A DNA stretch of 64,000 nt from an uncultured Chloroflexia bacterium (GCA_963774265.1 CAVZDU010000007.1:128001-192000); one strand, 5' to 3'. Numbered from the stretch's first letter, positions 1 through 64,000 are shown. Translations and numbers: made by a program. The notes: generated by a model not told the origin, from the letters alone.

Positions 1-1972
1 CTGCATGGTGTCGATGACGGTGACGCCCATGCGGAAGGGATCGACGCCGAGGGTGGCGGAGAACTTGCCCTGCTTGAGCAGGTCAAGGGTGGGTTGGTTG
101 CCGTCGATGCCCACGGCGAAGAAGTCCTTGTTGATGACCTTGCCGAGCTGCTCGCCGGCCAGGCCGGCGCCGATGGCCATCTCGTCGGAGTTGCCGTAGA
201 AGACGTCGATGTCGGGGTCCTTCTGCCAGGCGATGGTGGCGACCTCGGAGCCCTTGGTGCGCAGCCATTCAGCGGTCTGCTCGCCGACGACCTTGACGTT
301 GGGGCAGTACTTGGTCAGGCCGGCCTTGAAGCCGCCGGTGCGGCGATGGGAGAAGATCGAGTCGATGCCGAGCAGGATGAACACCTTGCCGGTGGTCTTG
401 TCGGCGGTGGTGTTGTACTTCTTGGCGATCAGGTCGCAGGTGGTCTTGGCGAGCTTCTCGGCGCCGCCCCACTGGTCGTAGCCGATGTAGGAGACGACCT
501 TGCCCTCGGAGAAGGGGGTGATGAAGTTGTGGGCCAGGATCGGGACGCCCTTCTCGTTGGCGGCCTTGACCGCGGTGACGGCCGAGTCGGTGCCGATGGG
601 GTTGATGCGAGATGGCCTGGACGCCCTTCTGCAGCAGTTGCTCGACGGTGGTGACGAAGGCCTGGAAGTCGCCTTCGATGGCCGGGGCCTGGACGTCGAG
701 CTTCCAGCCGAGCTCCTTCGTGCGCGGCGGTCGCGCCGTCCACCATGGCGACGTGGAACGGGCTGGTCAGCGCCGGCGGCACAAAGCCGACGTATGCCTC
801 CTTCACGCGGCCGCGGCAGCGGGCTGCGGCGGCTCTCGGGCACGGTGGGCTTGTCGTTGTCGGTTTCGGGTGCGCCGGCGACCGGCTCGGTCCAGAGCTT
901 GCCGGCCAGGTAGTCGGCCAGGTTCTCCGGGGTGACGACGACGGACGGGGTCAGGATGATCTCGGGCACGGTCTCGCCGGCCAGGACCTTCTTCATGGTG
1001 TCGATGACGGTGACGCCCATGCGGACGGGATCGACGCCGAGGGTGGCGGAGAACTTGCCCTGCTTGAGCAGGTCAAGGGTGGGCTGGTTGCCGTCGATGC
1101 CGACGGCGAAGAAGTCCTTGTTGATGATCTTGCCGAGCTGCTCGCCGGCCAGGGCCGGCGCCGATGGCCATCTCGTCGGAGTTGCCGTAGAAGACGTCGA
1201 TGTCGGGGTCCTTCTGCCAGGCGATGGTGGCGACTTCGGAGCCCTTGGTGCGCAGCCACTCGGCGGTCTGCTCGCCGACGACCTTGACGTTGGGGCAGTA
1301 CTTGGTCAGGCCGGCCTTGAAGCCGCCGGTGCGGCGATGGGAGAAGATGCGAGTCGATGCCGAGCAGGATGAACACCTTGCCGTTGGTCTTGTCGGCGGT
1401 GGTGTTGTACTTCTTGGCGATCAGGTCGCAGGTGGTCTTGGCGAGCTTCTCGGCGCCGCCCCACTGGTCGTAGCCGATGTAGGAGACGACCTTGCCCTCG
1501 GAGAAGGGGGTGATGAAGTTGTGCGCCAGGATCGGGATGCCCTTCTCGTTGGCGGCCTTGACCGCGGTGACGGCCGAGTCGGTGCCGATGGGGTTGATCG
1601 AGATGGCCTGGACGCCCTTCTGCAGCAGTTGCTCGACGGTGGTGACGAAGGCCTGGAAGTCGCCTTCGCTGGCCGGGGCCTGGACGTCGAGCTTCCAGCC
1701 CAGTTCTTTCGAGCGGGCGGTCGCGCCGTCGACCATGGCGACGTGGAACGGGCTGGTCAGCGCGGGCGGCACAAAGCCGACGTAGGTCTTTCCCGCGCTG
1801 CTGGCGGCCGCTTCCGCGGGCTTTGGGCGGCTCTGTGGCCGCAGCCGGCGCCTGCGTAGCGGCAGGTGCTGGCTGAGCCGGGGCCTGGGTGGCAGGGGCC
1901 ACGCAGCCGATCAGCATCACAAGGATGGCGATCAGCGACGATGCGGTGAGTGACGAGTCTCTTCTGTACCAT
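1..1972 (-). CDS. Sugar ABC transporter substrate-binding lipoprotein (RbsB-like) with two tandem near-identical domains; frameshifted, runs off the window start
   Basis: Lipobox-like LIGC and an Ala/Pro linker. [27 protein letters not shown] periplasmic-binding motifs occur twice (~991-1790 and 1-800). No stop codon in the joining linker. Confidence 0.8.
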
Positions 1973-2044
1973 GATCAGTCCTCCTTAGGTGAAGCTCGAT
2001 CAACGTACCAGCAAAGAACTCGAAGGTTTGCTGGTTCCGGTGGA

Positions 2045-3197
2045 TCATAACCGTGGTGTTTTGTATTCTTTGCGATTGAACCCTCCGGTCTCGATACAGG
2101 CGCGCCGGCTCAGGCTGCTGCCGGGCGACGCGCGCGTAACCGCGCAGCCAGGGGATTTGGCCCTGGCGGATGCCACGTCGAGCGCGACGGCCAGCACGAT
2201 GATCGCGCCGATGACGATCTCCTTGGCGTTGGATGGCACGCTCAGGTAGACCAGGCCGGCTTCGACGAGGCGCATGATGAAGACGCCGATCAGCGTGCCC
2301 CAGATGCCGCCGATGCCGCCGGACAGGGAGGTGCCGCCGATGACGACGGCGGCGACCGAGGTCAGCGTCATGTTGGTGCCGTTCTGGTAGGCGCCCGACT
2401 GCAGGCGGCCCATCACCAGGATGCCGCCGATGGCGGCCAGCAAGCCGCTGATGCCGTAGATCACGATCTTGTAGAGATCGACGTTGATGCCGGACAGCCG
2501 GGTCGCGGTCTCATTGCCGCCCATGGCATAGGTGTAGCGGCCCAGCTTGGTCTGTCGCAGCACGAACCAGGAGATGGCGTAGATGATGCAACGGCGATGA
2601 GGAACGGCATGGGGACCTTGACTGCCCGCCGACGCGTGATGGTGCCGGTGAGGAAGGTCAGGAAGGCGTCTTTCTGGATGTTGATGCCGGCGCCGCGCGT
2701 CCAGACCAGCGACGACGCCCAGCAGGATGCTGCGGAAGCCCAGCGTGACGATCAGCGGGTTCATGCTGCAGTCTTGGTGATGAGCAGGCCCTGGAACAGG
2801 CCGACCAGCGCCGCCCGCGGCCACGGCGATCAGGATGGCCTGCCACGACAGCAATGCCGTTGGCGATCTGGCCGCCGGCGACGTTGGTGCCGGCGATCAG
2901 GATGGCGGCCACCACGCCGCTGAACGACACCATGGCCTCGACCGACAGATCGATGCCGCCCGTGAGGATGACGAACGTCTGTCCGGCGGCGACGACGCCG
3001 ATGGCGGCCGCTTCCAGCGCCGAGCAGCATGATGCTGGTCGGCGAGCGAAAGGCCGGCGCGGTGACCCAGAGGATGACGCCCAGGATCAGGAGCACGACC
3101 AGCGGCCCGGTACTGCGCGATCAGCTCGCCTACGATGGACTGCCTGCGCGTCTGTGGCGCTTTCGTCGTGGTCGCCGGTCTGCGCTCATCATGCTCA
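2045..3197 (-). CDS. Sugar ABC transporter permease (RbsC family), frameshifted; ends approximate
   Basis: Fragments [31 protein letters not shown] and [13 protein letters not shown] spread across frames. Confidence 0.85.
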
Positions 3198-4768
3198 TGC
3201 CTTCGTACGCCAGCCTGCGGTTCGAGCTGGCTGCCGGCCTGTGGCAGTCGCCAGTTCCATGATGCGTCTCTTCCGTCGGCCTCGGCCGCGGGTCAGGAAG
3301 CCGCGGACGCGGCCGCCGCCGATGACCATGATCCGGTCACTCATGCCCAGGATTTCGGGCAGCTCGGAACTGATCATCAGGATGGCCACGCCCTGCTCGC
3401 GCCAGCTCGTTGATCATTTTGTAGATCTCGACCTTGGCGCCCACGTCGATGCCGCGGGTCGGTTCGTCGAAGATCAGCACCTTCGGGCTCGGTGGCCAGC
3501 CATTTGCTCAGCACCACCTTCTGCTGTGTGCCGCCCGACAGGTTGATGGCCAGTTGATCCTGGCTGGATGCCTTGATCGCCAGGTTGTCGATGAAGCGCT
3601 GCGCCAACGTCCGCCTCTTTGCGGCGATTGGTCGACAGCCCGCGGGTCAGCCGTTCGAGCACGGCCAGCGTGATGTTTTCGCGCACGCTCATTTGCAGGC
3701 AAAGACCCTGCTGCTTGCGGTCCTCGGTCAGCAGGCCGATGCCGTGGCGGATCGCATCCTGCGGTGAGCTGATCGTGACCGGTTTGCCGTCGACATAGAA
3801 CTTGCCGCCGTCGATCGGATCGGCGCCAAAGATCGCGCGCACCAGCTCCGTCCGCCCTGCGCCGACCAGCCCGGCGATGCCCAGCACCTCGCCCGCGTAC
3901 GCCGTGAAGCTGATGTCCTGGAGGCGCGTGCCCTGGGTCAGCCCTTCGACGCGCAGCACTTCGTCGCCGCGGTCGGCCGATTCCTTCGGGAACTTCTCGG
4001 AGAGGTCGCGGCCGACCATCAGGCGGATCAGCTTGTCGACGTTCAGCTCGCTGCGCCGGCTGTGTGGTCGACCTGTGCGGCCGTCGCGCAGCACGGTGAT
4101 GCGGTCGCTCACCTCGAAGGTCTCTTCCAGGTGGTGGCTGATGTAGATCACGGAGACGCCGTGGGCGTCGCAGCTCGCGCACGATGGCAAACAGGTCGTT
4201 GATCTCGCGGATGCTAAGCGACGAGGTCGGCTCGTCCATGATGATCAGGTCGGCCTTGTGGTGCAGCGCCTTGGCCACCTCGACCATCTGCTGTTGCGCC
4301 ACGCCGAGCTTGTTGACCGGCGTGCGCGGGTCGATGTCCAGGTGCAGCTTGGCGAGCAGTTCGCGGGCCCGATCGTGCATCTCGCGACCAGTTCGAGCGC
4401 GACGCCGCTGCATGAGCTCGCTGCCCAGGAAGATGTTCTCGGTGACGGACAGATAGGGGACCTGGTTGAGTTCCTGGTAGATCGTGGCGATACCGGCAAC
4501 CTGCGCCTGGCGCGGGTGTGGTGAAGCGCACCGGTCTGGCCCTCGAAGATGACCTCACCGCCGTCGCGCTGTAGACGCCGGCCAGGATCTTCATCAGGGT
4601 GGACTTGCCGGCGCCGTTCTCGCCGACCAGCGCGTGCACTTCGCCCGGGCGGACGTCAAAGTTGACGTCGGAGAGCGCCAGCACGCCGGGGAAGCGCTTG
4701 GTGATGCCGCGCATCTCCAGCAGCGGCGGGACGGGGTTGGTTGGGTCAGGTGTTGTGCTCAAGGGCAT
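3195..4768 (-). CDS. Sugar ABC transporter ATP-binding protein (RbsA/MglA type, two NBDs), frameshifted
   Basis: [38 protein letters not shown] and [11 protein letters not shown] in successive frames. Confidence 0.9.
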
Positions 4769-4777
4769 TCACCATCC

Positions 4778-6205
4778 TTACACGTGATGGTACACATCCC
4801 AGTCCAGGTACTTTCCGAGCGCCTCATCGACCGGCTTAGCCACTTGCGACAGGTTGACCGCGGTGTGATGCTCGAAACCGTTGTCGCAGATGTAACGGAG
4901 CAAGCCCTGCAGGTTGGGGATCATCGCCACGCCATAACCGCCGAAGGTATCCAGCGGGTCGTTCGTCAGCTCGCCCTCGCCGAGGTAGGCGGAAATCATG
5001 CCGTTCAAGTCGTCGGTCGAGACACGGCAGTAAGTGAACGGCTCGGACTTGACCCGACCGACCACCGTGCCGAAGGTGTTCTCCTTGCCCACCGTGCCCG
5101 CGATGATGGCCTGGTAGTCCATGACCATGATGTCATCCGCGCGGATCGACTGGGGGACGAAGAGATCCTTGGGCAGATTGGAGCAGTGGAAGATAACGCA
5201 TTTATCAGGATCCTCGCCGTAGTTGTTGTTCCAGTCGATGAGTGCGCTGGGCTTTTGGGAGGCCAGGGCCATGGCCAGCATGCCAATCACGCCCGCGATA
5301 TCGGTCTCACACGCGGAGGGCATCAGCCCGTTGCTCATGATGCTCATCAGCGTGCATGGAACGACTCCGTAGAATTCCTCCATCGCGGTCCAACACTGAA
5401 TCGCGGAGGCGGAGAGCCTGTTTTCGGCCATCCAGTCGTCGATGACGACGCCCAGCGCGGCCATTTTCTCCAGCGCCGCCTGCGGGGTGTCACGCACGTT
5501 CACGTAGGCGCGGATCTGTTCCAGCTTCTGTGCGACTTTCGGGCTGCCCGCGACCTTGCGCGCGTGGCCGAACACCTCTGACAGGTCGATGGTTTCGGTG
5601 GAGATGCCAGCGTGTTCCAACAGCTTCTCACTGAAGCGAACGGTGATGAAGTTGGCCGGCCGCGCACCGATGAGGCCGACGCGCGCGCCCTTGAGGCCGT
5701 GGACCACGCGGCACGTCGCCACAAAGTCGTGCAGGTCCTGGCGGAAGGATGGGCTGAGGGGGTCGACGGTGTGCTGGGTCGTGAGGGTGTATTTGAACCC
5801 GTATTGCTTGAGGTTGTTGCAGGCCGACATCTTGCCGCAGAACGAGTCGCGGCGGTATTCGACGCTCATCTTGCCGACTTCATCGGGGGTGGCCTGGACA
5901 AGGATGGGCACGTTGAGCCCGGACCAGCGCATGACGTTCGCGATGGCGCGCTCATCGCCGAAGTTGGGCAGGGTCACGATGACGCCGATGATCTCTTCGC
6001 GGTGTTGCTTGAACAGATCCGCGCACTTCTGCGAGTCCGCAACGCTTTCGACACTGCCGTAGGGCGTATCGTGCGGGCCGAGCGCGATGGCCTTGATGCC
6101 TTCGCGGGCGAGCAGGTCGAGCATTGTCTGGCGGCCGGTCTCCGAAAGGTGGCCGGGGAAGAAGCCGCGGTTGCCGACGATGACGCCGAGAGTGGGTTGG
6201 TTCAT
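4778..6205 (-). CDS. L-fucose/L-arabinose isomerase family protein (paralogue 1)
   Basis: GNRGFFP, RRDSFCGK, ACETD, DWNNNY, FHC and FEHH motifs; start MNQPT after GGAG. Confidence 0.8.
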   Translation of the reverse strand: MNQPTLGVIVGNRGFFPGHLSETGRQTMLDLLAREGIKAIALGPHDTPYGSVESVADSQKCADLFKQHREEIIGVIVTLPNFGDERAIANVMRWSGLNVPILVQATPDEVGKMSVEYRRDSFCGKMSACNNLKQYGFKYTLTTQHTVDPLSPSFRQDLHDFVATCRVVHGLKGARVGLIGARPANFITVRFSEKLLEHAGISTETIDLSEVFGHARKVAGSPKVAQKLEQIRAYVNVRDTPQAALEKMAALGVVIDDWMAENRLSASAIQCWTAMEEFYGVVPCTLMSIMSNGLMPSACETDIAGVIGMLAMALASQKPSALIDWNNNYGEDPDKCVIFHCSNLPKDLFVPQSIRADDIMVMDYQAIIAGTVGKENTFGTVVGRVKSEPFTYCRVSTDDLNGMISAYLGEGELTNDPLDTFGGYGVAMIPNLQGLLRYICDNGFEHHTAVNLSQVAKPVDEALGKYLDWDVYHHV

Positions 6206-6234
6206 AGTTTGCTCCTGGTTGCTGGATGCTTTCC

Positions 6235-7740
6235 TCACGAGATGCCGCGCAGAAAGGCCTTCATCAGGGGCCAGATCTGGCGATACTTTTCGTATTGCGG
6301 CTCGTAGGCCGCGTGGACGTTTGGGCGCGGGTCGAAGGTGCGGTCGAGGGTGACCATCGTGTCGACGGCCGCATCGTACGACGGCCACACGCCCGCGCCA
6401 ACGCCCGCGATGATCGCTGCACCGAGTGCACCTGCTTCTGTGACCGCCGGGCGCACGACCGGGATGCCGAAAATGTCGGCGGTGAGCTGGAGCCAGGAGT
6501 CGGATTTGCTGCCGCCGCCGACGGCTCGACAGGTGTCGACCGCGATGCCTGCGCCGGGGAGCGCGTCGAGGACCTCGCGCTCGTAGAACGTGATGCCTTC
6601 GAGCAGCCCCTTGAGGATGTCGCCGCGCTGCGTTTCCAGCTTCAGGCCAATCAGGACGCCCGCAGAATCGTCGACGAATTCAGGGGGACCCGTGGGCGCA
6701 AAGTGGGGCAGCGCGAGGATGGAGGAGAGGCCCGGCGGCATCTCGGCGATGAGCTCGGCGTAGATGTCGCGGCCCTCGCGCTGGGCGAGCCTGCGATCCA
6801 GCGCGCCGAACGTGTCGCGGTACCACTTCAGTACGGAGCCGCCGTGGTTGAAGATAAAGCTGACATAACAGCCGGGCACGGCGTGGTGCTCGGTGTTGAG
6901 ACCCTGGCGGATCATCAGCGCCGGGTCGGGGCGCTGCTCGAACACGGGGGTCAGGCAGACATACGTGCCCATGCCATACATGGCGCGGCCAGCGCTGATG
7001 GCGCCGCAACCGACCGAATTGGCACACTGGTCGTGTGTGCCCATGGCGATGAGAACGCCGGCGGGCAGACCCAACTCGGCTGCGAGGGCAGGGGAGACGA
7101 TGCCCACGGGGGCGCCGGCCTGGCACAGGGGAGGCAGCTTCGCGCGTTCGATCCCGCCCCACGCCAGCAGCTCATCCGACCAATCCCCGCGATCCACGTC
7201 GAACAGCAGAGAGCGGTTCGCCAGCGCGTAATCGAGCGCAGGCTCGGCGCCCAGCATGAACGAGACAAAGCCAGCCCAGTGGAGCAGCAGGTCTGCAGCC
7301 TCGTACAGGCCGGGCTGATTCTCTTTCAGCCATTTCAGCTTGGGCAGGGAGTAATGGTTGCCCAGGGTGTTTCCGTTGATGCGATAGAGCGCGGGGTCGG
7401 GCAGGGCGTTTCCCAGAACATCGAGGTAGCGCGCGCCGCGCACATCGAAATTCAGGATGGAAGGACCGAGGATCTGGCGGTCAGCCGTGACAGGGACGAC
7501 GGCCTCGCCCATGGAGGAGACGGCCAGCGCACGGATGGGGTCGCCGGGCTGCTCCGCGGCCGCGCGGCGGATGGTCAGTTTGACCTTCTCCCACACCTCT
7601 ACGGAGTCGAGCTCCGCCCAGCCGGGCTGGGGTCGCTGGATGTCGTATTCTTCGTAGGCGACGGCGAGCAATCCGCCCGTCTCGGAGAAGACGGCGGATT
7701 TGCAGCCGGTGGTGCCGATGTCGATACCGAGCAGGGTCAT
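6235..7740 (-). CDS. FGGY-family carbohydrate kinase (xylulokinase-like)
   Basis: LGIDIGTTGCK, GTHDQ, VGGGSKS, EAGALGAA. Confidence 0.9.
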   Translation of the reverse strand: MTLLGIDIGTTGCKSAVFSETGGLLAVAYEEYDIQRPQPGWAELDSVEVWEKVKLTIRRAAAEQPGDPIRALAVSSMGEAVVPVTADRQILGPSILNFDVRGARYLDVLGNALPDPALYRINGNTLGNHYSLPKLKWLKENQPGLYEAADLLLHWAGFVSFMLGAEPALDYALANRSLLFDVDRGDWSDELLAWGGIERAKLPPLCQAGAPVGIVSPALAAELGLPAGVLIAMGTHDQCANSVGCGAISAGRAMYGMGTYVCLTPVFEQRPDPALMIRQGLNTEHHAVPGCYVSFIFNHGGSVLKWYRDTFGALDRRLAQREGRDIYAELIAEMPPGLSSILALPHFAPTGPPEFVDDSAGVLIGLKLETQRGDILKGLLEGITFYEREVLDALPGAGIAVDTCRAVGGGSKSDSWLQLTADIFGIPVVRPAVTEAGALGAAIIAGVGAGVWPSYDAAVDTMVTLDRTFDPRPNVHAAYEPQYEKYRQIWPLMKAFLRGIS

Positions 7741-8652
7741 GACGCGTGTCCTTGCACTGCGGCAGCAGTTCCGGCGATGCCAAAGAAGTCAACCAGGAGT
7801 TCTGTCGTGCGGCGGTAGACTGCTGTCTGCGCCCGGGCGACGTCGCGGTCCTGACGCAGGGGCTGCTCGTAGGCCTGACGGATTTCGGTGCCCACGTTGA
7901 CCTTCGTGATGCCCTTTTTGAACGCCCCGAGGACGTATTCCTGGCCGATTCCGGAGCCGCCGTGGAGGACCAGCGGGACGCGGGTCGCCGCGCTGAGTGC
8001 TTCGAGGCGCTCGAGGTTGAGCCGGGCCTGCACCTTCTTCTGGTCGCTGCGCGCCGGCGGCGATGGCGCCGTGGATGTTGCCGATGGCCACCGACAGCCA
8101 GTCGCAGCCGCTCTCCTGTACGAAGCGCCGCGCCTCGTCAACGTCGGTGAAGCCCTTGCCTGAGGCGAACAACTCCTCGTAGGGCGGCAGGGGGCCGGAT
8201 TCGTGCCCCATGACCGCGCCCAGCTCGGCCTCCACGGGGCGGCCGGCGGCATGGGCGACCTCCGTCACCGCACGCGTGGCCGTAATGTTGTCGGCCAGGG
8301 ACAGCCGGGATCCGTCGACCATGACGGACTCGTAACCCAGGGAGATCGCCTCCCTGATGATAGCGAGATAGTCGACCAGCGCATGGTCCTCGTCGATGAC
8401 GGGAACGTGATCGAGGTGCAGGCGAACGTGCTGCGGGTCTTGCCACCTGGCGAACTCCTCCGCGACCGCGGCCAGGCTCTTGCTCTCGAACTTCATCCAT
8501 TCGAGCCGCGCCACTTCGATGAGGGCGAAGGCGCCGGCGTCGGCGACGGCCTGGCAGACCGGTTCCATCATGGGCAGGTAGGGGATGTTGAAGGCGGGCA
8601 CGCCGATGCCCAGGCGGCGTGCATTTTGCATGATGTGGGTGACAGTGGTCAC
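7737..8652 (-). CDS. Class II fructose/tagatose-bisphosphate aldolase family protein, frameshifted near 8050
   Basis: VPAFN, HLDH, SVMVDGS, VEAELG, AIGNIHG, then LVLHGGSG and KVNVGTE in another frame. Confidence 0.85.
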
Positions 8653-8653
8653 G

Positions 8654-10093
8654 TCAGTGTGCTCCGTTCGTTTGCGGTGTGCTGATTTCGAAGCCGAGAT
8701 AGTGGCCGAGCGCTTCTTGCAGCGCGGACCGGAAGCGGCCCGGCGTGATGCTGACATGATGGCGGTGGCCTTCCTTGCCCATGTGCAACAACAGGTTCTG
8801 CAGGCCCGGGATGTGCGCGACGCCGGCGACGCCAAAGAACTCGGGCGGGATGGGATCGGACGTGATCGCGCCCTCGCCGAGGAACATCTTGATCTTACCC
8901 GACTCGGTCATCAGGCTGCCGAAGGTGAAGTCGGTGGGGGCCAGGCGCCCCTGATTGCAGCCATAACTCTTGCCCTCACCCAGGCTGGTCATGATGATAG
9001 CATGATCGGTGACGCGGCCGCCGGGCAGCATCAGGCTGGCGGGCGCGGGGCCGCAGTGGAAGAGGATGCATTTGTCGTCCTCATCCTCGTAGTTATTGTT
9101 CCAGTCCATGCACGCGGGCGGCGCATATGACGCCAGGCTGAGCGCTTTCATGGCAATGGCATTGCCGAGGTCGACTTCACAGGCCGCGGCCAGCCCTTCG
9201 TCGTTGAGTGCACCCATGGCGACGCACGGCGAGATGCCGATCTGCTTCTGCATTTCGTCCCAGCAGCGGATGGCCATGGCGTCGAGACCCAGCTCTTCTG
9301 AGATGTCATTCAGCGCGACGCCAAGCCGTACAATGTTGTCAAAGGCCGAGCCCGGCACGCCATCCCAGTTCGAGAACCCGGTCATCAGCTCCCAGCGGGC
9401 CCGGTATTTGGCGCTCTCGGGATCCACCGACCGCATCCGGAGGAACAGGTCCGAGAGATCCATGGTCTCCACGGTGATGCCGTGGCGCTGCAGCGCTAGC
9501 TCGTCGATGCGCACGGTTTTGAACGGCGTGGTGCGCGCGCCGATCGCGCCGACGGTCATGCCCTTGATGCCGCGAACGACGCGGCACACGCGGTCGAATT
9601 CATCGACGTTCTGCCGCCAGCGCGGGGATGACGGTTTGACGGTGTGCGGCACAAGCGCTGTGAACTTGACCCCATGTTGATAGAACACGTCCATGATGGA
9701 TAGCTTGCCGCAGAACGAATCGCGGCGGTTGGCCGGATCCATCTTATCCATGTCGTCGGGGTATGCCTGGATGAGGATGGGCACGCCAGCCTCTTCCAGC
9801 GCGGTCACCGCACCGTTTTCATCGCCGAAGTTCGGCAGGGAAATGATGACGCCGTCGAACTCGCCGTGGTGCTGCTGCAGAAAATTGGCGTACGCCTGAC
9901 CCTCGCGCACGGTCTCTACCGCGCCGTAGCGTGTGGCGCTTTCATCCATGATGAGGACTTTGTGGCCCCACTTTTCCAGCGTCTCTGCCATCTCCTGGCG
10001 CGCCGATGCGATTGACGACGCAGGGAAGAAGCCGCGGTTGCCGAAGAAAAGCGCGAAGGTGGATTTGCGAGTGTCCATGCGTTGCTCTCTCAC
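8654..10093 (-). CDS. L-fucose/L-arabinose isomerase family protein (paralogue 2)
   Basis: GNRGFFP, RRDSFCGK, ACEVD, DWNNNY, FHC, HRHH. Confidence 0.8.
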   Translation of the reverse strand: MREQRMDTRKSTFALFFGNRGFFPASSIASARQEMAETLEKWGHKVLIMDESATRYGAVETVREGQAYANFLQQHHGEFDGVIISLPNFGDENGAVTALEEAGVPILIQAYPDDMDKMDPANRRDSFCGKLSIMDVFYQHGVKFTALVPHTVKPSSPRWRQNVDEFDRVCRVVRGIKGMTVGAIGARTTPFKTVRIDELALQRHGITVETMDLSDLFLRMRSVDPESAKYRARWELMTGFSNWDGVPGSAFDNIVRLGVALNDISEELGLDAMAIRCWDEMQKQIGISPCVAMGALNDEGLAAACEVDLGNAIAMKALSLASYAPPACMDWNNNYEDEDDKCILFHCGPAPASLMLPGGRVTDHAIIMTSLGEGKSYGCNQGRLAPTDFTFGSLMTESGKIKMFLGEGAITSDPIPPEFFGVAGVAHIPGLQNLLLHMGKEGHRHHVSITPGRFRSALQEALGHYLGFEISTPQTNGAH

Positions 10094-11130
10094 TTTCTAA
10101 GTCGTCGACTGACTACGGTCTGGATGCCGACGGAGACGAGGATGATCAGGCCGTAGATGAGTTGCGTCCAAAAGCCGGTTAGCCCGGCCGCGACGATGCC
10201 AGCGTTGATCGCGCCGATGATGTAGCTGGCGACGAAGGTGCCGAAGATGGTGCCGGTGCCGCCGAACACGGAGGTGCCGCCCAGGAACACCGAGGCGAGG
10301 GTGTTCAGAAGCTGGCCTTCACCGACGGTCGGCCAGAAATAGGACACATCCAGGCTTTGGACCAACCCAGCGAAAGCTGCGGCGAGGCCAACCATCACGA
10401 AGGTGAGGGTTTTCACGCGATCCGTGTTAATGCCCATCAGGCGGGCGCTGTCTTCGTTGTCGCCGGTCAGGTAGACGTGTGCGCCGAAGCGATGGCGGTT
10501 CAGGATGAGCCAGATGACCACGGCGAAGACGATGGTCCACAGGAAATCCGCGGGAATCTTATCGAATAGCCGACCCACCAGCATCTGGTCCAACACGCTG
10601 CCCTTGCTCGCGCCGAGGGACTGACCGTTGCCGCCGCGCATCACGAGGACCACCCCGCGCCAGAAGAACTGAGTGCCGATGGTGGCGACCAGCGAGGGAA
10701 TGCCGACCTTCGTGATGATGAGGCCGTTTAGCAGCCCGGCAATCAGGCCCGCGGCCAGACAGCCGATGAATGCGATCCAGACGTTCTGTGTGAGGCTGAA
10801 AACCAGCGCGTAAAAAGCCACGCCGAAGGCCGTAATGGACGGGAAGGAGAGGTCGATTTCCTTGGTGATGACAACCAACGTGAGTGGAATCGCCATCAAC
10901 GCAAAATAGGGCGTGGTGGACATAAACGCGTTGTAGATCGGGTAGGACAGGAAGGTGCGCGGGGATCCGATCAGGAAGAGCAGCCACACCACGATCGCGA
11001 CCCCGAGGATGCCGATTTGCATGCCGTAGCGCTGGAAACCCCGCCGCACCGGGCTCTTTTTTTTGCGGTTCGTGCCAACTGGGGGGTCGACCTTCATCTC
11101 TTTCCGGGACGGTTCCCTATCAGCGCTCAT
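10090..11130 (-). CDS. Sugar ABC transporter permease
   Basis: EIDLS, FGAHVYLTGDNEDSARLMGI, SVFLGGTSVFGG; multiple TM segments. Confidence 0.9.
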   Translation of the reverse strand: MSADREPSRKEMKVDPPVGTNRKKKSPVRRGFQRYGMQIGILGVAIVVWLLFLIGSPRTFLSYPIYNAFMSTTPYFALMAIPLTLVVITKEIDLSFPSITAFGVAFYALVFSLTQNVWIAFIGCLAAGLIAGLLNGLIITKVGIPSLVATIGTQFFWRGVVLVMRGGNGQSLGASKGSVLDQMLVGRLFDKIPADFLWTIVFAVVIWLILNRHRFGAHVYLTGDNEDSARLMGINTDRVKTLTFVMVGLAAAFAGLVQSLDVSYFWPTVGEGQLLNTLASVFLGGTSVFGGTGTIFGTFVASYIIGAINAGIVAAGLTGFWTQLIYGLIILVSVGIQTVVSRRLRK

Positions 11131-11908
11131 TCTGCACCTCGCTGTCCTTGCCGAGGTCGCCCGTCCTGGCAACCAGGTAGAGTCGCTCGATGAGTTGGTC
11201 CAGCGTCAGTTCGCCTCTCATGTACTGGCCGGCGATGCTCCCGCGGTCCAACACCACGATCCGATCCGCGACAGGGTGCACGTGGAAGATATTGTGGTCG
11301 ATGAAGATACATGACTTGCCCGCTCGTTTGATATCGGCAACAAACTCGAGCGCCTTCCGCGTCTCGGCCAGCGACAGGCCCATGGTTGGTTCATCCAGGA
11401 TGATGAGTTCGGCCTCGAAATAGAGGGCCCGGGTGATTGCGACGCCCTGGCGCTCGCCGCCGGACATAGTCTTGACCGGGGATTCCGGGGTGATGGCAGA
11501 AGAGGTGAACCCCATCGTCTCCTGCATGAGGTGGCCGGTTTCAGCGCGCATCCTTTCGACATCCAGGATGCCGAAGCGCTTTGTTAGCTCGCGCCCCATG
11601 AAGATGTTGCGCCACACCGACTGCTGGTCGGCCAGGGCGCGTTCCTGATACACCGGGTTGATGCCCAGTTCGCGTGCCCGCGCCACGCTCCAGCGGTCGA
11701 TGCGCTGGCCCTTCCAATACAGTTCGCCGCCTGGATCGGGCTTGTGATAGCCCGTAATAATCTTGATCAGCGTGGATTTGCCGGCGCCGTTATCGCCGAG
11801 CAGGCCCACGATTTCGTTCCGGCCGACCTCAAAATTGACGTCGTGGAGCGCGCCGACCTCGCCGAAGGTCTTGGAGACGTTCTTCATCTGAAACAGGTAG
11901 TCCATCAT
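11120..11908 (-). CDS. Sugar ABC transporter ATP-binding protein (single NBD)
   Basis: GDNGAGKST, MSGGERQ, ILDEPT. Confidence 0.9.
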   Translation of the reverse strand: MMDYLFQMKNVSKTFGEVGALHDVNFEVGRNEIVGLLGDNGAGKSTLIKIITGYHKPDPGGELYWKGQRIDRWSVARARELGINPVYQERALADQQSVWRNIFMGRELTKRFGILDVERMRAETGHLMQETMGFTSSAITPESPVKTMSGGERQGVAITRALYFEAELIILDEPTMGLSLAETRKALEFVADIKRAGKSCIFIDHNIFHVHPVADRIVVLDRGSIAGQYMRGELTLDQLIERLYLVARTGDLGKDSEVQNER

Positions 11909-11915
11909 GGCTCCC

Positions 11916-11951
11916 TGTTTCAGGGGTGGAGACGTCTCCACCCCTGAAACA
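11916..11951. repeat. Perfect 36-bp palindrome between the SBP and ATPase genes
   Basis: TGTTTCAGGGGTGGAGAC|GTCTCCACCCCTGAAACA. Confidence 0.9.
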
Positions 11952-11958
11952 AATCAAA

Positions 11959-13005
<1,047 letters not shown>

Positions 13006-13169
13006 GACAGTCTCTCCTCCGTTAGAGATGGAACCGACGATGGTTACGGCGACCGCGAATGGGCGATCGATCGGGGTGGGGCATCCCATCTTACGGTGAG
13101 GGTTGCCCCTGCGTCTTCGTCAATGAAGGACCTTCACCTCCTTTCGGACGCGTATGCGAGACAGGTGCT

Positions 13170-14189
13170 TCATCCGCCGGAGCTTTCTCGGATGATGAGT
13201 TCCGGACGGGGTGAAGTGATGGCTGGCTCGGGTGCAGATTCGCCTCCCAGACGAGCGTCGATAAACCGGTTGAGGATGCGCACCGCCTCGCGGCCGACCT
13301 CGCGCAGATGCTGTTCGACGGTGGTGAGGGGCGGCCAGAAATACGCGGCTTCGGGTGTGTTGTCGAAGCCGCAGACGGCAAGGTCGCGGGGGACGCGGCG
13401 ACCGGTCAGGTGTGCTGCGCGGAGTACGCCGAGGGCCATTTGGTCGTTGGCGGCGAACACCGCGTCGAGATTCCGGTGGCGATCCAGCAGCGTCTGCAAG
13501 CCCAACTCGCCGCTGGCCGCGAACCAGTCACCCTCAACGACCCACGAATCATCGCACGGGAGGCCAGCTTCGGCCAGGGCCTCAGTCCAGCCGGCTCGAC
13601 GTTCACGCACCTCCCACCAGTCTGCGGGTCCGGAGATAAAGCCTATGGATCGACGGCCCTGCAGGATCAGATGTTGGGCAGCCAGTTTGGCGCCGCACCG
13701 ATTTCCGGCCGCGACGATCGAGAGGCTGGGACGGGGCGCCATGCTCAGGAAGACAATAGGGGGGAGTCGCTCCAGATTCGCGTCGAGCACCCACTCACGG
13801 TTATTTCCGATTTCTGGGACTGCCCAAATGATGCCGTCCACCTGGCGACCGGCAAGGGTGGTCAGCGCCCGCAACGCCTGGCTCCGGTCGAGCCACGGGA
13901 CAAGCTCCAAGATGATGGAATAGCCGTTGCGATCCGCTTCGCGCTCGATGCCGGTGACTGCTTGTGACGGGCCGAAATACTCCAGCCCCGAAGCGACGAC
14001 TGCGAGGGTGTCACTACGGCGGTTAATGAGGCTGCGCGCGAGGATATTCGGCTGATAGCCGAGTTCCTCGATCACCTGCAGGACGCGCTCCCGGGTGGCG
14101 AGCGCCACCGGACGCTTGCCGGTTAGGACGTTGGAGACCGTCCCGGGCGAAACGTGAGCCTTGCTAGCGACATCCTTGACGGTAGGCAT
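13170..14189 (-). CDS. LacI-family transcriptional regulator
   Basis: PTVKDVASKAHVSPGTVSNVL HTH; AANDQMALG; GFDN; PPLTTV. Confidence 0.95.
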   Translation of the reverse strand: MPTVKDVASKAHVSPGTVSNVLTGKRPVALATRERVLQVIEELGYQPNILARSLINRRSDTLAVVASGLEYFGPSQAVTGIEREADRNGYSIILELVPWLDRSQALRALTTLAGRQVDGIIWAVPEIGNNREWVLDANLERLPPIVFLSMAPRPSLSIVAAGNRCGAKLAAQHLILQGRRSIGFISGPADWWEVRERRAGWTEALAEAGLPCDDSWVVEGDWFAASGELGLQTLLDRHRNLDAVFAANDQMALGVLRAAHLTGRRVPRDLAVCGFDNTPEAAYFWPPLTTVEQHLREVGREAVRILNRFIDARLGGESAPEPAITSPRPELIIRESSGG

Positions 14190-14213
14190 GGCTGCGTGGA
14201 CCTCCCGCAAACC

Positions 14214-14242
14214 ACTATATCAAAAACCTTTTAAGGTGTCAA
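14214..14242 (-). promoter_or_regulatory. Sigma70-type promoter for lacI and probably the sugar operon
   Basis: Minus strand TTGACA-17 bp-TATAGT, followed by a GGAGG RBS. Confidence 0.75.
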
Positions 14243-14272
14243 TAGGGAGTTTTTTGTGCTCGCTTCGCGGTT

Positions 14273-14974
14273 CTATTGGGTTGGGCAGGGCGGCGCGGGG
14301 CGAGACTGAACTACCGGTTCCATTTCGAAAAGCGCCAGCATATTGGTCACGGCAATGCGGCCGTCCTCAGTGGCGCGTCCCAGTATGTCCTCGTCGCAGG
14401 CGGCCGCGAGAAGTTGACTCTCCGCGGCTTGGCGCGCTTCCGTCTCCAGGTTCTCGTTTGGCGGCGCTAATAGCCCCTGTTGACGATCGTATACGCGCGT
14501 TTTGGCATTATCCAGGATGCTGCCCAGATTGAATATCTGGGCAGCAGGCAATGTGACGGTAACCGTCTTCCCGTCAGCCGAGACGACTACATCCGACGGC
14601 TGAAGCTGTTCCATGTCAATGCCAGCGATCACTGTGCCGTGAGCAATCAAGAGCAGACGGTCCCCACGGAGCCAATCAGGCCAGTTTGCATCCGACTGGC
14701 GCACCTCAATGACTCGCTCGATCGAGAATGTCGTCGTCTCCAGTCGACTGATCTGTCTGATTTGCCGGACGATTGCATCGCCCGAGATGATGGTCGCTGT
14801 CGGTGAAGGCGCAGGAAGGACGCCGAGTCCACTCAGTATCCGGTCGACCAGCGATGCTCCACCGCCCAGGACAAGACCGGCCATGAAGAGCGAAGCCGTC
14901 AAAACAAACGTCAACGCCCCAATCACCACATAGCGCCAACCCGAGGCCCGGCGCGGTGTCTGGCTCTCTTGCAT
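14273..14974 (-). CDS. DUF4230 domain membrane-anchored protein
   Basis: N-terminal TM; SRLETT, GTVIAGIDM, VTLPAAQI pattern. Confidence 0.75.
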   Translation of the reverse strand: MQESQTPRRASGWRYVVIGALTFVLTASLFMAGLVLGGGASLVDRILSGLGVLPAPSPTATIISGDAIVRQIRQISRLETTTFSIERVIEVRQSDANWPDWLRGDRLLLIAHGTVIAGIDMEQLQPSDVVVSADGKTVTVTLPAAQIFNLGSILDNAKTRVYDRQQGLLAPPNENLETEARQAAESQLLAAACDEDILGRATEDGRIAVTNMLALFEMEPVVQSRPAPPCPTQ

Positions 14975-14979
14975 GCGGA

Positions 14980-16101
14980 CTACTTTCTCACGAGCACCAT
15001 CAGAGGTTCGCCATCACTGGCTGTCAGGGCCAACTCATCACCGCTGATGGCATAGGCGCTGGTTCGCAACAGCGCGTCGATGAACTCGACCTCTAGCACC
15101 ATAACGTTCGCGGCACAAGCTTTTCGGGTCATCAACGCCGGCGCGGTCACCGTCGCCGCAGCGATATCGGTTGTCAACATGGCGCGGTACTGATTGCAGC
15201 CTGTGGACCCGCTGATGCGAATGCCGTCAGCAGCCACGTCGAGCGTGACGACCGTGTCCTGCACGGGTGGGATGGCCTGTCCGTTCACCCACAGACTTTG
15301 AAGCACCCAGCTTGTGCCCTCGAGGCCGGTGGCTTGAACGGTCTGTGGCGTTGGCTGGGCCGGTGACGTGGGCGTCGGCGCGACCGTCGAGGGTGGTAAG
15401 GTAGGTGTCGGCGCGACACTCACGATCGGCGCAGTGGGCGTCGGCGCGACAGTCGGGAGCTCAACGGGGGCACCGGGCGTGGAAGGGGCGCCTTCGAGTG
15501 GCGCGGCCTCGCCTGCGCGAAATTCCATGACGCCGGCCTCGTCCAGCAGGTATATCGTCAATCCGTCATCGTTGATCTGGTGGCGTTCGATGTTCCGGAT
15601 TTGACCGAGAAATTCCGAGTCCAGCGAGTCGGGTGGACAGGCCATTTTAGTGGTGCCAATCGGGCCGAAGGAGAAACCTGCGGCGGTCTCCTGATAGGTG
15701 GCCGTGCCGAAGTTGCAGTCGGCCTGCACCAGCGCATTGCCGTCGGGCAGGAGCTGAAAAGTGTAACGCGCAGGGTCACCTGGCGTCAGCACAGTGCCAT
15801 CCTTGAAAGTCGACGACACCCATTGCCATGCCTCCCCAACGATCGTTGGCCGGGGCGTCTCGGAAGGGGGTACGGCAACTGTTGGTGCGAGGGGAGCTGT
15901 CTCTGTGATGGCTGCCGGGGGTTGTAGCGGCGACGTCGCGATGCCAGGTTGCTCGACGCCAGGCAGGTACACAGTCACGGTGGGTGTCTGGGCGCCGGGG
16001 GGCACTACGGGCATCGGGGCACACGCGGCCACGATGATCATTACGCCCAGCATCACGCTGAAAACTCGTATAAGACGCAAGCCCGATTTCATTAGCGACA
16101 C
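14980..16101 (-). CDS. Lipoprotein with two META (HslJ-like) domains and Pro/Thr linkers
   Basis: VAAC lipobox; ADCN..TTKMAC and GSTGCN..TRKAC motifs. Confidence 0.85.
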   Translation of the reverse strand: MSLMKSGLRLIRVFSVMLGVMIIVAACAPMPVVPPGAQTPTVTVYLPGVEQPGIATSPLQPPAAITETAPLAPTVAVPPSETPRPTIVGEAWQWVSSTFKDGTVLTPGDPARYTFQLLPDGNALVQADCNFGTATYQETAAGFSFGPIGTTKMACPPDSLDSEFLGQIRNIERHQINDDGLTIYLLDEAGVMEFRAGEAAPLEGAPSTPGAPVELPTVAPTPTAPIVSVAPTPTLPPSTVAPTPTSPAQPTPQTVQATGLEGTSWVLQSLWVNGQAIPPVQDTVVTLDVAADGIRISGSTGCNQYRAMLTTDIAAATVTAPALMTRKACAANVMVLEVEFIDALLRTSAYAISGDELALTASDGEPLMVLVRK

Positions 16102-16135
16102 TCCTCTTTGACAAAAATGCCTTAGCGTTCCGGGT

Positions 16136-16960
16136 CTAGCCGAGCAACTCCACTCCCGCCTCGCGAAGCCGGCGATATATCAGATCCATCAGCCTCAGCT
16201 TGATCGTGGCCGCCTTCGCAAAAGAGCAGTGGGCCATGACAGTTAATTCGACTTTGTTGCTCATACTATCTGACGTGGAAAGCACCTGGAAAGGTTCGAC
16301 TAATTCCGGCAACCACTGACTTGCTGATTCACTCATCTCTTCCAGCACAGCGATAGCTTTCCCCAACTCCTCGCTGTTTACCACGAGTCTGACGCGCGCA
16401 CTGGAGTATGGCGCGCGGCTGAAGTTGCGAATCACCATAATGTCGCCATTTGGAACCACATACAACTCGCCGGAAGCAGCGCGCAGCAGCGTATTGGTTA
16501 CGTTGACTTCTTCGACCGTGCCCTCCACCGTGGCGCCGCCCACAGTCAGCTCCACCTTCTCGCCGATAGCAAACGTATTACGGAAGATGAAGCGTGTGCC
16601 GGCCAGGATGTCGGCCACCAAAGAGCGAGCGGCGAGACCGAACGCGGCGCTAAACAAGCCGACGATCCAGATCAGCCGTTCCGAATCGACAAAGAGCGAA
16701 AAGGTGCCCAGCACGGCCACAATGAACGCCACCAGGCTGATCAGGCTACCGATCAGGCTCTCCAGGGTTTTCTGGCGCGGCTGCGCCATCGCTCGCTTCC
16801 CGGGTAGGCGACGTCCCAGCGCAACAAACGGGCGCGCCAGATACCGAGACAAGAGCGACGCCAGGACGGCGAAAAGGAAGTAAATGGCGATTCCGCCAAT
16901 CGTCCGCAGGGCCGTGACCGTACCCGGCGCCTGCCAGAAGGGACTGTCACCTGTCCCCAT
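16136..16960 (-). CDS. MscS-family mechanosensitive channel
   Basis: TM helices; FAIGEKV..GTVEEV..GELYVVPNG. Confidence 0.85.
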   Translation of the reverse strand: MGTGDSPFWQAPGTVTALRTIGGIAIYFLFAVLASLLSRYLARPFVALGRRLPGKRAMAQPRQKTLESLIGSLISLVAFIVAVLGTFSLFVDSERLIWIVGLFSAAFGLAARSLVADILAGTRFIFRNTFAIGEKVELTVGGATVEGTVEEVNVTNTLLRAASGELYVVPNGDIMVIRNFSRAPYSSARVRLVVNSEELGKAIAVLEEMSESASQWLPELVEPFQVLSTSDSMSNKVELTVMAHCSFAKAATIKLRLMDLIYRRLREAGVELLG

Positions 16961-17082
16961 CGCACCTCACCATTTGAACTTGTGTCATGTTCGCGTTAGA
17001 ATCGCAACAGCGATGTCCGTTACCGGCGCTCACATTCTAGCCTAACTTCGGCAATGCGTAAACAGCGGGCGCTGGTCTCATT

Positions 17083-17748
17083 GTGGAGGACCTCATGCTG
17101 CTGAACCTGCTTGGCATGGCTGCGCTCATTTTCCTCACTTACGTCTTCTTCACACTGTTCTTGCGTCTGCTGCGATCACCAAGCCTGGGGGTGAAGCTCC
17201 TTGGCGGGCTGCTCTCCGGTGTGCTGGCCACGGCATTTGCCGTGGCGACGGGTGCAGCCCTGTTTGGGGTTTGGAGGATGGATTCTCCACGCGATCGGCC
17301 CGTTACCGATCTGAAGGTCGCCGGGACCTCCGAGCAGGTGGCCCGCGGCCGGGAACTGGCGCTGGCATGCATTGCGTGCCACTCCAGTGACGACTCTCCG
17401 ATCCTAAACGGCGGGATGACGAATTTGGTCGCCCAATTGGGCCCCTATGGTCAGCTTTATGGGCCGAATTTAACTCCTGGCGGCGAAATCCGGAACTGGA
17501 GCGACGGAGAGATCGTCAGTGCCATCAGGGAAGGCGTTGATGACAAGGGCGTGCCGCTCATGGTGCACCCTGCCAGCGACTATTATTGGATGAGCGATGC
17601 GGATGTTGAGGCATTGGTGGCCTATTTGCGCAGCTTGCCGGCCCTGCGCCACGATCAACCCCGGCGGAATCTGAATTTGTTCGCAAAACTGGCAGTGGCT
17701 GCCGGGCTACTGACGACATCTGAACTGCCGCCGCGAACCATCCCGTAA
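17083..17748 (+). CDS. Membrane-anchored monoheme c-type cytochrome
   Basis: CIACH heme motif, PNLTP, AIREGV, LVAYLRSL; two N-terminal TM helices. Confidence 0.85.
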   Translation: MEDLMLLNLLGMAALIFLTYVFFTLFLRLLRSPSLGVKLLGGLLSGVLATAFAVATGAALFGVWRMDSPRDRPVTDLKVAGTSEQVARGRELALACIACHSSDDSPILNGGMTNLVAQLGPYGQLYGPNLTPGGEIRNWSDGEIVSAIREGVDDKGVPLMVHPASDYYWMSDADVEALVAYLRSLPALRHDQPRRNLNLFAKLAVAAGLLTTSELPPRTIP

Positions 17749-17768
17749 GTTCGAGTGTCCAGGGGCGC

Positions 17769-18029
17769 GTGACGGATACCCAGAGTCGAACTTATCTGGT
17801 TCGCGCACGGGCCGGTCAACCCATGCGAATCGCCCTGGTGTCTGCGAATACCAACGCGAACTTCTCGATGGTCGGCGTAACCGGCGGACAGCCGTACAAG
17901 CGCGTCGACGTTGGCGAGCCGTGGTTTTACCCGGTGTTGCTTTCCAGCCAGGACTATCGCATTGACGTCCGGGTGGCATCGGGCGCAGGCTTGGCCGGCT
18001 ACGTCCTGGCCATCGCAATCGCACCATAA
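17769..18029 (+). CDS. Small beta-sandwich domain fragment (PPC/PliG-like), possibly a gene remnant
   Basis: YLVRARAGQPMRI..DYRIDV pattern; no signal peptide. Confidence 0.4.
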   Translation: MTDTQSRTYLVRARAGQPMRIALVSANTNANFSMVGVTGGQPYKRVDVGEPWFYPVLLSSQDYRIDVRVASGAGLAGYVLAIAIAP

Positions 18030-18033
18030 TCTA

Positions 18034-18070
18034 CCATGGCAGGGACGGGACCGCCCGGTCCCTGCCATGG
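18034..18070. terminator. GC-rich hairpin (possible terminator)
   Basis: CCATGGCAGGGAC...GTCCCTGCCATGG inverted repeat just after a stop codon; no U tract. Confidence 0.5.
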
Positions 18071-18272
18071 CGTCCTCAACATCCTCGGAACCTGGTCTCG
18101 CCTACGGTCATCCTGCTCCCACCCAAGGTCACGGTTTGATGCTTACCTTATTCATGGTCTGCTATCCAGTTGGATAGTTGCTTTCTATCCAGAAACGCGT
18201 ATACTGACTTCGGTGCACGTATCCTGTTAGTGTGGCAACTGATTGTTTGACCCCAATAGAAGGAGGCACTTC

Positions 18273-18677
18273 ATGGCGAACCTGAAGATGATCGAGGGCA
18301 TAGGTGAGGCTTATGCGGCTAAGCTGCTGACCGCGGGCCTGGCTACGACGGAAGCCTTGCTCGCCAAAGGCGCGACGCCCGAAGGCCGCGCAGAAATCGC
18401 AGAGAAGGCCGGCATCGACGTCAAGAAGATTCTCGAATGGGTGAACCGCGCCGATCTGTTCCGCATTAAGGGCGTGGCAGAAGAATACTCCGATTTACTG
18501 GAGAATGCAGGCGTGGACACCGTGCCCGAACTGGCGCAACGCAACCCCACCAACCTGCTGGCCAAGATGACAGCTGTGAACGCTGAGAAGAAGCTGGTCC
18601 GCCGCCTGCCCACGCAGAACGAAGTCAACCGCTGGGTGGAGCACGCCAAGGTGCTGCCACGCAAGTTGACTTATTGA
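18273..18677 (+). CDS. DUF4332 domain protein (helix-hairpin-helix-like)
   Basis: IEGIG, WVNRADLFRIKGV, LLENAGVDTVPELAQRN; AGGAGG RBS. Confidence 0.85.
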   Translation: MANLKMIEGIGEAYAAKLLTAGLATTEALLAKGATPEGRAEIAEKAGIDVKKILEWVNRADLFRIKGVAEEYSDLLENAGVDTVPELAQRNPTNLLAKMTAVNAEKKLVRRLPTQNEVNRWVEHAKVLPRKLTY

Positions 18678-18808
18678 TTCCAAAGCGGCTCGTACTTGCG
18701 GGTTGATGTCCCCTTAGCCGGCGACGCTTGCGGCGCAGCATTTCACGTCCGTGCAGGAAATGCTGTGACGTAGGCGTCGCCTGCGTTAAAGCGTGCTCCA
18801 GGAGCGTC

Positions 18809-19330
18809 CTAGTTGTTATTACCGCTGCTCAATACGCTGATGATCTCGCCCACGTAGAAGCGATGAAAGTCACGCTGTTGGTAAACGGCCCCCATCACCT
18901 TCGCATCCACAAAACCCGCCTCCCCGATATCACCGAAATAGAGCTTGCGACATTCCAGGATGAGCCGAGCCTGTTCAAATGCCACGGCGCCCGTCGGCGT
19001 CGCAAACGGCGTGAGCCCAGTCTCGTGTGTCTTGTTGACGTCCCGGCCCGAGTGGCTGCCGCAATACTCCAATGCTTTTCGCCAGGTTGCATCGAAGAAG
19101 CTGAGCGTGTAGCTGGCGCTGCGCTCCATGAAGTTGTAAGTGTAGCGCTGCGGCCGCACATAGCAGATGGCGACGTCGCGCTCCCACAGGTGTCCCCAAG
19201 TCCCCCAGCTGGCAGTCATCGTGTTGAAGTTATCCAGGGGGCCCGCCGTGATGAGCATCCACTCTCTGCCGACGGTCTGAAATGGGTTATGCCGGATGTC
19301 TACGGGCGCGATTTCCGAGAAATTATTCAT
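18809..19330 (-). CDS. Flavin reductase-like (flavoredoxin) protein
   Basis: NTMTASWG, VRPQRYT, CGSHSGRDVNK. Confidence 0.9.
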   Translation of the reverse strand: MNNFSEIAPVDIRHNPFQTVGREWMLITAGPLDNFNTMTASWGTWGHLWERDVAICYVRPQRYTYNFMERSASYTLSFFDATWRKALEYCGSHSGRDVNKTHETGLTPFATPTGAVAFEQARLILECRKLYFGDIGEAGFVDAKVMGAVYQQRDFHRFYVGEIISVLSSGNNN

Positions 19331-19631
19331 AACTGGCCTCGCTTTTTGATGTGGGTGGCTGCGAAGACGGCCGCGTCAATTGTTCGAGTAGCGTGAGATA
19401 CGCCATCGCCTCTTCAGAACTTGTCCCGCACATCTCCGGCATGGGTCGCAGATTCACGCACACCTGGGGGCGCTCAGGCAGGCCAAACAGCCGGCAACGG
19501 TTGTCATCGGTCAATTGCATGCAGCGCACGCCGGCCGGCTTGCCCTCGGGCATCCCAGGGATAGGTGAAGAGATGGACAGGGCAATGCAGCATGCGCCGC
19601 AGCCCACGCGACAACTGAATGTCTCCGTCAT
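19323..19631 (-). CDS. YkgJ-family cysteine-cluster protein
   Basis: CRVGCGACC, KPAGVRC, RPQVC. Confidence 0.85.
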   Translation of the reverse strand: MTETFSCRVGCGACCIALSISSPIPGMPEGKPAGVRCMQLTDDNRCRLFGLPERPQVCVNLRPMPEMCGTSSEEAMAYLTLLEQLTRPSSQPPTSKSEASYE

Positions 19632-20647
19632 CCCGCGGCTGCGGTCAGTTCCATCATGCCTCGCACTGCTGCGCCTACTAACGCGGCTCTCGGATGCATG
19701 ATGAGTTGGACGGGCACCTGTGACAGCACATCAGAGAAGCGGCCTTTCTCGCGGAATGCTTGCGTGAAGTGCTCGTTGTGATCCAGCCGCTTGACGATGC
19801 GCGGGGGAATGCCACCACCGATGAACACGCCGCCGGTTGCAAGCACCTTGAGCGCCAGGTTGCCGGCTTCCGATGCGAGTATAGAGATGAATACGTCCAA
19901 AGTGAGTTCGCACAGCGGGCATCGTCGCTCGGTGTCCAATCCAGCGTTCACGATGGTGGGTGTCGGGTCCTTCACGAGATCCAGTTGCTCGCGCAGCCAC
20001 GCAGGTTCCTCCGCGGCGCCGCTGGCACGCAAATAGTCGTAGATATTGGGGATGCCGATGCCTGAGCAGACCCGTTCGAAGCTGACGTGACCCATCTTGC
20101 CCATCAGATAACTTAGCATGTTGATCTGCAGCTCATCGATGGGCGCAAAGCTGGCATGTCCGCCCTCGGATGCTTGCGCACGGTACTTTGTGCCGTCCCA
20201 GGCCAGGAACGCCTCGCCCAGCCCCGTGCCAGGTGCGATAACCGCAATGGCGCCGCCGGGCACGGCTGAACCCGGGATGAGCGTGTGAATGTCCTCGGCT
20301 GCCAGATGGGGCACCGAGTTGGCAATGGCATCCAGGTCGTTGATGAGCACTGCCCGTCGCACACCCAGTGTATCGGCAAGATGTTGCTCGTCCATCACCC
20401 ATGGTAGGTTGGTGATCTCTGCGCGGCCCTGGATGACCGGGCCTGCAACGCCAAAGACCGCTCCTTCAATGGGCAGATTCACTTCGGCCAGGAATGACAG
20501 GGCAATGTCTTCCAGGCTATCGTATTCAGCGCTGCGATAGGTCTTCTCGACCAGGGGCCGCCGCGCACCAACATCCGCCGAAAAAACGCCCAAGACCGTC
20601 TTCGTGCCGCCGATGTCGCCTGCCAGGAGCATAACGCCCTCCCTCAC
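19628..20647 (-). CDS. glk: Glucokinase
   Basis: AGDIGGTKT, ITNLPW, LIND, GTGLG, SEGGH, ERVCSG, GGGI. Confidence 0.92.
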   Translation of the reverse strand: MREGVMLLAGDIGGTKTVLGVFSADVGARRPLVEKTYRSAEYDSLEDIALSFLAEVNLPIEGAVFGVAGPVIQGRAEITNLPWVMDEQHLADTLGVRRAVLINDLDAIANSVPHLAAEDIHTLIPGSAVPGGAIAVIAPGTGLGEAFLAWDGTKYRAQASEGGHASFAPIDELQINMLSYLMGKMGHVSFERVCSGIGIPNIYDYLRASGAAEEPAWLREQLDLVKDPTPTIVNAGLDTERRCPLCELTLDVFISILASEAGNLALKVLATGGVFIGGGIPPRIVKRLDHNEHFTQAFREKGRFSDVLSQVPVQLIMHPRAALVGAAVRGMMELTAAAG

Positions 20648-20851
20648 AAATGGCTGAAATGATGGATAATCGTACCACGCCTCTGCGGTCGCGACAACAA
20701 ACGGAGCAGGCCGATCAACAACCCGATCGATGTGCTGCTTGACTTCCTGTCTCAGTGGTGTACCATCTTGCTATCTGAAAGAAGCGCGCCGCCATCCATC
20801 TGATACACCATTGCAGGATCGGCTCCGTCAGGAGAAATATAGGGAGGGCAC

Positions 20852-21496
20852 ATGCTCGTGCTTGACTTGAAGAAGCAATACAAGCACTTTTATCAACCGC
20901 CGGCAGGCAAGGTGCAGGTCGTGGATATGCCGGAGTTACAGTTCCTGATGATCGATGGTGCGATCGAGCCCGGGCAGGAACCCGGGACGTCGCCCGGCTT
21001 CGAACAGGTTATGGGCGCCCTATACGGCGCGGCATACACCCTGAAATTCATGTTCAAGAAGCGCAACCAGGACCCGGTTGACTATCCGGTGATGGCGCTG
21101 GAAGGCTTGTGGCGCATCGAGTCTGGCGAATTCGATATTAGTGTCAAGGACAACTGGGGCTACACCCTGATGATCCTCGTCCCTGATGTGGTGGGACCCG
21201 ATGATTTTCTGGCTGCAATCGCGCAGCTCGACAAGAAGAAACCCAATCCGGCAAACGCGCGCTTGCGGCTGGAGCGGTTTCGGGAGGGCCTGTGCGTGCA
21301 GGCATTGCACGTCGGGCCATATGCCACCGAGCCCGCAACGCTGGAGAAGATGCACTTGTTTGCGCAGGCGAACGGCTACCGGGTGCGCCAGGGTCACCAT
21401 GAGATCTACATGGGTGACCCGCGCCAAGCCGACCCGAGCAAGCTGAAGACCGTGTTGCGATATCCGATTGAGCCGGAAACCAGCATCGCGCGGTAA
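20852..21496 (+). CDS. GyrI-like small-molecule-binding domain protein
   Basis: LEGLW, CVQALHVGPY, HHEIYMGDPR..KLKTVLR. Confidence 0.85.
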   Translation: MLVLDLKKQYKHFYQPPAGKVQVVDMPELQFLMIDGAIEPGQEPGTSPGFEQVMGALYGAAYTLKFMFKKRNQDPVDYPVMALEGLWRIESGEFDISVKDNWGYTLMILVPDVVGPDDFLAAIAQLDKKKPNPANARLRLERFREGLCVQALHVGPYATEPATLEKMHLFAQANGYRVRQGHHEIYMGDPRQADPSKLKTVLRYPIEPETSIAR

Positions 21497-21520
21497 GCCT
21501 CAACCTCACCCCGCAGGCTC

Positions 21521-21549
21521 GACTCCCTCCTGTTACTCATGAGGGAGTC
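21521..21549 (+). terminator. Hairpin after the GyrI-like gene
   Basis: GACTCCCTC...GAGGGAGTC. Confidence 0.45.
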
Positions 21550-21566
21550 GCTGCTTAAGATCCCCC

Positions 21567-21595
21567 TTGACAATGCTCGATCATGGGCGCATACT
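21567..21595 (+). promoter_or_regulatory. Sigma70-type promoter of the MBL hydrolase/membrane protein pair
   Basis: TTGACA-17 bp-CATACT. Confidence 0.6.
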
Positions 21596-21656
21596 TGTCA
21601 GTGTAATACAAGTATACTACAAGGACTGTGCAAGGTCACAGGACGGAGATTAAGCT

Positions 21657-22346
21657 ATGGAAATCGCTCCGGGGATTCATAGTTTGGGGCAGACGAAAGG
21701 CGCGTATGTGCACGCGTACCTGGTCGACACGGGAAATGGACTTCTCCTGATCGACACTCTCTACGACACGGACGCCCGGCAGATCCTGGCTCTCATCGAA
21801 AAACTTGGGCGCACGGCCAAAGACCTCCAGCATATCGTCATGACTCACGCCCACCGTTCGCACTTGGGCGGTCTAGCGCTTCTTAAGGCGCTGAGTGGAG
21901 CACCGGTGTACGCTCACGAGTGGGAATCCGATCTGATATCGGGCGACCGGTCGGCACAGCAGGTGTCGTGGCGGCCCCAACCTGCCTATCGCACCTACAT
22001 TTATCAGGTCGCCAATAACCTAAACCTCACGCATCACCCACCTGCTGATGTGGACCACTTCATTCATGAAGGTGATCGGGTAGGGCCTTTGCACGTAATG
22101 CACACGCCGGGTCATTCACCCGGTCATCTCGCGTTTTATTGGCCCGAGCGCCGCGTTCTGTTCTCAGGGGATGCCATTGTGGCGTGGCCGCGGTTCGAAT
22201 TGGGGTGGCCTGGCTTCCTCCTCAACAAACGCGCCCATCAAAAGTCACTTCGCAAAATGGCGGAACTAGATACCGAGCTCTTGTGCACGGGACACGGCGA
22301 ACCGATCACGAGAGATGCTGCAGCACGTATTCGTGAGGCATTGTGA
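21657..22346 (+). CDS. Metallo-beta-lactamase-fold hydrolase
   Basis: THAHRSHLGG (variant of HxHxDH), TPGHSPGH, FSGD, TGHG. Confidence 0.85.
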   Translation: MEIAPGIHSLGQTKGAYVHAYLVDTGNGLLLIDTLYDTDARQILALIEKLGRTAKDLQHIVMTHAHRSHLGGLALLKALSGAPVYAHEWESDLISGDRSAQQVSWRPQPAYRTYIYQVANNLNLTHHPPADVDHFIHEGDRVGPLHVMHTPGHSPGHLAFYWPERRVLFSGDAIVAWPRFELGWPGFLLNKRAHQKSLRKMAELDTELLCTGHGEPITRDAAARIREAL

Positions 22347-22360
22347 GAGGGTAGACACAA

Positions 22361-23203
22361 ATGGTTTCGATACCACGATCGTTGCGTCTTTGGGGATTGA
22401 TCGGCGCCGCTGTCGCTGCGGCCTTCTCAATCTGGATGTTCTTTTTCCCGCAGTTCATCCCGATTCACTTCGCCTGGACCGTCGAACCGCGTATGGCGCA
22501 GGCATTCATCGGAGCCGGCTACCTGTTTCGCACCTATTTCTTCCTGTTGTTTGTGTTCGCAACCGACTGGCGCCTCCTGCGCTGGTCATATCACGGCAAC
22601 CTCCTTTTCACCGGCGCGCTCCTGTTGGCAACGCTTTGGCACGCCCAGGAGATGCATTGGCGCAGTCTGGTGGGCCACCTCTGGATTGTTTTCTATACCA
22701 TGGAGCCGGTCGTTATGCATTTCGCCATCCCGCGCGGAGAAGCGGACCGGGGGACCCCCACCACTGCCGGCGGGCCGATTCTGCCCTGGTTCCGACGCTT
22801 TTTGATCGTTGAGGTGGCTGTCACCGGCCTGTTCGGCCTGGCGTTGATCATCAATCCTGAATGGCTGAATGCTCGATGGCCGTGGGAACTCAATCCATTC
22901 GATGCAAGAATCGTGTCAGCGTGGTGGGTGGGTTGGGCCGGCTGGGCGGCCGCGATGGCTCAAGCGCATGACTGGGGCGAAGTCCGTCTCGCGGCGATCG
23001 GTAACCTGATCTTCGGTGCTGCCCTCACTGTGGTGAATTTCGTTTTCATCCGAGACTTCAACCATGCACATCCAACCGTTTGGGCATACATCATTGGGGT
23101 CATGATTTTGACGGTTGGGATGGCCTTCTTCTTCTGGCAGCAGGAGAGACGGCGACCCACGCACGGCGCGGCAGCGCCGCGAAGCCTGCTGCCGCCGCGT
23201 TGA
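22361..23203 (+). CDS. Integral membrane protein with an internal two-fold repeat
   Basis: About 8 TM helices; FAWTVEP..A.FIGA and WPWELNP..ARIVSA halves. Confidence 0.7.
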   Translation: MVSIPRSLRLWGLIGAAVAAAFSIWMFFFPQFIPIHFAWTVEPRMAQAFIGAGYLFRTYFFLLFVFATDWRLLRWSYHGNLLFTGALLLATLWHAQEMHWRSLVGHLWIVFYTMEPVVMHFAIPRGEADRGTPTTAGGPILPWFRRFLIVEVAVTGLFGLALIINPEWLNARWPWELNPFDARIVSAWWVGWAGWAAAMAQAHDWGEVRLAAIGNLIFGAALTVVNFVFIRDFNHAHPTVWAYIIGVMILTVGMAFFFWQQERRRPTHGAAAPRSLLPPR

Positions 23204-23215
23204 GTTGATGAGGTT

Positions 23216-24907
23216 CTAACCTGCACCGCTCCCTCCGCCGCCGCCTGCGCCACCACCGCCCGCGCCCCCAGCCCCACTGGAACCGACGGACTGCGCTGCA
23301 GACGTCATGGCGATGAACGACGCAACGCCTCCATCTCCCGCATCGGCCACGGCTCGAAACCAGGTGGGGATCTCGGCCCCGCCGCGCTTCTGGAACGCCT
23401 TTGCCCATCCTTCCGCAAGGCCGAACGCGGTCGCGTACGGCAGGTAGCTGTCGAAAAGCTTCAAATCCCACGCGGGTTCGCGACCCTTCACCACATCTTT
23501 AAGGTATTTCTGGAATCCTTTCCACCTTGCCGCCTCCCGCTCACCCTCGTCAGAGAGAGGTGAGTAGGCGGCTGCCAGGATAAACGCGGCGATGCCCATC
23601 AGGAAGACAACTGCGACCAGCAGGAACGGCCAGCCGCCTACTCGTGGCATGAAAACCACACCCAACGCGCCGAGCGGAATGATCGTAAGCAGCAGCCCCA
23701 CCCCAATAAGCATGAATCGTTTGGCAGTCGCCTGACGCTCGGGATCGATCAATCGTGCCGCCAAAAGCTCCTCAGTCAGCGGCTGCGAGAAGCGACTTAG
23801 CTTGGTGGTCAGCCGCGTGCCTACATCAGACAACTTGATCGTATTTGTTCGGCCTGCCTTCTGCATGAACAGGAGGTCAAGGAGCCCTTGCTCGTGGGGC
23901 CGCAGATCACGCGGCGCGGGATCCACCAACCGCACGCTAAACTCGTGCGGGCGATACCAGTGCTTTTCGAGGGACTCTTCGATGACAAGGACACCGCGTT
24001 GAGCGAGACTAAACAGGGCGCCCAGAGCTTGGGTCGCGCCGGGCTTTGCATCTGCCGCCACCAGGGTGCCTGCGATTGCGGACGGCGTTTGATCGGGTAG
24101 AACGGAGGATCGCAGCGCGGCGGAGCCGAGAGCCGTCTCAGGCCGCCGCCCCCGTGCCCATACCGCCCACAATGCCGCAATGCCGGCCGCCAGCAGCGCC
24201 CCTGCCGCAACCAGGAAACCCGGCATGGCTTCCTGAGCCGCCGCGGCACGCGTCTGCCACACGGGCGGGGCGGCGATCAGTGAGCCGCTGGGGAAGGGCA
24301 GTGCCACGGTCAAAGGAGTTTTTGACTTGATATCCCGCGTGCTCCAGGTCACCTGGCCAGCCCCTTGGGTTACCTGTGCAGCGCCCCGGCGCACCTCAGG
24401 CGGGCCGCTGGGCTGAAGGCCGGGTGGGAAAGTGAGGCGCACGGTGGTTGACGCGATGTCGTATTCGTAGTCGGTGGGCAATGCGTTCCACCAAAACAGG
24501 TCCGCGTGCCCCTCCGACCGGATCACGCCGAAGATGTTATACCTGAGCTGGAACGTGTGATTGGAATCTGAGGTAGGTGCGAAATGCCAGGTCACTTTGA
24601 TGGGGTTGTCCCCGTCGATCTCCACCTGGCCAGCTTGCGTTCCTTGCGCCAAGGGCTGCCCATCCAGGCTGGCCTCGATGCCCCAGATGCCGTCGGAGTA
24701 GTCTGTTGGCAGATCACGATAGACATAGGTGAACGGTCCACCCTCGAATCTAAAAACGACTGTCTCGGTGACTTCGAGAAGGCCACTCTCCGTCAGGTTC
24801 CAGTCGACATCGAACCGTTCTGCGGAATAGCTCTTCGCCGCCCCAACTGAGAGGGGGACTGCACAGAGCAAAAGCACAGCCAACCACAGGAATAGTCGCT
24901 TGAACAT
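23216..24907 (-). CDS. DUF2207 family membrane protein
   Basis: Signal peptide, EVTETV, WKGFQKYL, YLPYATAFG, Gly-rich tail. Confidence 0.9.
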   Translation of the reverse strand: MFKRLFLWLAVLLLCAVPLSVGAAKSYSAERFDVDWNLTESGLLEVTETVVFRFEGGPFTYVYRDLPTDYSDGIWGIEASLDGQPLAQGTQAGQVEIDGDNPIKVTWHFAPTSDSNHTFQLRYNIFGVIRSEGHADLFWWNALPTDYEYDIASTTVRLTFPPGLQPSGPPEVRRGAAQVTQGAGQVTWSTRDIKSKTPLTVALPFPSGSLIAAPPVWQTRAAAAQEAMPGFLVAAGALLAAGIAALWAVWARGRRPETALGSAALRSSVLPDQTPSAIAGTLVAADAKPGATQALGALFSLAQRGVLVIEESLEKHWYRPHEFSVRLVDPAPRDLRPHEQGLLDLLFMQKAGRTNTIKLSDVGTRLTTKLSRFSQPLTEELLAARLIDPERQATAKRFMLIGVGLLLTIIPLGALGVVFMPRVGGWPFLLVAVVFLMGIAAFILAAAYSPLSDEGEREAARWKGFQKYLKDVVKGREPAWDLKLFDSYLPYATAFGLAEGWAKAFQKRGGAEIPTWFRAVADAGDGGVASFIAMTSAAQSVGSSGAGGAGGGGAGGGGGSGAG

Positions 24908-25066
24908 GGGGTCCTCCTCTTAGCGAGTTGTCCAACCGACCTCATTATAGCGCCTGGGTTCGTCATATGATATGACGAAGGACATCCCTCAGCATACTTG
25001 AACCGCGTGCGACCCTCTGGTGAGAATAATTAGCTTTCTTGATGAACCGCGCGTCTTTCGTCTAGC

Positions 25067-26368
25067 CAGGGTGATTTCATAGTGCGGGTGCGCCGAATAA
25101 ATGCAGGGCGCGTTGCGGATGGGCTGCGTAGCAACGGGTGGCGGCGGCGAGATTGCTCCAACCGTGGAAGCGCAGGGTGGAGATGACGGCATTGCGAATG
25201 GCCGCCAGGGCCTGGGCCGCGGTGCCGGTATGCACTTGACAGCGATCTTCACCGAAGGTCCCGTCCCGCACGTAGTGCAGGCGATTCTCGATGGTCCAGT
25301 GGCCGCGCCAGACCTGCTCCAACTGGTCCGGACCCGCCCAGGCGGCCGGCAAACTGGTCAACCCATAAGTGACCTCGGTTTCGTATTTGCCGGTGCGCTC
25401 GTGAATGCGGCGGCAAGTGCGCCGCAGCACTTGGGCTACGCCTGGCCAAGTCAGATATGCATTCAGGGCCGTGGTCGTGACCAGTGTCCGCCGCTCCCAG
25501 CGCCCATGCGCCTTGTCGGTCGTACGGTGGGACGCGCACTCGCCCGATTGGCGCGGCAGCGGTGGTTCGTCAAAGACCAACTGGGCGGCCCAGTAGAGCG
25601 TCGGCTGATTCTTCTTGAGGATCATCAGGTAGTGGCCCCCCTGATCCAGGATTTGTTGGGCGAGGTGGCGCTGCGTCAGCAGGGCATCCATCGTGGTGAT
25701 GGTGCCGGTCAGATCGCGACCGGCCAACAAGATCGGAACGGCCGTGATCTCATTGGTTTTGACATCCACGGCCGCTTGGCCCAGGACATAGGCGCTCTCA
25801 TGGCGCACGAGACTGACCAGAAAGGTATGCTGCCCGTGGGCGCTGGCCCCGCGCACATCCTTGCCGTCGACCGCCTGGGCGCGCAGCACCTGACCCTGGC
25901 GGAGCCGAATGGCGCCGCAGGTGACATCCGCCTGATCGAGCGCCTGATGGTACGCCGCCACTTGCTGCTCCAGGCTGTACATGTCGATGTGGGCCACCAA
26001 CCGCCGCCAGGTCGCCGCACTGGGCAGGCGGGGACAGGCCGGCTGCAGGGTGGTCAACAGCTCGCTGCGCTGGTCACGCGCCCAACCGACCATCGCCAGC
26101 ACGCTCGTTTGGCCGGCTGCCATTGCCGCCGCCAGCAACGCCAACAGATACGTCCAGGCAAAGCGGCGGCCGCGGGTACAGCGAAAGTCAGGAACTTGGC
26201 TCAGGTAGGCCAGCAAGGTAGACTGCAGTGGATCCATCGGGACGAACCTCCTTGTGATTGCTGTCACTGAGATTCTAACCGATGGATCCTTGCCTGGCCC
26301 ACGTGTGGATGCCGAATTGCCACAAGCGCTGCTACCTGCCGCCTCGGCCGCAACATGACTTCGCCCTG
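25067..26368 (-). mobile_element. ISAs1-family insertion sequence, complete (1302 bp)
   Basis: Imperfect TIRs CAGGGTGATTTCAT / CAGGGCGAAGTCAT; 9-bp TSD TCGTCTAGC at 25058-25066 and 26369-26377. Confidence 0.9.
25077..26237 (-). CDS. ISAs1-family transposase
   Basis: AVDGK, KTNEI, TMDALLTQ, HGRWERR, RGHWTIENRLHYVRD..EDR; AGGAGG RBS. Confidence 0.95.
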   Translation of the reverse strand: MDPLQSTLLAYLSQVPDFRCTRGRRFAWTYLLALLAAAMAAGQTSVLAMVGWARDQRSELLTTLQPACPRLPSAATWRRLVAHIDMYSLEQQVAAYHQALDQADVTCGAIRLRQGQVLRAQAVDGKDVRGASAHGQHTFLVSLVRHESAYVLGQAAVDVKTNEITAVPILLAGRDLTGTITTMDALLTQRHLAQQILDQGGHYLMILKKNQPTLYWAAQLVFDEPPLPRQSGECASHRTTDKAHGRWERRTLVTTTALNAYLTWPGVAQVLRRTCRRIHERTGKYETEVTYGLTSLPAAWAGPDQLEQVWRGHWTIENRLHYVRDGTFGEDRCQVHTGTAAQALAAIRNAVISTLRFHGWSNLAAATRCYAAHPQRALHLFGAPAL

Positions 26369-26386
26369 TCGTCTAGCGAAAACGTC

Positions 26387-26415
26387 TTGATTTCTAGCTG
26401 CGGCAGGAATATAAT
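26387..26415 (+). promoter_or_regulatory. Sigma70-type promoter of the LysM gene
   Basis: TTGATT-17 bp-TATAAT just outside the IS end. Confidence 0.6.
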
Positions 26416-26452
26416 GAAACTCGGTAGCCATTCAAAGAGGGAGGATCGTTCG

Positions 26453-26899
26453 ATGAGACGCGTCTATGGTTTGCTCACCGTCGTCGCGGTCGTTGCCATG
26501 TTGCTCGTCGCTGTACCTGCTTCTGCGGCCCCGGCATCCTCTGCCGGCGGATCAGGATGCGACCAGTTCTACACGTTCCGGAGGGGCGATACGCTTTTCC
26601 GCATTGCCACGCACTTTGGCACCTCGGCTTGGGCGCTCGCCAACTTGAACGGCATCCACAACCCCGACCGAATTTACGCGGGCCAGACTATTTGCGTGCG
26701 GGCCGGCGGCATGCATGATGGCGGCGACCATCAAGGCGGAAAGCCGCATGAATCCAGGTACACAGTCAAGTGCGGAGACACGCTCTACTCCATCGCCAGG
26801 CGGTTCGGCGTGAGCGTGGATGCGCTGGCCAGGATCAACCACATTTGGAACCCGGACCGGATTTACGCGGGCCAGGTGATCCTGATTCCCCGCCGCTAG
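26453..26899 (+). CDS. Secreted protein with two LysM domains
   Basis: Signal peptide; GDTLFRIA..NPDRIYAGQ twice. Confidence 0.92.
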   Translation: MRRVYGLLTVVAVVAMLLVAVPASAAPASSAGGSGCDQFYTFRRGDTLFRIATHFGTSAWALANLNGIHNPDRIYAGQTICVRAGGMHDGGDHQGGKPHESRYTVKCGDTLYSIARRFGVSVDALARINHIWNPDRIYAGQVILIPRR

Positions 26900-26997
26900 A
26901 CGCGTGCCCGTGACAAAGCAGATTTTCTGCTGAATCCATCGTATCCTCCGGTTGTAGGGCTGCGACAGAATCAGCGCAGCGATCAACAACCGGAGGA

Positions 26998-27915
26998 TTA
27001 TGATGCCTCCGCGCTGAGCGCCTCCGCGATCCGGAAAAACCCCGGCGGCACAGCGCCGCCATCCTCGATGTCCCAACACGCCGACAATAGGGTTGCAACG
27101 AATGCACACGCGGCCAGTCGCTGGCGGTCGAGCGCGAGGTGATCGGCCAGCAGGTCAAGACGCCGGGCAGTCACTCGCCGAATGTCAGGCCACGATAGCA
27201 CCCGGGGCACTGGGTTATAAACAAGCGGACCCACCTCGAACGCGGGCTCTGCTGCTACGCCCTTCGGGTCGATCGCCAGCCATGGCTCACGTTCTGCTTG
27301 GAGGATGTTCCAGTGATGGAAGTCGCCGTGGATGAGCGTAGGTGGCGGTTGTGAGGCAAGGAGGTCGGCCAGCAAGTCGTTGGAGCGGGCAACAAGCAGC
27401 GCAGGCAGTGCATTGCCTCTTGGAGGGCTTTGCTCTGCATACCGCCGCAGGCTGCGTGTCCATCGTCGCAAATCGGGGAATGGGTGGCCGGCGCTCAAGG
27501 GGCGCCACAGACGGCGCATGACATCTGCAGCAATCATCGTGGCAGCATCGTCATCGCCTAAGTGCGCCAGGGGCATGCCTGGCCGTACTCGCTCCATCAG
27601 AAGAATGCCGTCCGTGGCATCCGCATCGAACAACTGCACCGCGCCTGCACCGTCATAATACCGCAGCGCCTCGATCTCGGTCGTCAACTCCGGGTTTGGC
27701 ACGCCGAGCTTGAGCACCGCCTCGGCGCCGTTGGGTAGCCGAACCGGCGCCACATAGTTGTAGGACAGGGAAAACGCGGGCAGCACCCGCAACCCCCAAC
27801 GCTCCTCACACTCGGTGATCAGCGCCGGAAGCCGCTTCAAAAAAACGGGCCCGGCCTCCGGCCAAGCCCCTGTGACTGTGGCTGTGAACGCTTGGGGTAG
27901 TGTAGACAGGCGCAT
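26998..27915 (-). CDS. Aminoglycoside/hydroxyurea phosphotransferase family kinase (APH(6)-like)
   Basis: SYNYVAP, AVLKL, HGDFHHWNIL, WLAIDPKG. Confidence 0.85.
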   Translation of the reverse strand: MRLSTLPQAFTATVTGAWPEAGPVFLKRLPALITECEERWGLRVLPAFSLSYNYVAPVRLPNGAEAVLKLGVPNPELTTEIEALRYYDGAGAVQLFDADATDGILLMERVRPGMPLAHLGDDDAATMIAADVMRRLWRPLSAGHPFPDLRRWTRSLRRYAEQSPPRGNALPALLVARSNDLLADLLASQPPPTLIHGDFHHWNILQAEREPWLAIDPKGVAAEPAFEVGPLVYNPVPRVLSWPDIRRVTARRLDLLADHLALDRQRLAACAFVATLLSACWDIEDGGAVPPGFFRIAEALSAEAS

Positions 27916-27916
27916 A

Positions 27917-28660
27917 CTAGCAGACGATAAGGTCGTCGATCCGCAATTCGATGCCATCCGATGGGAGTTGGATCACAAGGCGATGCTTCCCAGGAGGAAT
28001 GCCAGGAAGGGAGAAGGCGCCAAGATCATCCACCGATGCGATGGATGTGATTGCTTTCCCTATCTCGATTCTTGCAGTCACGCCGGCGAAATCCGAGGCG
28101 CCTGCGATCGATCCAACGATCTGGCGCGTGTTTCGGCCCAGTCGCTCAGACCGATTCTTGAGTGTCACCAGGACATGCTCGGCATCATATACCAGCGGTG
28201 CATCGCCTGCGGAGGGAGCGTCTCCGCGCAAGGCAGGTGCAAGCATCCCCGCACCGCGGTCCAGTGTCAAGCTAGACAAGCGCGCATGCACGGTGCGCAG
28301 CATCCCAACACCGTCTATTACTCCGCCGCAGTCACTTGATCGGGCGAGGTCCGCCACAAACGCGTCGAGCGCGGCCAACTCCGCTCGACATGTCGGGCAG
28401 TACGGCAGGTGTGCTGACACCTCGCTTGCCCGCTCTTCGGTGAGCAGGCCCAGGCGAAATTCGCCCAGTTCGAGAGACCGAGGGCAGCCGGTGCGGTAGA
28501 GCAGAGCCTGTAACATGAGTTGCTCGCGTACAAGGGCGTTAGCCCGCGCCCGGCACGTTGGGCAAGCTGACAGATGATTCACAATCTCGACGCTCGTTAA
28601 CTCATCCGCATAGGCGAGAAGCTCAAAATCGTCTGGCGTGGCAGGGCCTATGCAGGGCAC
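27917..28660 (-). CDS. Putative cytoplasmic zinc-binding anti-sigma factor
   Basis: Two HxxxCxxC motifs (HLSACPTC, HLPYCPTC); directly downstream of the sigma gene. Confidence 0.7.
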   Translation of the reverse strand: MPCIGPATPDDFELLAYADELTSVEIVNHLSACPTCRARANALVREQLMLQALLYRTGCPRSLELGEFRLGLLTEERASEVSAHLPYCPTCRAELAALDAFVADLARSSDCGGVIDGVGMLRTVHARLSSLTLDRGAGMLAPALRGDAPSAGDAPLVYDAEHVLVTLKNRSERLGRNTRQIVGSIAGASDFAGVTARIEIGKAITSIASVDDLGAFSLPGIPPGKHRLVIQLPSDGIELRIDDLIVC

Positions 28661-28726
28661 GTCTGATTCCTTTCCATTGCGCTTGATTCGGCGATCTACC
28701 TGACTTAACGTCTGGACAGCGTGTTT

Positions 28727-29419
28727 TCAGGCATACGGAGCCAGGTATTTCCGAAGCGTGCTGTCTCGCCGCAGCCGCTCCAATACGTTTTGTTTGGTGC
28801 GATAGACTTCCTGCACGGTGGCAAATGTGCCAGGGAAAGCGGGCGGGATCTCCGCAGGTTTCATCGCCAGCCCGAAGCAAGCGTGGAGCACCACGCGCTC
28901 CTTCTCGTTCTGCAGCCGCCCATCGACAGCCTGCCAGAATTCGGTACGCTCCGCATCGGAGAGCGGCGAGTCGAGCGCTTGGGGCTCGTATGGCGGCGAG
29001 TCTTCGTCTCTGCCGTCCAGGGATACTGTCTGTTGGGTGAGTCGTAAGTGGTCGACGATGCTCGAGTGGACGCACAACTGGAGGTAGCGCAACAGCGCTT
29101 TGAGATCGGGAAAGCGTCCGAACCGTGCGGGTGGAATCGCCATCCAGAGCTTGCTGAACGCGTCATTTACAAAGTACGAGGCGTCCTCTTCAGAACGTGC
29201 GAAGCCTGAGTGCCGATGGACCCAATGATCCACGAGACCGCTGTAGTTGCTCACCAAAAGTTCGAACGCGTCGGAATCCCGTCGCTCCAGCGAACGGCGG
29301 AACAACTCATAGCAGAAGCGAGTGTCGTGAGCGAGGCGGTGAAAGAAGCGCTCTGTCTCCTCACGGCAGCGGCGCACAACCTCAGCCAGCGACGCCGGCA
29401 TCTCAGGTTCGTGCGACAT
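28727..29419 (-). CDS. ECF-type sigma-70 factor
   Basis: Region-2-like AFELLV..VNDAFSKLW..YLQLCVHSSIVDHLR and a region-4-like C-terminus. Confidence 0.75.
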   Translation of the reverse strand: MSHEPEMPASLAEVVRRCREETERFFHRLAHDTRFCYELFRRSLERRDSDAFELLVSNYSGLVDHWVHRHSGFARSEEDASYFVNDAFSKLWMAIPPARFGRFPDLKALLRYLQLCVHSSIVDHLRLTQQTVSLDGRDEDSPPYEPQALDSPLSDAERTEFWQAVDGRLQNEKERVVLHACFGLAMKPAEIPPAFPGTFATVQEVYRTKQNVLERLRRDSTLRKYLAPYA

Positions 29420-29505
29420 AGCAAATCTCCAGACCGATGTGCGCGACAACAGTTGGACGTTAGTATAAGGATGAGCCAGCGCTAAGTCAACCGGCCTATT
29501 GAATC

Positions 29506-30066
29506 CTAGCTGCCGGTGAGCCACAGGAGAGCGATGGCAATGGCGGCGGCCCAAGGCATGAGTTTGAACTCGCCCTGCCTGAGTGCGGCCCGCGCTTCGG
29601 CTTGCGTCAGGAACAGCATTTCTTGCTCCTCGAGGTCGTCGCTGGCTGGCGCAGTGACGCACCGGGCGCCGCGCGCCAGGAAGAAATGACCGCTGCCCAC
29701 GCCACGATTGCCATCCACGGGATACGAGCCCAGCGAAACCCATTCGGTTGCTTCGTAGCCGGTCTCTTCGCGCAACTCGCGCTGTGCCGAGGCAAGCGCC
29801 TCCTCGCCAGGCTCCTGATATCCTCCGACGATGGCAAGGCTGGGCCCATCGAGTGCGTACTTAACCTGACGGAAGCACAGCAAGTGTCCATCGTCCGTCT
29901 CGGCCACGACGTTCACGTAGTCCGGGGTGATGATCCAGGCCCAATCATCGATTACCTTGCCGTTGGGCCACTCCACCTGGTGTAATTCCACCCGCAGAAA
30001 CTTCCCGCCATCCAGGATCGTGCGCCGGGCGTGCGTCTTTGGCTCTGCAAGCTTGTGGTTGCTCAT
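29506..30066 (-). CDS. NUDIX hydrolase (ADP-ribose pyrophosphatase-like)
   Basis: GYQEPGEEALASAQRELREETGY Nudix box. Confidence 0.9.
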   Translation of the reverse strand: MSNHKLAEPKTHARRTILDGGKFLRVELHQVEWPNGKVIDDWAWIITPDYVNVVAETDDGHLLCFRQVKYALDGPSLAIVGGYQEPGEEALASAQRELREETGYEATEWVSLGSYPVDGNRGVGSGHFFLARGARCVTAPASDDLEEQEMLFLTQAEARAALRQGEFKLMPWAAAIAIALLWLTGS

Positions 30067-30208
30067 AGCCTTCTTCCGATGAAATGGTGTGGCAAAAGTT
30101 TAACCTTGATGCCCGTATTCAAGCAAATGTTCCTGCGTTGTTAGTATTGTATGGGGTTTCATACGCGCAGCCCCAGCATGACGGCAGCTTTTCCTGGGAG
30201 GAAACCGT

Positions 30209-30463
30209 ATGAACAAGCATGACAGCGCGGTATGGCGCAAACGGCCTCGTGACGGTCACCCGTTCGATCGGCTGAATCGCGCCGAGCTAAAGGTAATGCA
30301 GCAACTCACGATCGATGGCTCGAATGGAGAAATTGCACGGCATCTCGATCTGCCGGAGCAGGCAGTGCGGGACCACGTCCTCCAGATTCTTGAGAAGCTG
30401 GAGCTTGCGAATCGGGGTGAGGCCACGCGCCTGGCTCGACAAAACGGTCTGCGCGCGATGTAG
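30209..30463 (+). CDS. Stand-alone LuxR-type HTH protein
   Basis: LNRAELKVM..GSNGEIARHL..VRDHVLQILEKLELANR. Confidence 0.75.
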   Translation: MNKHDSAVWRKRPRDGHPFDRLNRAELKVMQQLTIDGSNGEIARHLDLPEQAVRDHVLQILEKLELANRGEATRLARQNGLRAM

Positions 30464-30484
30464 CTGAGCTAACAAAACACAACG

Positions 30485-30528
30485 AAAAGGCCTGGCGAGC
30501 AGCAACCTGCCCGCCAGGCCTTTTGTTT
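30485..30528. terminator. Bidirectional rho-independent terminator
   Basis: AAAAGGCCTGGCG...CGCCAGGCCTTTT between convergent genes. Confidence 0.8.
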
Positions 30529-30544
30529 GCCTGTCAAATCAGCA

Positions 30545-30724
30545 TTATGGTGTCGTATCCTCGTCCGCTGCGATCTCCTCCTCTTTGGGCCTGAAACGCC
30601 GCGCAACCAGGAAGATCACCACACCGAGGACCACGCTCAGGATTGCCAGCGTGACGGGAATAATCTCATCCCACGCGCCGACCGCACCGTGTGCTAACAC
30701 CGTCAGGAACGACGTATCGATCAT
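30545..30724 (-). CDS. Small single-pass membrane protein
   Basis: LAHGAVGAWDE, a hydrophobic helix and an acidic tail. Confidence 0.5.
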   Translation of the reverse strand: MIDTSFLTVLAHGAVGAWDEIIPVTLAILSVVLGVVIFLVARRFRPKEEEIAADEDTTP

Positions 30725-30786
30725 AGTAATGACGATTGAACCGCTCAATACGCTGTGTGACTGTTGTTGCACTTCCTATTGTGTCG

Positions 30787-31155
30787 CTAATTCCGGGCGA
30801 ACACGCCGATCAGTGCTCCGATGCCGGCCAGGATCAACAGAACGGGCCAGAACAGGCTCCAGTTGAAGTTGAAAAAGAACATGGCGAACACAAACAGCAG
30901 AATGACACCGCCTACCAGTGGTCCCCGCACCGCTGCATCGACCGCGCCGTGTGTCTGGTAGAGTTTCCACGCGGAAGTCAACGAGCCGATGGCCGGTATG
31001 AGGATGAACAGCGCCCACCAATTGCCGAAGTTCAGGCCTGTGAGATTCTGCAGCAGCATGAACACACCGATGACGATGAGGATGCCGCCGAAGACCCAGG
31101 GTGCCGCGTCGCTGCGATGATGCTGCGTCGAGTTGGGTGTTTGGTTATCGTCCAT
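30787..31155 (-). CDS. Small membrane protein (LiaF/DUF5668-like)
   Basis: GGILIVIG..NWWALFILIP..FWPVLLILAG. Confidence 0.7.
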   Translation of the reverse strand: MDDNQTPNSTQHHRSDAAPWVFGGILIVIGVFMLLQNLTGLNFGNWWALFILIPAIGSLTSAWKLYQTHGAVDAAVRGPLVGGVILLFVFAMFFFNFNWSLFWPVLLILAGIGALIGVFARN

Positions 31156-31237
31156 AAGAACCCTCCATGCAATTGCATTTTTAAGCATTCCACTCCTCAT
31201 TACGCTCGTACTGAATCAAGGTTGCATGAGGCTTCTT

Positions 31238-33271
31238 CTACGTCAGTGAGAAGAATGCTTGGACATCCTCGAACCGCCGCGTCGGCCGGCCGTCGGGCAG
31301 CGCCGCGAGGATCTTCTGGCCGTACGATTTTTCGAGGATGCGTGAGTCGAGGAGCGCGATAACGCCCCGGTCGTTTTCTGTACGCACCAGCCGGCCGGCC
31401 CCTTGGCGCAGCGTCAGGATTGCATGGCTGAGTTGCAGCTCGTTGAACGGGTTGCCCTTGCGATCGAAGATAAGCTTTTCCTGCCGCTTGAGGACCGGGT
31501 CATCCTGTGGCAGGAATGGGATTTTGTCGAGGATCACCATGGAGAGCGCGTCACCGGGCACGTCGACGCCTTCCCAAAAACTGCGCGTCGCAAACAGCAC
31601 CGCCTGGCCGTCGGCCTGGAAGCGCTCGAGCAGTTCTCGGCGAGAGGTCTTGCCGTCCTGGCTGAGGCACAGGAATGACACCTGTGGCGCCACCGCTTCG
31701 TAAAGCTGCTCCGCACGACGCCGGCTGGTGCAGAGGACGAACGCGCGCCCCCGGCTGCTGAGCACCAGCCGGCGCACCTCCGAGGCCAGTCGTTGGAGGT
31801 AACGTTCCTCGCCGGGCCCCTCATACGCCGGGATCAACCCCGGTGGTGTGTAGATCAGCACATGGCCCTTGAAGTCGAACGGACTGGTGATGCGCACCAG
31901 GGAGGTCGGTCGTTTCTCTGTCCATGCGCCAATGCTCCGCTGAAACCAGGTCAGATCCGTTCCCACTGCCAGCGTGGCGCTGGTGCAGACCACCCGCGGC
32001 CAGACGTCGAACACGTCTGTCTGGAGGCGCGTCTGCACCTCCAGCGGACGATAGGTCAGCCGGAGGCCGCCGATCTCACCCCCGCGCACACCGAGACTCG
32101 TCCCGCCGGAACCAGTCAATTCGCAGATGCGAATGGCGGTCTCCGGTTCGGGGACGGATAGTGCCCGCACGGTTGACACAGCCTCCGCTGATTGTCGCAG
32201 CAGCGATTCGAACTGGCCTTCTGCTTCCTTGTCTGGCATGTAGCCGTTCAATTTCTTACCGATGATGTTCAGCACATCGAATAGCCGCAGACCTTCCTGG
32301 ATTTCCTCGCGGACAGCCCATCGCAGCGCGAAGCGGTTGGGGCGCTGCCGGCTCAGGGCAGCAAAAAAAGCCTGGTTGAACTCCGCGGCCTGCCGGCGCA
32401 GCTCGTTATCCGCGACCTCCTTGGCAATCGCGTGATTGACCAGCGATGGCAGGGTCTCGTATTCCAACGACTGCGACAGTGCGCCGATGGCGTAGCCCTG
32501 GAATTCGTGCGCTTCGTCAATCACCAGCAGCGGGCGCACGGGCAGCGCCGTGTTGTCCTGGTGCAATGCATTGAAACAGAACACCGCGTGATTGGTGATG
32601 ACCAGGTCAGCCTGTTGCGCTGCCGAACGAGCGCGCTCGAAGAAGCACGAGCGGTATTCCGGGCACTTGAATCCCTCGCACGCGTGATGATCGACAGTCA
32701 GACCTGCAGCCAGGCCGGGCGGCAGGCCCATTTCCTCCACATCTCCCGATGGCGCCCGCGCCAGTCCCTCCTGTACGCGCTCGTAATCGCCGCCGAAACC
32801 GTAGAGCTTGCGTTGTCGTGGAGTGAGACCGCGCATCCGCAGCGCGCAGAGGTAATTGGAGCGGCCCTTGAGTAACGCGACAGAGAAGGATCGTGGTGCG
32901 ATTTCGCGAAGGGCTGGCACGTCCTTGTGCCACAGCTGGGCCATCAGCGCCTTGTTTGATGTGCTGACGACCGTGGGCGTCCCGGACCAGATCGCAGGAA
33001 TGAGGTAGGCGAAGGACTTGCCGATGCCGGTGCCCGCTTCGATCAACGCGTGGCCCGGCTGCCGCAACAGGTGGGCGATATGCTCCGCCATTTGAACCTG
33101 GCCGGGACGAGGGCGATACCGGTCGCCCAGGACGCGGTGCACGGCGCCGCTGGTGGCGAAAATTGGCGCCATATCGGGACAGTCGACGGGCTGCGCAACG
33201 GCATCCTCTTCCGCCAGCTCGTCGGCGATTTCGACTTCTTCGTCGATGAAGGGATCATTGATCGGTTCCAT
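31238..33271 (-). CDS. DinG/YoaA-family ATP-dependent helicase
   Basis: EAGTGIGKS, LKGRSNYLC, Fe-S cysteines, IDEAH, SATL, FWEGVDVPG, QGAGRLVR. Confidence 0.93.
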   Translation of the reverse strand: MEPINDPFIDEEVEIADELAEEDAVAQPVDCPDMAPIFATSGAVHRVLGDRYRPRPGQVQMAEHIAHLLRQPGHALIEAGTGIGKSFAYLIPAIWSGTPTVVSTSNKALMAQLWHKDVPALREIAPRSFSVALLKGRSNYLCALRMRGLTPRQRKLYGFGGDYERVQEGLARAPSGDVEEMGLPPGLAAGLTVDHHACEGFKCPEYRSCFFERARSAAQQADLVITNHAVFCFNALHQDNTALPVRPLLVIDEAHEFQGYAIGALSQSLEYETLPSLVNHAIAKEVADNELRRQAAEFNQAFFAALSRQRPNRFALRWAVREEIQEGLRLFDVLNIIGKKLNGYMPDKEAEGQFESLLRQSAEAVSTVRALSVPEPETAIRICELTGSGGTSLGVRGGEIGGLRLTYRPLEVQTRLQTDVFDVWPRVVCTSATLAVGTDLTWFQRSIGAWTEKRPTSLVRITSPFDFKGHVLIYTPPGLIPAYEGPGEERYLQRLASEVRRLVLSSRGRAFVLCTSRRRAEQLYEAVAPQVSFLCLSQDGKTSRRELLERFQADGQAVLFATRSFWEGVDVPGDALSMVILDKIPFLPQDDPVLKRQEKLIFDRKGNPFNELQLSHAILTLRQGAGRLVRTENDRGVIALLDSRILEKSYGQKILAALPDGRPTRRFEDVQAFFSLT

Positions 33272-33279
33272 TCAGCTGC

Positions 33280-34521
33280 TCATAGGGCCTCAGCGAAGAG
33301 GCATTTCAGATAGGCTCCCTCGCGAAAGCGTATGGGATGGTCGATTGCATGCCCCGTGCGTTCGATTTCCCGCAGAGGCCTTCGGATGCCCGTCGCGGCG
33401 CGATTCACGGTGGCGAAGAACAGATCCGCTGTCACCCGGCTCGAGCAGGATGCAAGCACCACCCTGCTGCCTGGATCAGTAACCCTCAGCGCCAATTCGG
33501 TCAGCCGGGTATAGGCTTGCAGCGCATTGCTGACCTCGCTTTCGCGTTTGGCGAACGCGGGGGGGTCAACGATGACGAGGTCGAATTTTTCCCCCCGACG
33601 ACGGAGATCGGTAAGCGTTTCGAATGCATCGGCGACGATGAGCGTATGCCTGCACGCGGCCACTGCCGGATGATCTCTATTCAGAGCGAAGTTGCGGCTC
33701 GCATCGGCCAGCGCTGGCGCACTCACATCGATGCTCGTGACCGCAGGCGCCCCACCTCGCGCCGCATAGAGCGAGAAGCCGCCCGTGTAGGCGAAGATGT
33801 TGAGCGTGCGCCGGCCTCGAGCGAGCGTTTCGACGCGGCCACGATTGTCGCGCTGATCCAGGAAGAAGCCGGTTTTCTGGCCGCGCACTACATCTGCGGC
33901 GAACAGCAAGCCGTTCTCCAAGAACTCTATTGGACTTTCGGGCGCTTCGCCCACCAGGGCGAACCCGTCCTCCAAACCGAACAGATCGCCCGGATGAGCC
34001 AGTACATCGCGACTGAGACGCAGGATGATGCGCTGGGCTGGGATGACCTCGCCCAGCGCAGCGATCAGATGTCTGAGCCAGGGGATCCACGCGACGGTGT
34101 ACAGCTTGAGGACGAGCGTCCCAGAATAGCGATCAATGACCACGCCCGGCAGCCCATCGTTCTCGCCGTGAACCAGGCGGTATCCATTTGTGTTGGTCCC
34201 GGTGAGGGGCGCACGGAGGGCGGCCGCGTCGGACAGGCGGGCAATCAGCCACGCGACATCGATGGCCTCAGGTGCACCGTGCTGCAGGATGCGCACCCGC
34301 AAAGGCGAGCCGGGATCGTACAGCCCAATTGCCAGAAAGCGGCGGTGATCATCGAAGATGACAGCCAAATCGCCCGGGCGGCCGTCGCCACTGATCGCTG
34401 TGACTGCCTGGTCGAACACCCAGGGATGGCCCTGGCGCAACGCGCGCTCGGCCGCGAGCGTCACGCGGACTGCGAGCCGTTTCTCCTGGGGGATCGGCAA
34501 TTGCGAAAGGTCAACCGGCAT
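33280..34521 (-). CDS. RlmI/RlmK-like class I SAM-dependent rRNA methyltransferase
   Basis: GHPWVF PUA domain, GQKTGFFLDQR, FAYTGGFS, VDPPAFAK, YLK. Confidence 0.9.
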   Translation of the reverse strand: MPVDLSQLPIPQEKRLAVRVTLAAERALRQGHPWVFDQAVTAISGDGRPGDLAVIFDDHRRFLAIGLYDPGSPLRVRILQHGAPEAIDVAWLIARLSDAAALRAPLTGTNTNGYRLVHGENDGLPGVVIDRYSGTLVLKLYTVAWIPWLRHLIAALGEVIPAQRIILRLSRDVLAHPGDLFGLEDGFALVGEAPESPIEFLENGLLFAADVVRGQKTGFFLDQRDNRGRVETLARGRRTLNIFAYTGGFSLYAARGGAPAVTSIDVSAPALADASRNFALNRDHPAVAACRHTLIVADAFETLTDLRRRGEKFDLVIVDPPAFAKRESEVSNALQAYTRLTELALRVTDPGSRVVLASCSSRVTADLFFATVNRAATGIRRPLREIERTGHAIDHPIRFREGAYLKCLFAEAL

Positions 34522-34744
34522 TTCGAAACCGATTCATATGCCACAGTAGTATAACATCATCGCCGGGCTAGCGTATTTTCGTGTGCAATTAGACTCGGTT
34601 CCAGATTGTGTTGGTCGGTGTAGCGACAGGGGCTATTGACAAAAATGGGCCAAACGGCCATTGTGTAGTTGTGACACCGCACAAGAAAGCCGCACGGCCC
34701 ATGAACATTATAGAGCGAGGCAGGGCACACCTGCAATCCTTAGT

Positions 34745-36530
34745 TGTAATGGGATCATACGTTTGTCCTCTACATAGGGCAGAGAGGTTTGTCCGGTTGG
34801 CGCGGTGGCTTCCACGGGCAAGTCGTGATCCAGGCCTGCTGGGGGGTGTAGACCTCCAGACCGATGTCGGTGGGGACCACGGCGAGCGTTTGGCCCTTGT
34901 GGCCGATGCCGACGAAGTAGAGGCGGTTGTGAAAGGAAATCTGGCCGTTCTGGTTGACGCGGCGACTTGGCAGAGTGCAGTTCGTTGTTGGTGACGTAGG
35001 AGGGGTCTTGGGCTGCGCGGGAGTGGCTTTGGTGGGCGGTTGCGGATACAGATGCTTACAGGGTAAGGTCTTCTGCGTGCCATCAGGTAGGCTGACCGTC
35101 CAGGTATCCTGGCTGCGTTGGATGGTCAGGGTCTGACCGGTCCAGGCGATCCCGACATAGTAACGGTAGCACTGAAGCGTCAGACAGCCTGCGCGATCTA
35201 TCTTGCGGCGCACGGGCTGCGGCAGGGCTGGTGGCGGCGGTGGTACGGCTGGTTGCACGGCTTGTGCGTGGAGGTCCCAGGTACGTTGCCAGCCATCCGC
35301 CACTTGACCGACGGCCGACCAGCCAGTGACCGTCACGGTGATGGCCTGGTGCGCATAGCGCCGGCTGAACGGCAAGCTGCGGCCGGCCAGGCGGATGTGT
35401 CCGTTGGCATCTACTTGCCGGGATAGCACCAGGGACTCTTGGGTGAAGGGCACTTGCGCAGGATCGAAACCGGCCGGTACGCGGCGTGCACTCGATTGAT
35501 AGACCGTCACCGGGGGCTGATCCTGACAGCGGCTGTGACAGCGCTGCTCGTTGTAGAAGTGGCGGGCTGTTTCGACGGCCTGCGGCAGCTGCGGGTCATC
35601 GCCCGGCGGCAAGACGACTTCCTGGCGACACGTGCGCACATAGCGTTCGACGACGCCGTTCCACCAAGGCTGTTTGGGGCCCACTAACAGGTGATAGACG
35701 CCCAAGGCGCTGAGCACGCGCGTCAGGGGACTCGGTAGGCCGCTCACCCCGTCGTACCACAGCTTGTCATGATCGGTCTTGACGATTCGGGGCAGACCAT
35801 ACTGCTGGGCGACATTCAGAAAGCTGTGCACGACCAACGCCTCGCTCAAGCGTTGCGCCGTCAGCTGGCCCAACTCAAAACGGCTATGCAGATCCAGCCA
35901 ATGCAGGGTGTACCAGATACTCCCGTCCGGGAGGTGCGTTTCGTGGATGTCCGCCGCCCAGATCAGGTTGCAGGTCAGGTAGTCGATGTGCCGCGGCGGG
36001 GGGCGCTCCGACGCTGGGGCGGGCGGATCCAGTTCCGGATGGCGAGCCAGGACCCGCCGCACGCGGCCGACACTAACCCAGCGTTGGCGTTCGGGCTCGT
36101 TACGCCACTGCCAGCGCAGTTGCTTGGCAATCTGGCGTCGCCCCCAAGCCCCGTGGGCTTGTTTCAACGCACACATCGCCACCTCGATCTCGGGCGGTGT
36201 CTGTTGCGGCGAGCGCTGCGGCCGGGACGAATGATCGCACAGGCTGGTCATCCCGACCGCCGCATCATAGCGGCCCACCGTGCGGCGCACCCAACGCACC
36301 GGACGCTGCAACCTGGCCGCAATCTCACACTGACGCAGCCCACGCTGTTGCAGTTCGATGGCCAAACAGCGATCAGCGTAATCTCGAGCCGGACATCGTG
36401 GCATGGCAGCACCCCCTCGCTCCACAAAGGAAGTACTGCCAGCTTAGGCGATTTATCTGTCGTCGATCAAGGGCAAGAGGACAAACGTCTGTGCCCACTC
36501 TGTAGAGGACAAACCTCTCTGCCCACTACA
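34745..36530 (-). mobile_element. IS481-like insertion sequence (1786 bp)
   Basis: TGT..ACA ends, 30-bp TIRs matching 24/30, 7-bp TSD CCTTAGT at 34738-34744 and 36531-36537. Confidence 0.88.
34770..36404 (-). CDS. IS481-family DDE transposase (HTH + integrase core + three C-terminal beta repeats)
   Basis: WAAD, LDLHSR, KTD, NGVVER, YNEQRCHS; three RxV/IxxxG repeats. Confidence 0.88.
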   Translation of the reverse strand: MPRCPARDYADRCLAIELQQRGLRQCEIAARLQRPVRWVRRTVGRYDAAVGMTSLCDHSSRPQRSPQQTPPEIEVAMCALKQAHGAWGRRQIAKQLRWQWRNEPERQRWVSVGRVRRVLARHPELDPPAPASERPPPRHIDYLTCNLIWAADIHETHLPDGSIWYTLHWLDLHSRFELGQLTAQRLSEALVVHSFLNVAQQYGLPRIVKTDHDKLWYDGVSGLPSPLTRVLSALGVYHLLVGPKQPWWNGVVERYVRTCRQEVVLPPGDDPQLPQAVETARHFYNEQRCHSRCQDQPPVTVYQSSARRVPAGFDPAQVPFTQESLVLSRQVDANGHIRLAGRSLPFSRRYAHQAITVTVTGWSAVGQVADGWQRTWDLHAQAVQPAVPPPPPALPQPVRRKIDRAGCLTLQCYRYYVGIAWTGQTLTIQRSQDTWTVSLPDGTQKTLPCKHLYPQPPTKATPAQPKTPPTSPTTNCTLPSRRVNQNGQISFHNRLYFVGIGHKGQTLAVVPTDIGLEVYTPQQAWITTCPWKPPRQPDKPLCPM

Positions 36531-37976
36531 CCTTAGTGGCGCTGGCCAAGCGCAGCGTTTGGGACTGGAAGCGCTGTCCGACCTGTGGCGGGACGTGGAC
36601 GAGTTGCTGGGGCACGTATCCCCGTCACCCCTGGTTCCTGGATCGGGGCCGGCAGGAGGTGCGCATCCAGCGCCACAAGTGCTACGCCTGCAACAAGACG
36701 TATTCGGAGCGGTCGGCCCTGCTGGTGCGCGGTAGTTGGTATGCCCGGGACGTTCACCGTTGTGCGGTCGACCACTGGCAACACGGCGGCACCTCATTAC
36801 GGCGGACGGCGGAGTTGCTGCGCTCCTGGTTGGGGCACCAGGAACGTTGGTTGCTCTGGCGACCGCTGGATCCCGAGAGCGGCGAGCGGTGTTATTTGGC
36901 GGCCAGCACCGTGCAGCGCTGGCTGGACGGGGCCGGCAAAACGGCTCAAGCCAGCGTGGACGGGCAACTAGCGGGCATTGCCCACACGCACGCGGTGGGC
37001 ACGGACGGCTTATGGGCCAAGCTGAAAGGCAAGGCGCAGCGGGTCGTGCTGCTCATCGTGGACAGCGTTACCGGCCTGGTCTATCCGCCAGTCGTGGCCA
37101 AAGGCGAAGGGTCGGTAGGACCGTGGCAGCGGCTGTTTGAACGGGCTAAGCGGGCCGGACTGGACGTGGATGCCCTGCGCGGCGCAACGTCCGATGGCGC
37201 ACAGGGGCTGCTGGCTTACTTGCGCCGGAGCCTCGCCTGGGTCCAGCATCAGCGCTGCGTCTGGCATTTGTGGCGCAACCTGGGAGGCGAGCTCGCCAAA
37301 GCCGCCAGCGAAGCGGCGGGCGACCTGACCGGCGAAGCTGCCGAGCACATCCGCAAGCAAACCCGAGATGAGTTGGGCGGGCTGATTCACAAGATCATGG
37401 ACGCCCAGAGTTACACTGAGGCGGAAGCAGCGTTAGCCACGCTGCTGGGGCATCCGCTAGGCGCAACCCTCGGCAAGCTGCTCAATGAGCAACTCGATCG
37501 GGTACTCGTGCACCTGCTGGCTTACTACCAAGGCTTGCAGCGGGTGACACCCGAGTGGTACTGGCGAGATTTTCGCTTACGACTCAGCCGCGGCCGCAAC
37601 CACCGCTCGGATCAGCGCCTGGAGCGGGCGACCCTGGTCTGGGCGATCTACCATAACTTCGAGCCCGCTCAAGGGAGGTCTGAGCGTAAACGTCATTACC
37701 GGCATCCCGGCCAAAGTGCCCTCCAAGTCGCCGGCGTGCCACCCGGAAAAGTGAGCTACCTGGACGCTTTGGGCGTGTAAACGCCCACGGTCCCGTCGCT
37801 TGTCGCCCCTTACCGGCGGCGAGCGACGGGAGGCAAAGTCTGCGCAGCCGTCTGCCGATTATCACCTACCAACAGGCCGACTCGGTCCGCCAACATAGGA
37901 CGGAACCGAGTCTGCAATTATGCGTTGCTATCATCGTCTGCTATCGTTGTCTGAACAACATTGGAAAGGTAGGCGC

Positions 37977-39533
37977 ATGCATGCACCGCTTTACTGGCTG
38001 GCGTTAGCCGTTCTCTTCTTCCTTCCGCAGCCCAGACCTGCGGGTGACGTTGAAACCATACGGGATATCGGGCTCGTGTCGGAAGGCGTCGGGTGGCTTC
38101 AGGCGGGCAACCGATTGGTCTGGACGGCTAACGAGGGCCAGGATTGGCGCGAGCTCGGTACGGTCGAGGGAGAACTCCTGACAGCCGACTTCGTCTCGCC
38201 GCTGCTGGGGTGGGTTATCGCAATCGCACCGGGGATGACCGGAGATGACGCTCTCACGATGGCCCGCACGCGGGATGGCGGCGTGACCTGGCAGAGGGCA
38301 GCCTTATCGCTTTCTGCCTCAGATTATCCTGACCTGATCGCCTCCGGATTTGAGCTTAACTTCGCCGATGCCGACCAGGGGATTCTGCGAATCGACCACC
38401 CATCGAGCAGTAACTTCGAGCGGTGGTCGGAGTGGCGGACGATCGACGGAGGAACAACCTGGGAGCATCTGGATTCTGGCGGCCGTCACGACTTACTGGC
38501 GCATCCGCTAACGGATGATCGGACTGCAGCGGCCGAAACCCTTGCCGGCGGATATGCGTGGCGACGCTACGACGAAGGTCGGTGCGAGGATTCAGGAACT
38601 GGGCGACGCTGCCGGTCCGTGAACGGCGTCCGTGTGACCCATGATGACGGTCGCACCTGGATAGAGTTGCCTCTGCCGAAGGGCGTGGGTGGCGAGCGGC
38701 AATGGACGGTGGACCAGGCCGCTGCCGGGGCCGCCGCGACGGAGCCGAATCGAACGGCCATCGCCAGCGGCCAGGGATTCGACAAGTGTGAGATCGCGAC
38801 GTTGGAGCAGTTGCTCGATTGGCGGGCGAACAGCCCATACAGTGCGGTGAACCTGTACATCGGCGGGGTGATGGCCGTGTGCAGCAATCGGGGCTTGAAT
38901 GCGGACTACTTGCGGACGCTGAAGTCGATGGGTTGGACCTTCATTCCTACCTGGGTTGGACCGCAGTCACCCTGTTTCCCGGATGGCCGATTGATCAGTA
39001 CCAATCCTGCAGTTGCCCAGGGCCAGGGTGTGGTCGAGGCAAACGCAGCGGCCGACACCCTGGCGCGCCTGGGCCTGGCCGAGGAAGATGGCACGGGCAG
39101 CATCGTCTACTACGATATGGAGTACTACCCGTCCAGCGAATCGTGCAACGCGTCCGTGCAGGCATTCATGACCGGCTGGACGCAACAACTGCAGAGCCGT
39201 GGACACCTGTCGGGAGTCTACGGCGTCGGCTCTATGTTGCGGCTGTTGGCGAATCTCGCCCCGCCACCCAATGCAATCTGGGCCGCAAACTGGGTCTACA
39301 GCAGTTATGAGCCGAGCGCATCGGTGTGGGATGTCTACAATCTGCCCGATGGCCTGTGGGTGTATCACCAGCGACTGCGACAGTACACCGGCGGGCACAA
39401 CGAAACGTGGGGCACAACGACGCTCAACATCGACTCGAACGCACTCGACGGGCCTGTCGCTGTAATTGGACCCGCGCCACGAACGGCAACGCCGGCCGCG
39501 CGGGTCTACCTGCCGCTGATCCTGACGGATTAG
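37977..39533 (+). CDS. Secreted protein: BNR/YCF48-like repeats + DUF1906 (GH25-like) hydrolase domain
   Basis: TxDGGxTW Asp-boxes; GFDKC, NLYIGG, YYDMEYY, RLRQYTG, NIDSN; C-terminal VYLPLI. Confidence 0.82.
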
Positions 39534-39580
39534 TCCGTCACAGAAACCTACCAGGCCCCGAGGACCTCACAGGTCTCCTG

Positions 39581-40612
39581 TTAGGGAAGCTCCATGACCC
39601 ACAGGTTACGGTCGCGACTTTCCACATAGGCGACGTAGCGGCCATCCGGTGACACACGCCAGTCGCCATTGGCGATCTTGAACGGCGTTTGGTCCGCGCT
39701 TGTGAGCGGGGCCATCTCCAGCGTTTCGGGGTCGAGCTGCCAGAGCTCGTGAAATCTGGCTTGGGGGCGAAACGGGACGATTAACAGGCGATCCTCGCCG
39801 CCGAGCGGCCGCCACTGATACGCCCCGAACGCATCGCGGGGCAGCGCCTTCGGCTTGCCGCCCCTCGTGCTCGCCAGCCAGAGGCTATTTCCGCCGTCAG
39901 CGTTGAAGGTAGTGTAGTACACCACCCAGCGGCCTGAGGCTGATAGGACCGCGCTGCGAAGCCTTTCGGCGCGCGCCAGTTCCGTGAGCCGCCCGTTAGC
40001 CAGGGCCAGCGACCACAACACCTGCTCTTTGGTCGATTTGGGATCCTGTCCGGTGACCAGGAGCGCGTCGCCCGAGATCCAGCCGTTCAGACTGCCGCGG
40101 CGCACCGATGCCACCCGTTTCGCACCGGAGCCGTCGACTGCTGCCACCCAGATCGCGGCCACCTGTCGCTCGGGCGAGAGGCTGTCGTCAGAGATGCTCC
40201 ATGCGATGCGTTTGAAGTCAGGAGAAAAGAGCACGTTTCGCCCCTGGGCCGGCACGCGCCACTTCTTGCCGTCTGACAGACGCACGAGGCTGGTCGTCGT
40301 GCCGCTGGTTTCGACCCGGTAGCCACCCACGATCCGGCTATCTTCGATGCGCTCGGAAACGAGACGGGGACCTTGCTTCGCGTCACCCACATCCACGCCA
40401 TAAATGCCGAGCTTGCCCCCGGCAGGCCGGTCGATGTAGCGCACCTGCTCCCCGTCCGGAGACCAGAAGGGCTGCGTGCAACAACCGCCGGACGTCAAGC
40501 GCACTGCAACCGGGGGCACTGCGGCCATCGGCGCGGCCGCCTTGCCGGTGGAGGCCAATCCGAAAGGCGAAAGCAGCAGAATAGAAGAGAGCAAGACTGC
40601 GAAGTGTCTCAT
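39581..40612 (-). CDS. Secreted TolB-like beta-propeller protein
   Basis: Signal peptide; WSPDG, FSPD and VSPDGRYVAY repeats. Confidence 0.8.
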   Translation of the reverse strand: MRHFAVLLSSILLLSPFGLASTGKAAAPMAAVPPVAVRLTSGGCCTQPFWSPDGEQVRYIDRPAGGKLGIYGVDVGDAKQGPRLVSERIEDSRIVGGYRVETSGTTTSLVRLSDGKKWRVPAQGRNVLFSPDFKRIAWSISDDSLSPERQVAAIWVAAVDGSGAKRVASVRRGSLNGWISGDALLVTGQDPKSTKEQVLWSLALANGRLTELARAERLRSAVLSASGRWVVYYTTFNADGGNSLWLASTRGGKPKALPRDAFGAYQWRPLGGEDRLLIVPFRPQARFHELWQLDPETLEMAPLTSADQTPFKIANGDWRVSPDGRYVAYVESRDRNLWVMELP

Positions 40613-40615
40613 GGT

Positions 40616-41347
40616 TTACCTCGTCCTCGGCCACGGATTGCGGAAGTCATTGAGCAATCTCCCGCCGGTCACCGCGGGCGGCTGGTCGTCCAACTGCTGC
40701 CATTTGCGGGGGTCGTCCAGGTCGCGTTCGAAGCCGCGACCGAAGCTGCCGACGAGCGCCAGGTTGTCCCAGTCCGCACGCATCAGCGGGATGGGATTGT
40801 ATTTCCATGAGCGGCCGGGATAATCGCGCACCTCCAGGTGCAGATGCGGCCTGCCGGAGCAGGTCTCATCCGGGTCGCCGCTAAGTGCGATCACTTCACC
40901 CTGCTTGACTCGCTGACCGGGCGCCAGCTTCGGACGCTCCAGCAAGTGGCCATAGAGCGTCGAGTATTTGAGTTCCGGGTGGTCGATGATCAGGTTATGC
41001 GGCGCGGAACCGTAAGCGCGCGCATCGACCAGGCCGACGACGCCGTCCGCCACGGCGACGATGGGCGTGCCGCAGGGAGCAGAGAGATCGATGCCGAAGT
41101 GAATTCCCTGGCTGTACCGGTAGGTCGTGGCGCGGTTGAAATATGCGCCCACCGTGTTGCCATACGTTTGGCCGAGCAGCCACGTGTCAGGGCCGGGCGG
41201 GTCGCGGAATGGCAAGATGAAGGGGCGGTCGGGCGGCTGCGAAGACTGCGCCTGTAGCGGCACAGGCGCAGCCAGGAGCAGAGAAACGAATAACCAGCCA
41301 AGAACAATGCGCCCGGGCCGGAAAAGTCGGATGTCGTATCGTGCCAT
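40616..41347 (-). CDS. M23-family metallopeptidase
   Basis: HFGID, YGHL, PHLHLEVR. Confidence 0.92.
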   Translation of the reverse strand: MARYDIRLFRPGRIVLGWLFVSLLLAAPVPLQAQSSQPPDRPFILPFRDPPGPDTWLLGQTYGNTVGAYFNRATTYRYSQGIHFGIDLSAPCGTPIVAVADGVVGLVDARAYGSAPHNLIIDHPELKYSTLYGHLLERPKLAPGQRVKQGEVIALSGDPDETCSGRPHLHLEVRDYPGRSWKYNPIPLMRADWDNLALVGSFGRGFERDLDDPRKWQQLDDQPPAVTGGRLLNDFRNPWPRTR

Positions 41348-41527
41348 GTCGATGCATCTCCCAATAGGACTTTGCGCAGAATTGGCTTGATTATAGCGGA
41401 CGGTCCGTCTTTGAACTGTAGCACACAGCACGAATGCCTGCGAAAGCGACAGGATATTGAGCGGAGCTTGTGGTAGAATAGCACGTTCGAGATGGCCGAC
41501 AAGGGGATACTCGATTGGAGCTAATCA

Positions 41528-41781
41528 ATGCAGAACACGACCTGGCCGCATGATTTTGTCATTCGACCCCCTCGCCCCGACGAGGTTGAGTCAGTCACCG
41601 CGCTTATCTGTGCGTGTGATGTGGCCGATACCGGCGAGCCCGACTGGACTGTGGGCGAGACGCGCGCGGACTGGGCGTGGACGCGAACAACCCCTCGGCC
41701 ACGAAGCTCTACTGTGGCGTGGGGATGCGCTCGCTGCAGGAGTACGTGCAGTATCAGCGGCCGGCGGCGTCGACGGGTTGA
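41528..41781 (+). pseudogene. GNAT acetyltransferase remnant with a large internal deletion
   Basis: GNAT-like N-terminus joined out of frame to the C-terminal motif LGVDANNPSATKLY..GM. Confidence 0.65.
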
Positions 41782-43004
41782 TTTGGCTCCCTGGACTTCG
41801 CCGGCAGCCAACGCACCACCGGGACGGATAGGAGCGAAACAACGGCCGCCGCAGCAAAGGCGGTGCGCAGATCGAACAGGTCCCCTATCCGGCCCACAAT
41901 GATCACGATGATCGAGCGGATCAGGAAACTGAGCGCCATATAGAACCCGTTGGCCAAAGCCCGGTTGTGGGGGAAGTTCTCCTGGATGAGCGCCATGATC
42001 ACCGGCGTAACGGAGAGGGAGGTGAGTCCGAGCAAGATCAGCAGGGGGAAGCGGGCCCAACCGGACGCGGCCAGGAAGAGGAACATCAAAATCGCTGTGG
42101 GCAGGATCGATAGAAAGATCATCAGCCGGCGGCCGAGCCTGTCGCTGAGCGTGCCGCCGAAGAACGCGCCGGCCACCCCCGCTGCTTGCAGCACCGACAG
42201 CGAGACGCTGGCAAGCCAGAAACTCTCGCCCTCGTCGTGCAGAAGCACGGGCAAGTAGGTGACCAATGTGACGCTCTGGATGATCTGGACCACCAGGATC
42301 GCCAGCAGAGGCGCCAGGAGCCGGCCTTTTCCCTTCAGTTCTTGTCGCAGCGAGGTAGCTTTGTTCTGCAGACCGCGCACGCTCCGCCGGTCTGCGGGCA
42401 GTGCGAATAGCAAGAGAGCCGAGGTCACCAGGCCGCCGATCATCAACCAGGGCATACGTTGTTGGCCCATCAGTGGGATGAATGCGCCGATGACCAGGGG
42501 ACCGATGAACCGGCCGGCCTCGCCGCCGACCATCCAAATGCTCATGCCCAGCCCTAGTTTGCTGCCGGAGACGTTGCCGGTCATCACCGGCCCAACCGCA
42601 TGCATACACGCCGAGCTCAAGCCCGCGATTGTCAGCAGGATTGCCAAGGCAAGATAGCTCGGTGCGACCCCCAACAGGCTCATGGCAATGGCTGTGACCA
42701 TAGGCGCCAGGATGACGAAATAGCGCGCATTGAAGCGATCTGCCACCCCGCCAATCACGGGCTGCAGGAGAGAAGCCTCCTGCATGAAGACCGACAGCAG
42801 CCCGGCCTCTGTGTTCGAAAGGCCCAGGGTCTGTTTGAAGATGATCAGCATCGGCGCCAGGAAAGCCGTGTAGCTGTCGTGAACCCAGTGGCTGGCAGCA
42901 ATGGTGGCCACGCGGCCGCTTTCGAAACCGGTTCGCTCGGCGGCCATGTCAATCGGTACGGCGGATGTGATTGTGGTTTCTGTTTGATTGCCTGCAGTGG
43001 ACAC
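41754..43004 (-). CDS. MFS transporter (Fsr-like)
   Basis: HWVHD, QPVIGGVADR, GTLSDRLGRR; ~12 TM; start approximate. Confidence 0.88.
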   Translation of the reverse strand: MSTAGNQTETTITSAVPIDMAAERTGFESGRVATIAASHWVHDSYTAFLAPMLIIFKQTLGLSNTEAGLLSVFMQEASLLQPVIGGVADRFNARYFVILAPMVTAIAMSLLGVAPSYLALAILLTIAGLSSACMHAVGPVMTGNVSGSKLGLGMSIWMVGGEAGRFIGPLVIGAFIPLMGQQRMPWLMIGGLVTSALLLFALPADRRSVRGLQNKATSLRQELKGKGRLLAPLLAILVVQIIQSVTLVTYLPVLLHDEGESFWLASVSLSVLQAAGVAGAFFGGTLSDRLGRRLMIFLSILPTAILMFLFLAASGWARFPLLILLGLTSLSVTPVIMALIQENFPHNRALANGFYMALSFLIRSIIVIIVGRIGDLFDLRTAFAAAAVVSLLSVPVVRWLPAKSREPNQPVDAAGR

Positions 43005-43074
43005 TAGCTTCTCCTGGTGTGGGTTCGATGGGGTGTGGTAGGACCGGTCACAGATACGGGGCCCCGTGGATCCG

Positions 43075-43457
43075 TCAAGGTGCATTCCCTTCCTGGATTT
43101 CAATGTGCGTCATTCCAAAACTAACGCCGCTGCTGACCCGCAGTTGTTTGCTGCCACACGTGCAGCCTTGCGCGATTGCACGGGCCATGATGATGTGCGG
43201 ACGTTCCAGCTCCCATGCGCTCAGATCGGCTTGCTGGCCGCACACGGCGCACTTCATTTCCAGGGGCATCACTACGAAATGGAGCCGGGCCCCTTCCGCC
43301 ACGGTGCCACGGCTCAGATGATCGAAAAAAACCTCGACCGACGATGCCACGATCGCAGATATACGACCGACCTGCAGATAGATGTCCGTGACGCGGATCC
43401 GCCGGCATGCTCGAGAGCCATGTTGAGGATTGCCTGGGTCACGGGCATCTCATGCAT
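43075..43457 (-). CDS. hypA: HypA/HybF nickel metallochaperone, 1-nt frameshift near 43395
   Basis: MHEM N-terminus; CAVC..CTCGS; GTVAEGA. Confidence 0.8.
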
Positions 43458-44133
43458 GACGGTCACTTTGGATAGCGTACTTGTTCGCCCGCATCTGGCG
43501 TATCCAATCGAGCCAGGCATCCAGGCCTTGCCCGGTCAGGCCGGACACCTCGAAGACGACCAGGTCCGGATTGACCGAAAGGGCATTTTTGCGCAACTGC
43601 GCGGTGCTGGCCGGAATGTAGGGTTCCAGGTCGATTTTGTTGATCACCAGAGCCTGGGCCGCGAGGAATGACATCGGGTACTTCAAGGGCTTGTCGTCGC
43701 CCTCGGGCAGGCTGGCTACGATGACTTTGAAGTCCTCACCAAGATCCCAGCCCGTCGGACAAAGCAGGTTGCCGACATTCTCGATAATCACGACGTCTGA
43801 TTCGTCGATGTTGATCTCATTGAGAGCCGCCCGGATCATGTTCGCTTCAAGATGGCAGCCGCCCCCGGTGTTGATCTGCACCGCTGGCACGCCTGCGGCA
43901 GCAATTCGTTCGGCGTCGAGACTGGTTGTCGGATCGCCCTCAATGACGCAGATCCGCAATTCATTGCGTAGTTTCTCGATGGTGCGTTCGAGCAAGGTCG
44001 TCTTTCCGGCGCCGGGCGAGGCCACGACGTCGAGGACGAGCACGGCCTTGCGTTCGAACTCCGAGCGCAGACTGGCTGCCAGCACGCTGTTGACCTCGGT
44101 GATCTCCCTGAGAACCGGAATCACCTTAACCAT
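43450..44133 (-). CDS. hypB: HypB nickel-insertion GTPase
   Basis: SPGAGKTTLLE, GGGCHLEA, ENVGNLLCP, EGDDKPLKYP, NKID. Confidence 0.93.
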   Translation of the reverse strand: MVKVIPVLREITEVNSVLAASLRSEFERKAVLVLDVVASPGAGKTTLLERTIEKLRNELRICVIEGDPTTSLDAERIAAAGVPAVQINTGGGCHLEANMIRAALNEINIDESDVVIIENVGNLLCPTGWDLGEDFKVIVASLPEGDDKPLKYPMSFLAAQALVINKIDLEPYIPASTAQLRKNALSVNPDLVVFEVSGLTGQGLDAWLDWIRQMRANKYAIQSDRHA

Positions 44134-45283
44134 GGAAGTCACCCCCCAGGTTGACGCATGGCGGCGCGGAGGCCGGGCGCCGGTCCACCCCGTGGAAATC
44201 ATCCGGATGATCGCGCGCCGCACACGGATCCGCTGCCAGCATGACCCGCCCTGGCTCGCGGGTGCCCAACGGGCGCATGGTGATCGCGGTGTCGGGGCAC
44301 GTCATGGCGCACAAACCACACCCCCAACACTTTTCGGGGTCGAACAACACAGTCTTGCGGCGCTTGCCATTGACCTCGATCTTGGTGCCGTCATGGTGAA
44401 ACGCATCGAAATGGCAGCGCTTGACGCACAGGCCGCACTGTTCGCACTTGCTCATGTCGCGTTCCGCAACGTGGTGGGCGCGGGGCCACTGCCGGTGCAG
44501 GCCCAGCAATGCGCTGGCACGGAACGGGTAGCAGTCGCACCCACAGCAATTACAGAAGCCAAAGAGCCCCTCATGCTCGCGCCAATATCGGTCACCCGTG
44601 TGCATCAGACCGCTGCGATTGCTATTGATCACGATGTTTTTCATTTCTTCTTTCGTGACCTGGCGGCCATGCCCGCGTTCGAGCGTAGCGCGCGCGCCTT
44701 CGTCCAGCCGGATACAGGTTTCGGATGGGCGTTTACAGGCCATGACGACCGCGCGACAGTCACACGGCACGACAACATGCTCCGATGCAGCCTCAACCAT
44801 CTCCAACGCCTCATCCAACAGCAGCACATCTCGATTCGGTATGCGCACGTATTTGTCCGGGTCCTGGCGAATCTCGTCAACGATGGGCAGCCAGACGGCC
44901 ATAAACTCTTCCAGCTGCCACTTGATCACTGCATCGCGCGCATCCGCCGGAACGTCACCCCAGTTCTCGTACATCGAAAGTGGATCGAGGCGAAGATAGA
45001 ATGTGGCGGGCGTGTAGGTTGTCACATCATCGACGGTCTTTCGGTTGATCACGTGCCGCCTGAAAGAGGAGTCCAGTAACGCAGCTGTCTCATCAGGGGA
45101 AATGGCGAGACGCTCGGCAATTTGAGCCGCGGTCAGCGGGCCATCACCGAGAGCGACGACGAGCTCCATCTCTCTGCCCTGAACGACGAAATCAATATGC
45201 GGCGTCATGGCGGGCGGCAACTGGAATATGAGGGCGAACTCATCGAGGAGTGCCAATGCCAGGTCTCCCTTTTCGTATGTCAT
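44126..45283 (-). CDS. 4Fe-4S binding protein with an N-terminal HTH-like region
   Basis: CDCR, CNCCGCDC, CEQCGLCVKRC, CWGCGLCAMTCP. Confidence 0.85.
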   Translation of the reverse strand: MTYEKGDLALALLDEFALIFQLPPAMTPHIDFVVQGREMELVVALGDGPLTAAQIAERLAISPDETAALLDSSFRRHVINRKTVDDVTTYTPATFYLRLDPLSMYENWGDVPADARDAVIKWQLEEFMAVWLPIVDEIRQDPDKYVRIPNRDVLLLDEALEMVEAASEHVVVPCDCRAVVMACKRPSETCIRLDEGARATLERGHGRQVTKEEMKNIVINSNRSGLMHTGDRYWREHEGLFGFCNCCGCDCYPFRASALLGLHRQWPRAHHVAERDMSKCEQCGLCVKRCHFDAFHHDGTKIEVNGKRRKTVLFDPEKCWGCGLCAMTCPDTAITMRPLGTREPGRVMLAADPCAARDHPDDFHGVDRRPASAPPCVNLGGDFHG

Positions 45284-45294
45284 AGAAGGCGCGT

Positions 45295-46732
45295 CTACCT
45301 TGCGTCAGCGACGATCTTGTCAAGTGCCTGCTGTACATCCGGCGGCAGCGGCTCGGGCTTGTGCGTTGCCAGGATCTTCAACGCCTTCTCCTGTGCGCGC
45401 TGCCGCAGTGTCTTGCCGCCGGACCGGCTCCAGTCCTCGTATGGCTTGCGGTCAAACAGCTTCGGATACCAGTCCTTTCTGTAGTGTAAGCGCGTGTGGT
45501 CCGCGCCCATGAAGTCGCCGTGAGGGCCAATCTCGTCGATCAGGTCTCAGCGCGAGGGTCTCCTCGTTGATCTCTAGCCCCTTCATGAACTGCTTGGTGT
45601 ATGCAATCAGTTCATCGCAGATGACGATCTGCTCGATCGAATTGCACATGCCCCCTTCCAGGTAGCCAACGTCATGGACCATCTCTGCACCCGCAAGGGT
45701 TTCCAGGATGATGGAGAATGCGGCCTCAGCCGCGGCCTGTTCATCCGGTATCTTCGAGTCGCTGCAACCGGCCAACCCGAAAATGGGCAGCCCGTAGCGG
45801 TGCGCCAATTCAACCAGCATGACGCGGTTGTTGGGATCCGAGTACGCGTCGACCATCGTGCGCATATCGAGCATGTCATTGACGCCCCCGGTCAGGATGA
45901 CCGGTGCACCCTCGCGCTTGATCTGGCTGATGACAAGACCTGCCAGCTCGCCCGCGTTGGCCAGTGCGATCGCGCCGGCCGCGGTGACCGGTCCGCTGAC
46001 GCCGCGCAGGACGACCGGCGTGTAGGTGGTGGGTAGGCCCTTCTCCGCCATGAAGAGTAGTTTCTGCAACGCCTCGCCGTTGTGTCGCAGTGGATGGGTG
46101 ACGTTGATATAAAGCGCACAGATCGGGTTGCGCCGCAACGCCTCTTCTCCACCGGCCACTGCCTCAGCCATGCGGACCACGTCCACACAGCCAGGAAATT
46201 CGGTTGTGACGAAGAGGATGGGCTTCGTGCTGTTTATCAGCATCGCGCGCATCTGGTGACGATCGGACACCGCCTGATCCACGTCAGATGCGATGCAGAA
46301 GGACATGAGGAAGTCGATATTGGGTAATGCGTCGCATACCAGTGTTGCCTCCTCGATATCGTGCAGTGTCCCGACGCGGCGCTCGCCCGTTCGCACGTCA
46401 ATCACGTTCAGGCAGTCTGAGCCGGGACCATAGAAGACATTGTTGCGCTCCAGGGGCATCACGCGGCGACCATTGCGGTCGCAGATGACCGCACGCTTGG
46501 GCGCGATGCTCAAGGCCCACTCGACCAGGCCCGGGGGAATGCGCACGCGGTTGCCATTTTCGATCTTCAGCCCCTTGCGCCGGAGCAATTCAACCGCCTC
46601 TGGCTCGTAGAGGACAACGCCGGTGCGATCCAGGATTTCCAGGCTAGCATGGTGAAGCCGCTCGGTCTGGTCGTCCGAAACCTTGCGAAAGCGCGGCGTG
46701 TCGTAGGAGGTATAATTGCTTTGAACTGTCAC
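45295..46732 (-). CDS. Trimethylamine methyltransferase (MttB superfamily), non-pyrrolysine; 1-nt frameshift near 45548
   Basis: LHHASLEILDRTG, GPVTAAG, YGLPIFGLAGCSDSKIPDEQA, GYLEGG, EETLAL/DLIDEIGPHGDF. Confidence 0.88.
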
Positions 46733-46734
46733 GA

Positions 46735-47664
46735 TCAATGCTCCTTCGGTTTGGGATTGAAGGCTGTTGCGCGCCGTGCAGCTATGTCCAACGCTTCTTC
46801 GACCAGGACGGGCAGCACGGCCAGGCGGTATTCGCGCGACGCGCGCAGGACGTTGCTGCGTGGGTCCGCGTCGGACAGGGCGAGCTGTGCGGCCTCCGAG
46901 AACGTCTCTTGCGTGGGCCGGCGACCGACCAGAAACGCCTCCGCATCGGAAGCGCGGATTGGACACGGGCCAACCGGTCCCATGGCAATGGCGGCAGACT
47001 CGATCAGATCGCCATCGAGCACGATTCTGGTCGCGCAGCTGAGTGTTGGCAGCACCAGGGAGGGCCGCCTTCCCGCCCGCTGCCACCCCGTGCCCCAGGG
47101 ATGCCTCGGAATGGGGAAGCGGATGTGTGTCACGAGTTGCCGCGTGGAATCGATGCGTGAATGGCCCGGGCCGGCAAAAAGTGAGGCCACGGACCGCCAT
47201 TCCGAAGCGCCCCCGTGGGATTGGGAACGGTCCTGCAGGAACGTTGCGCCGCTCAGCGCTTTGACCTGAACTTCCGCATCGAGCGCGATGGCGATGATCG
47301 CACCATCGGCCGCGGGCATGGCCTGAACCAGGTTGCCCACCCATGTTGCCGCGGTTTGGATGGCTAACGCACCCACGGACCCAGCAGCGTCGGACAGCGC
47401 ATGGACGTGATTGGCGAGATACGGGTGCTCGCGCAGCGCGACAAATGGCACGGCCGCGCCCACGGTGATCCAATCCTCGCCCACGTCGATTCGCCCCAAA
47501 TCCGGAATGCGCGTGATATCGACGAGGCACGCAACGTGGAGCTTGCCCTTTTCGATGTCAGGAAGGACATCGGTGCCGCCCGCGATGATGCGCGCCTGCC
47601 CATCGTAGGCCGCCAGCAGTCCGAGCGCCTCCTCGTCCGTCGAGGGGAACAAATACTCGGTCAT
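46735..47664 (-). CDS. Molybdenum hydroxylase FAD-binding subunit (CoxM/XdhB-like)
   Basis: IAGGTD, ITVGAA, AATWVGNL, PAAD, ASREYR. Confidence 0.9.
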   Translation of the reverse strand: MTEYLFPSTDEEALGLLAAYDGQARIIAGGTDVLPDIEKGKLHVACLVDITRIPDLGRIDVGEDWITVGAAVPFVALREHPYLANHVHALSDAAGSVGALAIQTAATWVGNLVQAMPAADGAIIAIALDAEVQVKALSGATFLQDRSQSHGGASEWRSVASLFAGPGHSRIDSTRQLVTHIRFPIPRHPWGTGWQRAGRRPSLVLPTLSCATRIVLDGDLIESAAIAMGPVGPCPIRASDAEAFLVGRRPTQETFSEAAQLALSDADPRSNVLRASREYRLAVLPVLVEEALDIAARRATAFNPKPKEH

Positions 47665-50600
47665 GGCGCAACATCTCGGTGGGATCCACGGTGACGCGCT
47701 TCTGATTCTGGGTGTTCGGGGTCCTCCGCGGCAGAGTCGATCTCCATCTCTCCACGTATCGCGGCCAGGACGCGCTCAGGTGTGGCCGGGATCGTGCGCA
47801 GCCGATGGCCGATGGCGCGGGATACGGCGTTGATGATCGCAGGCGTCGCGGGCAGCATAGCCGCTTCGCCCAAACCCTTTACGCCGAACGGACCGAACAG
47901 GCTCGGCGCCTCGACAAGGATGACTTCGATCTGGGGCATGGACTTGATCGTCGGCATATAGTAGTCTGCAAAGCCGCGCGTATGGCCGGGAAGGACCTCC
48001 TCCATCAGAGCCGCGCCCAGACCCATGATAAGCGCACCCTCAATCTGCCCCTCGGCATCCACGCGATTCACTGCGCGGCCCACGTCGTGACAGGCGACCA
48101 TCTTGAGGACCTGCACCTGCCCTGTGCGCGGGTCAACCTCGACTTCCGCCAGGTGCGCGCCGGTGACAAACAGCGGAGCGTACTCCGGCCTGGATTCTGC
48201 AGGGAAGTGAGCGTTCAGGTCAAACACGCCCCTGATCCGCCGTCCCTTCCCGAGCCTGTCGAACTCGGCAGCCGCTTCTGCCAGTGACACCCAGGAGCCG
48301 TCCCTGGCGCAGACGCGATCCCGATCGATGGCGAGCTCATCCGGCGAGCGGTCAAACAACTCGGCGGCAACCCCGAGCACTTCGTCGCGCAGGTTGGACG
48401 CGGCGGCCACGACTGCGCCGCCGACGAAATAGGTAGCGCGCGACGCGCCCTGGATACCGCTGTCCGGCGTGCGTCCGGTGTCTGAGTTGACCACGGTGAT
48501 CTGATCCCGAGAGACGCCGAGCGCCTCGGCCGCCATCTGAGACATCGTCGTGTTTGTGCCCTGACCGTAATCCGCGGCAGTGCAGTAGATGATGAAGCGG
48601 CCGCGCCCGTCCGGGGCGGTCGCCAATTCCGCGTGCGCTTCGACCCGCAGCGAGCCGGATTTGCCGAAACGATACCACATGCCTGCGAGCCCGACGCCGC
48701 GACGGGTTGCAGAGTGAGAATTGGAGGTTGAAGATTGGCGGGCGCCCGAGTTCCAGGCTTCGGCATCGGTCAGAAATGCTTCGTAGTGCGGTCGCAGGGC
48801 GTTCAACACCTCTTTGAAGCCCAATGACTCGGCCACCGGGTAGCCCAGGAACGATGGCTCCCCGGTGCGCAGCCGATTCTGCATTCTGAATTCAAGCGGG
48901 TCGACCCCAAGCACCTGCGCGAGTTCGTCGAGCGCACACTCGGTGGCAAAGCAGGACTGTGCGGTGCCGAAACCCCGATACTGCCCCGCCTTGGGTCCGT
49001 TGGTGTAAACCGTCTGTGCCTGGGCGTCCACCGCCTGCCACCGGTAGGGTCCGCCACTCGCCGTTACGGCATAATTGGGGACATACTGCCCATGTGCATC
49101 GTAGGCTCCCGTGTTGGCGTCGATACGCAGGCGGATTCCGGTCAACCGGCCGTCACGCGTTGCACCGATTTTGTTGCGCACGGTGTAAGGGTGTCGCTTG
49201 GGGCTGGCAGCGAACGACTCTTGCCGGGAGTAGACCAGCATGACCGGCCGCCGCGCGTGGTAGGTCATCAGGGCCGTGGCCACGAACGGCCAGGGATCCT
49301 GTTTCCCGCCAAACGAACCGCCGGTCGGAGGCAGGATGACGCGCACTCGTTCTCGTGGGACTGCCAGCGAGGACGAGATGTATCCTTGCTGGTAGAAAGG
49401 TTCGTGTGTGCCCCCGGTGACTGTCAGACGTCCTTCATCATCGAAGTACCCGAGCAGCGCCTCACGCTCCAGAGCGCCGTGCTCCAGGAAGGCCATACGG
49501 TATTCGCTCTCGAGAACGATGTCGGCTTCGGCAAAGGCCGCTTCCAGGTCTCCGTGGCGCACCTCGAACCGAGTGAGGATGTTGTCTTTGCCCGCGATCG
49601 GCGCCGCACCGGGTGCAAGCGAGTCCTCAACCGCGAAGGTGTGTGGCAGAACCTCGAACTGCACATCGATTGCAGCTAACCCGGCTTGGGCAGCTTCTGT
49701 TGACTCGGCCACAAGGAGCGCCACGGGCGCACCCACCATTCGCACGGTCGAGCCAATCGGAGGCAGCAAAGGCTCTTCCTGGCTGTAATCGCCCAGGCCA
49801 TTCTCGCCGGGGATGTCTGCAGCGGTGAGCACGCACACGACTCCTGGCATTTGCAGCGCGCGATTCGTATCGATGGACAGTAACCGGGCGTGATGATGAG
49901 GCGAGCGCAGAACGCGGCCTTGTGCGGTCTTCAGGCCAGTACCGGGCAGGCTCATGTCCTCGACATAACGCGCCAAGCCGGTCACCTTTCCCACCGAATC
50001 CGCGCGCAACATGCTCCCGCCAATGACGCCCGCCTGGCCTCTGCGTCCTTTCTGGGCCGTCCCTCCAATCACCCACTCCTTCGTGATCTTCGTCCCCTTT
50101 GTGTTCTTTGTGGTTGAGTGATCCTCGGCCGCAGCGCGCATTCGCTCCGCTGCCACTTCGACCGCGGCCACGATCTTCGCGTATCCGGTGCACCGGCAAA
50201 GGTTGCCTTCCAAGGCATCTACGATCTGCTCGCGTGTCGGCTGCGCAGTGCGATCGAGCAGGGCCTTGCCTGCCATCAGCATTCCGGGTGTGCAGTAGCC
50301 GCATTGCACTGCGCCGGCCTCAATGAAGGCTATCTGGAGCGGGTGCAGCCCCTCCGGCCGGCTGAGCCCCTCGACGGTGTCCACACGCCGGCCCGCGGCC
50401 TTTCCGATGGGCGTCAGGCAGGAGCGCACGGGTTGCCCGTCGAGGAGCACCGTGCATGCTCCGCACTCGCCCTCGTGATCGCAGCCTTGTTTCGTGCCGG
50501 TAAGTCCCAATTCCCCGCGCAGGACATCGAGCAGGGGGCGCGCAGGATCGACCTCGATGGTGACCTGGCTTCGATTAATCGTGAAAGAAATCTGTGTCAT
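47661..50600 (-). CDS. Xanthine dehydrogenase/aldehyde oxidoreductase family, fused 2x[2Fe-2S] + molybdopterin subunit
   Basis: GCDHEGECGACTV, QCGYCTPG, NLCRCTGY, GGSFGGK, YRGFG, KGLGE. Confidence 0.92.
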   Translation of the reverse strand: MTQISFTINRSQVTIEVDPARPLLDVLRGELGLTGTKQGCDHEGECGACTVLLDGQPVRSCLTPIGKAAGRRVDTVEGLSRPEGLHPLQIAFIEAGAVQCGYCTPGMLMAGKALLDRTAQPTREQIVDALEGNLCRCTGYAKIVAAVEVAAERMRAAAEDHSTTKNTKGTKITKEWVIGGTAQKGRRGQAGVIGGSMLRADSVGKVTGLARYVEDMSLPGTGLKTAQGRVLRSPHHHARLLSIDTNRALQMPGVVCVLTAADIPGENGLGDYSQEEPLLPPIGSTVRMVGAPVALLVAESTEAAQAGLAAIDVQFEVLPHTFAVEDSLAPGAAPIAGKDNILTRFEVRHGDLEAAFAEADIVLESEYRMAFLEHGALEREALLGYFDDEGRLTVTGGTHEPFYQQGYISSSLAVPRERVRVILPPTGGSFGGKQDPWPFVATALMTYHARRPVMLVYSRQESFAASPKRHPYTVRNKIGATRDGRLTGIRLRIDANTGAYDAHGQYVPNYAVTASGGPYRWQAVDAQAQTVYTNGPKAGQYRGFGTAQSCFATECALDELAQVLGVDPLEFRMQNRLRTGEPSFLGYPVAESLGFKEVLNALRPHYEAFLTDAEAWNSGARQSSTSNSHSATRRGVGLAGMWYRFGKSGSLRVEAHAELATAPDGRGRFIIYCTAADYGQGTNTTMSQMAAEALGVSRDQITVVNSDTGRTPDSGIQGASRATYFVGGAVVAAASNLRDEVLGVAAELFDRSPDELAIDRDRVCARDGSWVSLAEAAAEFDRLGKGRRIRGVFDLNAHFPAESRPEYAPLFVTGAHLAEVEVDPRTGQVQVLKMVACHDVGRAVNRVDAEGQIEGALIMGLGAALMEEVLPGHTRGFADYYMPTIKSMPQIEVILVEAPSLFGPFGVKGLGEAAMLPATPAIINAVSRAIGHRLRTIPATPERVLAAIRGEMEIDSAAEDPEHPESEARHRGSHRDVAP

Positions 50601-50655
50601 CTTCCAGGGTCTTTAGCTCAACGAGACAATATTCTAGCACGAGACCACGCGACTG

Positions 50656-51756
50656 TCATCGTAAGCTCGCCGCCGAGACATCTCGAGGTGGTTGTGCAGC
50701 AGACAGGATCGCTGCAACCAGGTGGCTCGGCTCCAGGCCCGGTGACGCCACCCCGCGTTCCCGGTACACCGCCTCAACCCGTAGCGTGAGGGATGCGGGG
50801 TCAACCTTCTCGCCGCGCAGCGATTGCTCAATTTCGCCAAGCGCCGTGGCTGGCAGGAGCGTGAAGTCTCCGGACAAAACGAGATCATCGATCCTGTTGC
50901 CAACCAGACGCACCGTCGCGCGCACCAATCCGCCCGGCGCCTTGAGTGTTGACTCGCCCACCCGCACATCGGCGTGAATCTTGATCCCGGTTGGGCGCAG
51001 GTCGCCCTTCCGATTGAGCCACTCCTCGGTGACGAATTCCGCGTCGAGGTTCCTGGCCGCGACCTCCTCTGCCGGCGTCAATCTGCCAATAGCGATCTCC
51101 GTGCGCAGCGCCGCGGCCGCTTGATGCAGATACAGCGCCTTGACTCCCTCGCGGTCAGGCGGCGGCTGCACCTGCTCGCTCAGGGTCGTCATGTATTGTT
51201 CCAGGCTTTCAAACACCTTATCGCGCATCTTCTCCGAAGTCACCTTCAGCACGCGCGCCATCGTCGCCTTGTCAAAGTCGAACATGATGCTGCCTACGAG
51301 CACTTCGGCCAGGCCGATCTGCGCCGCACCCGTGCCGCCGATCTTCTTCCCATCGACATGAATATCGTTGACCGGCCGATGGTAGGCATTGACGCCCAGG
51401 GCCTGGTATGTCTCGACGAGCGGCCGGACAAATAGGGCGTACCGGGCATCGAGTGCAGAAGGCAAGTCATAGCGTTGAAAAACCCACTGGACGAAGACCT
51501 GGCCCGAGTCCAGGTAGACCGCACCGCCGCCTACCTCGCGCCGATACACGGGCAGATCGTGATCGCGGCAGTAATCCAGGTCAACCTCTTTGTTGAGGTC
51601 CTGGTGATAACCGATGCACACATACGGGTGCGTTGGACTCACGAGGATGATCGTGCTCGGGCTGGCTGGTGTCAGCGCGTTGGCGACAGCATGGTACACT
51701 GTCTGCGATCGCAGTGGCGAAATATCGCCCAAGTCGAGCAAGCGCACATGCTGCAT
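50656..51756 (-). CDS. Lipoate-protein ligase family protein (catalytic + C-terminal domain)
   Basis: YVCIGYHQ, RREVGGGAVYLD, NDIHVDGKKIGG, KAPGGL, SGDF. Confidence 0.9.
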   Translation of the reverse strand: MQHVRLLDLGDISPLRSQTVYHAVANALTPASPSTIILVSPTHPYVCIGYHQDLNKEVDLDYCRDHDLPVYRREVGGGAVYLDSGQVFVQWVFQRYDLPSALDARYALFVRPLVETYQALGVNAYHRPVNDIHVDGKKIGGTGAAQIGLAEVLVGSIMFDFDKATMARVLKVTSEKMRDKVFESLEQYMTTLSEQVQPPPDREGVKALYLHQAAAALRTEIAIGRLTPAEEVAARNLDAEFVTEEWLNRKGDLRPTGIKIHADVRVGESTLKAPGGLVRATVRLVGNRIDDLVLSGDFTLLPATALGEIEQSLRGEKVDPASLTLRVEAVYRERGVASPGLEPSHLVAAILSAAQPPRDVSAASLR

Positions 51757-51941
51757 GGCGTTGATCCTCAGCGTGTCATGGATTTGGCTCGTTCGTGTCA
51801 GCAAGTATTCAGACCGACCGGCCGCTTTTGGTATATCATAGGGATGCAGCGCAAGCAACCTTGGGCGCGTGCCAACCGTATAATAGTTAGTTGCCGGCGG
51901 AAATTCCGCGTCAGGCAGGGTGGATATGGAGGCAGGAAGAA

Positions 51942-53465
51942 ATGAAAGGTAAATGCAACTCGCAGAGTCCGCTGTTGGTGGCTCTGCTATTGGTGATGTT
52001 AGTGGGTTCGGCTTGTGCGCCGGTGGCGGCGCCGGCGGCGACACCGGCTGCGTCCACAACTGAGGCTCCCCGGGCGTCGTCGCCCGCTGCTCCTACGACA
52101 GAGGCGCCACCGGCGGCGACCACCGCCGCCGAGGCTTCGGGGCAAACAGGGGTCGTCCCTTCCCTGGATGGGCGCTGGGAGGGCGCAATCGAAGTTGCGG
52201 GCCAGAAGATACCGATACGGCTGGAAATCAGTGGTCAGGAAGGCACCGCCGTCTTCCCAAGCCAGAGCGCAGCGGGCCTCCCCCTCGAGAATTTTTCGGC
52301 GCAAGGCAGTGCCATGCACTTCGAAGTCCTGCCGAAACCCCGAACCGCGGTCTTCAGCGGCGAGGTTGAGGGCGACAAGGTAAGCGGCTCCTTCGAACAG
52401 GCCGGCTACAAAGGAACGTTCAGTGTGACACGCGCCAAGGTGGAGCCGAAGGAATACCTGGAGGAAGAAGTCACTTTCAAGAACGGCGCCATCACGTTGG
52501 CAGGAACCCTGACGCTGCCGAAAGACGCCGGCCCTCACCCGGCTGTCGTGCTGATCAGCGGCAGCGGCGGCCAGAATCGTGACGAAGAGCTGTTCGGGTT
52601 CAAACCATTCGCCGTCCTGGCCGACCACCTGACAAAACAGGGCATTGCCGTGTTGCGCTACGACGACCGCGGCATCGGCGGATCGACCCCGGGTACGGCC
52701 GATGACACGTCAGAAACATTTGCGGCGGATGTGCGGGCGGCTGTCGACTATCTAAAAGGCCGCAGCGAGATCAGCGGCTCGCAGGTCGGCCTGTTGGGTC
52801 ACAGCGAGGGCGGCATCATCGCCCCAATGGTGGCTGCTGAGGGCCAGGACATCGCCTTTCTGGTTCTGCTGGCGGGTACGGCTGTGCCGGGCAAAGATGT
52901 GCTGCCCGCGCAAGCCGGCGCCATCACGCTGGCCGGCGGCGCGACGGAGGACGAAGCTAAGGCCAACGTTGCGCTGGAGGAGCGCGTGATCGCTGCGGTG
53001 CTGACGGGCGAAGGCATGGCTGACGTGAAGGCCGAATTGGTCAAGAAATACAAAGCCGCGGCCGAGGCATCGCCAGAGGAGCAGCGCAAGGCGTTGGGCG
53101 ACCTCGATCAGTGGGCCTCACAGGCTGTCGAGAGCCAGTTCGCGCAATTGAGTGGACCCTGGATGAAGTTCTTCCTAACCCACGACCCTGCGGCGGTGCT
53201 CGAGAAGGTGGATGCGCCGGTGCTGGCATTGTTTGGCGGTAAGGACGCCCAGGTGCCTGCAGAGATGAACGAGACGGCCCTTAAGGCCGCGTTGGCTAAG
53301 GGCGGCAACACCGATGTCACGACGAAGGTGTTCCCCGAAGCCAACCACCTCTTCCAGGCCGCGGTGACGGGCAGCCCGAATGAGTACGCGGAACTGAAGC
53401 CCGAGTTCACCCCCGGGTTCCTTGACACGATCAGCGGGTGGATCCTGGCGCACGTGGAGCAATAG
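51942..53465 (+). CDS. Alpha/beta-hydrolase lipoprotein
   Basis: GSAC lipobox, RYDDRG, GHSEGG, KDAQV, NHLF. Confidence 0.9.
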   Translation: MKGKCNSQSPLLVALLLVMLVGSACAPVAAPAATPAASTTEAPRASSPAAPTTEAPPAATTAAEASGQTGVVPSLDGRWEGAIEVAGQKIPIRLEISGQEGTAVFPSQSAAGLPLENFSAQGSAMHFEVLPKPRTAVFSGEVEGDKVSGSFEQAGYKGTFSVTRAKVEPKEYLEEEVTFKNGAITLAGTLTLPKDAGPHPAVVLISGSGGQNRDEELFGFKPFAVLADHLTKQGIAVLRYDDRGIGGSTPGTADDTSETFAADVRAAVDYLKGRSEISGSQVGLLGHSEGGIIAPMVAAEGQDIAFLVLLAGTAVPGKDVLPAQAGAITLAGGATEDEAKANVALEERVIAAVLTGEGMADVKAELVKKYKAAAEASPEEQRKALGDLDQWASQAVESQFAQLSGPWMKFFLTHDPAAVLEKVDAPVLALFGGKDAQVPAEMNETALKAALAKGGNTDVTTKVFPEANHLFQAAVTGSPNEYAELKPEFTPGFLDTISGWILAHVEQ

Positions 53466-53470
53466 TGATG

Positions 53471-53510
53471 CCAGGTGGCCGGCACACCTTCAAAGGTGCC
53501 GGCCACCTGG
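53471..53510. repeat. REP-like palindrome / bidirectional hairpin
   Basis: CCAGGTGGCCGGCAC...GTGCCGGCCACCTGG between convergent genes. Confidence 0.7.
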
Positions 53511-53526
53511 GACACCCATCTCCAAA

Positions 53527-54420
53527 CTACTTGCCCTCAGCCATGAGCGACGCTCGCGCTTCCGCCATCTTCGGCCGGTCGGCTTCAGCCGGCGTGGGGA
53601 ACTTGGGGTCCATTGCTTTCAACTTCTCGCCGATCACGGCGGATATTGCCAGGCGTGTGAACCACCTGCAATCCGCGGGGATGATATACCACGGCGCCCA
53701 GGGCGTGCTGGTCTGCTCGAAGATGTCATCATAGGCTTGCATGTACTGGTCCCAGTACTTGCGCTCTTCGATGTCGGCCGCGTTGAACTTCCAGTTTTTG
53801 TCTGGCGTGTCGATGCGCTCCAACTGCTGCTGCCGCTGTTCCTCTTTGGAGACGTTGAGGTAGATCTTCACGATCTCCGTCCCCTGCTGCACCAGGTACT
53901 TTTCGAAGTTATTGATTTCCTCAAACCGCTGCTTCCACAGGCCGTCGCCGAGCGTGTGGCTGGGCAGGCGCTGCGGGCCCAGGTAGCTCGGATGCACGCG
54001 CACGACGAGCACTTCCTCGTAGTGGGAGCGGTTGAATACGCCGATGCGCCCGCGCTCCGGGAGCGCCCTCACGCAACGCCACAAGTAGTCGTGGTCCAGT
54101 TCCTCTGTCGAAGGCGACTTGAAGCTGCTCACCTGAAAACCGGCCGGATTAACTCCGCTCAAGACATGGGCGATCGCGCTGTCTTTGCCGGCCGCGTCGA
54201 GCGCCTGGATGACAACCAGCAGCGACTGGCGGTTCTCCGCAAATAGTTTTTCCTGGTACTTCGCGATCTGCTCGATGCCTTCTTGCAGGAGTTTCTCGGC
54301 ATCAAGATCGTCCTTCTGGTAGCCCGCAGTGAATCCGGGATCGTAGTCCTTGGCAAGGTTGATCTTACCCGTCGCCGGTACACGCAACTGGCTCACGAGT
54401 TTCTCAAGATTCATGTTCAT
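53527..54420 (-). CDS. ppk2: Polyphosphate kinase 2 family protein
   Basis: QALDAAGKD, HDYLWR, FNRSHYEEV, PWYIIPAD. Confidence 0.92.
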   Translation of the reverse strand: MNMNLEKLVSQLRVPATGKINLAKDYDPGFTAGYQKDDLDAEKLLQEGIEQIAKYQEKLFAENRQSLLVVIQALDAAGKDSAIAHVLSGVNPAGFQVSSFKSPSTEELDHDYLWRCVRALPERGRIGVFNRSHYEEVLVVRVHPSYLGPQRLPSHTLGDGLWKQRFEEINNFEKYLVQQGTEIVKIYLNVSKEEQRQQQLERIDTPDKNWKFNAADIEERKYWDQYMQAYDDIFEQTSTPWAPWYIIPADCRWFTRLAISAVIGEKLKAMDPKFPTPAEADRPKMAEARASLMAEGK

Positions 54421-54489
54421 CTCCTGTGGGTAAAGGTGATAGGTATTCCTTAATGCTTTGAAGATCACTTTCGATTGAGGAGCCCCTGG

Positions 54490-54660
54490 CAAAGATGTTG
54501 ATTGCGCGCCGCGCCGTCATCGGGCTGACTTCGTACAGCTCACAGATCTGAATCTCGAATGGCACGCGGCCGCCCGGCCGGAGGTGTCCCGCCGCGCTCT
54601 GCTGGCGGAGGATGCCCGCGAGCTGAAAGCAGGGCGACTCAAACGAGTCCCGGTCGATGC
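54490..54660 (-). pseudogene. Degenerate GntR-family HTH fragment
   Basis: IDRDSF..QLAGILRQQ..LRPGGRVPFEIQICELYEVSPMTARRAI, with no effector domain. Confidence 0.6.
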
Positions 54661-54895
54661 GCGGTTCTGCAGAATGCTGCGTGCGTGCGGGTTGCGGCGC
54701 CTCGTTCACAATCTCTTACACCCCACCCTTAAAATATCGACCGCCAGAATCATAGCGTGCATCATCCTACCTGACAAGTTGCCTGCGGGACTCATGGCGC
54801 TGGTGGGCCTGGTTGCCACCTGGTTTTTTTACTTTCCGGTTCACATGCATCATACTATTAATTCATCGCTCAAATACGAAAGGGAGGTCATCAGA

Positions 54896-55966
54896 ATGTC
54901 GCTCCATGACTTGGTACCCGCTGGTGTCGTCGTCGGAGATGATGTGCAGAAGGTGTTCGCGTACGCGAAGGCGCATCAGTTTGCGTTGCCCGCTGCGAAT
55001 TGCACCGGGACCAACACGGTCAATGCTTGTCTGGAGACCGCCCGTGATCTGGATGCACCCATGGTCATCCAGTTCTCCAATGGCGGCGCGGCGTTCTACG
55101 CCGGCAAAGCGCTCAGCAATACCGGGCAGCGGGCAGCCATTGCGGGCGCCATCGCCGGGGCCATGCATATCCATCAGCTCGCCGAAGCATACGGCGCACG
55201 GGTGCTGGTGCACACCGACCACTGCGCCAAGAAGTTGCTGCCCTGGGTCGACGGACTGTTGGACGCGGGTGAGGCCTACTACAAGACGCACGGCAAGCCC
55301 CTCTTCAGCTCGCACATGCTGGATCTGTCGGAAGAGCCGCTGCCAGAGCTCGTCGAAACGTGCAAACGCTATCTGGATCGCATGAGCAAAATGGACATGA
55401 CCCTCGAGCTGGAATTGGGCATCACCGGCGGTGAGGAAGATGGTGTGGACAATACCGGTGTAAGCAGCGCTCGTCTCTACACCCAGCCGGAAGAGGTTGC
55501 TTATGCCTATGAGGAGTTGATGAAGGTCAGTCCTCGCTTCACCATCGCGGCTGCCTTCGGCAACGTGCACGGCGTCTACAAGCCGGGTAATGTGAAGTTG
55601 CGCCCGGTGATCCTGCACAATTGCCAGGTCTACATTCAAGGAAAATTCGGCACGCCGGAAAAGCCGCTCAACCTGGTCTTCCACGGCGGCTCAGGTTCGA
55701 CCTTGCAGGAGATTCGCGAGGCGGTCTCTTACGGCGTCGTCAAGATGAACATCGACACCGACTTGCAGTGGGCGCTCTGGGAAGGCATCAAAAACTACTA
55801 CGTCAAGAACGAGGGCTACCTGCAGGGGCAAATCGGCAACCCCGAGGGCCCGGATGAGCCGAACAAGAAGTTCTACGACCCGCGCGCGTGGCTGCGGAAG
55901 GGTGAGGAAAGCTTCAAGGCGCGACTTCAACACGCCTTCGAGGAGCTAGGCTACGTCAAGCAGTAG
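54896..55966 (+). CDS. fbaA: Class II fructose-bisphosphate aldolase (FbaA type)
   Basis: HTDHCAKKLLPW, SSHMLDLS, GGEEDG, FGNVHGVY, VFHGGSG, KMNIDTD, YDPR. Confidence 0.95.
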   Translation: MSLHDLVPAGVVVGDDVQKVFAYAKAHQFALPAANCTGTNTVNACLETARDLDAPMVIQFSNGGAAFYAGKALSNTGQRAAIAGAIAGAMHIHQLAEAYGARVLVHTDHCAKKLLPWVDGLLDAGEAYYKTHGKPLFSSHMLDLSEEPLPELVETCKRYLDRMSKMDMTLELELGITGGEEDGVDNTGVSSARLYTQPEEVAYAYEELMKVSPRFTIAAAFGNVHGVYKPGNVKLRPVILHNCQVYIQGKFGTPEKPLNLVFHGGSGSTLQEIREAVSYGVVKMNIDTDLQWALWEGIKNYYVKNEGYLQGQIGNPEGPDEPNKKFYDPRAWLRKGEESFKARLQHAFEELGYVKQ

Positions 55967-56001
55967 GCGCTAGCAATATCTGCACGCAAGAGATCAGAAT
56001 A

Positions 56002-56038
56002 CAGAGCCCCTGCGAGCATAAGGCGCGGGGGCTCTTTC
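56002..56038 (+). terminator. Probable terminator hairpin
   Basis: AGAGCCCC...GGGGCTCTTT after fbaA. Confidence 0.55.
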
Positions 56039-56068
56039 TATTGTGACCGGCCCACTGCTGGAAAGGGG

Positions 56069-56614
56069 TCAAGCCCGAACCCTTGCGCGTTGTCCCAGGG
56101 CCTTTCGGGCATACTCGCGAAAGAGCTGGATGTCTTCGGGCGACTTGTAGCAGCGTTTGGGCAGGAAGATTCCGACAGAGCCGGGGAGGAATAACATGAA
56201 GTCACCCTCGGTCTCGACGACCCGCGTGAAGGCCGTCCACTCGCCCCCTCCCTCGTGGGTCTTCTCATCCGCGGTGATGCGGATCTCAAACCCGTTTTCA
56301 GTGAAGCTATAGTGAGTGCGTTCGTGAACCTTCTGCTGCTGTGCAACCATCTGCTTGCCCTGCCACAAGAGGGTGCCGTAAATCGCAAGAGGCAGGATGC
56401 CGAACATCAGGATCGGCGCCTGTTCAAGTGCAGCTCGCGAGAGGCCGGCGGTAGGCGTATTTCGAGCCACCATGAAGAGGGCAAAGACGACCGCCAGGGC
56501 GGTGAGCAGTAAGAGCAATTGAAACGGCCGGCGCATCATCAGCATTTGCAACGCGGCGCGGCGGTAATCCGTCAGGTCGGGTACAATGTCAATTTCCACA
56601 GGGGTCTGGGTCAT
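56069..56614 (-). CDS. YcxB-family membrane protein
   Basis: Two TM helices then W..F.RVVET..LPKR. Confidence 0.7.
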   Translation of the reverse strand: MTQTPVEIDIVPDLTDYRRAALQMLMMRRPFQLLLLLTALAVVFALFMVARNTPTAGLSRAALEQAPILMFGILPLAIYGTLLWQGKQMVAQQQKVHERTHYSFTENGFEIRITADEKTHEGGGEWTAFTRVVETEGDFMLFLPGSVGIFLPKRCYKSPEDIQLFREYARKALGQRARVRA

Positions 56615-56698
56615 GTCGTGACTCGTTCATTGCGGTGAGTGCCTCCCGGCCGCGCAGCGCCTTCGCCCAAACGCGGCGCGGGAAGGCGGAACGTATGG

Positions 56699-57857
56699 TC
56701 AGGCTAGAAACTCCACAGCGGACTCGGCAAACGCACGCGCAGCTTCCACCATGGGGGCGATTTCGACAAATTCGTTTGGCTGATGTGCCAGCGTAGGATC
56801 ACCCGGGCCAAAAATAATCGTCGGCACGTTGAGCGCAGGCACGAAGATGGCCGCCTCGGTCGCGAAGCGCACGACTACATGCTGGGGCTCCCAGCCCATA
56901 CCCCGCGCCCGCGGCCGCGATGAAGCGCTGTACCGCGGGGGCGTCTGGCTTCGTTTCGACGGCCGGAATATCGAAGTTGACGGTGAGGGATGCGCGGAAT
57001 CCGGGCCGCCGGCGCTCGTGATCGGCCAGCACCGCCTCGATCTGCCGCCGGATCGCGGCATGATCCTGACCTGGCACGGTGCGCATGTCAATCGTCAAAG
57101 CACACCGGTCAGGCACAACGTTGGTCTTAACCCCACCGTTGATGGTGTTGATGCTCCGCGTGAACGGACCCAGCACCGGATGCGGTGTGAAGGGGATTTC
57201 CATCCGCTCGAACTCTTCGAGCAGGGGCACCATCATCATGATGGCATTCAGCCCCAGGTGAGGCGTTGAGCCGTGCGCGGTTTTGCCATAGGTGGTGATC
57301 TCTGGCCAGAATACGCCGCGCTCCGCGGTTCCCACACCGTTGGACGTAGGCTCCGAAATCAGGATCGCCTGGACGTCACCCAGGATGTCTTTCTCACAGA
57401 CCACCTTTGCGCCGATCATGGACATTTCTTCGCCTGCGGTGCCCGCGATGATCAGGTCCCCGCGCAGGTCAGCGCCAGATTGGACCAGGGCTTTCGCAGC
57501 GACCAGCATGGCCGCCAGGCCGCCCTTCATATCTCCGGAGCCTCGTCCCCACACTTTGCCATCCGCGACCTCGCCGGCGAAGGGCGGATGTGTCCACTCC
57601 TGACCGCCGACGGGGACCACGTCCAGGTGGCCGTTGAACACCAGCCCTGGCTGTCCACCGGAACCTTTGCGCCGGGCGACCACGGTCTTGCGGTTCTCGC
57701 CGTGGGATAGATACTGGGATGTGAAGCCGAGGGGCGCCAGGTAGTCAGCCACATACTCGGCTGCGATCTGTTCGTTGCCGGGCGGATTGGACGTGTTGAA
57801 CCGGATCAGATCACTGCAAACTCGCACCAACTCCGTTTCATCGATGTGATAGGTCAC
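56699..57857 (-). CDS. M20-family metallohydrolase (ArgE/DapE-like), frameshifted near 56910
   Basis: NGHLDVVP, GRGSGDMKGG, AGEE, SEPT, GKTAHGS, then FGPG..AHQPNE in another frame. Confidence 0.9.
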
Positions 57858-57946
57858 TTCGTGGATCCTCCTCGCTTTCTCACCTGCCGAACGGATTCCT
57901 TTAAGGGGCGGCCCTGCACGCGCCACCCCTTAAGGTCTGATGACGA

Positions 57947-58666
57947 CTACGCCTCTATCTTGAACAAACGCAGCATCAGAGCGCCAACAAGCATCGTGCC
58001 CAGGACGGTGATGACGATCGCCCATGCCCCTGGCACCTTCAGCAGGATCGCCCCCAGGCACAAAATGATAGACACGGGGGCGTACTTCCAGCCGCGCAGG
58101 ATGAATTGTCCCCACACCGCGCCGAACACGGCCGGCAGGAGGTACTTGTTGAACGCGTCGAGCAACCAGGGCGGGAAGACCTGCTGGATTGCACCGATCG
58201 CGATCGCGCCGACCAGGATCGCGGGAATGCTGATGAGCACCGAGGTCGCAATGCCCACGGCGGCTACCAGCTCACCCTCCATCGTACCTTCCTTGACGCC
58301 TGCCACTTCCTGGGCCACAGCAGCGCAGGGCACGCGCAGGTTCGAGCCATTGCCCGTTGTGGACACCATGTACCAACCGGCGTTGCCTACAACGGGATAG
58401 TAGGAAATTGGCTCACTGAAATAGAAGGGCACCGCATAGGTCATTGCCAGGGCAAAGCCAGTGGCGATCGTCGACCACGGCGGGAACTGGCCGTAGATGA
58501 CGTAGAGCAGGATTGCCGGCAGGAATAGCGCCAGGAAGACCGCTAAGGCGGTGATTGTGCCTACCCGGTGGACCGGTTTGAGATAGTCTCGTGCGAACAC
58601 TGCGGGGTCGATCCCGCGGTCTGCCTTGGAGCTGGCATGAACGGGCTGTGAGGTAATGGTTGCCAT
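57947..58666 (-). CDS. Membrane protein, partner of DUF5058
   Basis: EPISYYP, GNGSNLRVPCA, LPAVFGA; multi-TM. Confidence 0.7.
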   Translation of the reverse strand: MATITSQPVHASSKADRGIDPAVFARDYLKPVHRVGTITALAVFLALFLPAILLYVIYGQFPPWSTIATGFALAMTYAVPFYFSEPISYYPVVGNAGWYMVSTTGNGSNLRVPCAAVAQEVAGVKEGTMEGELVAAVGIATSVLISIPAILVGAIAIGAIQQVFPPWLLDAFNKYLLPAVFGAVWGQFILRGWKYAPVSIILCLGAILLKVPGAWAIVITVLGTMLVGALMLRLFKIEA

Positions 58667-58678
58667 GATGACTCCTCC

Positions 58679-59380
58679 TTATCCTGCCACGATCTTGCCG
58701 GCCAACATGCCGACGAACATCGCGATCCCCAGCGCCCATTCCTTCAGCCCGGGCCGCTTTATCCAGTCGGACACTTTGAACAGCAGCATCGAAGACACCA
58801 CTGCGACCAGGACCGCTACCAGGTAGCCGCCGCCCTTCCTCGCATTGGTCAAAGAGTAGTAGGTGAAGACCGCGATCATGCCGCACGCGCCGATGACCGC
58901 CAGCAACTTCGGGTCGCCGCCGGTCAGTTTCTCGCGCGCTCTGCCGAGGTAGCGGGTGAAGATGCCTTCCACCGACCAACCCCAGCCCGCGATGTTCATG
59001 ATGAAGACCGCTGCGACAAAGCCGGCCATGGTGAAGTTTGGCGAGCCAAACTGCTCGCCGGCCGCAATGGCTGCGTTCGAGACCTGGGCCAACTCCGTGA
59101 AGACGGAGCCAACGCCCACCGCCTCACGCTGGAACGCCAGGCCGGGGCTGATAGCGACGGCCAGCGCGATCATGACAAAGATGTTCGCGATCACAGGACC
59201 CACGGCGGTAATGGCTGCGCCGCGGATCATGTGGCTCGTTTCCTTAGTCGTGAACCCGTTGGCGTGCATGAAAGATCGGGCCTTGCTCAGGAAGAACCAT
59301 GCCTGATACAGGCCGATCACCGAGGTGATTGCGCCCGCGATCCAGATCCACGGGGCGTTTGCAACCTCTTTCCACTCCAT
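58679..59380 (-). CDS. DUF5058-family membrane protein
   Basis: Multi-TM; GSVFTEL; C-terminal LKEWALGIAM. Confidence 0.7.
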   Translation of the reverse strand: MEWKEVANAPWIWIAGAITSVIGLYQAWFFLSKARSFMHANGFTTKETSHMIRGAAITAVGPVIANIFVMIALAVAISPGLAFQREAVGVGSVFTELAQVSNAAIAAGEQFGSPNFTMAGFVAAVFIMNIAGWGWSVEGIFTRYLGRAREKLTGGDPKLLAVIGACGMIAVFTYYSLTNARKGGGYLVAVLVAVVSSMLLFKVSDWIKRPGLKEWALGIAMFVGMLAGKIVAG

Positions 59381-59714
59381 GATCTTACTCCTCAGGTGGG
59401 GAATCCTGTCTCGCAGTGGTAAGCTGGGCCACAGCTGGCAGTGGCGATAGGACGACGTTCCACTGATGGTGCGCGGATCGCGAGCTTGGCGAAGGTCCTC
59501 CCTTCGAATGGGGTGGGTGGGTGCAGGGCAGCAGGAAGGACGCGAGGTGATTCCATCAGGCAGCAGCCCGATGATGCCTGATGGCGACGATCAAAAAGAA
59601 TCGTATAACTGAATCACTGCGGTGTGTCTCAGCCTGCAGAGCACTATGCGGTAGTCTAAGCAAGTAGTAGTTATTTGGCAAATGCCGCATATCCAATGTG
59701 AAGTCGATTACTTT

Positions 59715-60476
59715 TCAGAACCCGATACTGGCGCCGCCATCGACGGGCAGGACGACCCCAGTGACGAAACGGGCGGCCTGCGAGCTGAGATACACCGCAG
59801 CATAGCCCACATCCATCACTTCACCCAGGCGGCCCGCCGGCGTACGACCCAAAACCTTAAGGAGCCGGGCCTCATCGGTCTGCAGCGCTTGCCGGCTCAT
59901 GGCGGTGTCGATGAAGCCGGGAGCGATGGCGTTGACGCGCACGCCGCGCGGTGAGAGCTCCGTGGCGAGCGCTCGTGTGAGGCCGACGAGCCCCGCCTTT
60001 GCCGCGCTGTATGCTGATACGAGCGGGATGCCGAACAGGGCGGCCATCGAAACGATCATGATGATCGAGCCCTGACCGCGCGCCACCATGCGCGTTGCGC
60101 ACTCCCGGGTCAGGGCATAGGCGCCCGATAGGTGCGTCCCCAGGATCTGCGCCAGCTCCTCATCCGAGGTGCGGATGGCTTGCTTCTTGAGATGCTGGCC
60201 CGCATTATTGACCAGGATACTCAGGGGCCCGGCCTCACGCTCGATCTGCTCCACCAGCGGCGGGATGGATGCCAACTCGGCCAGGTCGTGGCGGATGCCA
60301 CGAGCGGCGGAGCCCAGCTGCGTCTCCGCCACCTGAAGGGTTTGCTCGTTGCGCCCTGTGATGATGACTCGCGCACCGGCTTCGATCAGCGCCTGGCTGA
60401 TCGCCAAACCGATGCCGGATGATCCACCGGTGACGAGTGCGAGTTCGCCATCGAGCCGAAACGCGTCGAGTGCCAT
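59715..60476 (-). CDS. SDR-family oxidoreductase (gluconate 5-dehydrogenase-like)
   Basis: TGGSSGIG, NNAG, YSAAK, VNAIAPG. Confidence 0.9.
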   Translation of the reverse strand: MALDAFRLDGELALVTGGSSGIGLAISQALIEAGARVIITGRNEQTLQVAETQLGSAARGIRHDLAELASIPPLVEQIEREAGPLSILVNNAGQHLKKQAIRTSDEELAQILGTHLSGAYALTRECATRMVARGQGSIIMIVSMAALFGIPLVSAYSAAKAGLVGLTRALATELSPRGVRVNAIAPGFIDTAMSRQALQTDEARLLKVLGRTPAGRLGEVMDVGYAAVYLSSQAARFVTGVVLPVDGGASIGF

Positions 60477-61549
60477 CAGCCCTCCTCGATGATCGTCAGC
60501 GCAGCCCGCAGATAGCCGATGACAAACGCCATACCTGCATGCCACGGCGCGGCGCACGCCACTTGAGGCGTGTGGTCGGGGACGATCACGCCATCATAGC
60601 CGTTTTTGTGGAGGATGCGGAGCAGGCGTATCATGTCGACATCCCCCTCGTCTACGAACACTTCATAGTAATGGGGCGCCTTTCCCCGTACGTTACGGAA
60701 GTGGAAGTAGGCAATCCTCCCCTGGCTGCTGTAGCGGTCGACCGCGTCGTAGACGTCCATCAGGTCGTCCGACATTTCCGCGACCGAGCCCGCACAGAAC
60801 TCCAGGGAATTGCTCCGGCTGTCTGCCAGATCGATGACCCGTTGGTAGAGCTCGGGGCGGTAGACCAGCCGCGGTGTCCCGCGTAGCGTCGGCATGGGCG
60901 GATCATCGGGATGGAGCGCGAGCCGCACCCCTGCCTCCTCGGCGACCGGGAGCACCGCCTGGAGGAAATCGTTCAGCCGCTGCCACAACTGGTCACTGGT
61001 GATCGCGGCAATGGTCCCGGGCGTGGCCGCGGGGTCGTAGACCATATTCCACACCATCCCGTTCGGGATCGGCGTCTCCTCCGGTCCATCGGGGCCGAGG
61101 AAGGCGACCGATTCGGCTCCGCCCCGCGCCCAGGGACCCACCACGTGCCCCCACACGCCCGCGATACTGAAGTTGTACCCCATGATCGGGATGCCGGCCT
61201 GCCCGACGATGCGGATCGTCTCCTTCAGCCGTTCGAGTTGAGCCTTCTTGTGCGGGCCCTCGAGCAATACATCATGCCAATGGGAGGGATCGAAGTTCTC
61301 GATTGCCTCGAGCTCCAGCCCTTCCTCATTGACCGCCCTACGGAGGGCCGTCAACTCATCGAGCGTCCAGGGCCGCTCGCGGTTGTCCATGATCCCCCAG
61401 CCCTGGCCCGTGCTGCTTGCGCCGGGCAGTCGCGCCTCTTTGAAATAGTCGGTCCAGTGCGCCACGATGTGCGTGCAGCCCAATTGCCGCGCGAAGCGGA
61501 AGTTGTCCGGCGTCAGCATGTGCCGGTAATATCCCAAACCCAGTTTCAT
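60476..61549 (-). CDS. uxuA: Mannonate dehydratase family protein
   Basis: MGYNF, VAEEAGVRLALHPDDPP, HFRNV, PDH, GY. Confidence 0.85.
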   Translation of the reverse strand: MKLGLGYYRHMLTPDNFRFARQLGCTHIVAHWTDYFKEARLPGASSTGQGWGIMDNRERPWTLDELTALRRAVNEEGLELEAIENFDPSHWHDVLLEGPHKKAQLERLKETIRIVGQAGIPIMGYNFSIAGVWGHVVGPWARGGAESVAFLGPDGPEETPIPNGMVWNMVYDPAATPGTIAAITSDQLWQRLNDFLQAVLPVAEEAGVRLALHPDDPPMPTLRGTPRLVYRPELYQRVIDLADSRSNSLEFCAGSVAEMSDDLMDVYDAVDRYSSQGRIAYFHFRNVRGKAPHYYEVFVDEGDVDMIRLLRILHKNGYDGVIVPDHTPQVACAAPWHAGMAFVIGYLRAALTIIEEG

Positions 61550-61586
61550 CGCTAATCCTCCACCTGGATGGGCAGGCGCCCCGATT

Positions 61587-62579
61587 CTAGCGCGAGGCGT
61601 CCCAACTTCCCATGCGCCTCAGGATTCGCGGCGCAAGCAGGGTCAGCCAGCGCGAGGGGACCTTCTTCTGGCCGAACTCCCATCCGCTCCACGCCTGCCA
61701 GACCGACTCCGGTGTGAATCGGCCCCGTTCGTCGGCCTTCGCCGCCAGGATGGCGGCCATCTCTCGCAGCCGCGGGTCATCCCGCAGGAAGGGGAATTGG
61801 CTCAGCACGTCCAGCATATGCAGGAGGTCGTACCAGATGAAAGGCGCTTTCAGCTTTCGGAAATCGTCGCCCATGTAGAACATGTACGGGTGGCGTTCGC
61901 GACTGGCAGCCCACAGAGCCAACAGGCTGCCGGCGCCGAGGCGGGCCGCGACACCCTCGCGGCTTCGGGGATCCTGAGCTAACGCCTTCAGCATGGCCAG
62001 GTTGGCAAAGGGGCACGGATCATCCTTGCGGCCCGGACCGCGCCAGTTTCCAAGCTCGGGTGAGACCGCGCACGGCCAGCCGACCTCGCGCACCAGCCCC
62101 AGCAGGTGCTCGCCGGCCGCGACCACGCGTTTGTCGTCACCCAGGCCGAACTTGAGCAAGGCGTACAGGATGAGCGGCGCGTCGCACAGCGCCCAAGCCA
62201 ATTGCTCCTGGCCGCTGCCCCCGTGCGATGTCGCTATGTTCATGGGCAGGGCAAACGGTCCCTGCGCTGACTGGTGGGATAAAATCCGTTCGATGATGGC
62301 ATCTATGCCTGGATCACCCGCCCGCAGTCCCAGGTCGGCGATGAAAGTCAGCTTGTGAAACGGCTGCCCGGCTGATTTATGGCTGCTGATGACCGTTCCG
62401 GGCCAGCCGGCCAGTTCGGCGATCAGGGCTTGCACCAGAGGGTCGGCCAGCATGGACCGGCGCGCGGCGGCTACCTGCGGATCGTCCTCGGGTTGATCCA
62501 GCAGATCACGTCGCGTCCGATATTCGACGTAGGCCGCTCCTTCGAGCAGCCAGGTTGTTGTCTCATTTGTTTGTTCCAT
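61587..62579 (-). CDS. Conserved hypothetical protein (prenyltransferase/squalene-cyclase-like helical fold)
   Basis: GWPC, DPCPFA, PFIWYDLL, PSRWLT pattern. Confidence 0.6.
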   Translation of the reverse strand: MEQTNETTTWLLEGAAYVEYRTRRDLLDQPEDDPQVAAARRSMLADPLVQALIAELAGWPGTVISSHKSAGQPFHKLTFIADLGLRAGDPGIDAIIERILSHQSAQGPFALPMNIATSHGGSGQEQLAWALCDAPLILYALLKFGLGDDKRVVAAGEHLLGLVREVGWPCAVSPELGNWRGPGRKDDPCPFANLAMLKALAQDPRSREGVAARLGAGSLLALWAASRERHPYMFYMGDDFRKLKAPFIWYDLLHMLDVLSQFPFLRDDPRLREMAAILAAKADERGRFTPESVWQAWSGWEFGQKKVPSRWLTLLAPRILRRMGSWDASR

Positions 62580-62640
62580 CGTCGGTGCGGCCTCCGGTGT
62601 GGGAATCGCGCGACCTGGATTGACTGACATTCTGTCTTTG

Positions 62641-63846
62641 TTACAGGATATTCCGCAGGAGCGGCAGCTTCCGCAGGGTGTAAACGATGATGTGGCAGAG
62701 AGCGACTGCGATCGGCGTCACCCAGAGAAACTTCAGACCGAGGTTCATGGTGATGCCGCTCAGCGCGATGGGCAGCGGCACGATGATGGCTGGGTGGAGG
62801 ACGTAGACGCCGAAGGCCGCGGGCGACATCGCACGCGCGAGCCGCCCCTGACCGGTGAACCGCCGCCGGAACCAGGTCAGCATCATGATGCTCACCACGA
62901 CGCATGTGAACGCCTCCCACGTCGAGTAGGCCAGCGACAACCAGTTCAGCCCTCCGGCTGCGCGCTCATCGAGTGACCCGCTGAATGCGCCTGCAGCTCC
63001 TGCCACACCCACCAACGACAGGACGATCAGCGGGCTTAACCAACGCCAGAGGCGGCCTTGAGCGTCTGGGAACGCCGCCAGCCACTCGTTCCGGTAGGCC
63101 AGTATTCCCACCACAAACATGGCGATGTACTGGGGGTAATGGGCCAGCTCCTGGTGCCACGGTTCGCTCTGAAGACCGACCGGCATCCAAATCCGCACGA
63201 CGAAGGTGACCAGGCCCAGGCTCAGCGCGAATAGAGCGATCGTACTGTTGCCGGGCACCGCTGCCCTGCCCGGATGGGCGGCAGCCGGTAGGGCAGCACC
63301 GGATCGACTGGCCGCGCTCAGAAGCCTCCACAACAAGTAGGCGATTGAGAAGATCAACAGCATCAGCAGGTACCAAACAGGCCCGTCAGCAATAGAGTCC
63401 AGCGGAAAGAAGATGTCGCGAAGGAAACTCCAGAACGAGCCCTGATAGGAACCTTGGTCCACGTCTCTGATGTAAGTGATGAACGGTCTGATGAGCAGCT
63501 CATAGATGAGCAGGGGGATGCCCAGGCGTTTGATCCGGTCGAGCAGGAACAGCCCCGGGCCTTTGCGGTCGTAGGCCCGTGGGGTGAAGTAGCCGGCGAT
63601 CAGGGAGAAGAGCCCCAGAAGCGATGCTGCCGCGATGGCTCCGAACGGGAGCATGAGGATGATGAAGATGTCGCTGACTTCGCCCGCTTCCTTGTAATAC
63701 CAATCGCCTTGGCCGGTGTAGGTAATGGCTAGGTGGCCGATGACGACCAGGGTGATGAGGGTCAGCCGGATGTTATCGATGTAGAGCAGGCGGGAGCCGC
63801 CTGTCGCGCCGTGAGCTTTTGCCCACACCACTTCAGAGCCCGCCAT
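62641..63846 (-). CDS. Acyltransferase-3 family membrane protein (OpgC/MdoC-like)
   Basis: RLLYIDNIR, GHLA, IAGYF, RLGIP, WYL, YVLH. Confidence 0.88.
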   Translation of the reverse strand: MAGSEVVWAKAHGATGGSRLLYIDNIRLTLITLVVIGHLAITYTGQGDWYYKEAGEVSDIFIILMLPFGAIAAASLLGLFSLIAGYFTPRAYDRKGPGLFLLDRIKRLGIPLLIYELLIRPFITYIRDVDQGSYQGSFWSFLRDIFFPLDSIADGPVWYLLMLLIFSIAYLLWRLLSAASRSGAALPAAAHPGRAAVPGNSTIALFALSLGLVTFVVRIWMPVGLQSEPWHQELAHYPQYIAMFVVGILAYRNEWLAAFPDAQGRLWRWLSPLIVLSLVGVAGAAGAFSGSLDERAAGGLNWLSLAYSTWEAFTCVVVSIMMLTWFRRRFTGQGRLARAMSPAAFGVYVLHPAIIVPLPIALSGITMNLGLKFLWVTPIAVALCHIIVYTLRKLPLLRNIL

Positions 63847-63864
63847 GATGCACCTCCCCAAAAA

Positions 63865-64000
63865 TCAGATGGCCGGTTGCCGGTCCCCGAGCGCCACCGC
63901 TGACAGGTCGGTCGGCGCGTAGACGCGAATCGCGGCGTCGCCGGCCAAGGGACAGCGGTTCTCGCAGATACCGCAGCCGGTGCAGCGATCGTGCAGGACA
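63865..64000 (-). CDS. C-terminal end of a 4Fe-4S dicluster protein (partial)
   Basis: CTGCGICENRCP..AAIRV. Confidence 0.75.
   Translation of the reverse strand, partial: VLHDRCTGCGICENRCPLAGDAAIRVYAPTDLSAVALGDRQPAI

Follow-up and report, generated by a model that had tools for sequence, protein, structure and literature searches.

The question raised by this locus, from an Anaerolineae-type soil bacterium, is what the nickel chaperones HypA and HypB serve within a cluster of catabolic genes. To our knowledge, few nickel enzymes are known, and the only established clients of HypA and HypB are hydrogenase and, in Helicobacter, urease. Domain searches of the window (the whole stretch of DNA analysed, 64 kb) revealed no urease, hydrogenase, corrinoid protein or second methyltransferase, in agreement with the original prediction, which had found no nickel enzyme, corrinoid protein or second methyltransferase there. 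That prediction described an operon of eight co-oriented genes encoding a lipoate ligase, the two subunits of a molybdenum hydroxylase, an MttB-type methyltransferase, an Fe-S protein, HypB, HypA and an MFS transporter. ORF calls together with Pfam and NCBIfam searches recovered all eight on the minus strand, in that order and with those family assignments.

Seven of these genes, from the Mo subunit to the MFS transporter, form the functional unit and are translationally packed. The gaps between the Mo, FAD, MttB, Fe-S, HypB, HypA and MFS genes were -4, +2, +11, -8, -6 and -11 nt, respectively, the Mo and FAD genes overlapping by 4 nt and the Fe-S and hypB genes by 8 nt, and mttB starts with a GTG at 46732, 2 nt past the FAD stop. 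The seven-gene operon sits on an accessory island of patchy distribution. For its part, the gene for the LplA-like lipoate-protein ligase (50656..51756; Pfam LplA-B_cat) is a chance neighbour outside the conserved unit, not the operon member it had been taken for. None of its 19 orthologue loci in relatives had a Mo subunit within 1.5 kb, and the Mo-FAD-MttB genes occur without lplA upstream in one genome (G011). The gap between the ligase and Mo genes is +55 nt, with a promoter-like site at 50659-50631 (10 of 12 matches, with TG). The gene is the only copy in the genome, and its product fell below the equivalog cut-off (TIGR00545, 122 bits versus 280). The predicted conservation of gene order thus failed for lplA and held for the seven genes, whose order, Mo-FAD-MttB-FeS-HypB-HypA-MFS, recurs in a locus of the same genus, L035.

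The HypB-type nickel GTPase (43450..44133, 227 aa) exceeded the HypB equivalog cut-off (TIGR00073, 247.6 bits versus 121.2), and its P-loop, GCH and C-P motifs, which we take to be chaperone motifs, are visible. Its identity to the HypB that the genome encodes beside its hydrogenase is only 48%, and a HypB tree separated two types with 99/99 support. Type A proteins, to which the window's belongs as a divergent paralogue, share 66-80% identity with it and are encoded in the order FeS-HypB-HypA, whereas type B proteins (44-48% identity) are encoded in the order HypA-HypB beside hydrogenase genes. No hydrogenase structural or hypCDEF genes accompany hypB in the window, and in 26 loci the type A HypB/HypA genes were never found beside hydrogenase genes, standing behind the Fe-S gene instead. 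The type A nickel metallochaperone HypA (43075..43455) was recognized by Pfam even as the fragment present in the window (38 bits versus 28.9). Like the chaperones of NiFe hydrogenases, it has the MHE N terminus and the four zinc-site cysteines: M1, H2, E3, C70, C73, C99 and C102 were invariant in 16 of 16 sequences. Type A HypA scored below the TIGR00100 cut-off (60-74 bits versus 88.1). Unlike the hydrogenase-linked HypA, it carries a 12-residue insert; the inverted gene order behind the Fe-S gene and the separate HypB branch set the window's pair apart as well.

A NiFe hydrogenase with its own hypA-hypB-hypF-C-D-E genes is encoded on another contig (C3:78-96 kb), and the window's hypBA genes are therefore a second, divergent pair. 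The description of these chaperones as hydrogenase-less thus holds for the window and not for the genome, and they are not its sole hypAB copies, which would have spoken for an ordinary role. The client had been predicted to be novel or encoded elsewhere, and a genome scan did find known candidates outside the window: besides this hydrogenase, a second, fragmented hydrogenase-like locus (C1:771.5-774.8 kb) and CooS and LarA homologues.

The distribution of type A HypB was followed in 41 relatives. Seven genomes had it, each of them one of the 8 encoding an Fe-S protein of at least 52% identity, and it was absent from all 33 relatives lacking an Fe-S protein of the linked clade; those of them with group-3-like hydrogenases had type B only. 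The idea that module-bearing genomes lack hydrogenases was rejected, as PF00374 matches were present in 18 of 19 and, in at least one case, a weak match proved to belong to a genuine group-3-like hydrogenase; in the exception, G021 (89% complete), FeS-HypB-HypA is present without any PF00374 match. In five genomes type A was the only HypB found, and four of these have hydrogenases. Together with the PF00374 matches, this indicates that at least HypB probably also serves hydrogenases in some genomes. In two of them, G033 and G040, the genes beside the hydrogenases are hypA(type B)-hypF-C-D-E, hypB being absent from the set, and the sole HypB of either genome is of type A. In E. coli, the paralogues HypA and HybF are specific for different hydrogenases, and these two genomes fit a pattern in which one HypB is shared and an additional HypA attends to another client.

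The gene that the hypBA pair tracks is that of the Fe-S protein (44126..45283, 385 aa). Where this protein was at least 51% identical to the window's, HypA and/or HypB followed directly downstream in 17 of 20 assessable loci (both in 10, HypA only in 7), whereas below 51% Hyp genes did so in none of 50. A tree built from 56 Fe-S proteins placed the 17 linked rows, along with 3 unassessable ones, on one side of a branch with an SH-aLRT support of 99. The conserved core is thus the Fe-S gene with hypB and/or hypA behind it. The linkage is confined to one clade, so that it need have arisen only once, and some of the synteny could be inherited. In L035, the Mo, MttB and MFS proteins are 87-92% identical to those of the window (83-86% at the DNA level), whereas identity falls to 52, 66 and 47% for FeS, HypB and HypA, respectively; such low values amid highly similar flanks point to a divergent three-gene module in the same slot. 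An Opp/Nik-type ABC transporter encoded behind HypA was considered as a sign of nickel import and discarded, because related transporters (43-48%) also occur in Hyp-less loci; it scored 145 bits against the NikA model, versus 600.

The Fe-S protein, uncharacterised to date, comprises an N-terminal winged helix, a middle domain with nine cysteines and a C-terminal 2x[4Fe-4S] ferredoxin domain. Pfam recognized only Fer4 families (residues 275-337), and beyond this part no Pfam or NCBIfam match linked it to known nickel enzymes (NiFe hydrogenase, CODH/ACS, urease or LarA). In 47 sequences, C174, C176, C183, C190, C244, C246, C247, C249 and C251 were invariant, together with the two ferredoxin motifs. 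The same nine cysteines were invariant in the 36 family members that have no Hyp genes beside them, and the site therefore need not hold nickel. Specific to the linked clade is His169, five residues ahead of C174; at this position 94% of 18 Hyp-linked rows have His, against Ile in 32 of the 35 remaining ones. Fold searches with the whole AF2 model (pLDDT 87.9) returned winged-helix and ferredoxin matches only, the winged helix of the predicted structure superposing on MarR/ArsR/SmtB-type folds with Z scores of about 10-10.8; this domain would also fit a regulator. For the middle domain modelled in isolation (pLDDT 74.6), the best hits were a VIA Z score of 3.7 among 48,161 chains and a Foldseek E value of 4.8. 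Like the dedicated ferredoxin partners of corrinoid or pterin enzymes, such as HgcB for HgcA or the ferredoxin of aldehyde:ferredoxin oxidoreductase (AOR), it has a 2x[4Fe-4S] domain encoded beside its partner enzymes, and a weak NCBIfam HgcB match was obtained (E 7e-6). The Fe-S protein differs from both in about 270 extra residues, forming the winged helix and a nine-Cys domain of no known fold, and in having its own nickel chaperones.

Members of this large Fe-S family were found beside methylamine-type methyltransferases and molybdenum or tungsten enzymes in Chloroflexota, Firmicutes, Desulfobacterota and archaea, the Cys-rich domain alone retrieving 565 clusters at E values of 1e-10 or below. 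In 54 of 80 loci an MttB gene lies no more than 5 kb away, and the neighbours include MttB paralogues and, often, XDH-type but also DMSO-reductase-type Mo enzymes. In Firmicutes the order is FeS-MttB-MttB-corrinoid protein, and in P0271 the whole Fe-S module (44% identity over 85% of the query) is fused to the C terminus of an AOR. Fused forms numbered two proteins, with no IsrA-like one among them, which is weak evidence. A distant paralogue from L121 used as the query gave 5,493 matches at E values of 1e-5 or below among 8,000 candidates; the best 120 were all of Anaerolineae type, without Acetobacterium. Selenocysteine in the homologues was ruled out, as the in-gene stops are natural C-terminal stops. 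A role as the corrinoid activase of the genome is also unlikely: the ASKHA-type ATPase domain of RamA/RACo proteins (PF14574) is absent, and at least four RACo/RamA-type activases are encoded elsewhere, so that corrinoid reactivation does not require the Fe-S protein.

The genes preceding the Fe-S gene encode an XDH-family hydroxylase, with a fused 2x[2Fe-2S] and molybdopterin subunit (47661..50600, 979 aa; Pfam Fer2, Fer2_2, Ald_Xan_dh_C, MoCoBD_1 and MoCoBD_2) and an FAD subunit (46735..47664, 309 aa; FAD_binding_5 and CO_deh_flav_C). The Fer2, Fer2_2, hammerhead, MoCoBD_1, MoCoBD_2 and FAD_binding_5 domains all scored above their cut-offs, which places the enzyme in the XDH/molybdenum hydroxylase family. 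The closest solved chains for the Mo subunit were the Desulfovibrio gigas aldehyde oxidoreductase (E 2e-110), the alpha subunit of 4-hydroxybenzoyl-CoA reductase and nicotinate dehydrogenase. The first two of these and the nicotinate dehydrogenase of E. barkeri have the same domain set; the D. gigas enzyme shares the fused 2Fe-2S/Mo architecture, and bacterial XDH and CODH-type enzymes have a separate FAD subunit, as here. Unlike known members, the window's enzyme and its relatives stand consistently among MttB paralogues, and none of the NCBIfam equivalogs (xanthine, nicotinate-type, aldehyde or CO) was matched at its cut-off, the best being Se-dependent XDH with 576 bits versus 830. Orthologues of the Mo subunit are 87% identical in L035 and about 71% in L126, and the FAD subunit is 76% identical in L035.

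The methyltransferase gene (45295..46732) encodes an MttB-superfamily protein (PF06253, 247 bits versus a cut-off of 25). No in-frame TAG was present in either reading-frame piece, as expected of a non-pyrrolysine MttB, and the model for MttB proper was not reached (TIGR02369, 286 bits versus 525, for the 391-residue N-terminal piece). The quaternary-amine systems MtgB/MtgC/MtgA, MtpB, MtcB and MtyB likewise rely on an MttB-superfamily TIM barrel without pyrrolysine, although the window's protein matches solved members (MtgB entries 2qne and 9yce) at only about E 1e-40. A further likeness is that the Firmicutes Fe-S relatives adjoin MttB-MttB-corrinoid protein genes. The window's operon differs from these systems in having no corrinoid protein, methylcorrinoid:THF methyltransferase or RamA and in its coupling to a Mo hydroxylase. 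A complete corrinoid methyltransferase system is thus not found in one cluster, the RACo-type activases and the corrinoid proteins (at least eight matches in the genome) being encoded on other contigs.

The predicted coupling of MttB and Mo hydroxylase proved recurrent. MttB orthologues (78-92% identity) adjoin the Mo subunit in L035, L126, L049 and L051, more distant Mo+FAD pairs stand among MttB paralogues, and an XDH-type Mo subunit of at least 45% identity was present in 10 of 56 loci without Hyp linkage. Because this pairing recurs, it is plausible, judging from gene content, that both enzymes share a pathway for an N-methylated compound. The trigonelline- or methylxanthine-type substrate originally put forward is purely conjectural. 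The literature searched contained no account of the combination of genes seen here. The final gene of the unit encodes an MFS transporter (41754..43085; Pfam MFS_1), orthologues of which follow HypA or lie further along the cluster in L035 (89%), L015 and L034 (81-82%), L033 (58%) and L032 (50%).

From these data the Fe-S protein emerges as the best candidate for a novel nickel client, and we favour, at a probability of roughly 0.5, a reading that gives it two roles, as redox partner to the catabolic module and as the client that a dedicated HypA serves. The MFS protein would import the N-methylated compound, MttB would remove the methyl group and hand it to a corrinoid protein encoded elsewhere, and the XDH-type enzyme would hydroxylate or oxidise the demethylated product, with the Fe-S protein as the electron-transfer partner. 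Such a redox role is suggested by the 2x[4Fe-4S] domain, the AOR fusion in P0271, the neighbouring Mo enzymes and MttB, and the Firmicutes gene order. The nine-Cys site would receive nickel from the dedicated HypA as a client-specific adaptor, itself loaded by HypB, a GTPase probably shared with hydrogenase in some genomes. The assignment of the adaptor role to HypA draws on G033 and G040, where hydrogenase loci with a type B hypA coexist with a sole, type A HypB.

A comparable arrangement has been described for the isr operon of A. wieringae, which encodes IsrA, HypA, HypB, a 350-aa '4Fe-4S ferredoxin' and HypA; the chaperones and the ferredoxin are co-induced in a genome without NiFe hydrogenase, and the first 270 residues or so of the ferredoxin show no known domain (PMC10134865). 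The nickel dependence of isoprene reductase is only proposed, and the authors place the nickel in IsrA, not in the ferredoxin (PMC10134865). Compared by architecture, length and Hyp adjacency alone, both loci pair HypA/HypB with a protein of some 350 aa that ends in a 4Fe-4S ferredoxin domain, in isr with hypA directly after it, and for both it is proposed that nickel enters a Cys-rich Fe-S site in a protein other than a hydrogenase. The window differs in having no IsrA-type FAD oxidoreductase, the partners here being MttB and the XDH-type Mo enzyme.

Tentatively, one could go further and regard the winged-helix/nine-Cys/2x[4Fe-4S] proteins as a new nickel-iron-sulfur class, a possibility that we consider doubtful. 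In the Hyp-linked clade, the HypB-loaded dedicated HypA would put nickel at C-x-C, C-x-C-C-x-C-x-C and His169, giving a centre of very low potential, or one that accepts methyl groups, to work with MttB/corrinoid and pterin enzymes. Such a centre would be reminiscent, in function, of the Cys-Gly-Cys nickel site of acetyl-CoA synthase. If true, the class would be the free-standing equivalent of what has been proposed as the isoprene reductase site. The clade that has kept its own nickel chaperones supplies a concrete and expressible candidate for a nickel-iron-sulfur protein of a new kind. It also adds a second case, independent of isoprene reductase, whose dependence on nickel is still unproven. 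Moreover, the association of MttB paralogues with one XDH-type clade suggests that the Anaerolineae abundant in soil and sediment possess an as yet undescribed anaerobic pathway for N-methylated compounds.

Other explanations of the chaperones start from the same observations. The window's HypB and HypA might mature a second NiFe hydrogenase or another known nickel enzyme encoded elsewhere, their adjacency to the Fe-S gene being inherited synteny. The fragmented hydrogenase-like locus, CooS and LarA homologues of the window's genome (G000) would supply clients, as would the hydrogenase-like matches of 18 of the 19 module-bearing genomes; type A is the sole HypB in four genomes with hydrogenases among five, and isoenzyme-specific HypA paralogues exist in E. 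coli. However, the type A pair was never beside hydrogenase genes in the loci examined, its HypB is missing from all 33 relatives without an Fe-S protein of the clade, and G021 has the module without a PF00374 match. The 8-nt overlap with the Fe-S gene and the exchange of the three genes as one block in L035 also tell against this explanation, which we regard as unlikely, and CODH and LarA as a rule depend on other maturation factors. It is quite improbable that the type A proteins insert another metal (zinc, cobalt or iron) or otherwise aid cluster assembly in the nine-Cys site: zinc binding by HypA and HypB has been reported as well, and the nine cysteines are kept irrespective of adjacent Hyp genes, but the nickel-binding MHE N terminus of HypA is present in all 16 sequences and HypB lies above its equivalog cut-off. 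Unlikely, too, is that the Fe-S protein is a winged-helix transcription factor sensing redox or metal through its clusters and controlling MttB-type operons, with chaperones that only supply the sensing metal. Its predicted N-terminal domain does resemble MarR/ArsR/SmtB-type winged helices, some paralogues have Pfam TrmB, MarR_2 or HTH_Crp_2 matches, and the Firmicutes gene stands first in its cluster. Nevertheless, the Fe-S gene is co-directional and translationally coupled within the operon, the AOR fusion is easier to reconcile with an electron-transfer module, the same fold occurs in O-methyltransferase dimerisation domains, which do not bind DNA, and in D. lacus the operon includes a sigma-54 activator of its own.

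The redox-partner and nickel-client reading also supposes that the operon is intact, whereas two of its genes are disrupted in the assembly, mttB by one extra base at 45547 and hypA by one absent base behind 43394. Thus, Pfam MTTB covers profile positions 25-412 and the last 83 residues lie in another frame (stop at 45295-45297), and the MHE start of hypA at 43455 is in one frame and the remainder in an ORF at 43075-43350. These frameshifts, together with the transposase genes close by at 34770-37780, could suggest a decaying remnant in which mttB and hypA are real pseudogenes. That is very improbable, since the frames are intact at both sites in short-read contigs of other runs. The frameshifts are most likely assembly errors, in accordance with these repaired frames and with the split genes found elsewhere in the window and genome-wide, in a genome that is 84% complete in just 10 contigs; 25 MttB matches were counted in it, several as adjacent pieces. 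The contigs, from independent short-read runs of other metagenomes, carry the exact repairing indels: one X2 contig, otherwise free of differences over 151 nt, shows an additional G behind 43394, and two X3 contigs have one base fewer at 45547/45548.

The genome to which the window (C7:128001-192000) belongs (G000; 5.5 Mb, 62% G+C, 10 contigs, completeness score 84%), whose relatives were Anaerolineae-type metagenome-assembled genomes (MAGs) of Chloroflexota, carried in the window eight minus-strand genes of the families and in the order that the original prediction had assigned to one operon: an LplA-like ligase, a Mo subunit (47661-50600; a 979-aa fused 2Fe-2S/molybdopterin protein), a FAD subunit, an MttB-superfamily protein whose gene lacked an in-frame TAG, an Fe-S protein (44126-45283), HypB, HypA and an MFS transporter. 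Intergenic spacings from the Mo to the MFS gene were -4, +2, +11, -8, -6 and -11 nt, and the gap between the ligase and the Mo gene was 55 nt. Within this gap was the region's best promoter-like match (10 of 12 positions plus a TG extension), although it is a mere hint of a promoter ahead of the Mo gene, since the scan gave 4 sites against 2.8 expected. The LplA-like gene, the sole copy in the genome, had orthologues (39 to 66% identity) in 24 of 40 relatives, and none of the 19 orthologue loci returned had a Mo subunit within 1.5 kb. We class the ligase as a housekeeping-type neighbour, which leaves a unit of seven genes rather than eight.

The same prediction had described HypA/HypB as hydrogenase-less, which did not hold for the genome: contig C3 contained NiFe small and large subunits, a HycI protease and a divergent hypA-hypB-hypF-hypC-hypD-hypE cluster. 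A second, fragmented hydrogenase-like locus was present on contig C1. The genome also contained two CooS genes (one broken) and four LarA-like genes, and no urease was found in the genome search. As the C3 hydrogenase has its own set, the hypBA genes of the window are not the only hypAB copies; with 48% identity between the window HypB and the hydrogenase-linked one, they constitute a second, divergent pair. The group-1-type NiFe large-subunit match at G000:C3:86307-87860 (loci L001/L125) contained a single in-frame TGA close to its 5' end, and orthologues in several relatives likewise contained one or two, which could reflect a frameshift, an upstream-read artefact or selenocysteine.

Among the 19 genomes with the closest loci, HypB matches were bimodal, being either 66 to 80% or 44 to 48% identical to that of the window. 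In 12 loci the former kind (type A) was arranged as FeS-HypB-HypA, and in four genomes it occurred as HypB-HypA between two distant Fe-S protein paralogues, 25 to 28% identical, with the motifs C-x-C-R...C...C and C-N-C-C-x-C-C-C in common; the latter (type B) was found as HypA-HypB beside hydrogenase genes. The two kinds split at 99/99 support but, the groups having been defined by identity, it is gene order and not the split that provides independent evidence. Type A HypA kept the MHE N terminus and the four Zn-site cysteines, with a 12-residue insert compared to the hydrogenase-linked HypA. In these four genomes (L121:115-5038 and L122:7177-10273), the type A pair was flanked by Fe-S paralogues of 271 to 302 aa and 360 aa, the latter from a family that is very large in Anaerolineae, with a DUF362 protein, a Fer4_5 protein and aldo/keto-reductase-Fer4 fusions nearby.

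Type A HypB was detected in 7 of 41 relatives (a set partly overlapping the 19 genomes), all of them among the 8 with an Fe-S protein of at least 52% identity, and genomes with group-3-like hydrogenases and without this Fe-S clade had type B HypB only. In five genomes type A was the only HypB found, and the hydrogenase loci of two relatives (G033 and G040) comprised hypA(type B)-hypF-C-D-E, hypB being missing. This distribution fits a HypB GTPase that may be shared and a HypA that would be client specific, and it also accounts for HypA accompanying the Fe-S gene more faithfully than HypB does. G021, a module-bearing genome congeneric with G000 (89% complete), gave not a single PF00374 match.

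A search for homologues of the Fe-S protein yielded 463 at an E value of ≤1e-3 among 8,000 scored candidates, that is, hundreds of unnamed proteins of 330 to 377 aa. The window proteins and their neighbours were mapped on 80 loci around relatives, one genome per species, a locus being assessable when at least 1.5 kb of sequence was available downstream of the Fe-S gene. Where the Fe-S protein was at least 51% identical (24 loci, 20 assessable), HypA and/or HypB followed directly downstream in 17 (both in 10, HypA only in 7), with MttB within 5 kb in 10 of the 24, an XDH-type Mo subunit (≥45%) in 1 and a corrinoid protein in the locus in 1. Below 51% (56 loci, 50 assessable), none had HypA or HypB directly downstream, and the corresponding figures were 44, 10 and 14 of 56. 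In a tree of 56 Fe-S proteins (input, the window together with 58 of the 80 loci; L035, L036 and L074 were lost because the coordinates used for them extended past their natural stop codons), the 17 Hyp-linked entries and 3 unassessable ones lay on one side of a branch with an SH-aLRT of 99. Thus, a single origin of the linkage suffices and its bearers share it as kin, although it has been kept among proteins diverged down to about 52% identity. The Hyp-linked clade differed from the other Fe-S proteins at 19 positions, including His169, five residues ahead of C174.

The seven-gene order recurred outside the window: L035, on a G021 contig, reads Mo-FAD-MttB-FeS-HypB-HypA-MFS. Mo, MttB and MFS were 83 to 86% identical to those of the window in DNA and 87 to 92% in protein, whereas the Fe-S protein, HypB and HypA were 52%, 66% and 47% identical, respectively. 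The latter three behave as a single unit, exchanged in place. In another relative, G011, the MttB orthologue (88 to 91%) again lay behind Mo and FAD, and the FeS-HypB-HypA block was found 8 kb further on, preceded by a serine-dehydratase-like gene, a transporter, a sensor and an ornithine-cyclodeaminase-family gene. In L015, L030, L032 and L033, HypA was followed by a family-5 solute-binding protein (best NCBIfam match, a NikA-type nickel binder, subthreshold) and, further downstream, by a formate-dehydrogenase-like DMSO-reductase-family enzyme, MFS transporters and Opp-type permeases and ATPases. Transposase genes (rve/Mu-type, Mutator-type and IS4-like DDE) occurred a few kilobases from the operon (34770-37780 and 25077-26267) and the module was patchy (10 of 41 relatives), which suggests that the region is accessory and mobile. 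An APH(6)/hydroxyurea-kinase-family phosphotransferase gene (26998-27957) adjoined a zf-HC2 anti-sigma-like gene.

An AlphaFold model of the 385-aa Fe-S protein (47 sequences; pLDDT, 87.9) showed three parts: a winged helix up to about residue 110 (VIA Z of 10 to 10.8 to MarR/ArsR-type proteins), a middle domain with nine invariant cysteines (C174, C176, C183, C190, C244, C246, C247, C249 and C251) and a 2x[4Fe-4S] ferredoxin domain (270-340). Modelled alone (pLDDT, 74.6), the middle domain had no PDB match (best Z, 3.7 of 48,161 chains; best Foldseek E value, 4.8), which does not prove a new fold. Its profile retrieved 1,720 representative clusters at an E value of ≤1e-3 and 565 at ≤1e-10; the best 150 were all ≤440 aa and carried the domain in the same position. 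The low-confidence C-terminal tail (about 40 residues, window 44126-44250) ended in F-H-G in 4 of 16 aligned sequences; it was common to the closest relatives and absent from more distant members.

The winged helix would be in accordance with a regulator, a less probable role. By its contexts, the module is more likely to act as a partner in electron transfer for MttB/corrinoid and pterin enzymes. P0271, a 932-aa protein from a Chloroflexi MAG, consists of a complete aldehyde:ferredoxin oxidoreductase fused to the whole winged-helix/nine-Cys/ferredoxin module (44% identity to the window protein), and in other loci the module adjoins a DMSO-reductase-family enzyme. In Desulfosporosinus lacus DSM 15449 (L090:4288-17935), genes for a sigma-54 activator, an OpuA-type betaine ABC transporter, a member of the Fe-S family, two MttB proteins, a corrinoid protein and urocanase follow one another; the urocanase is a hint that the substrate may be a betaine derived from histidine, for example hercynine.

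Among described systems, the isr operon of isoprene-reducing Acetobacterium wieringae comes closest. As reported for this operon (PMC10134865), whose host genome lacks NiFe hydrogenase, induction of the oxidoreductase IsrA is accompanied by that of HypA, HypB and a 350-aa "4Fe-4S ferredoxin". IsrA and the ferredoxin align with each other over their first ~270 residues, which match no known domain, HypA lies within five genes in 73% of 988 IsrA homologues, and nickel was proposed to occupy a Cys-rich cluster site of IsrA; a 2026 preprint continues to present this as a hypothesis. On the features compared, namely length, architecture and Hyp adjacency, the isr ferredoxin as there described matches the window family. 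Literature searches on MttB with HypA/HypB, on the "MttB superfamily" together with xanthine dehydrogenase or ferredoxin, and on MttB with trigonelline turned up no account of the present gene combination.

The original prediction, confirmed in part as an observation and supported in part as an interpretation, gains a specific candidate for its nickel client, the adjacent Fe-S protein. Our preferred explanation, with a probability of about 0.5, is that this protein is both the redox partner of the catabolic module and the client of a dedicated HypA. That the family represents a new class of nickel-iron-sulfur protein is a more doubtful proposition. Against nickel speak the conservation of the nine-Cys site also without Hyp genes nearby, the presence of hydrogenases in nearly all genomes concerned and the single origin of the linkage.

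Both mttB and hypA were frameshifted in the window. The Pfam match of MttB stopped at profile position 412 of 500 and its last 83 residues lay in another frame, and HypA, with its MHE start at 43455, changed frame after about 18 residues. Contigs from independent short-read metagenome runs (X1 to X3), which covered small shares of the stretch (≤0.11) and came from related strains, not that of the genome, were compared over 43000-46000. One X2 contig, which showed no other difference across 151 nt, and one X1 contig had a G inserted behind 43394; two X3 contigs lacked one base at 45547/45548 in mttB. Given these repairing indels, and since other genes are also split, both frameshifts read as probable assembly errors. 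Split or truncated genes at 1-1772 (a Peripla_BP_4 periplasmic binding protein over two overlapping open reading frames), 2045-4190 and 7737-8252 (a class II aldolase fragment), including partial ABC permease and ATPase genes, fit frequent assembly indel errors. Genome-wide, several of the 25 MttB matches were adjacent pieces.
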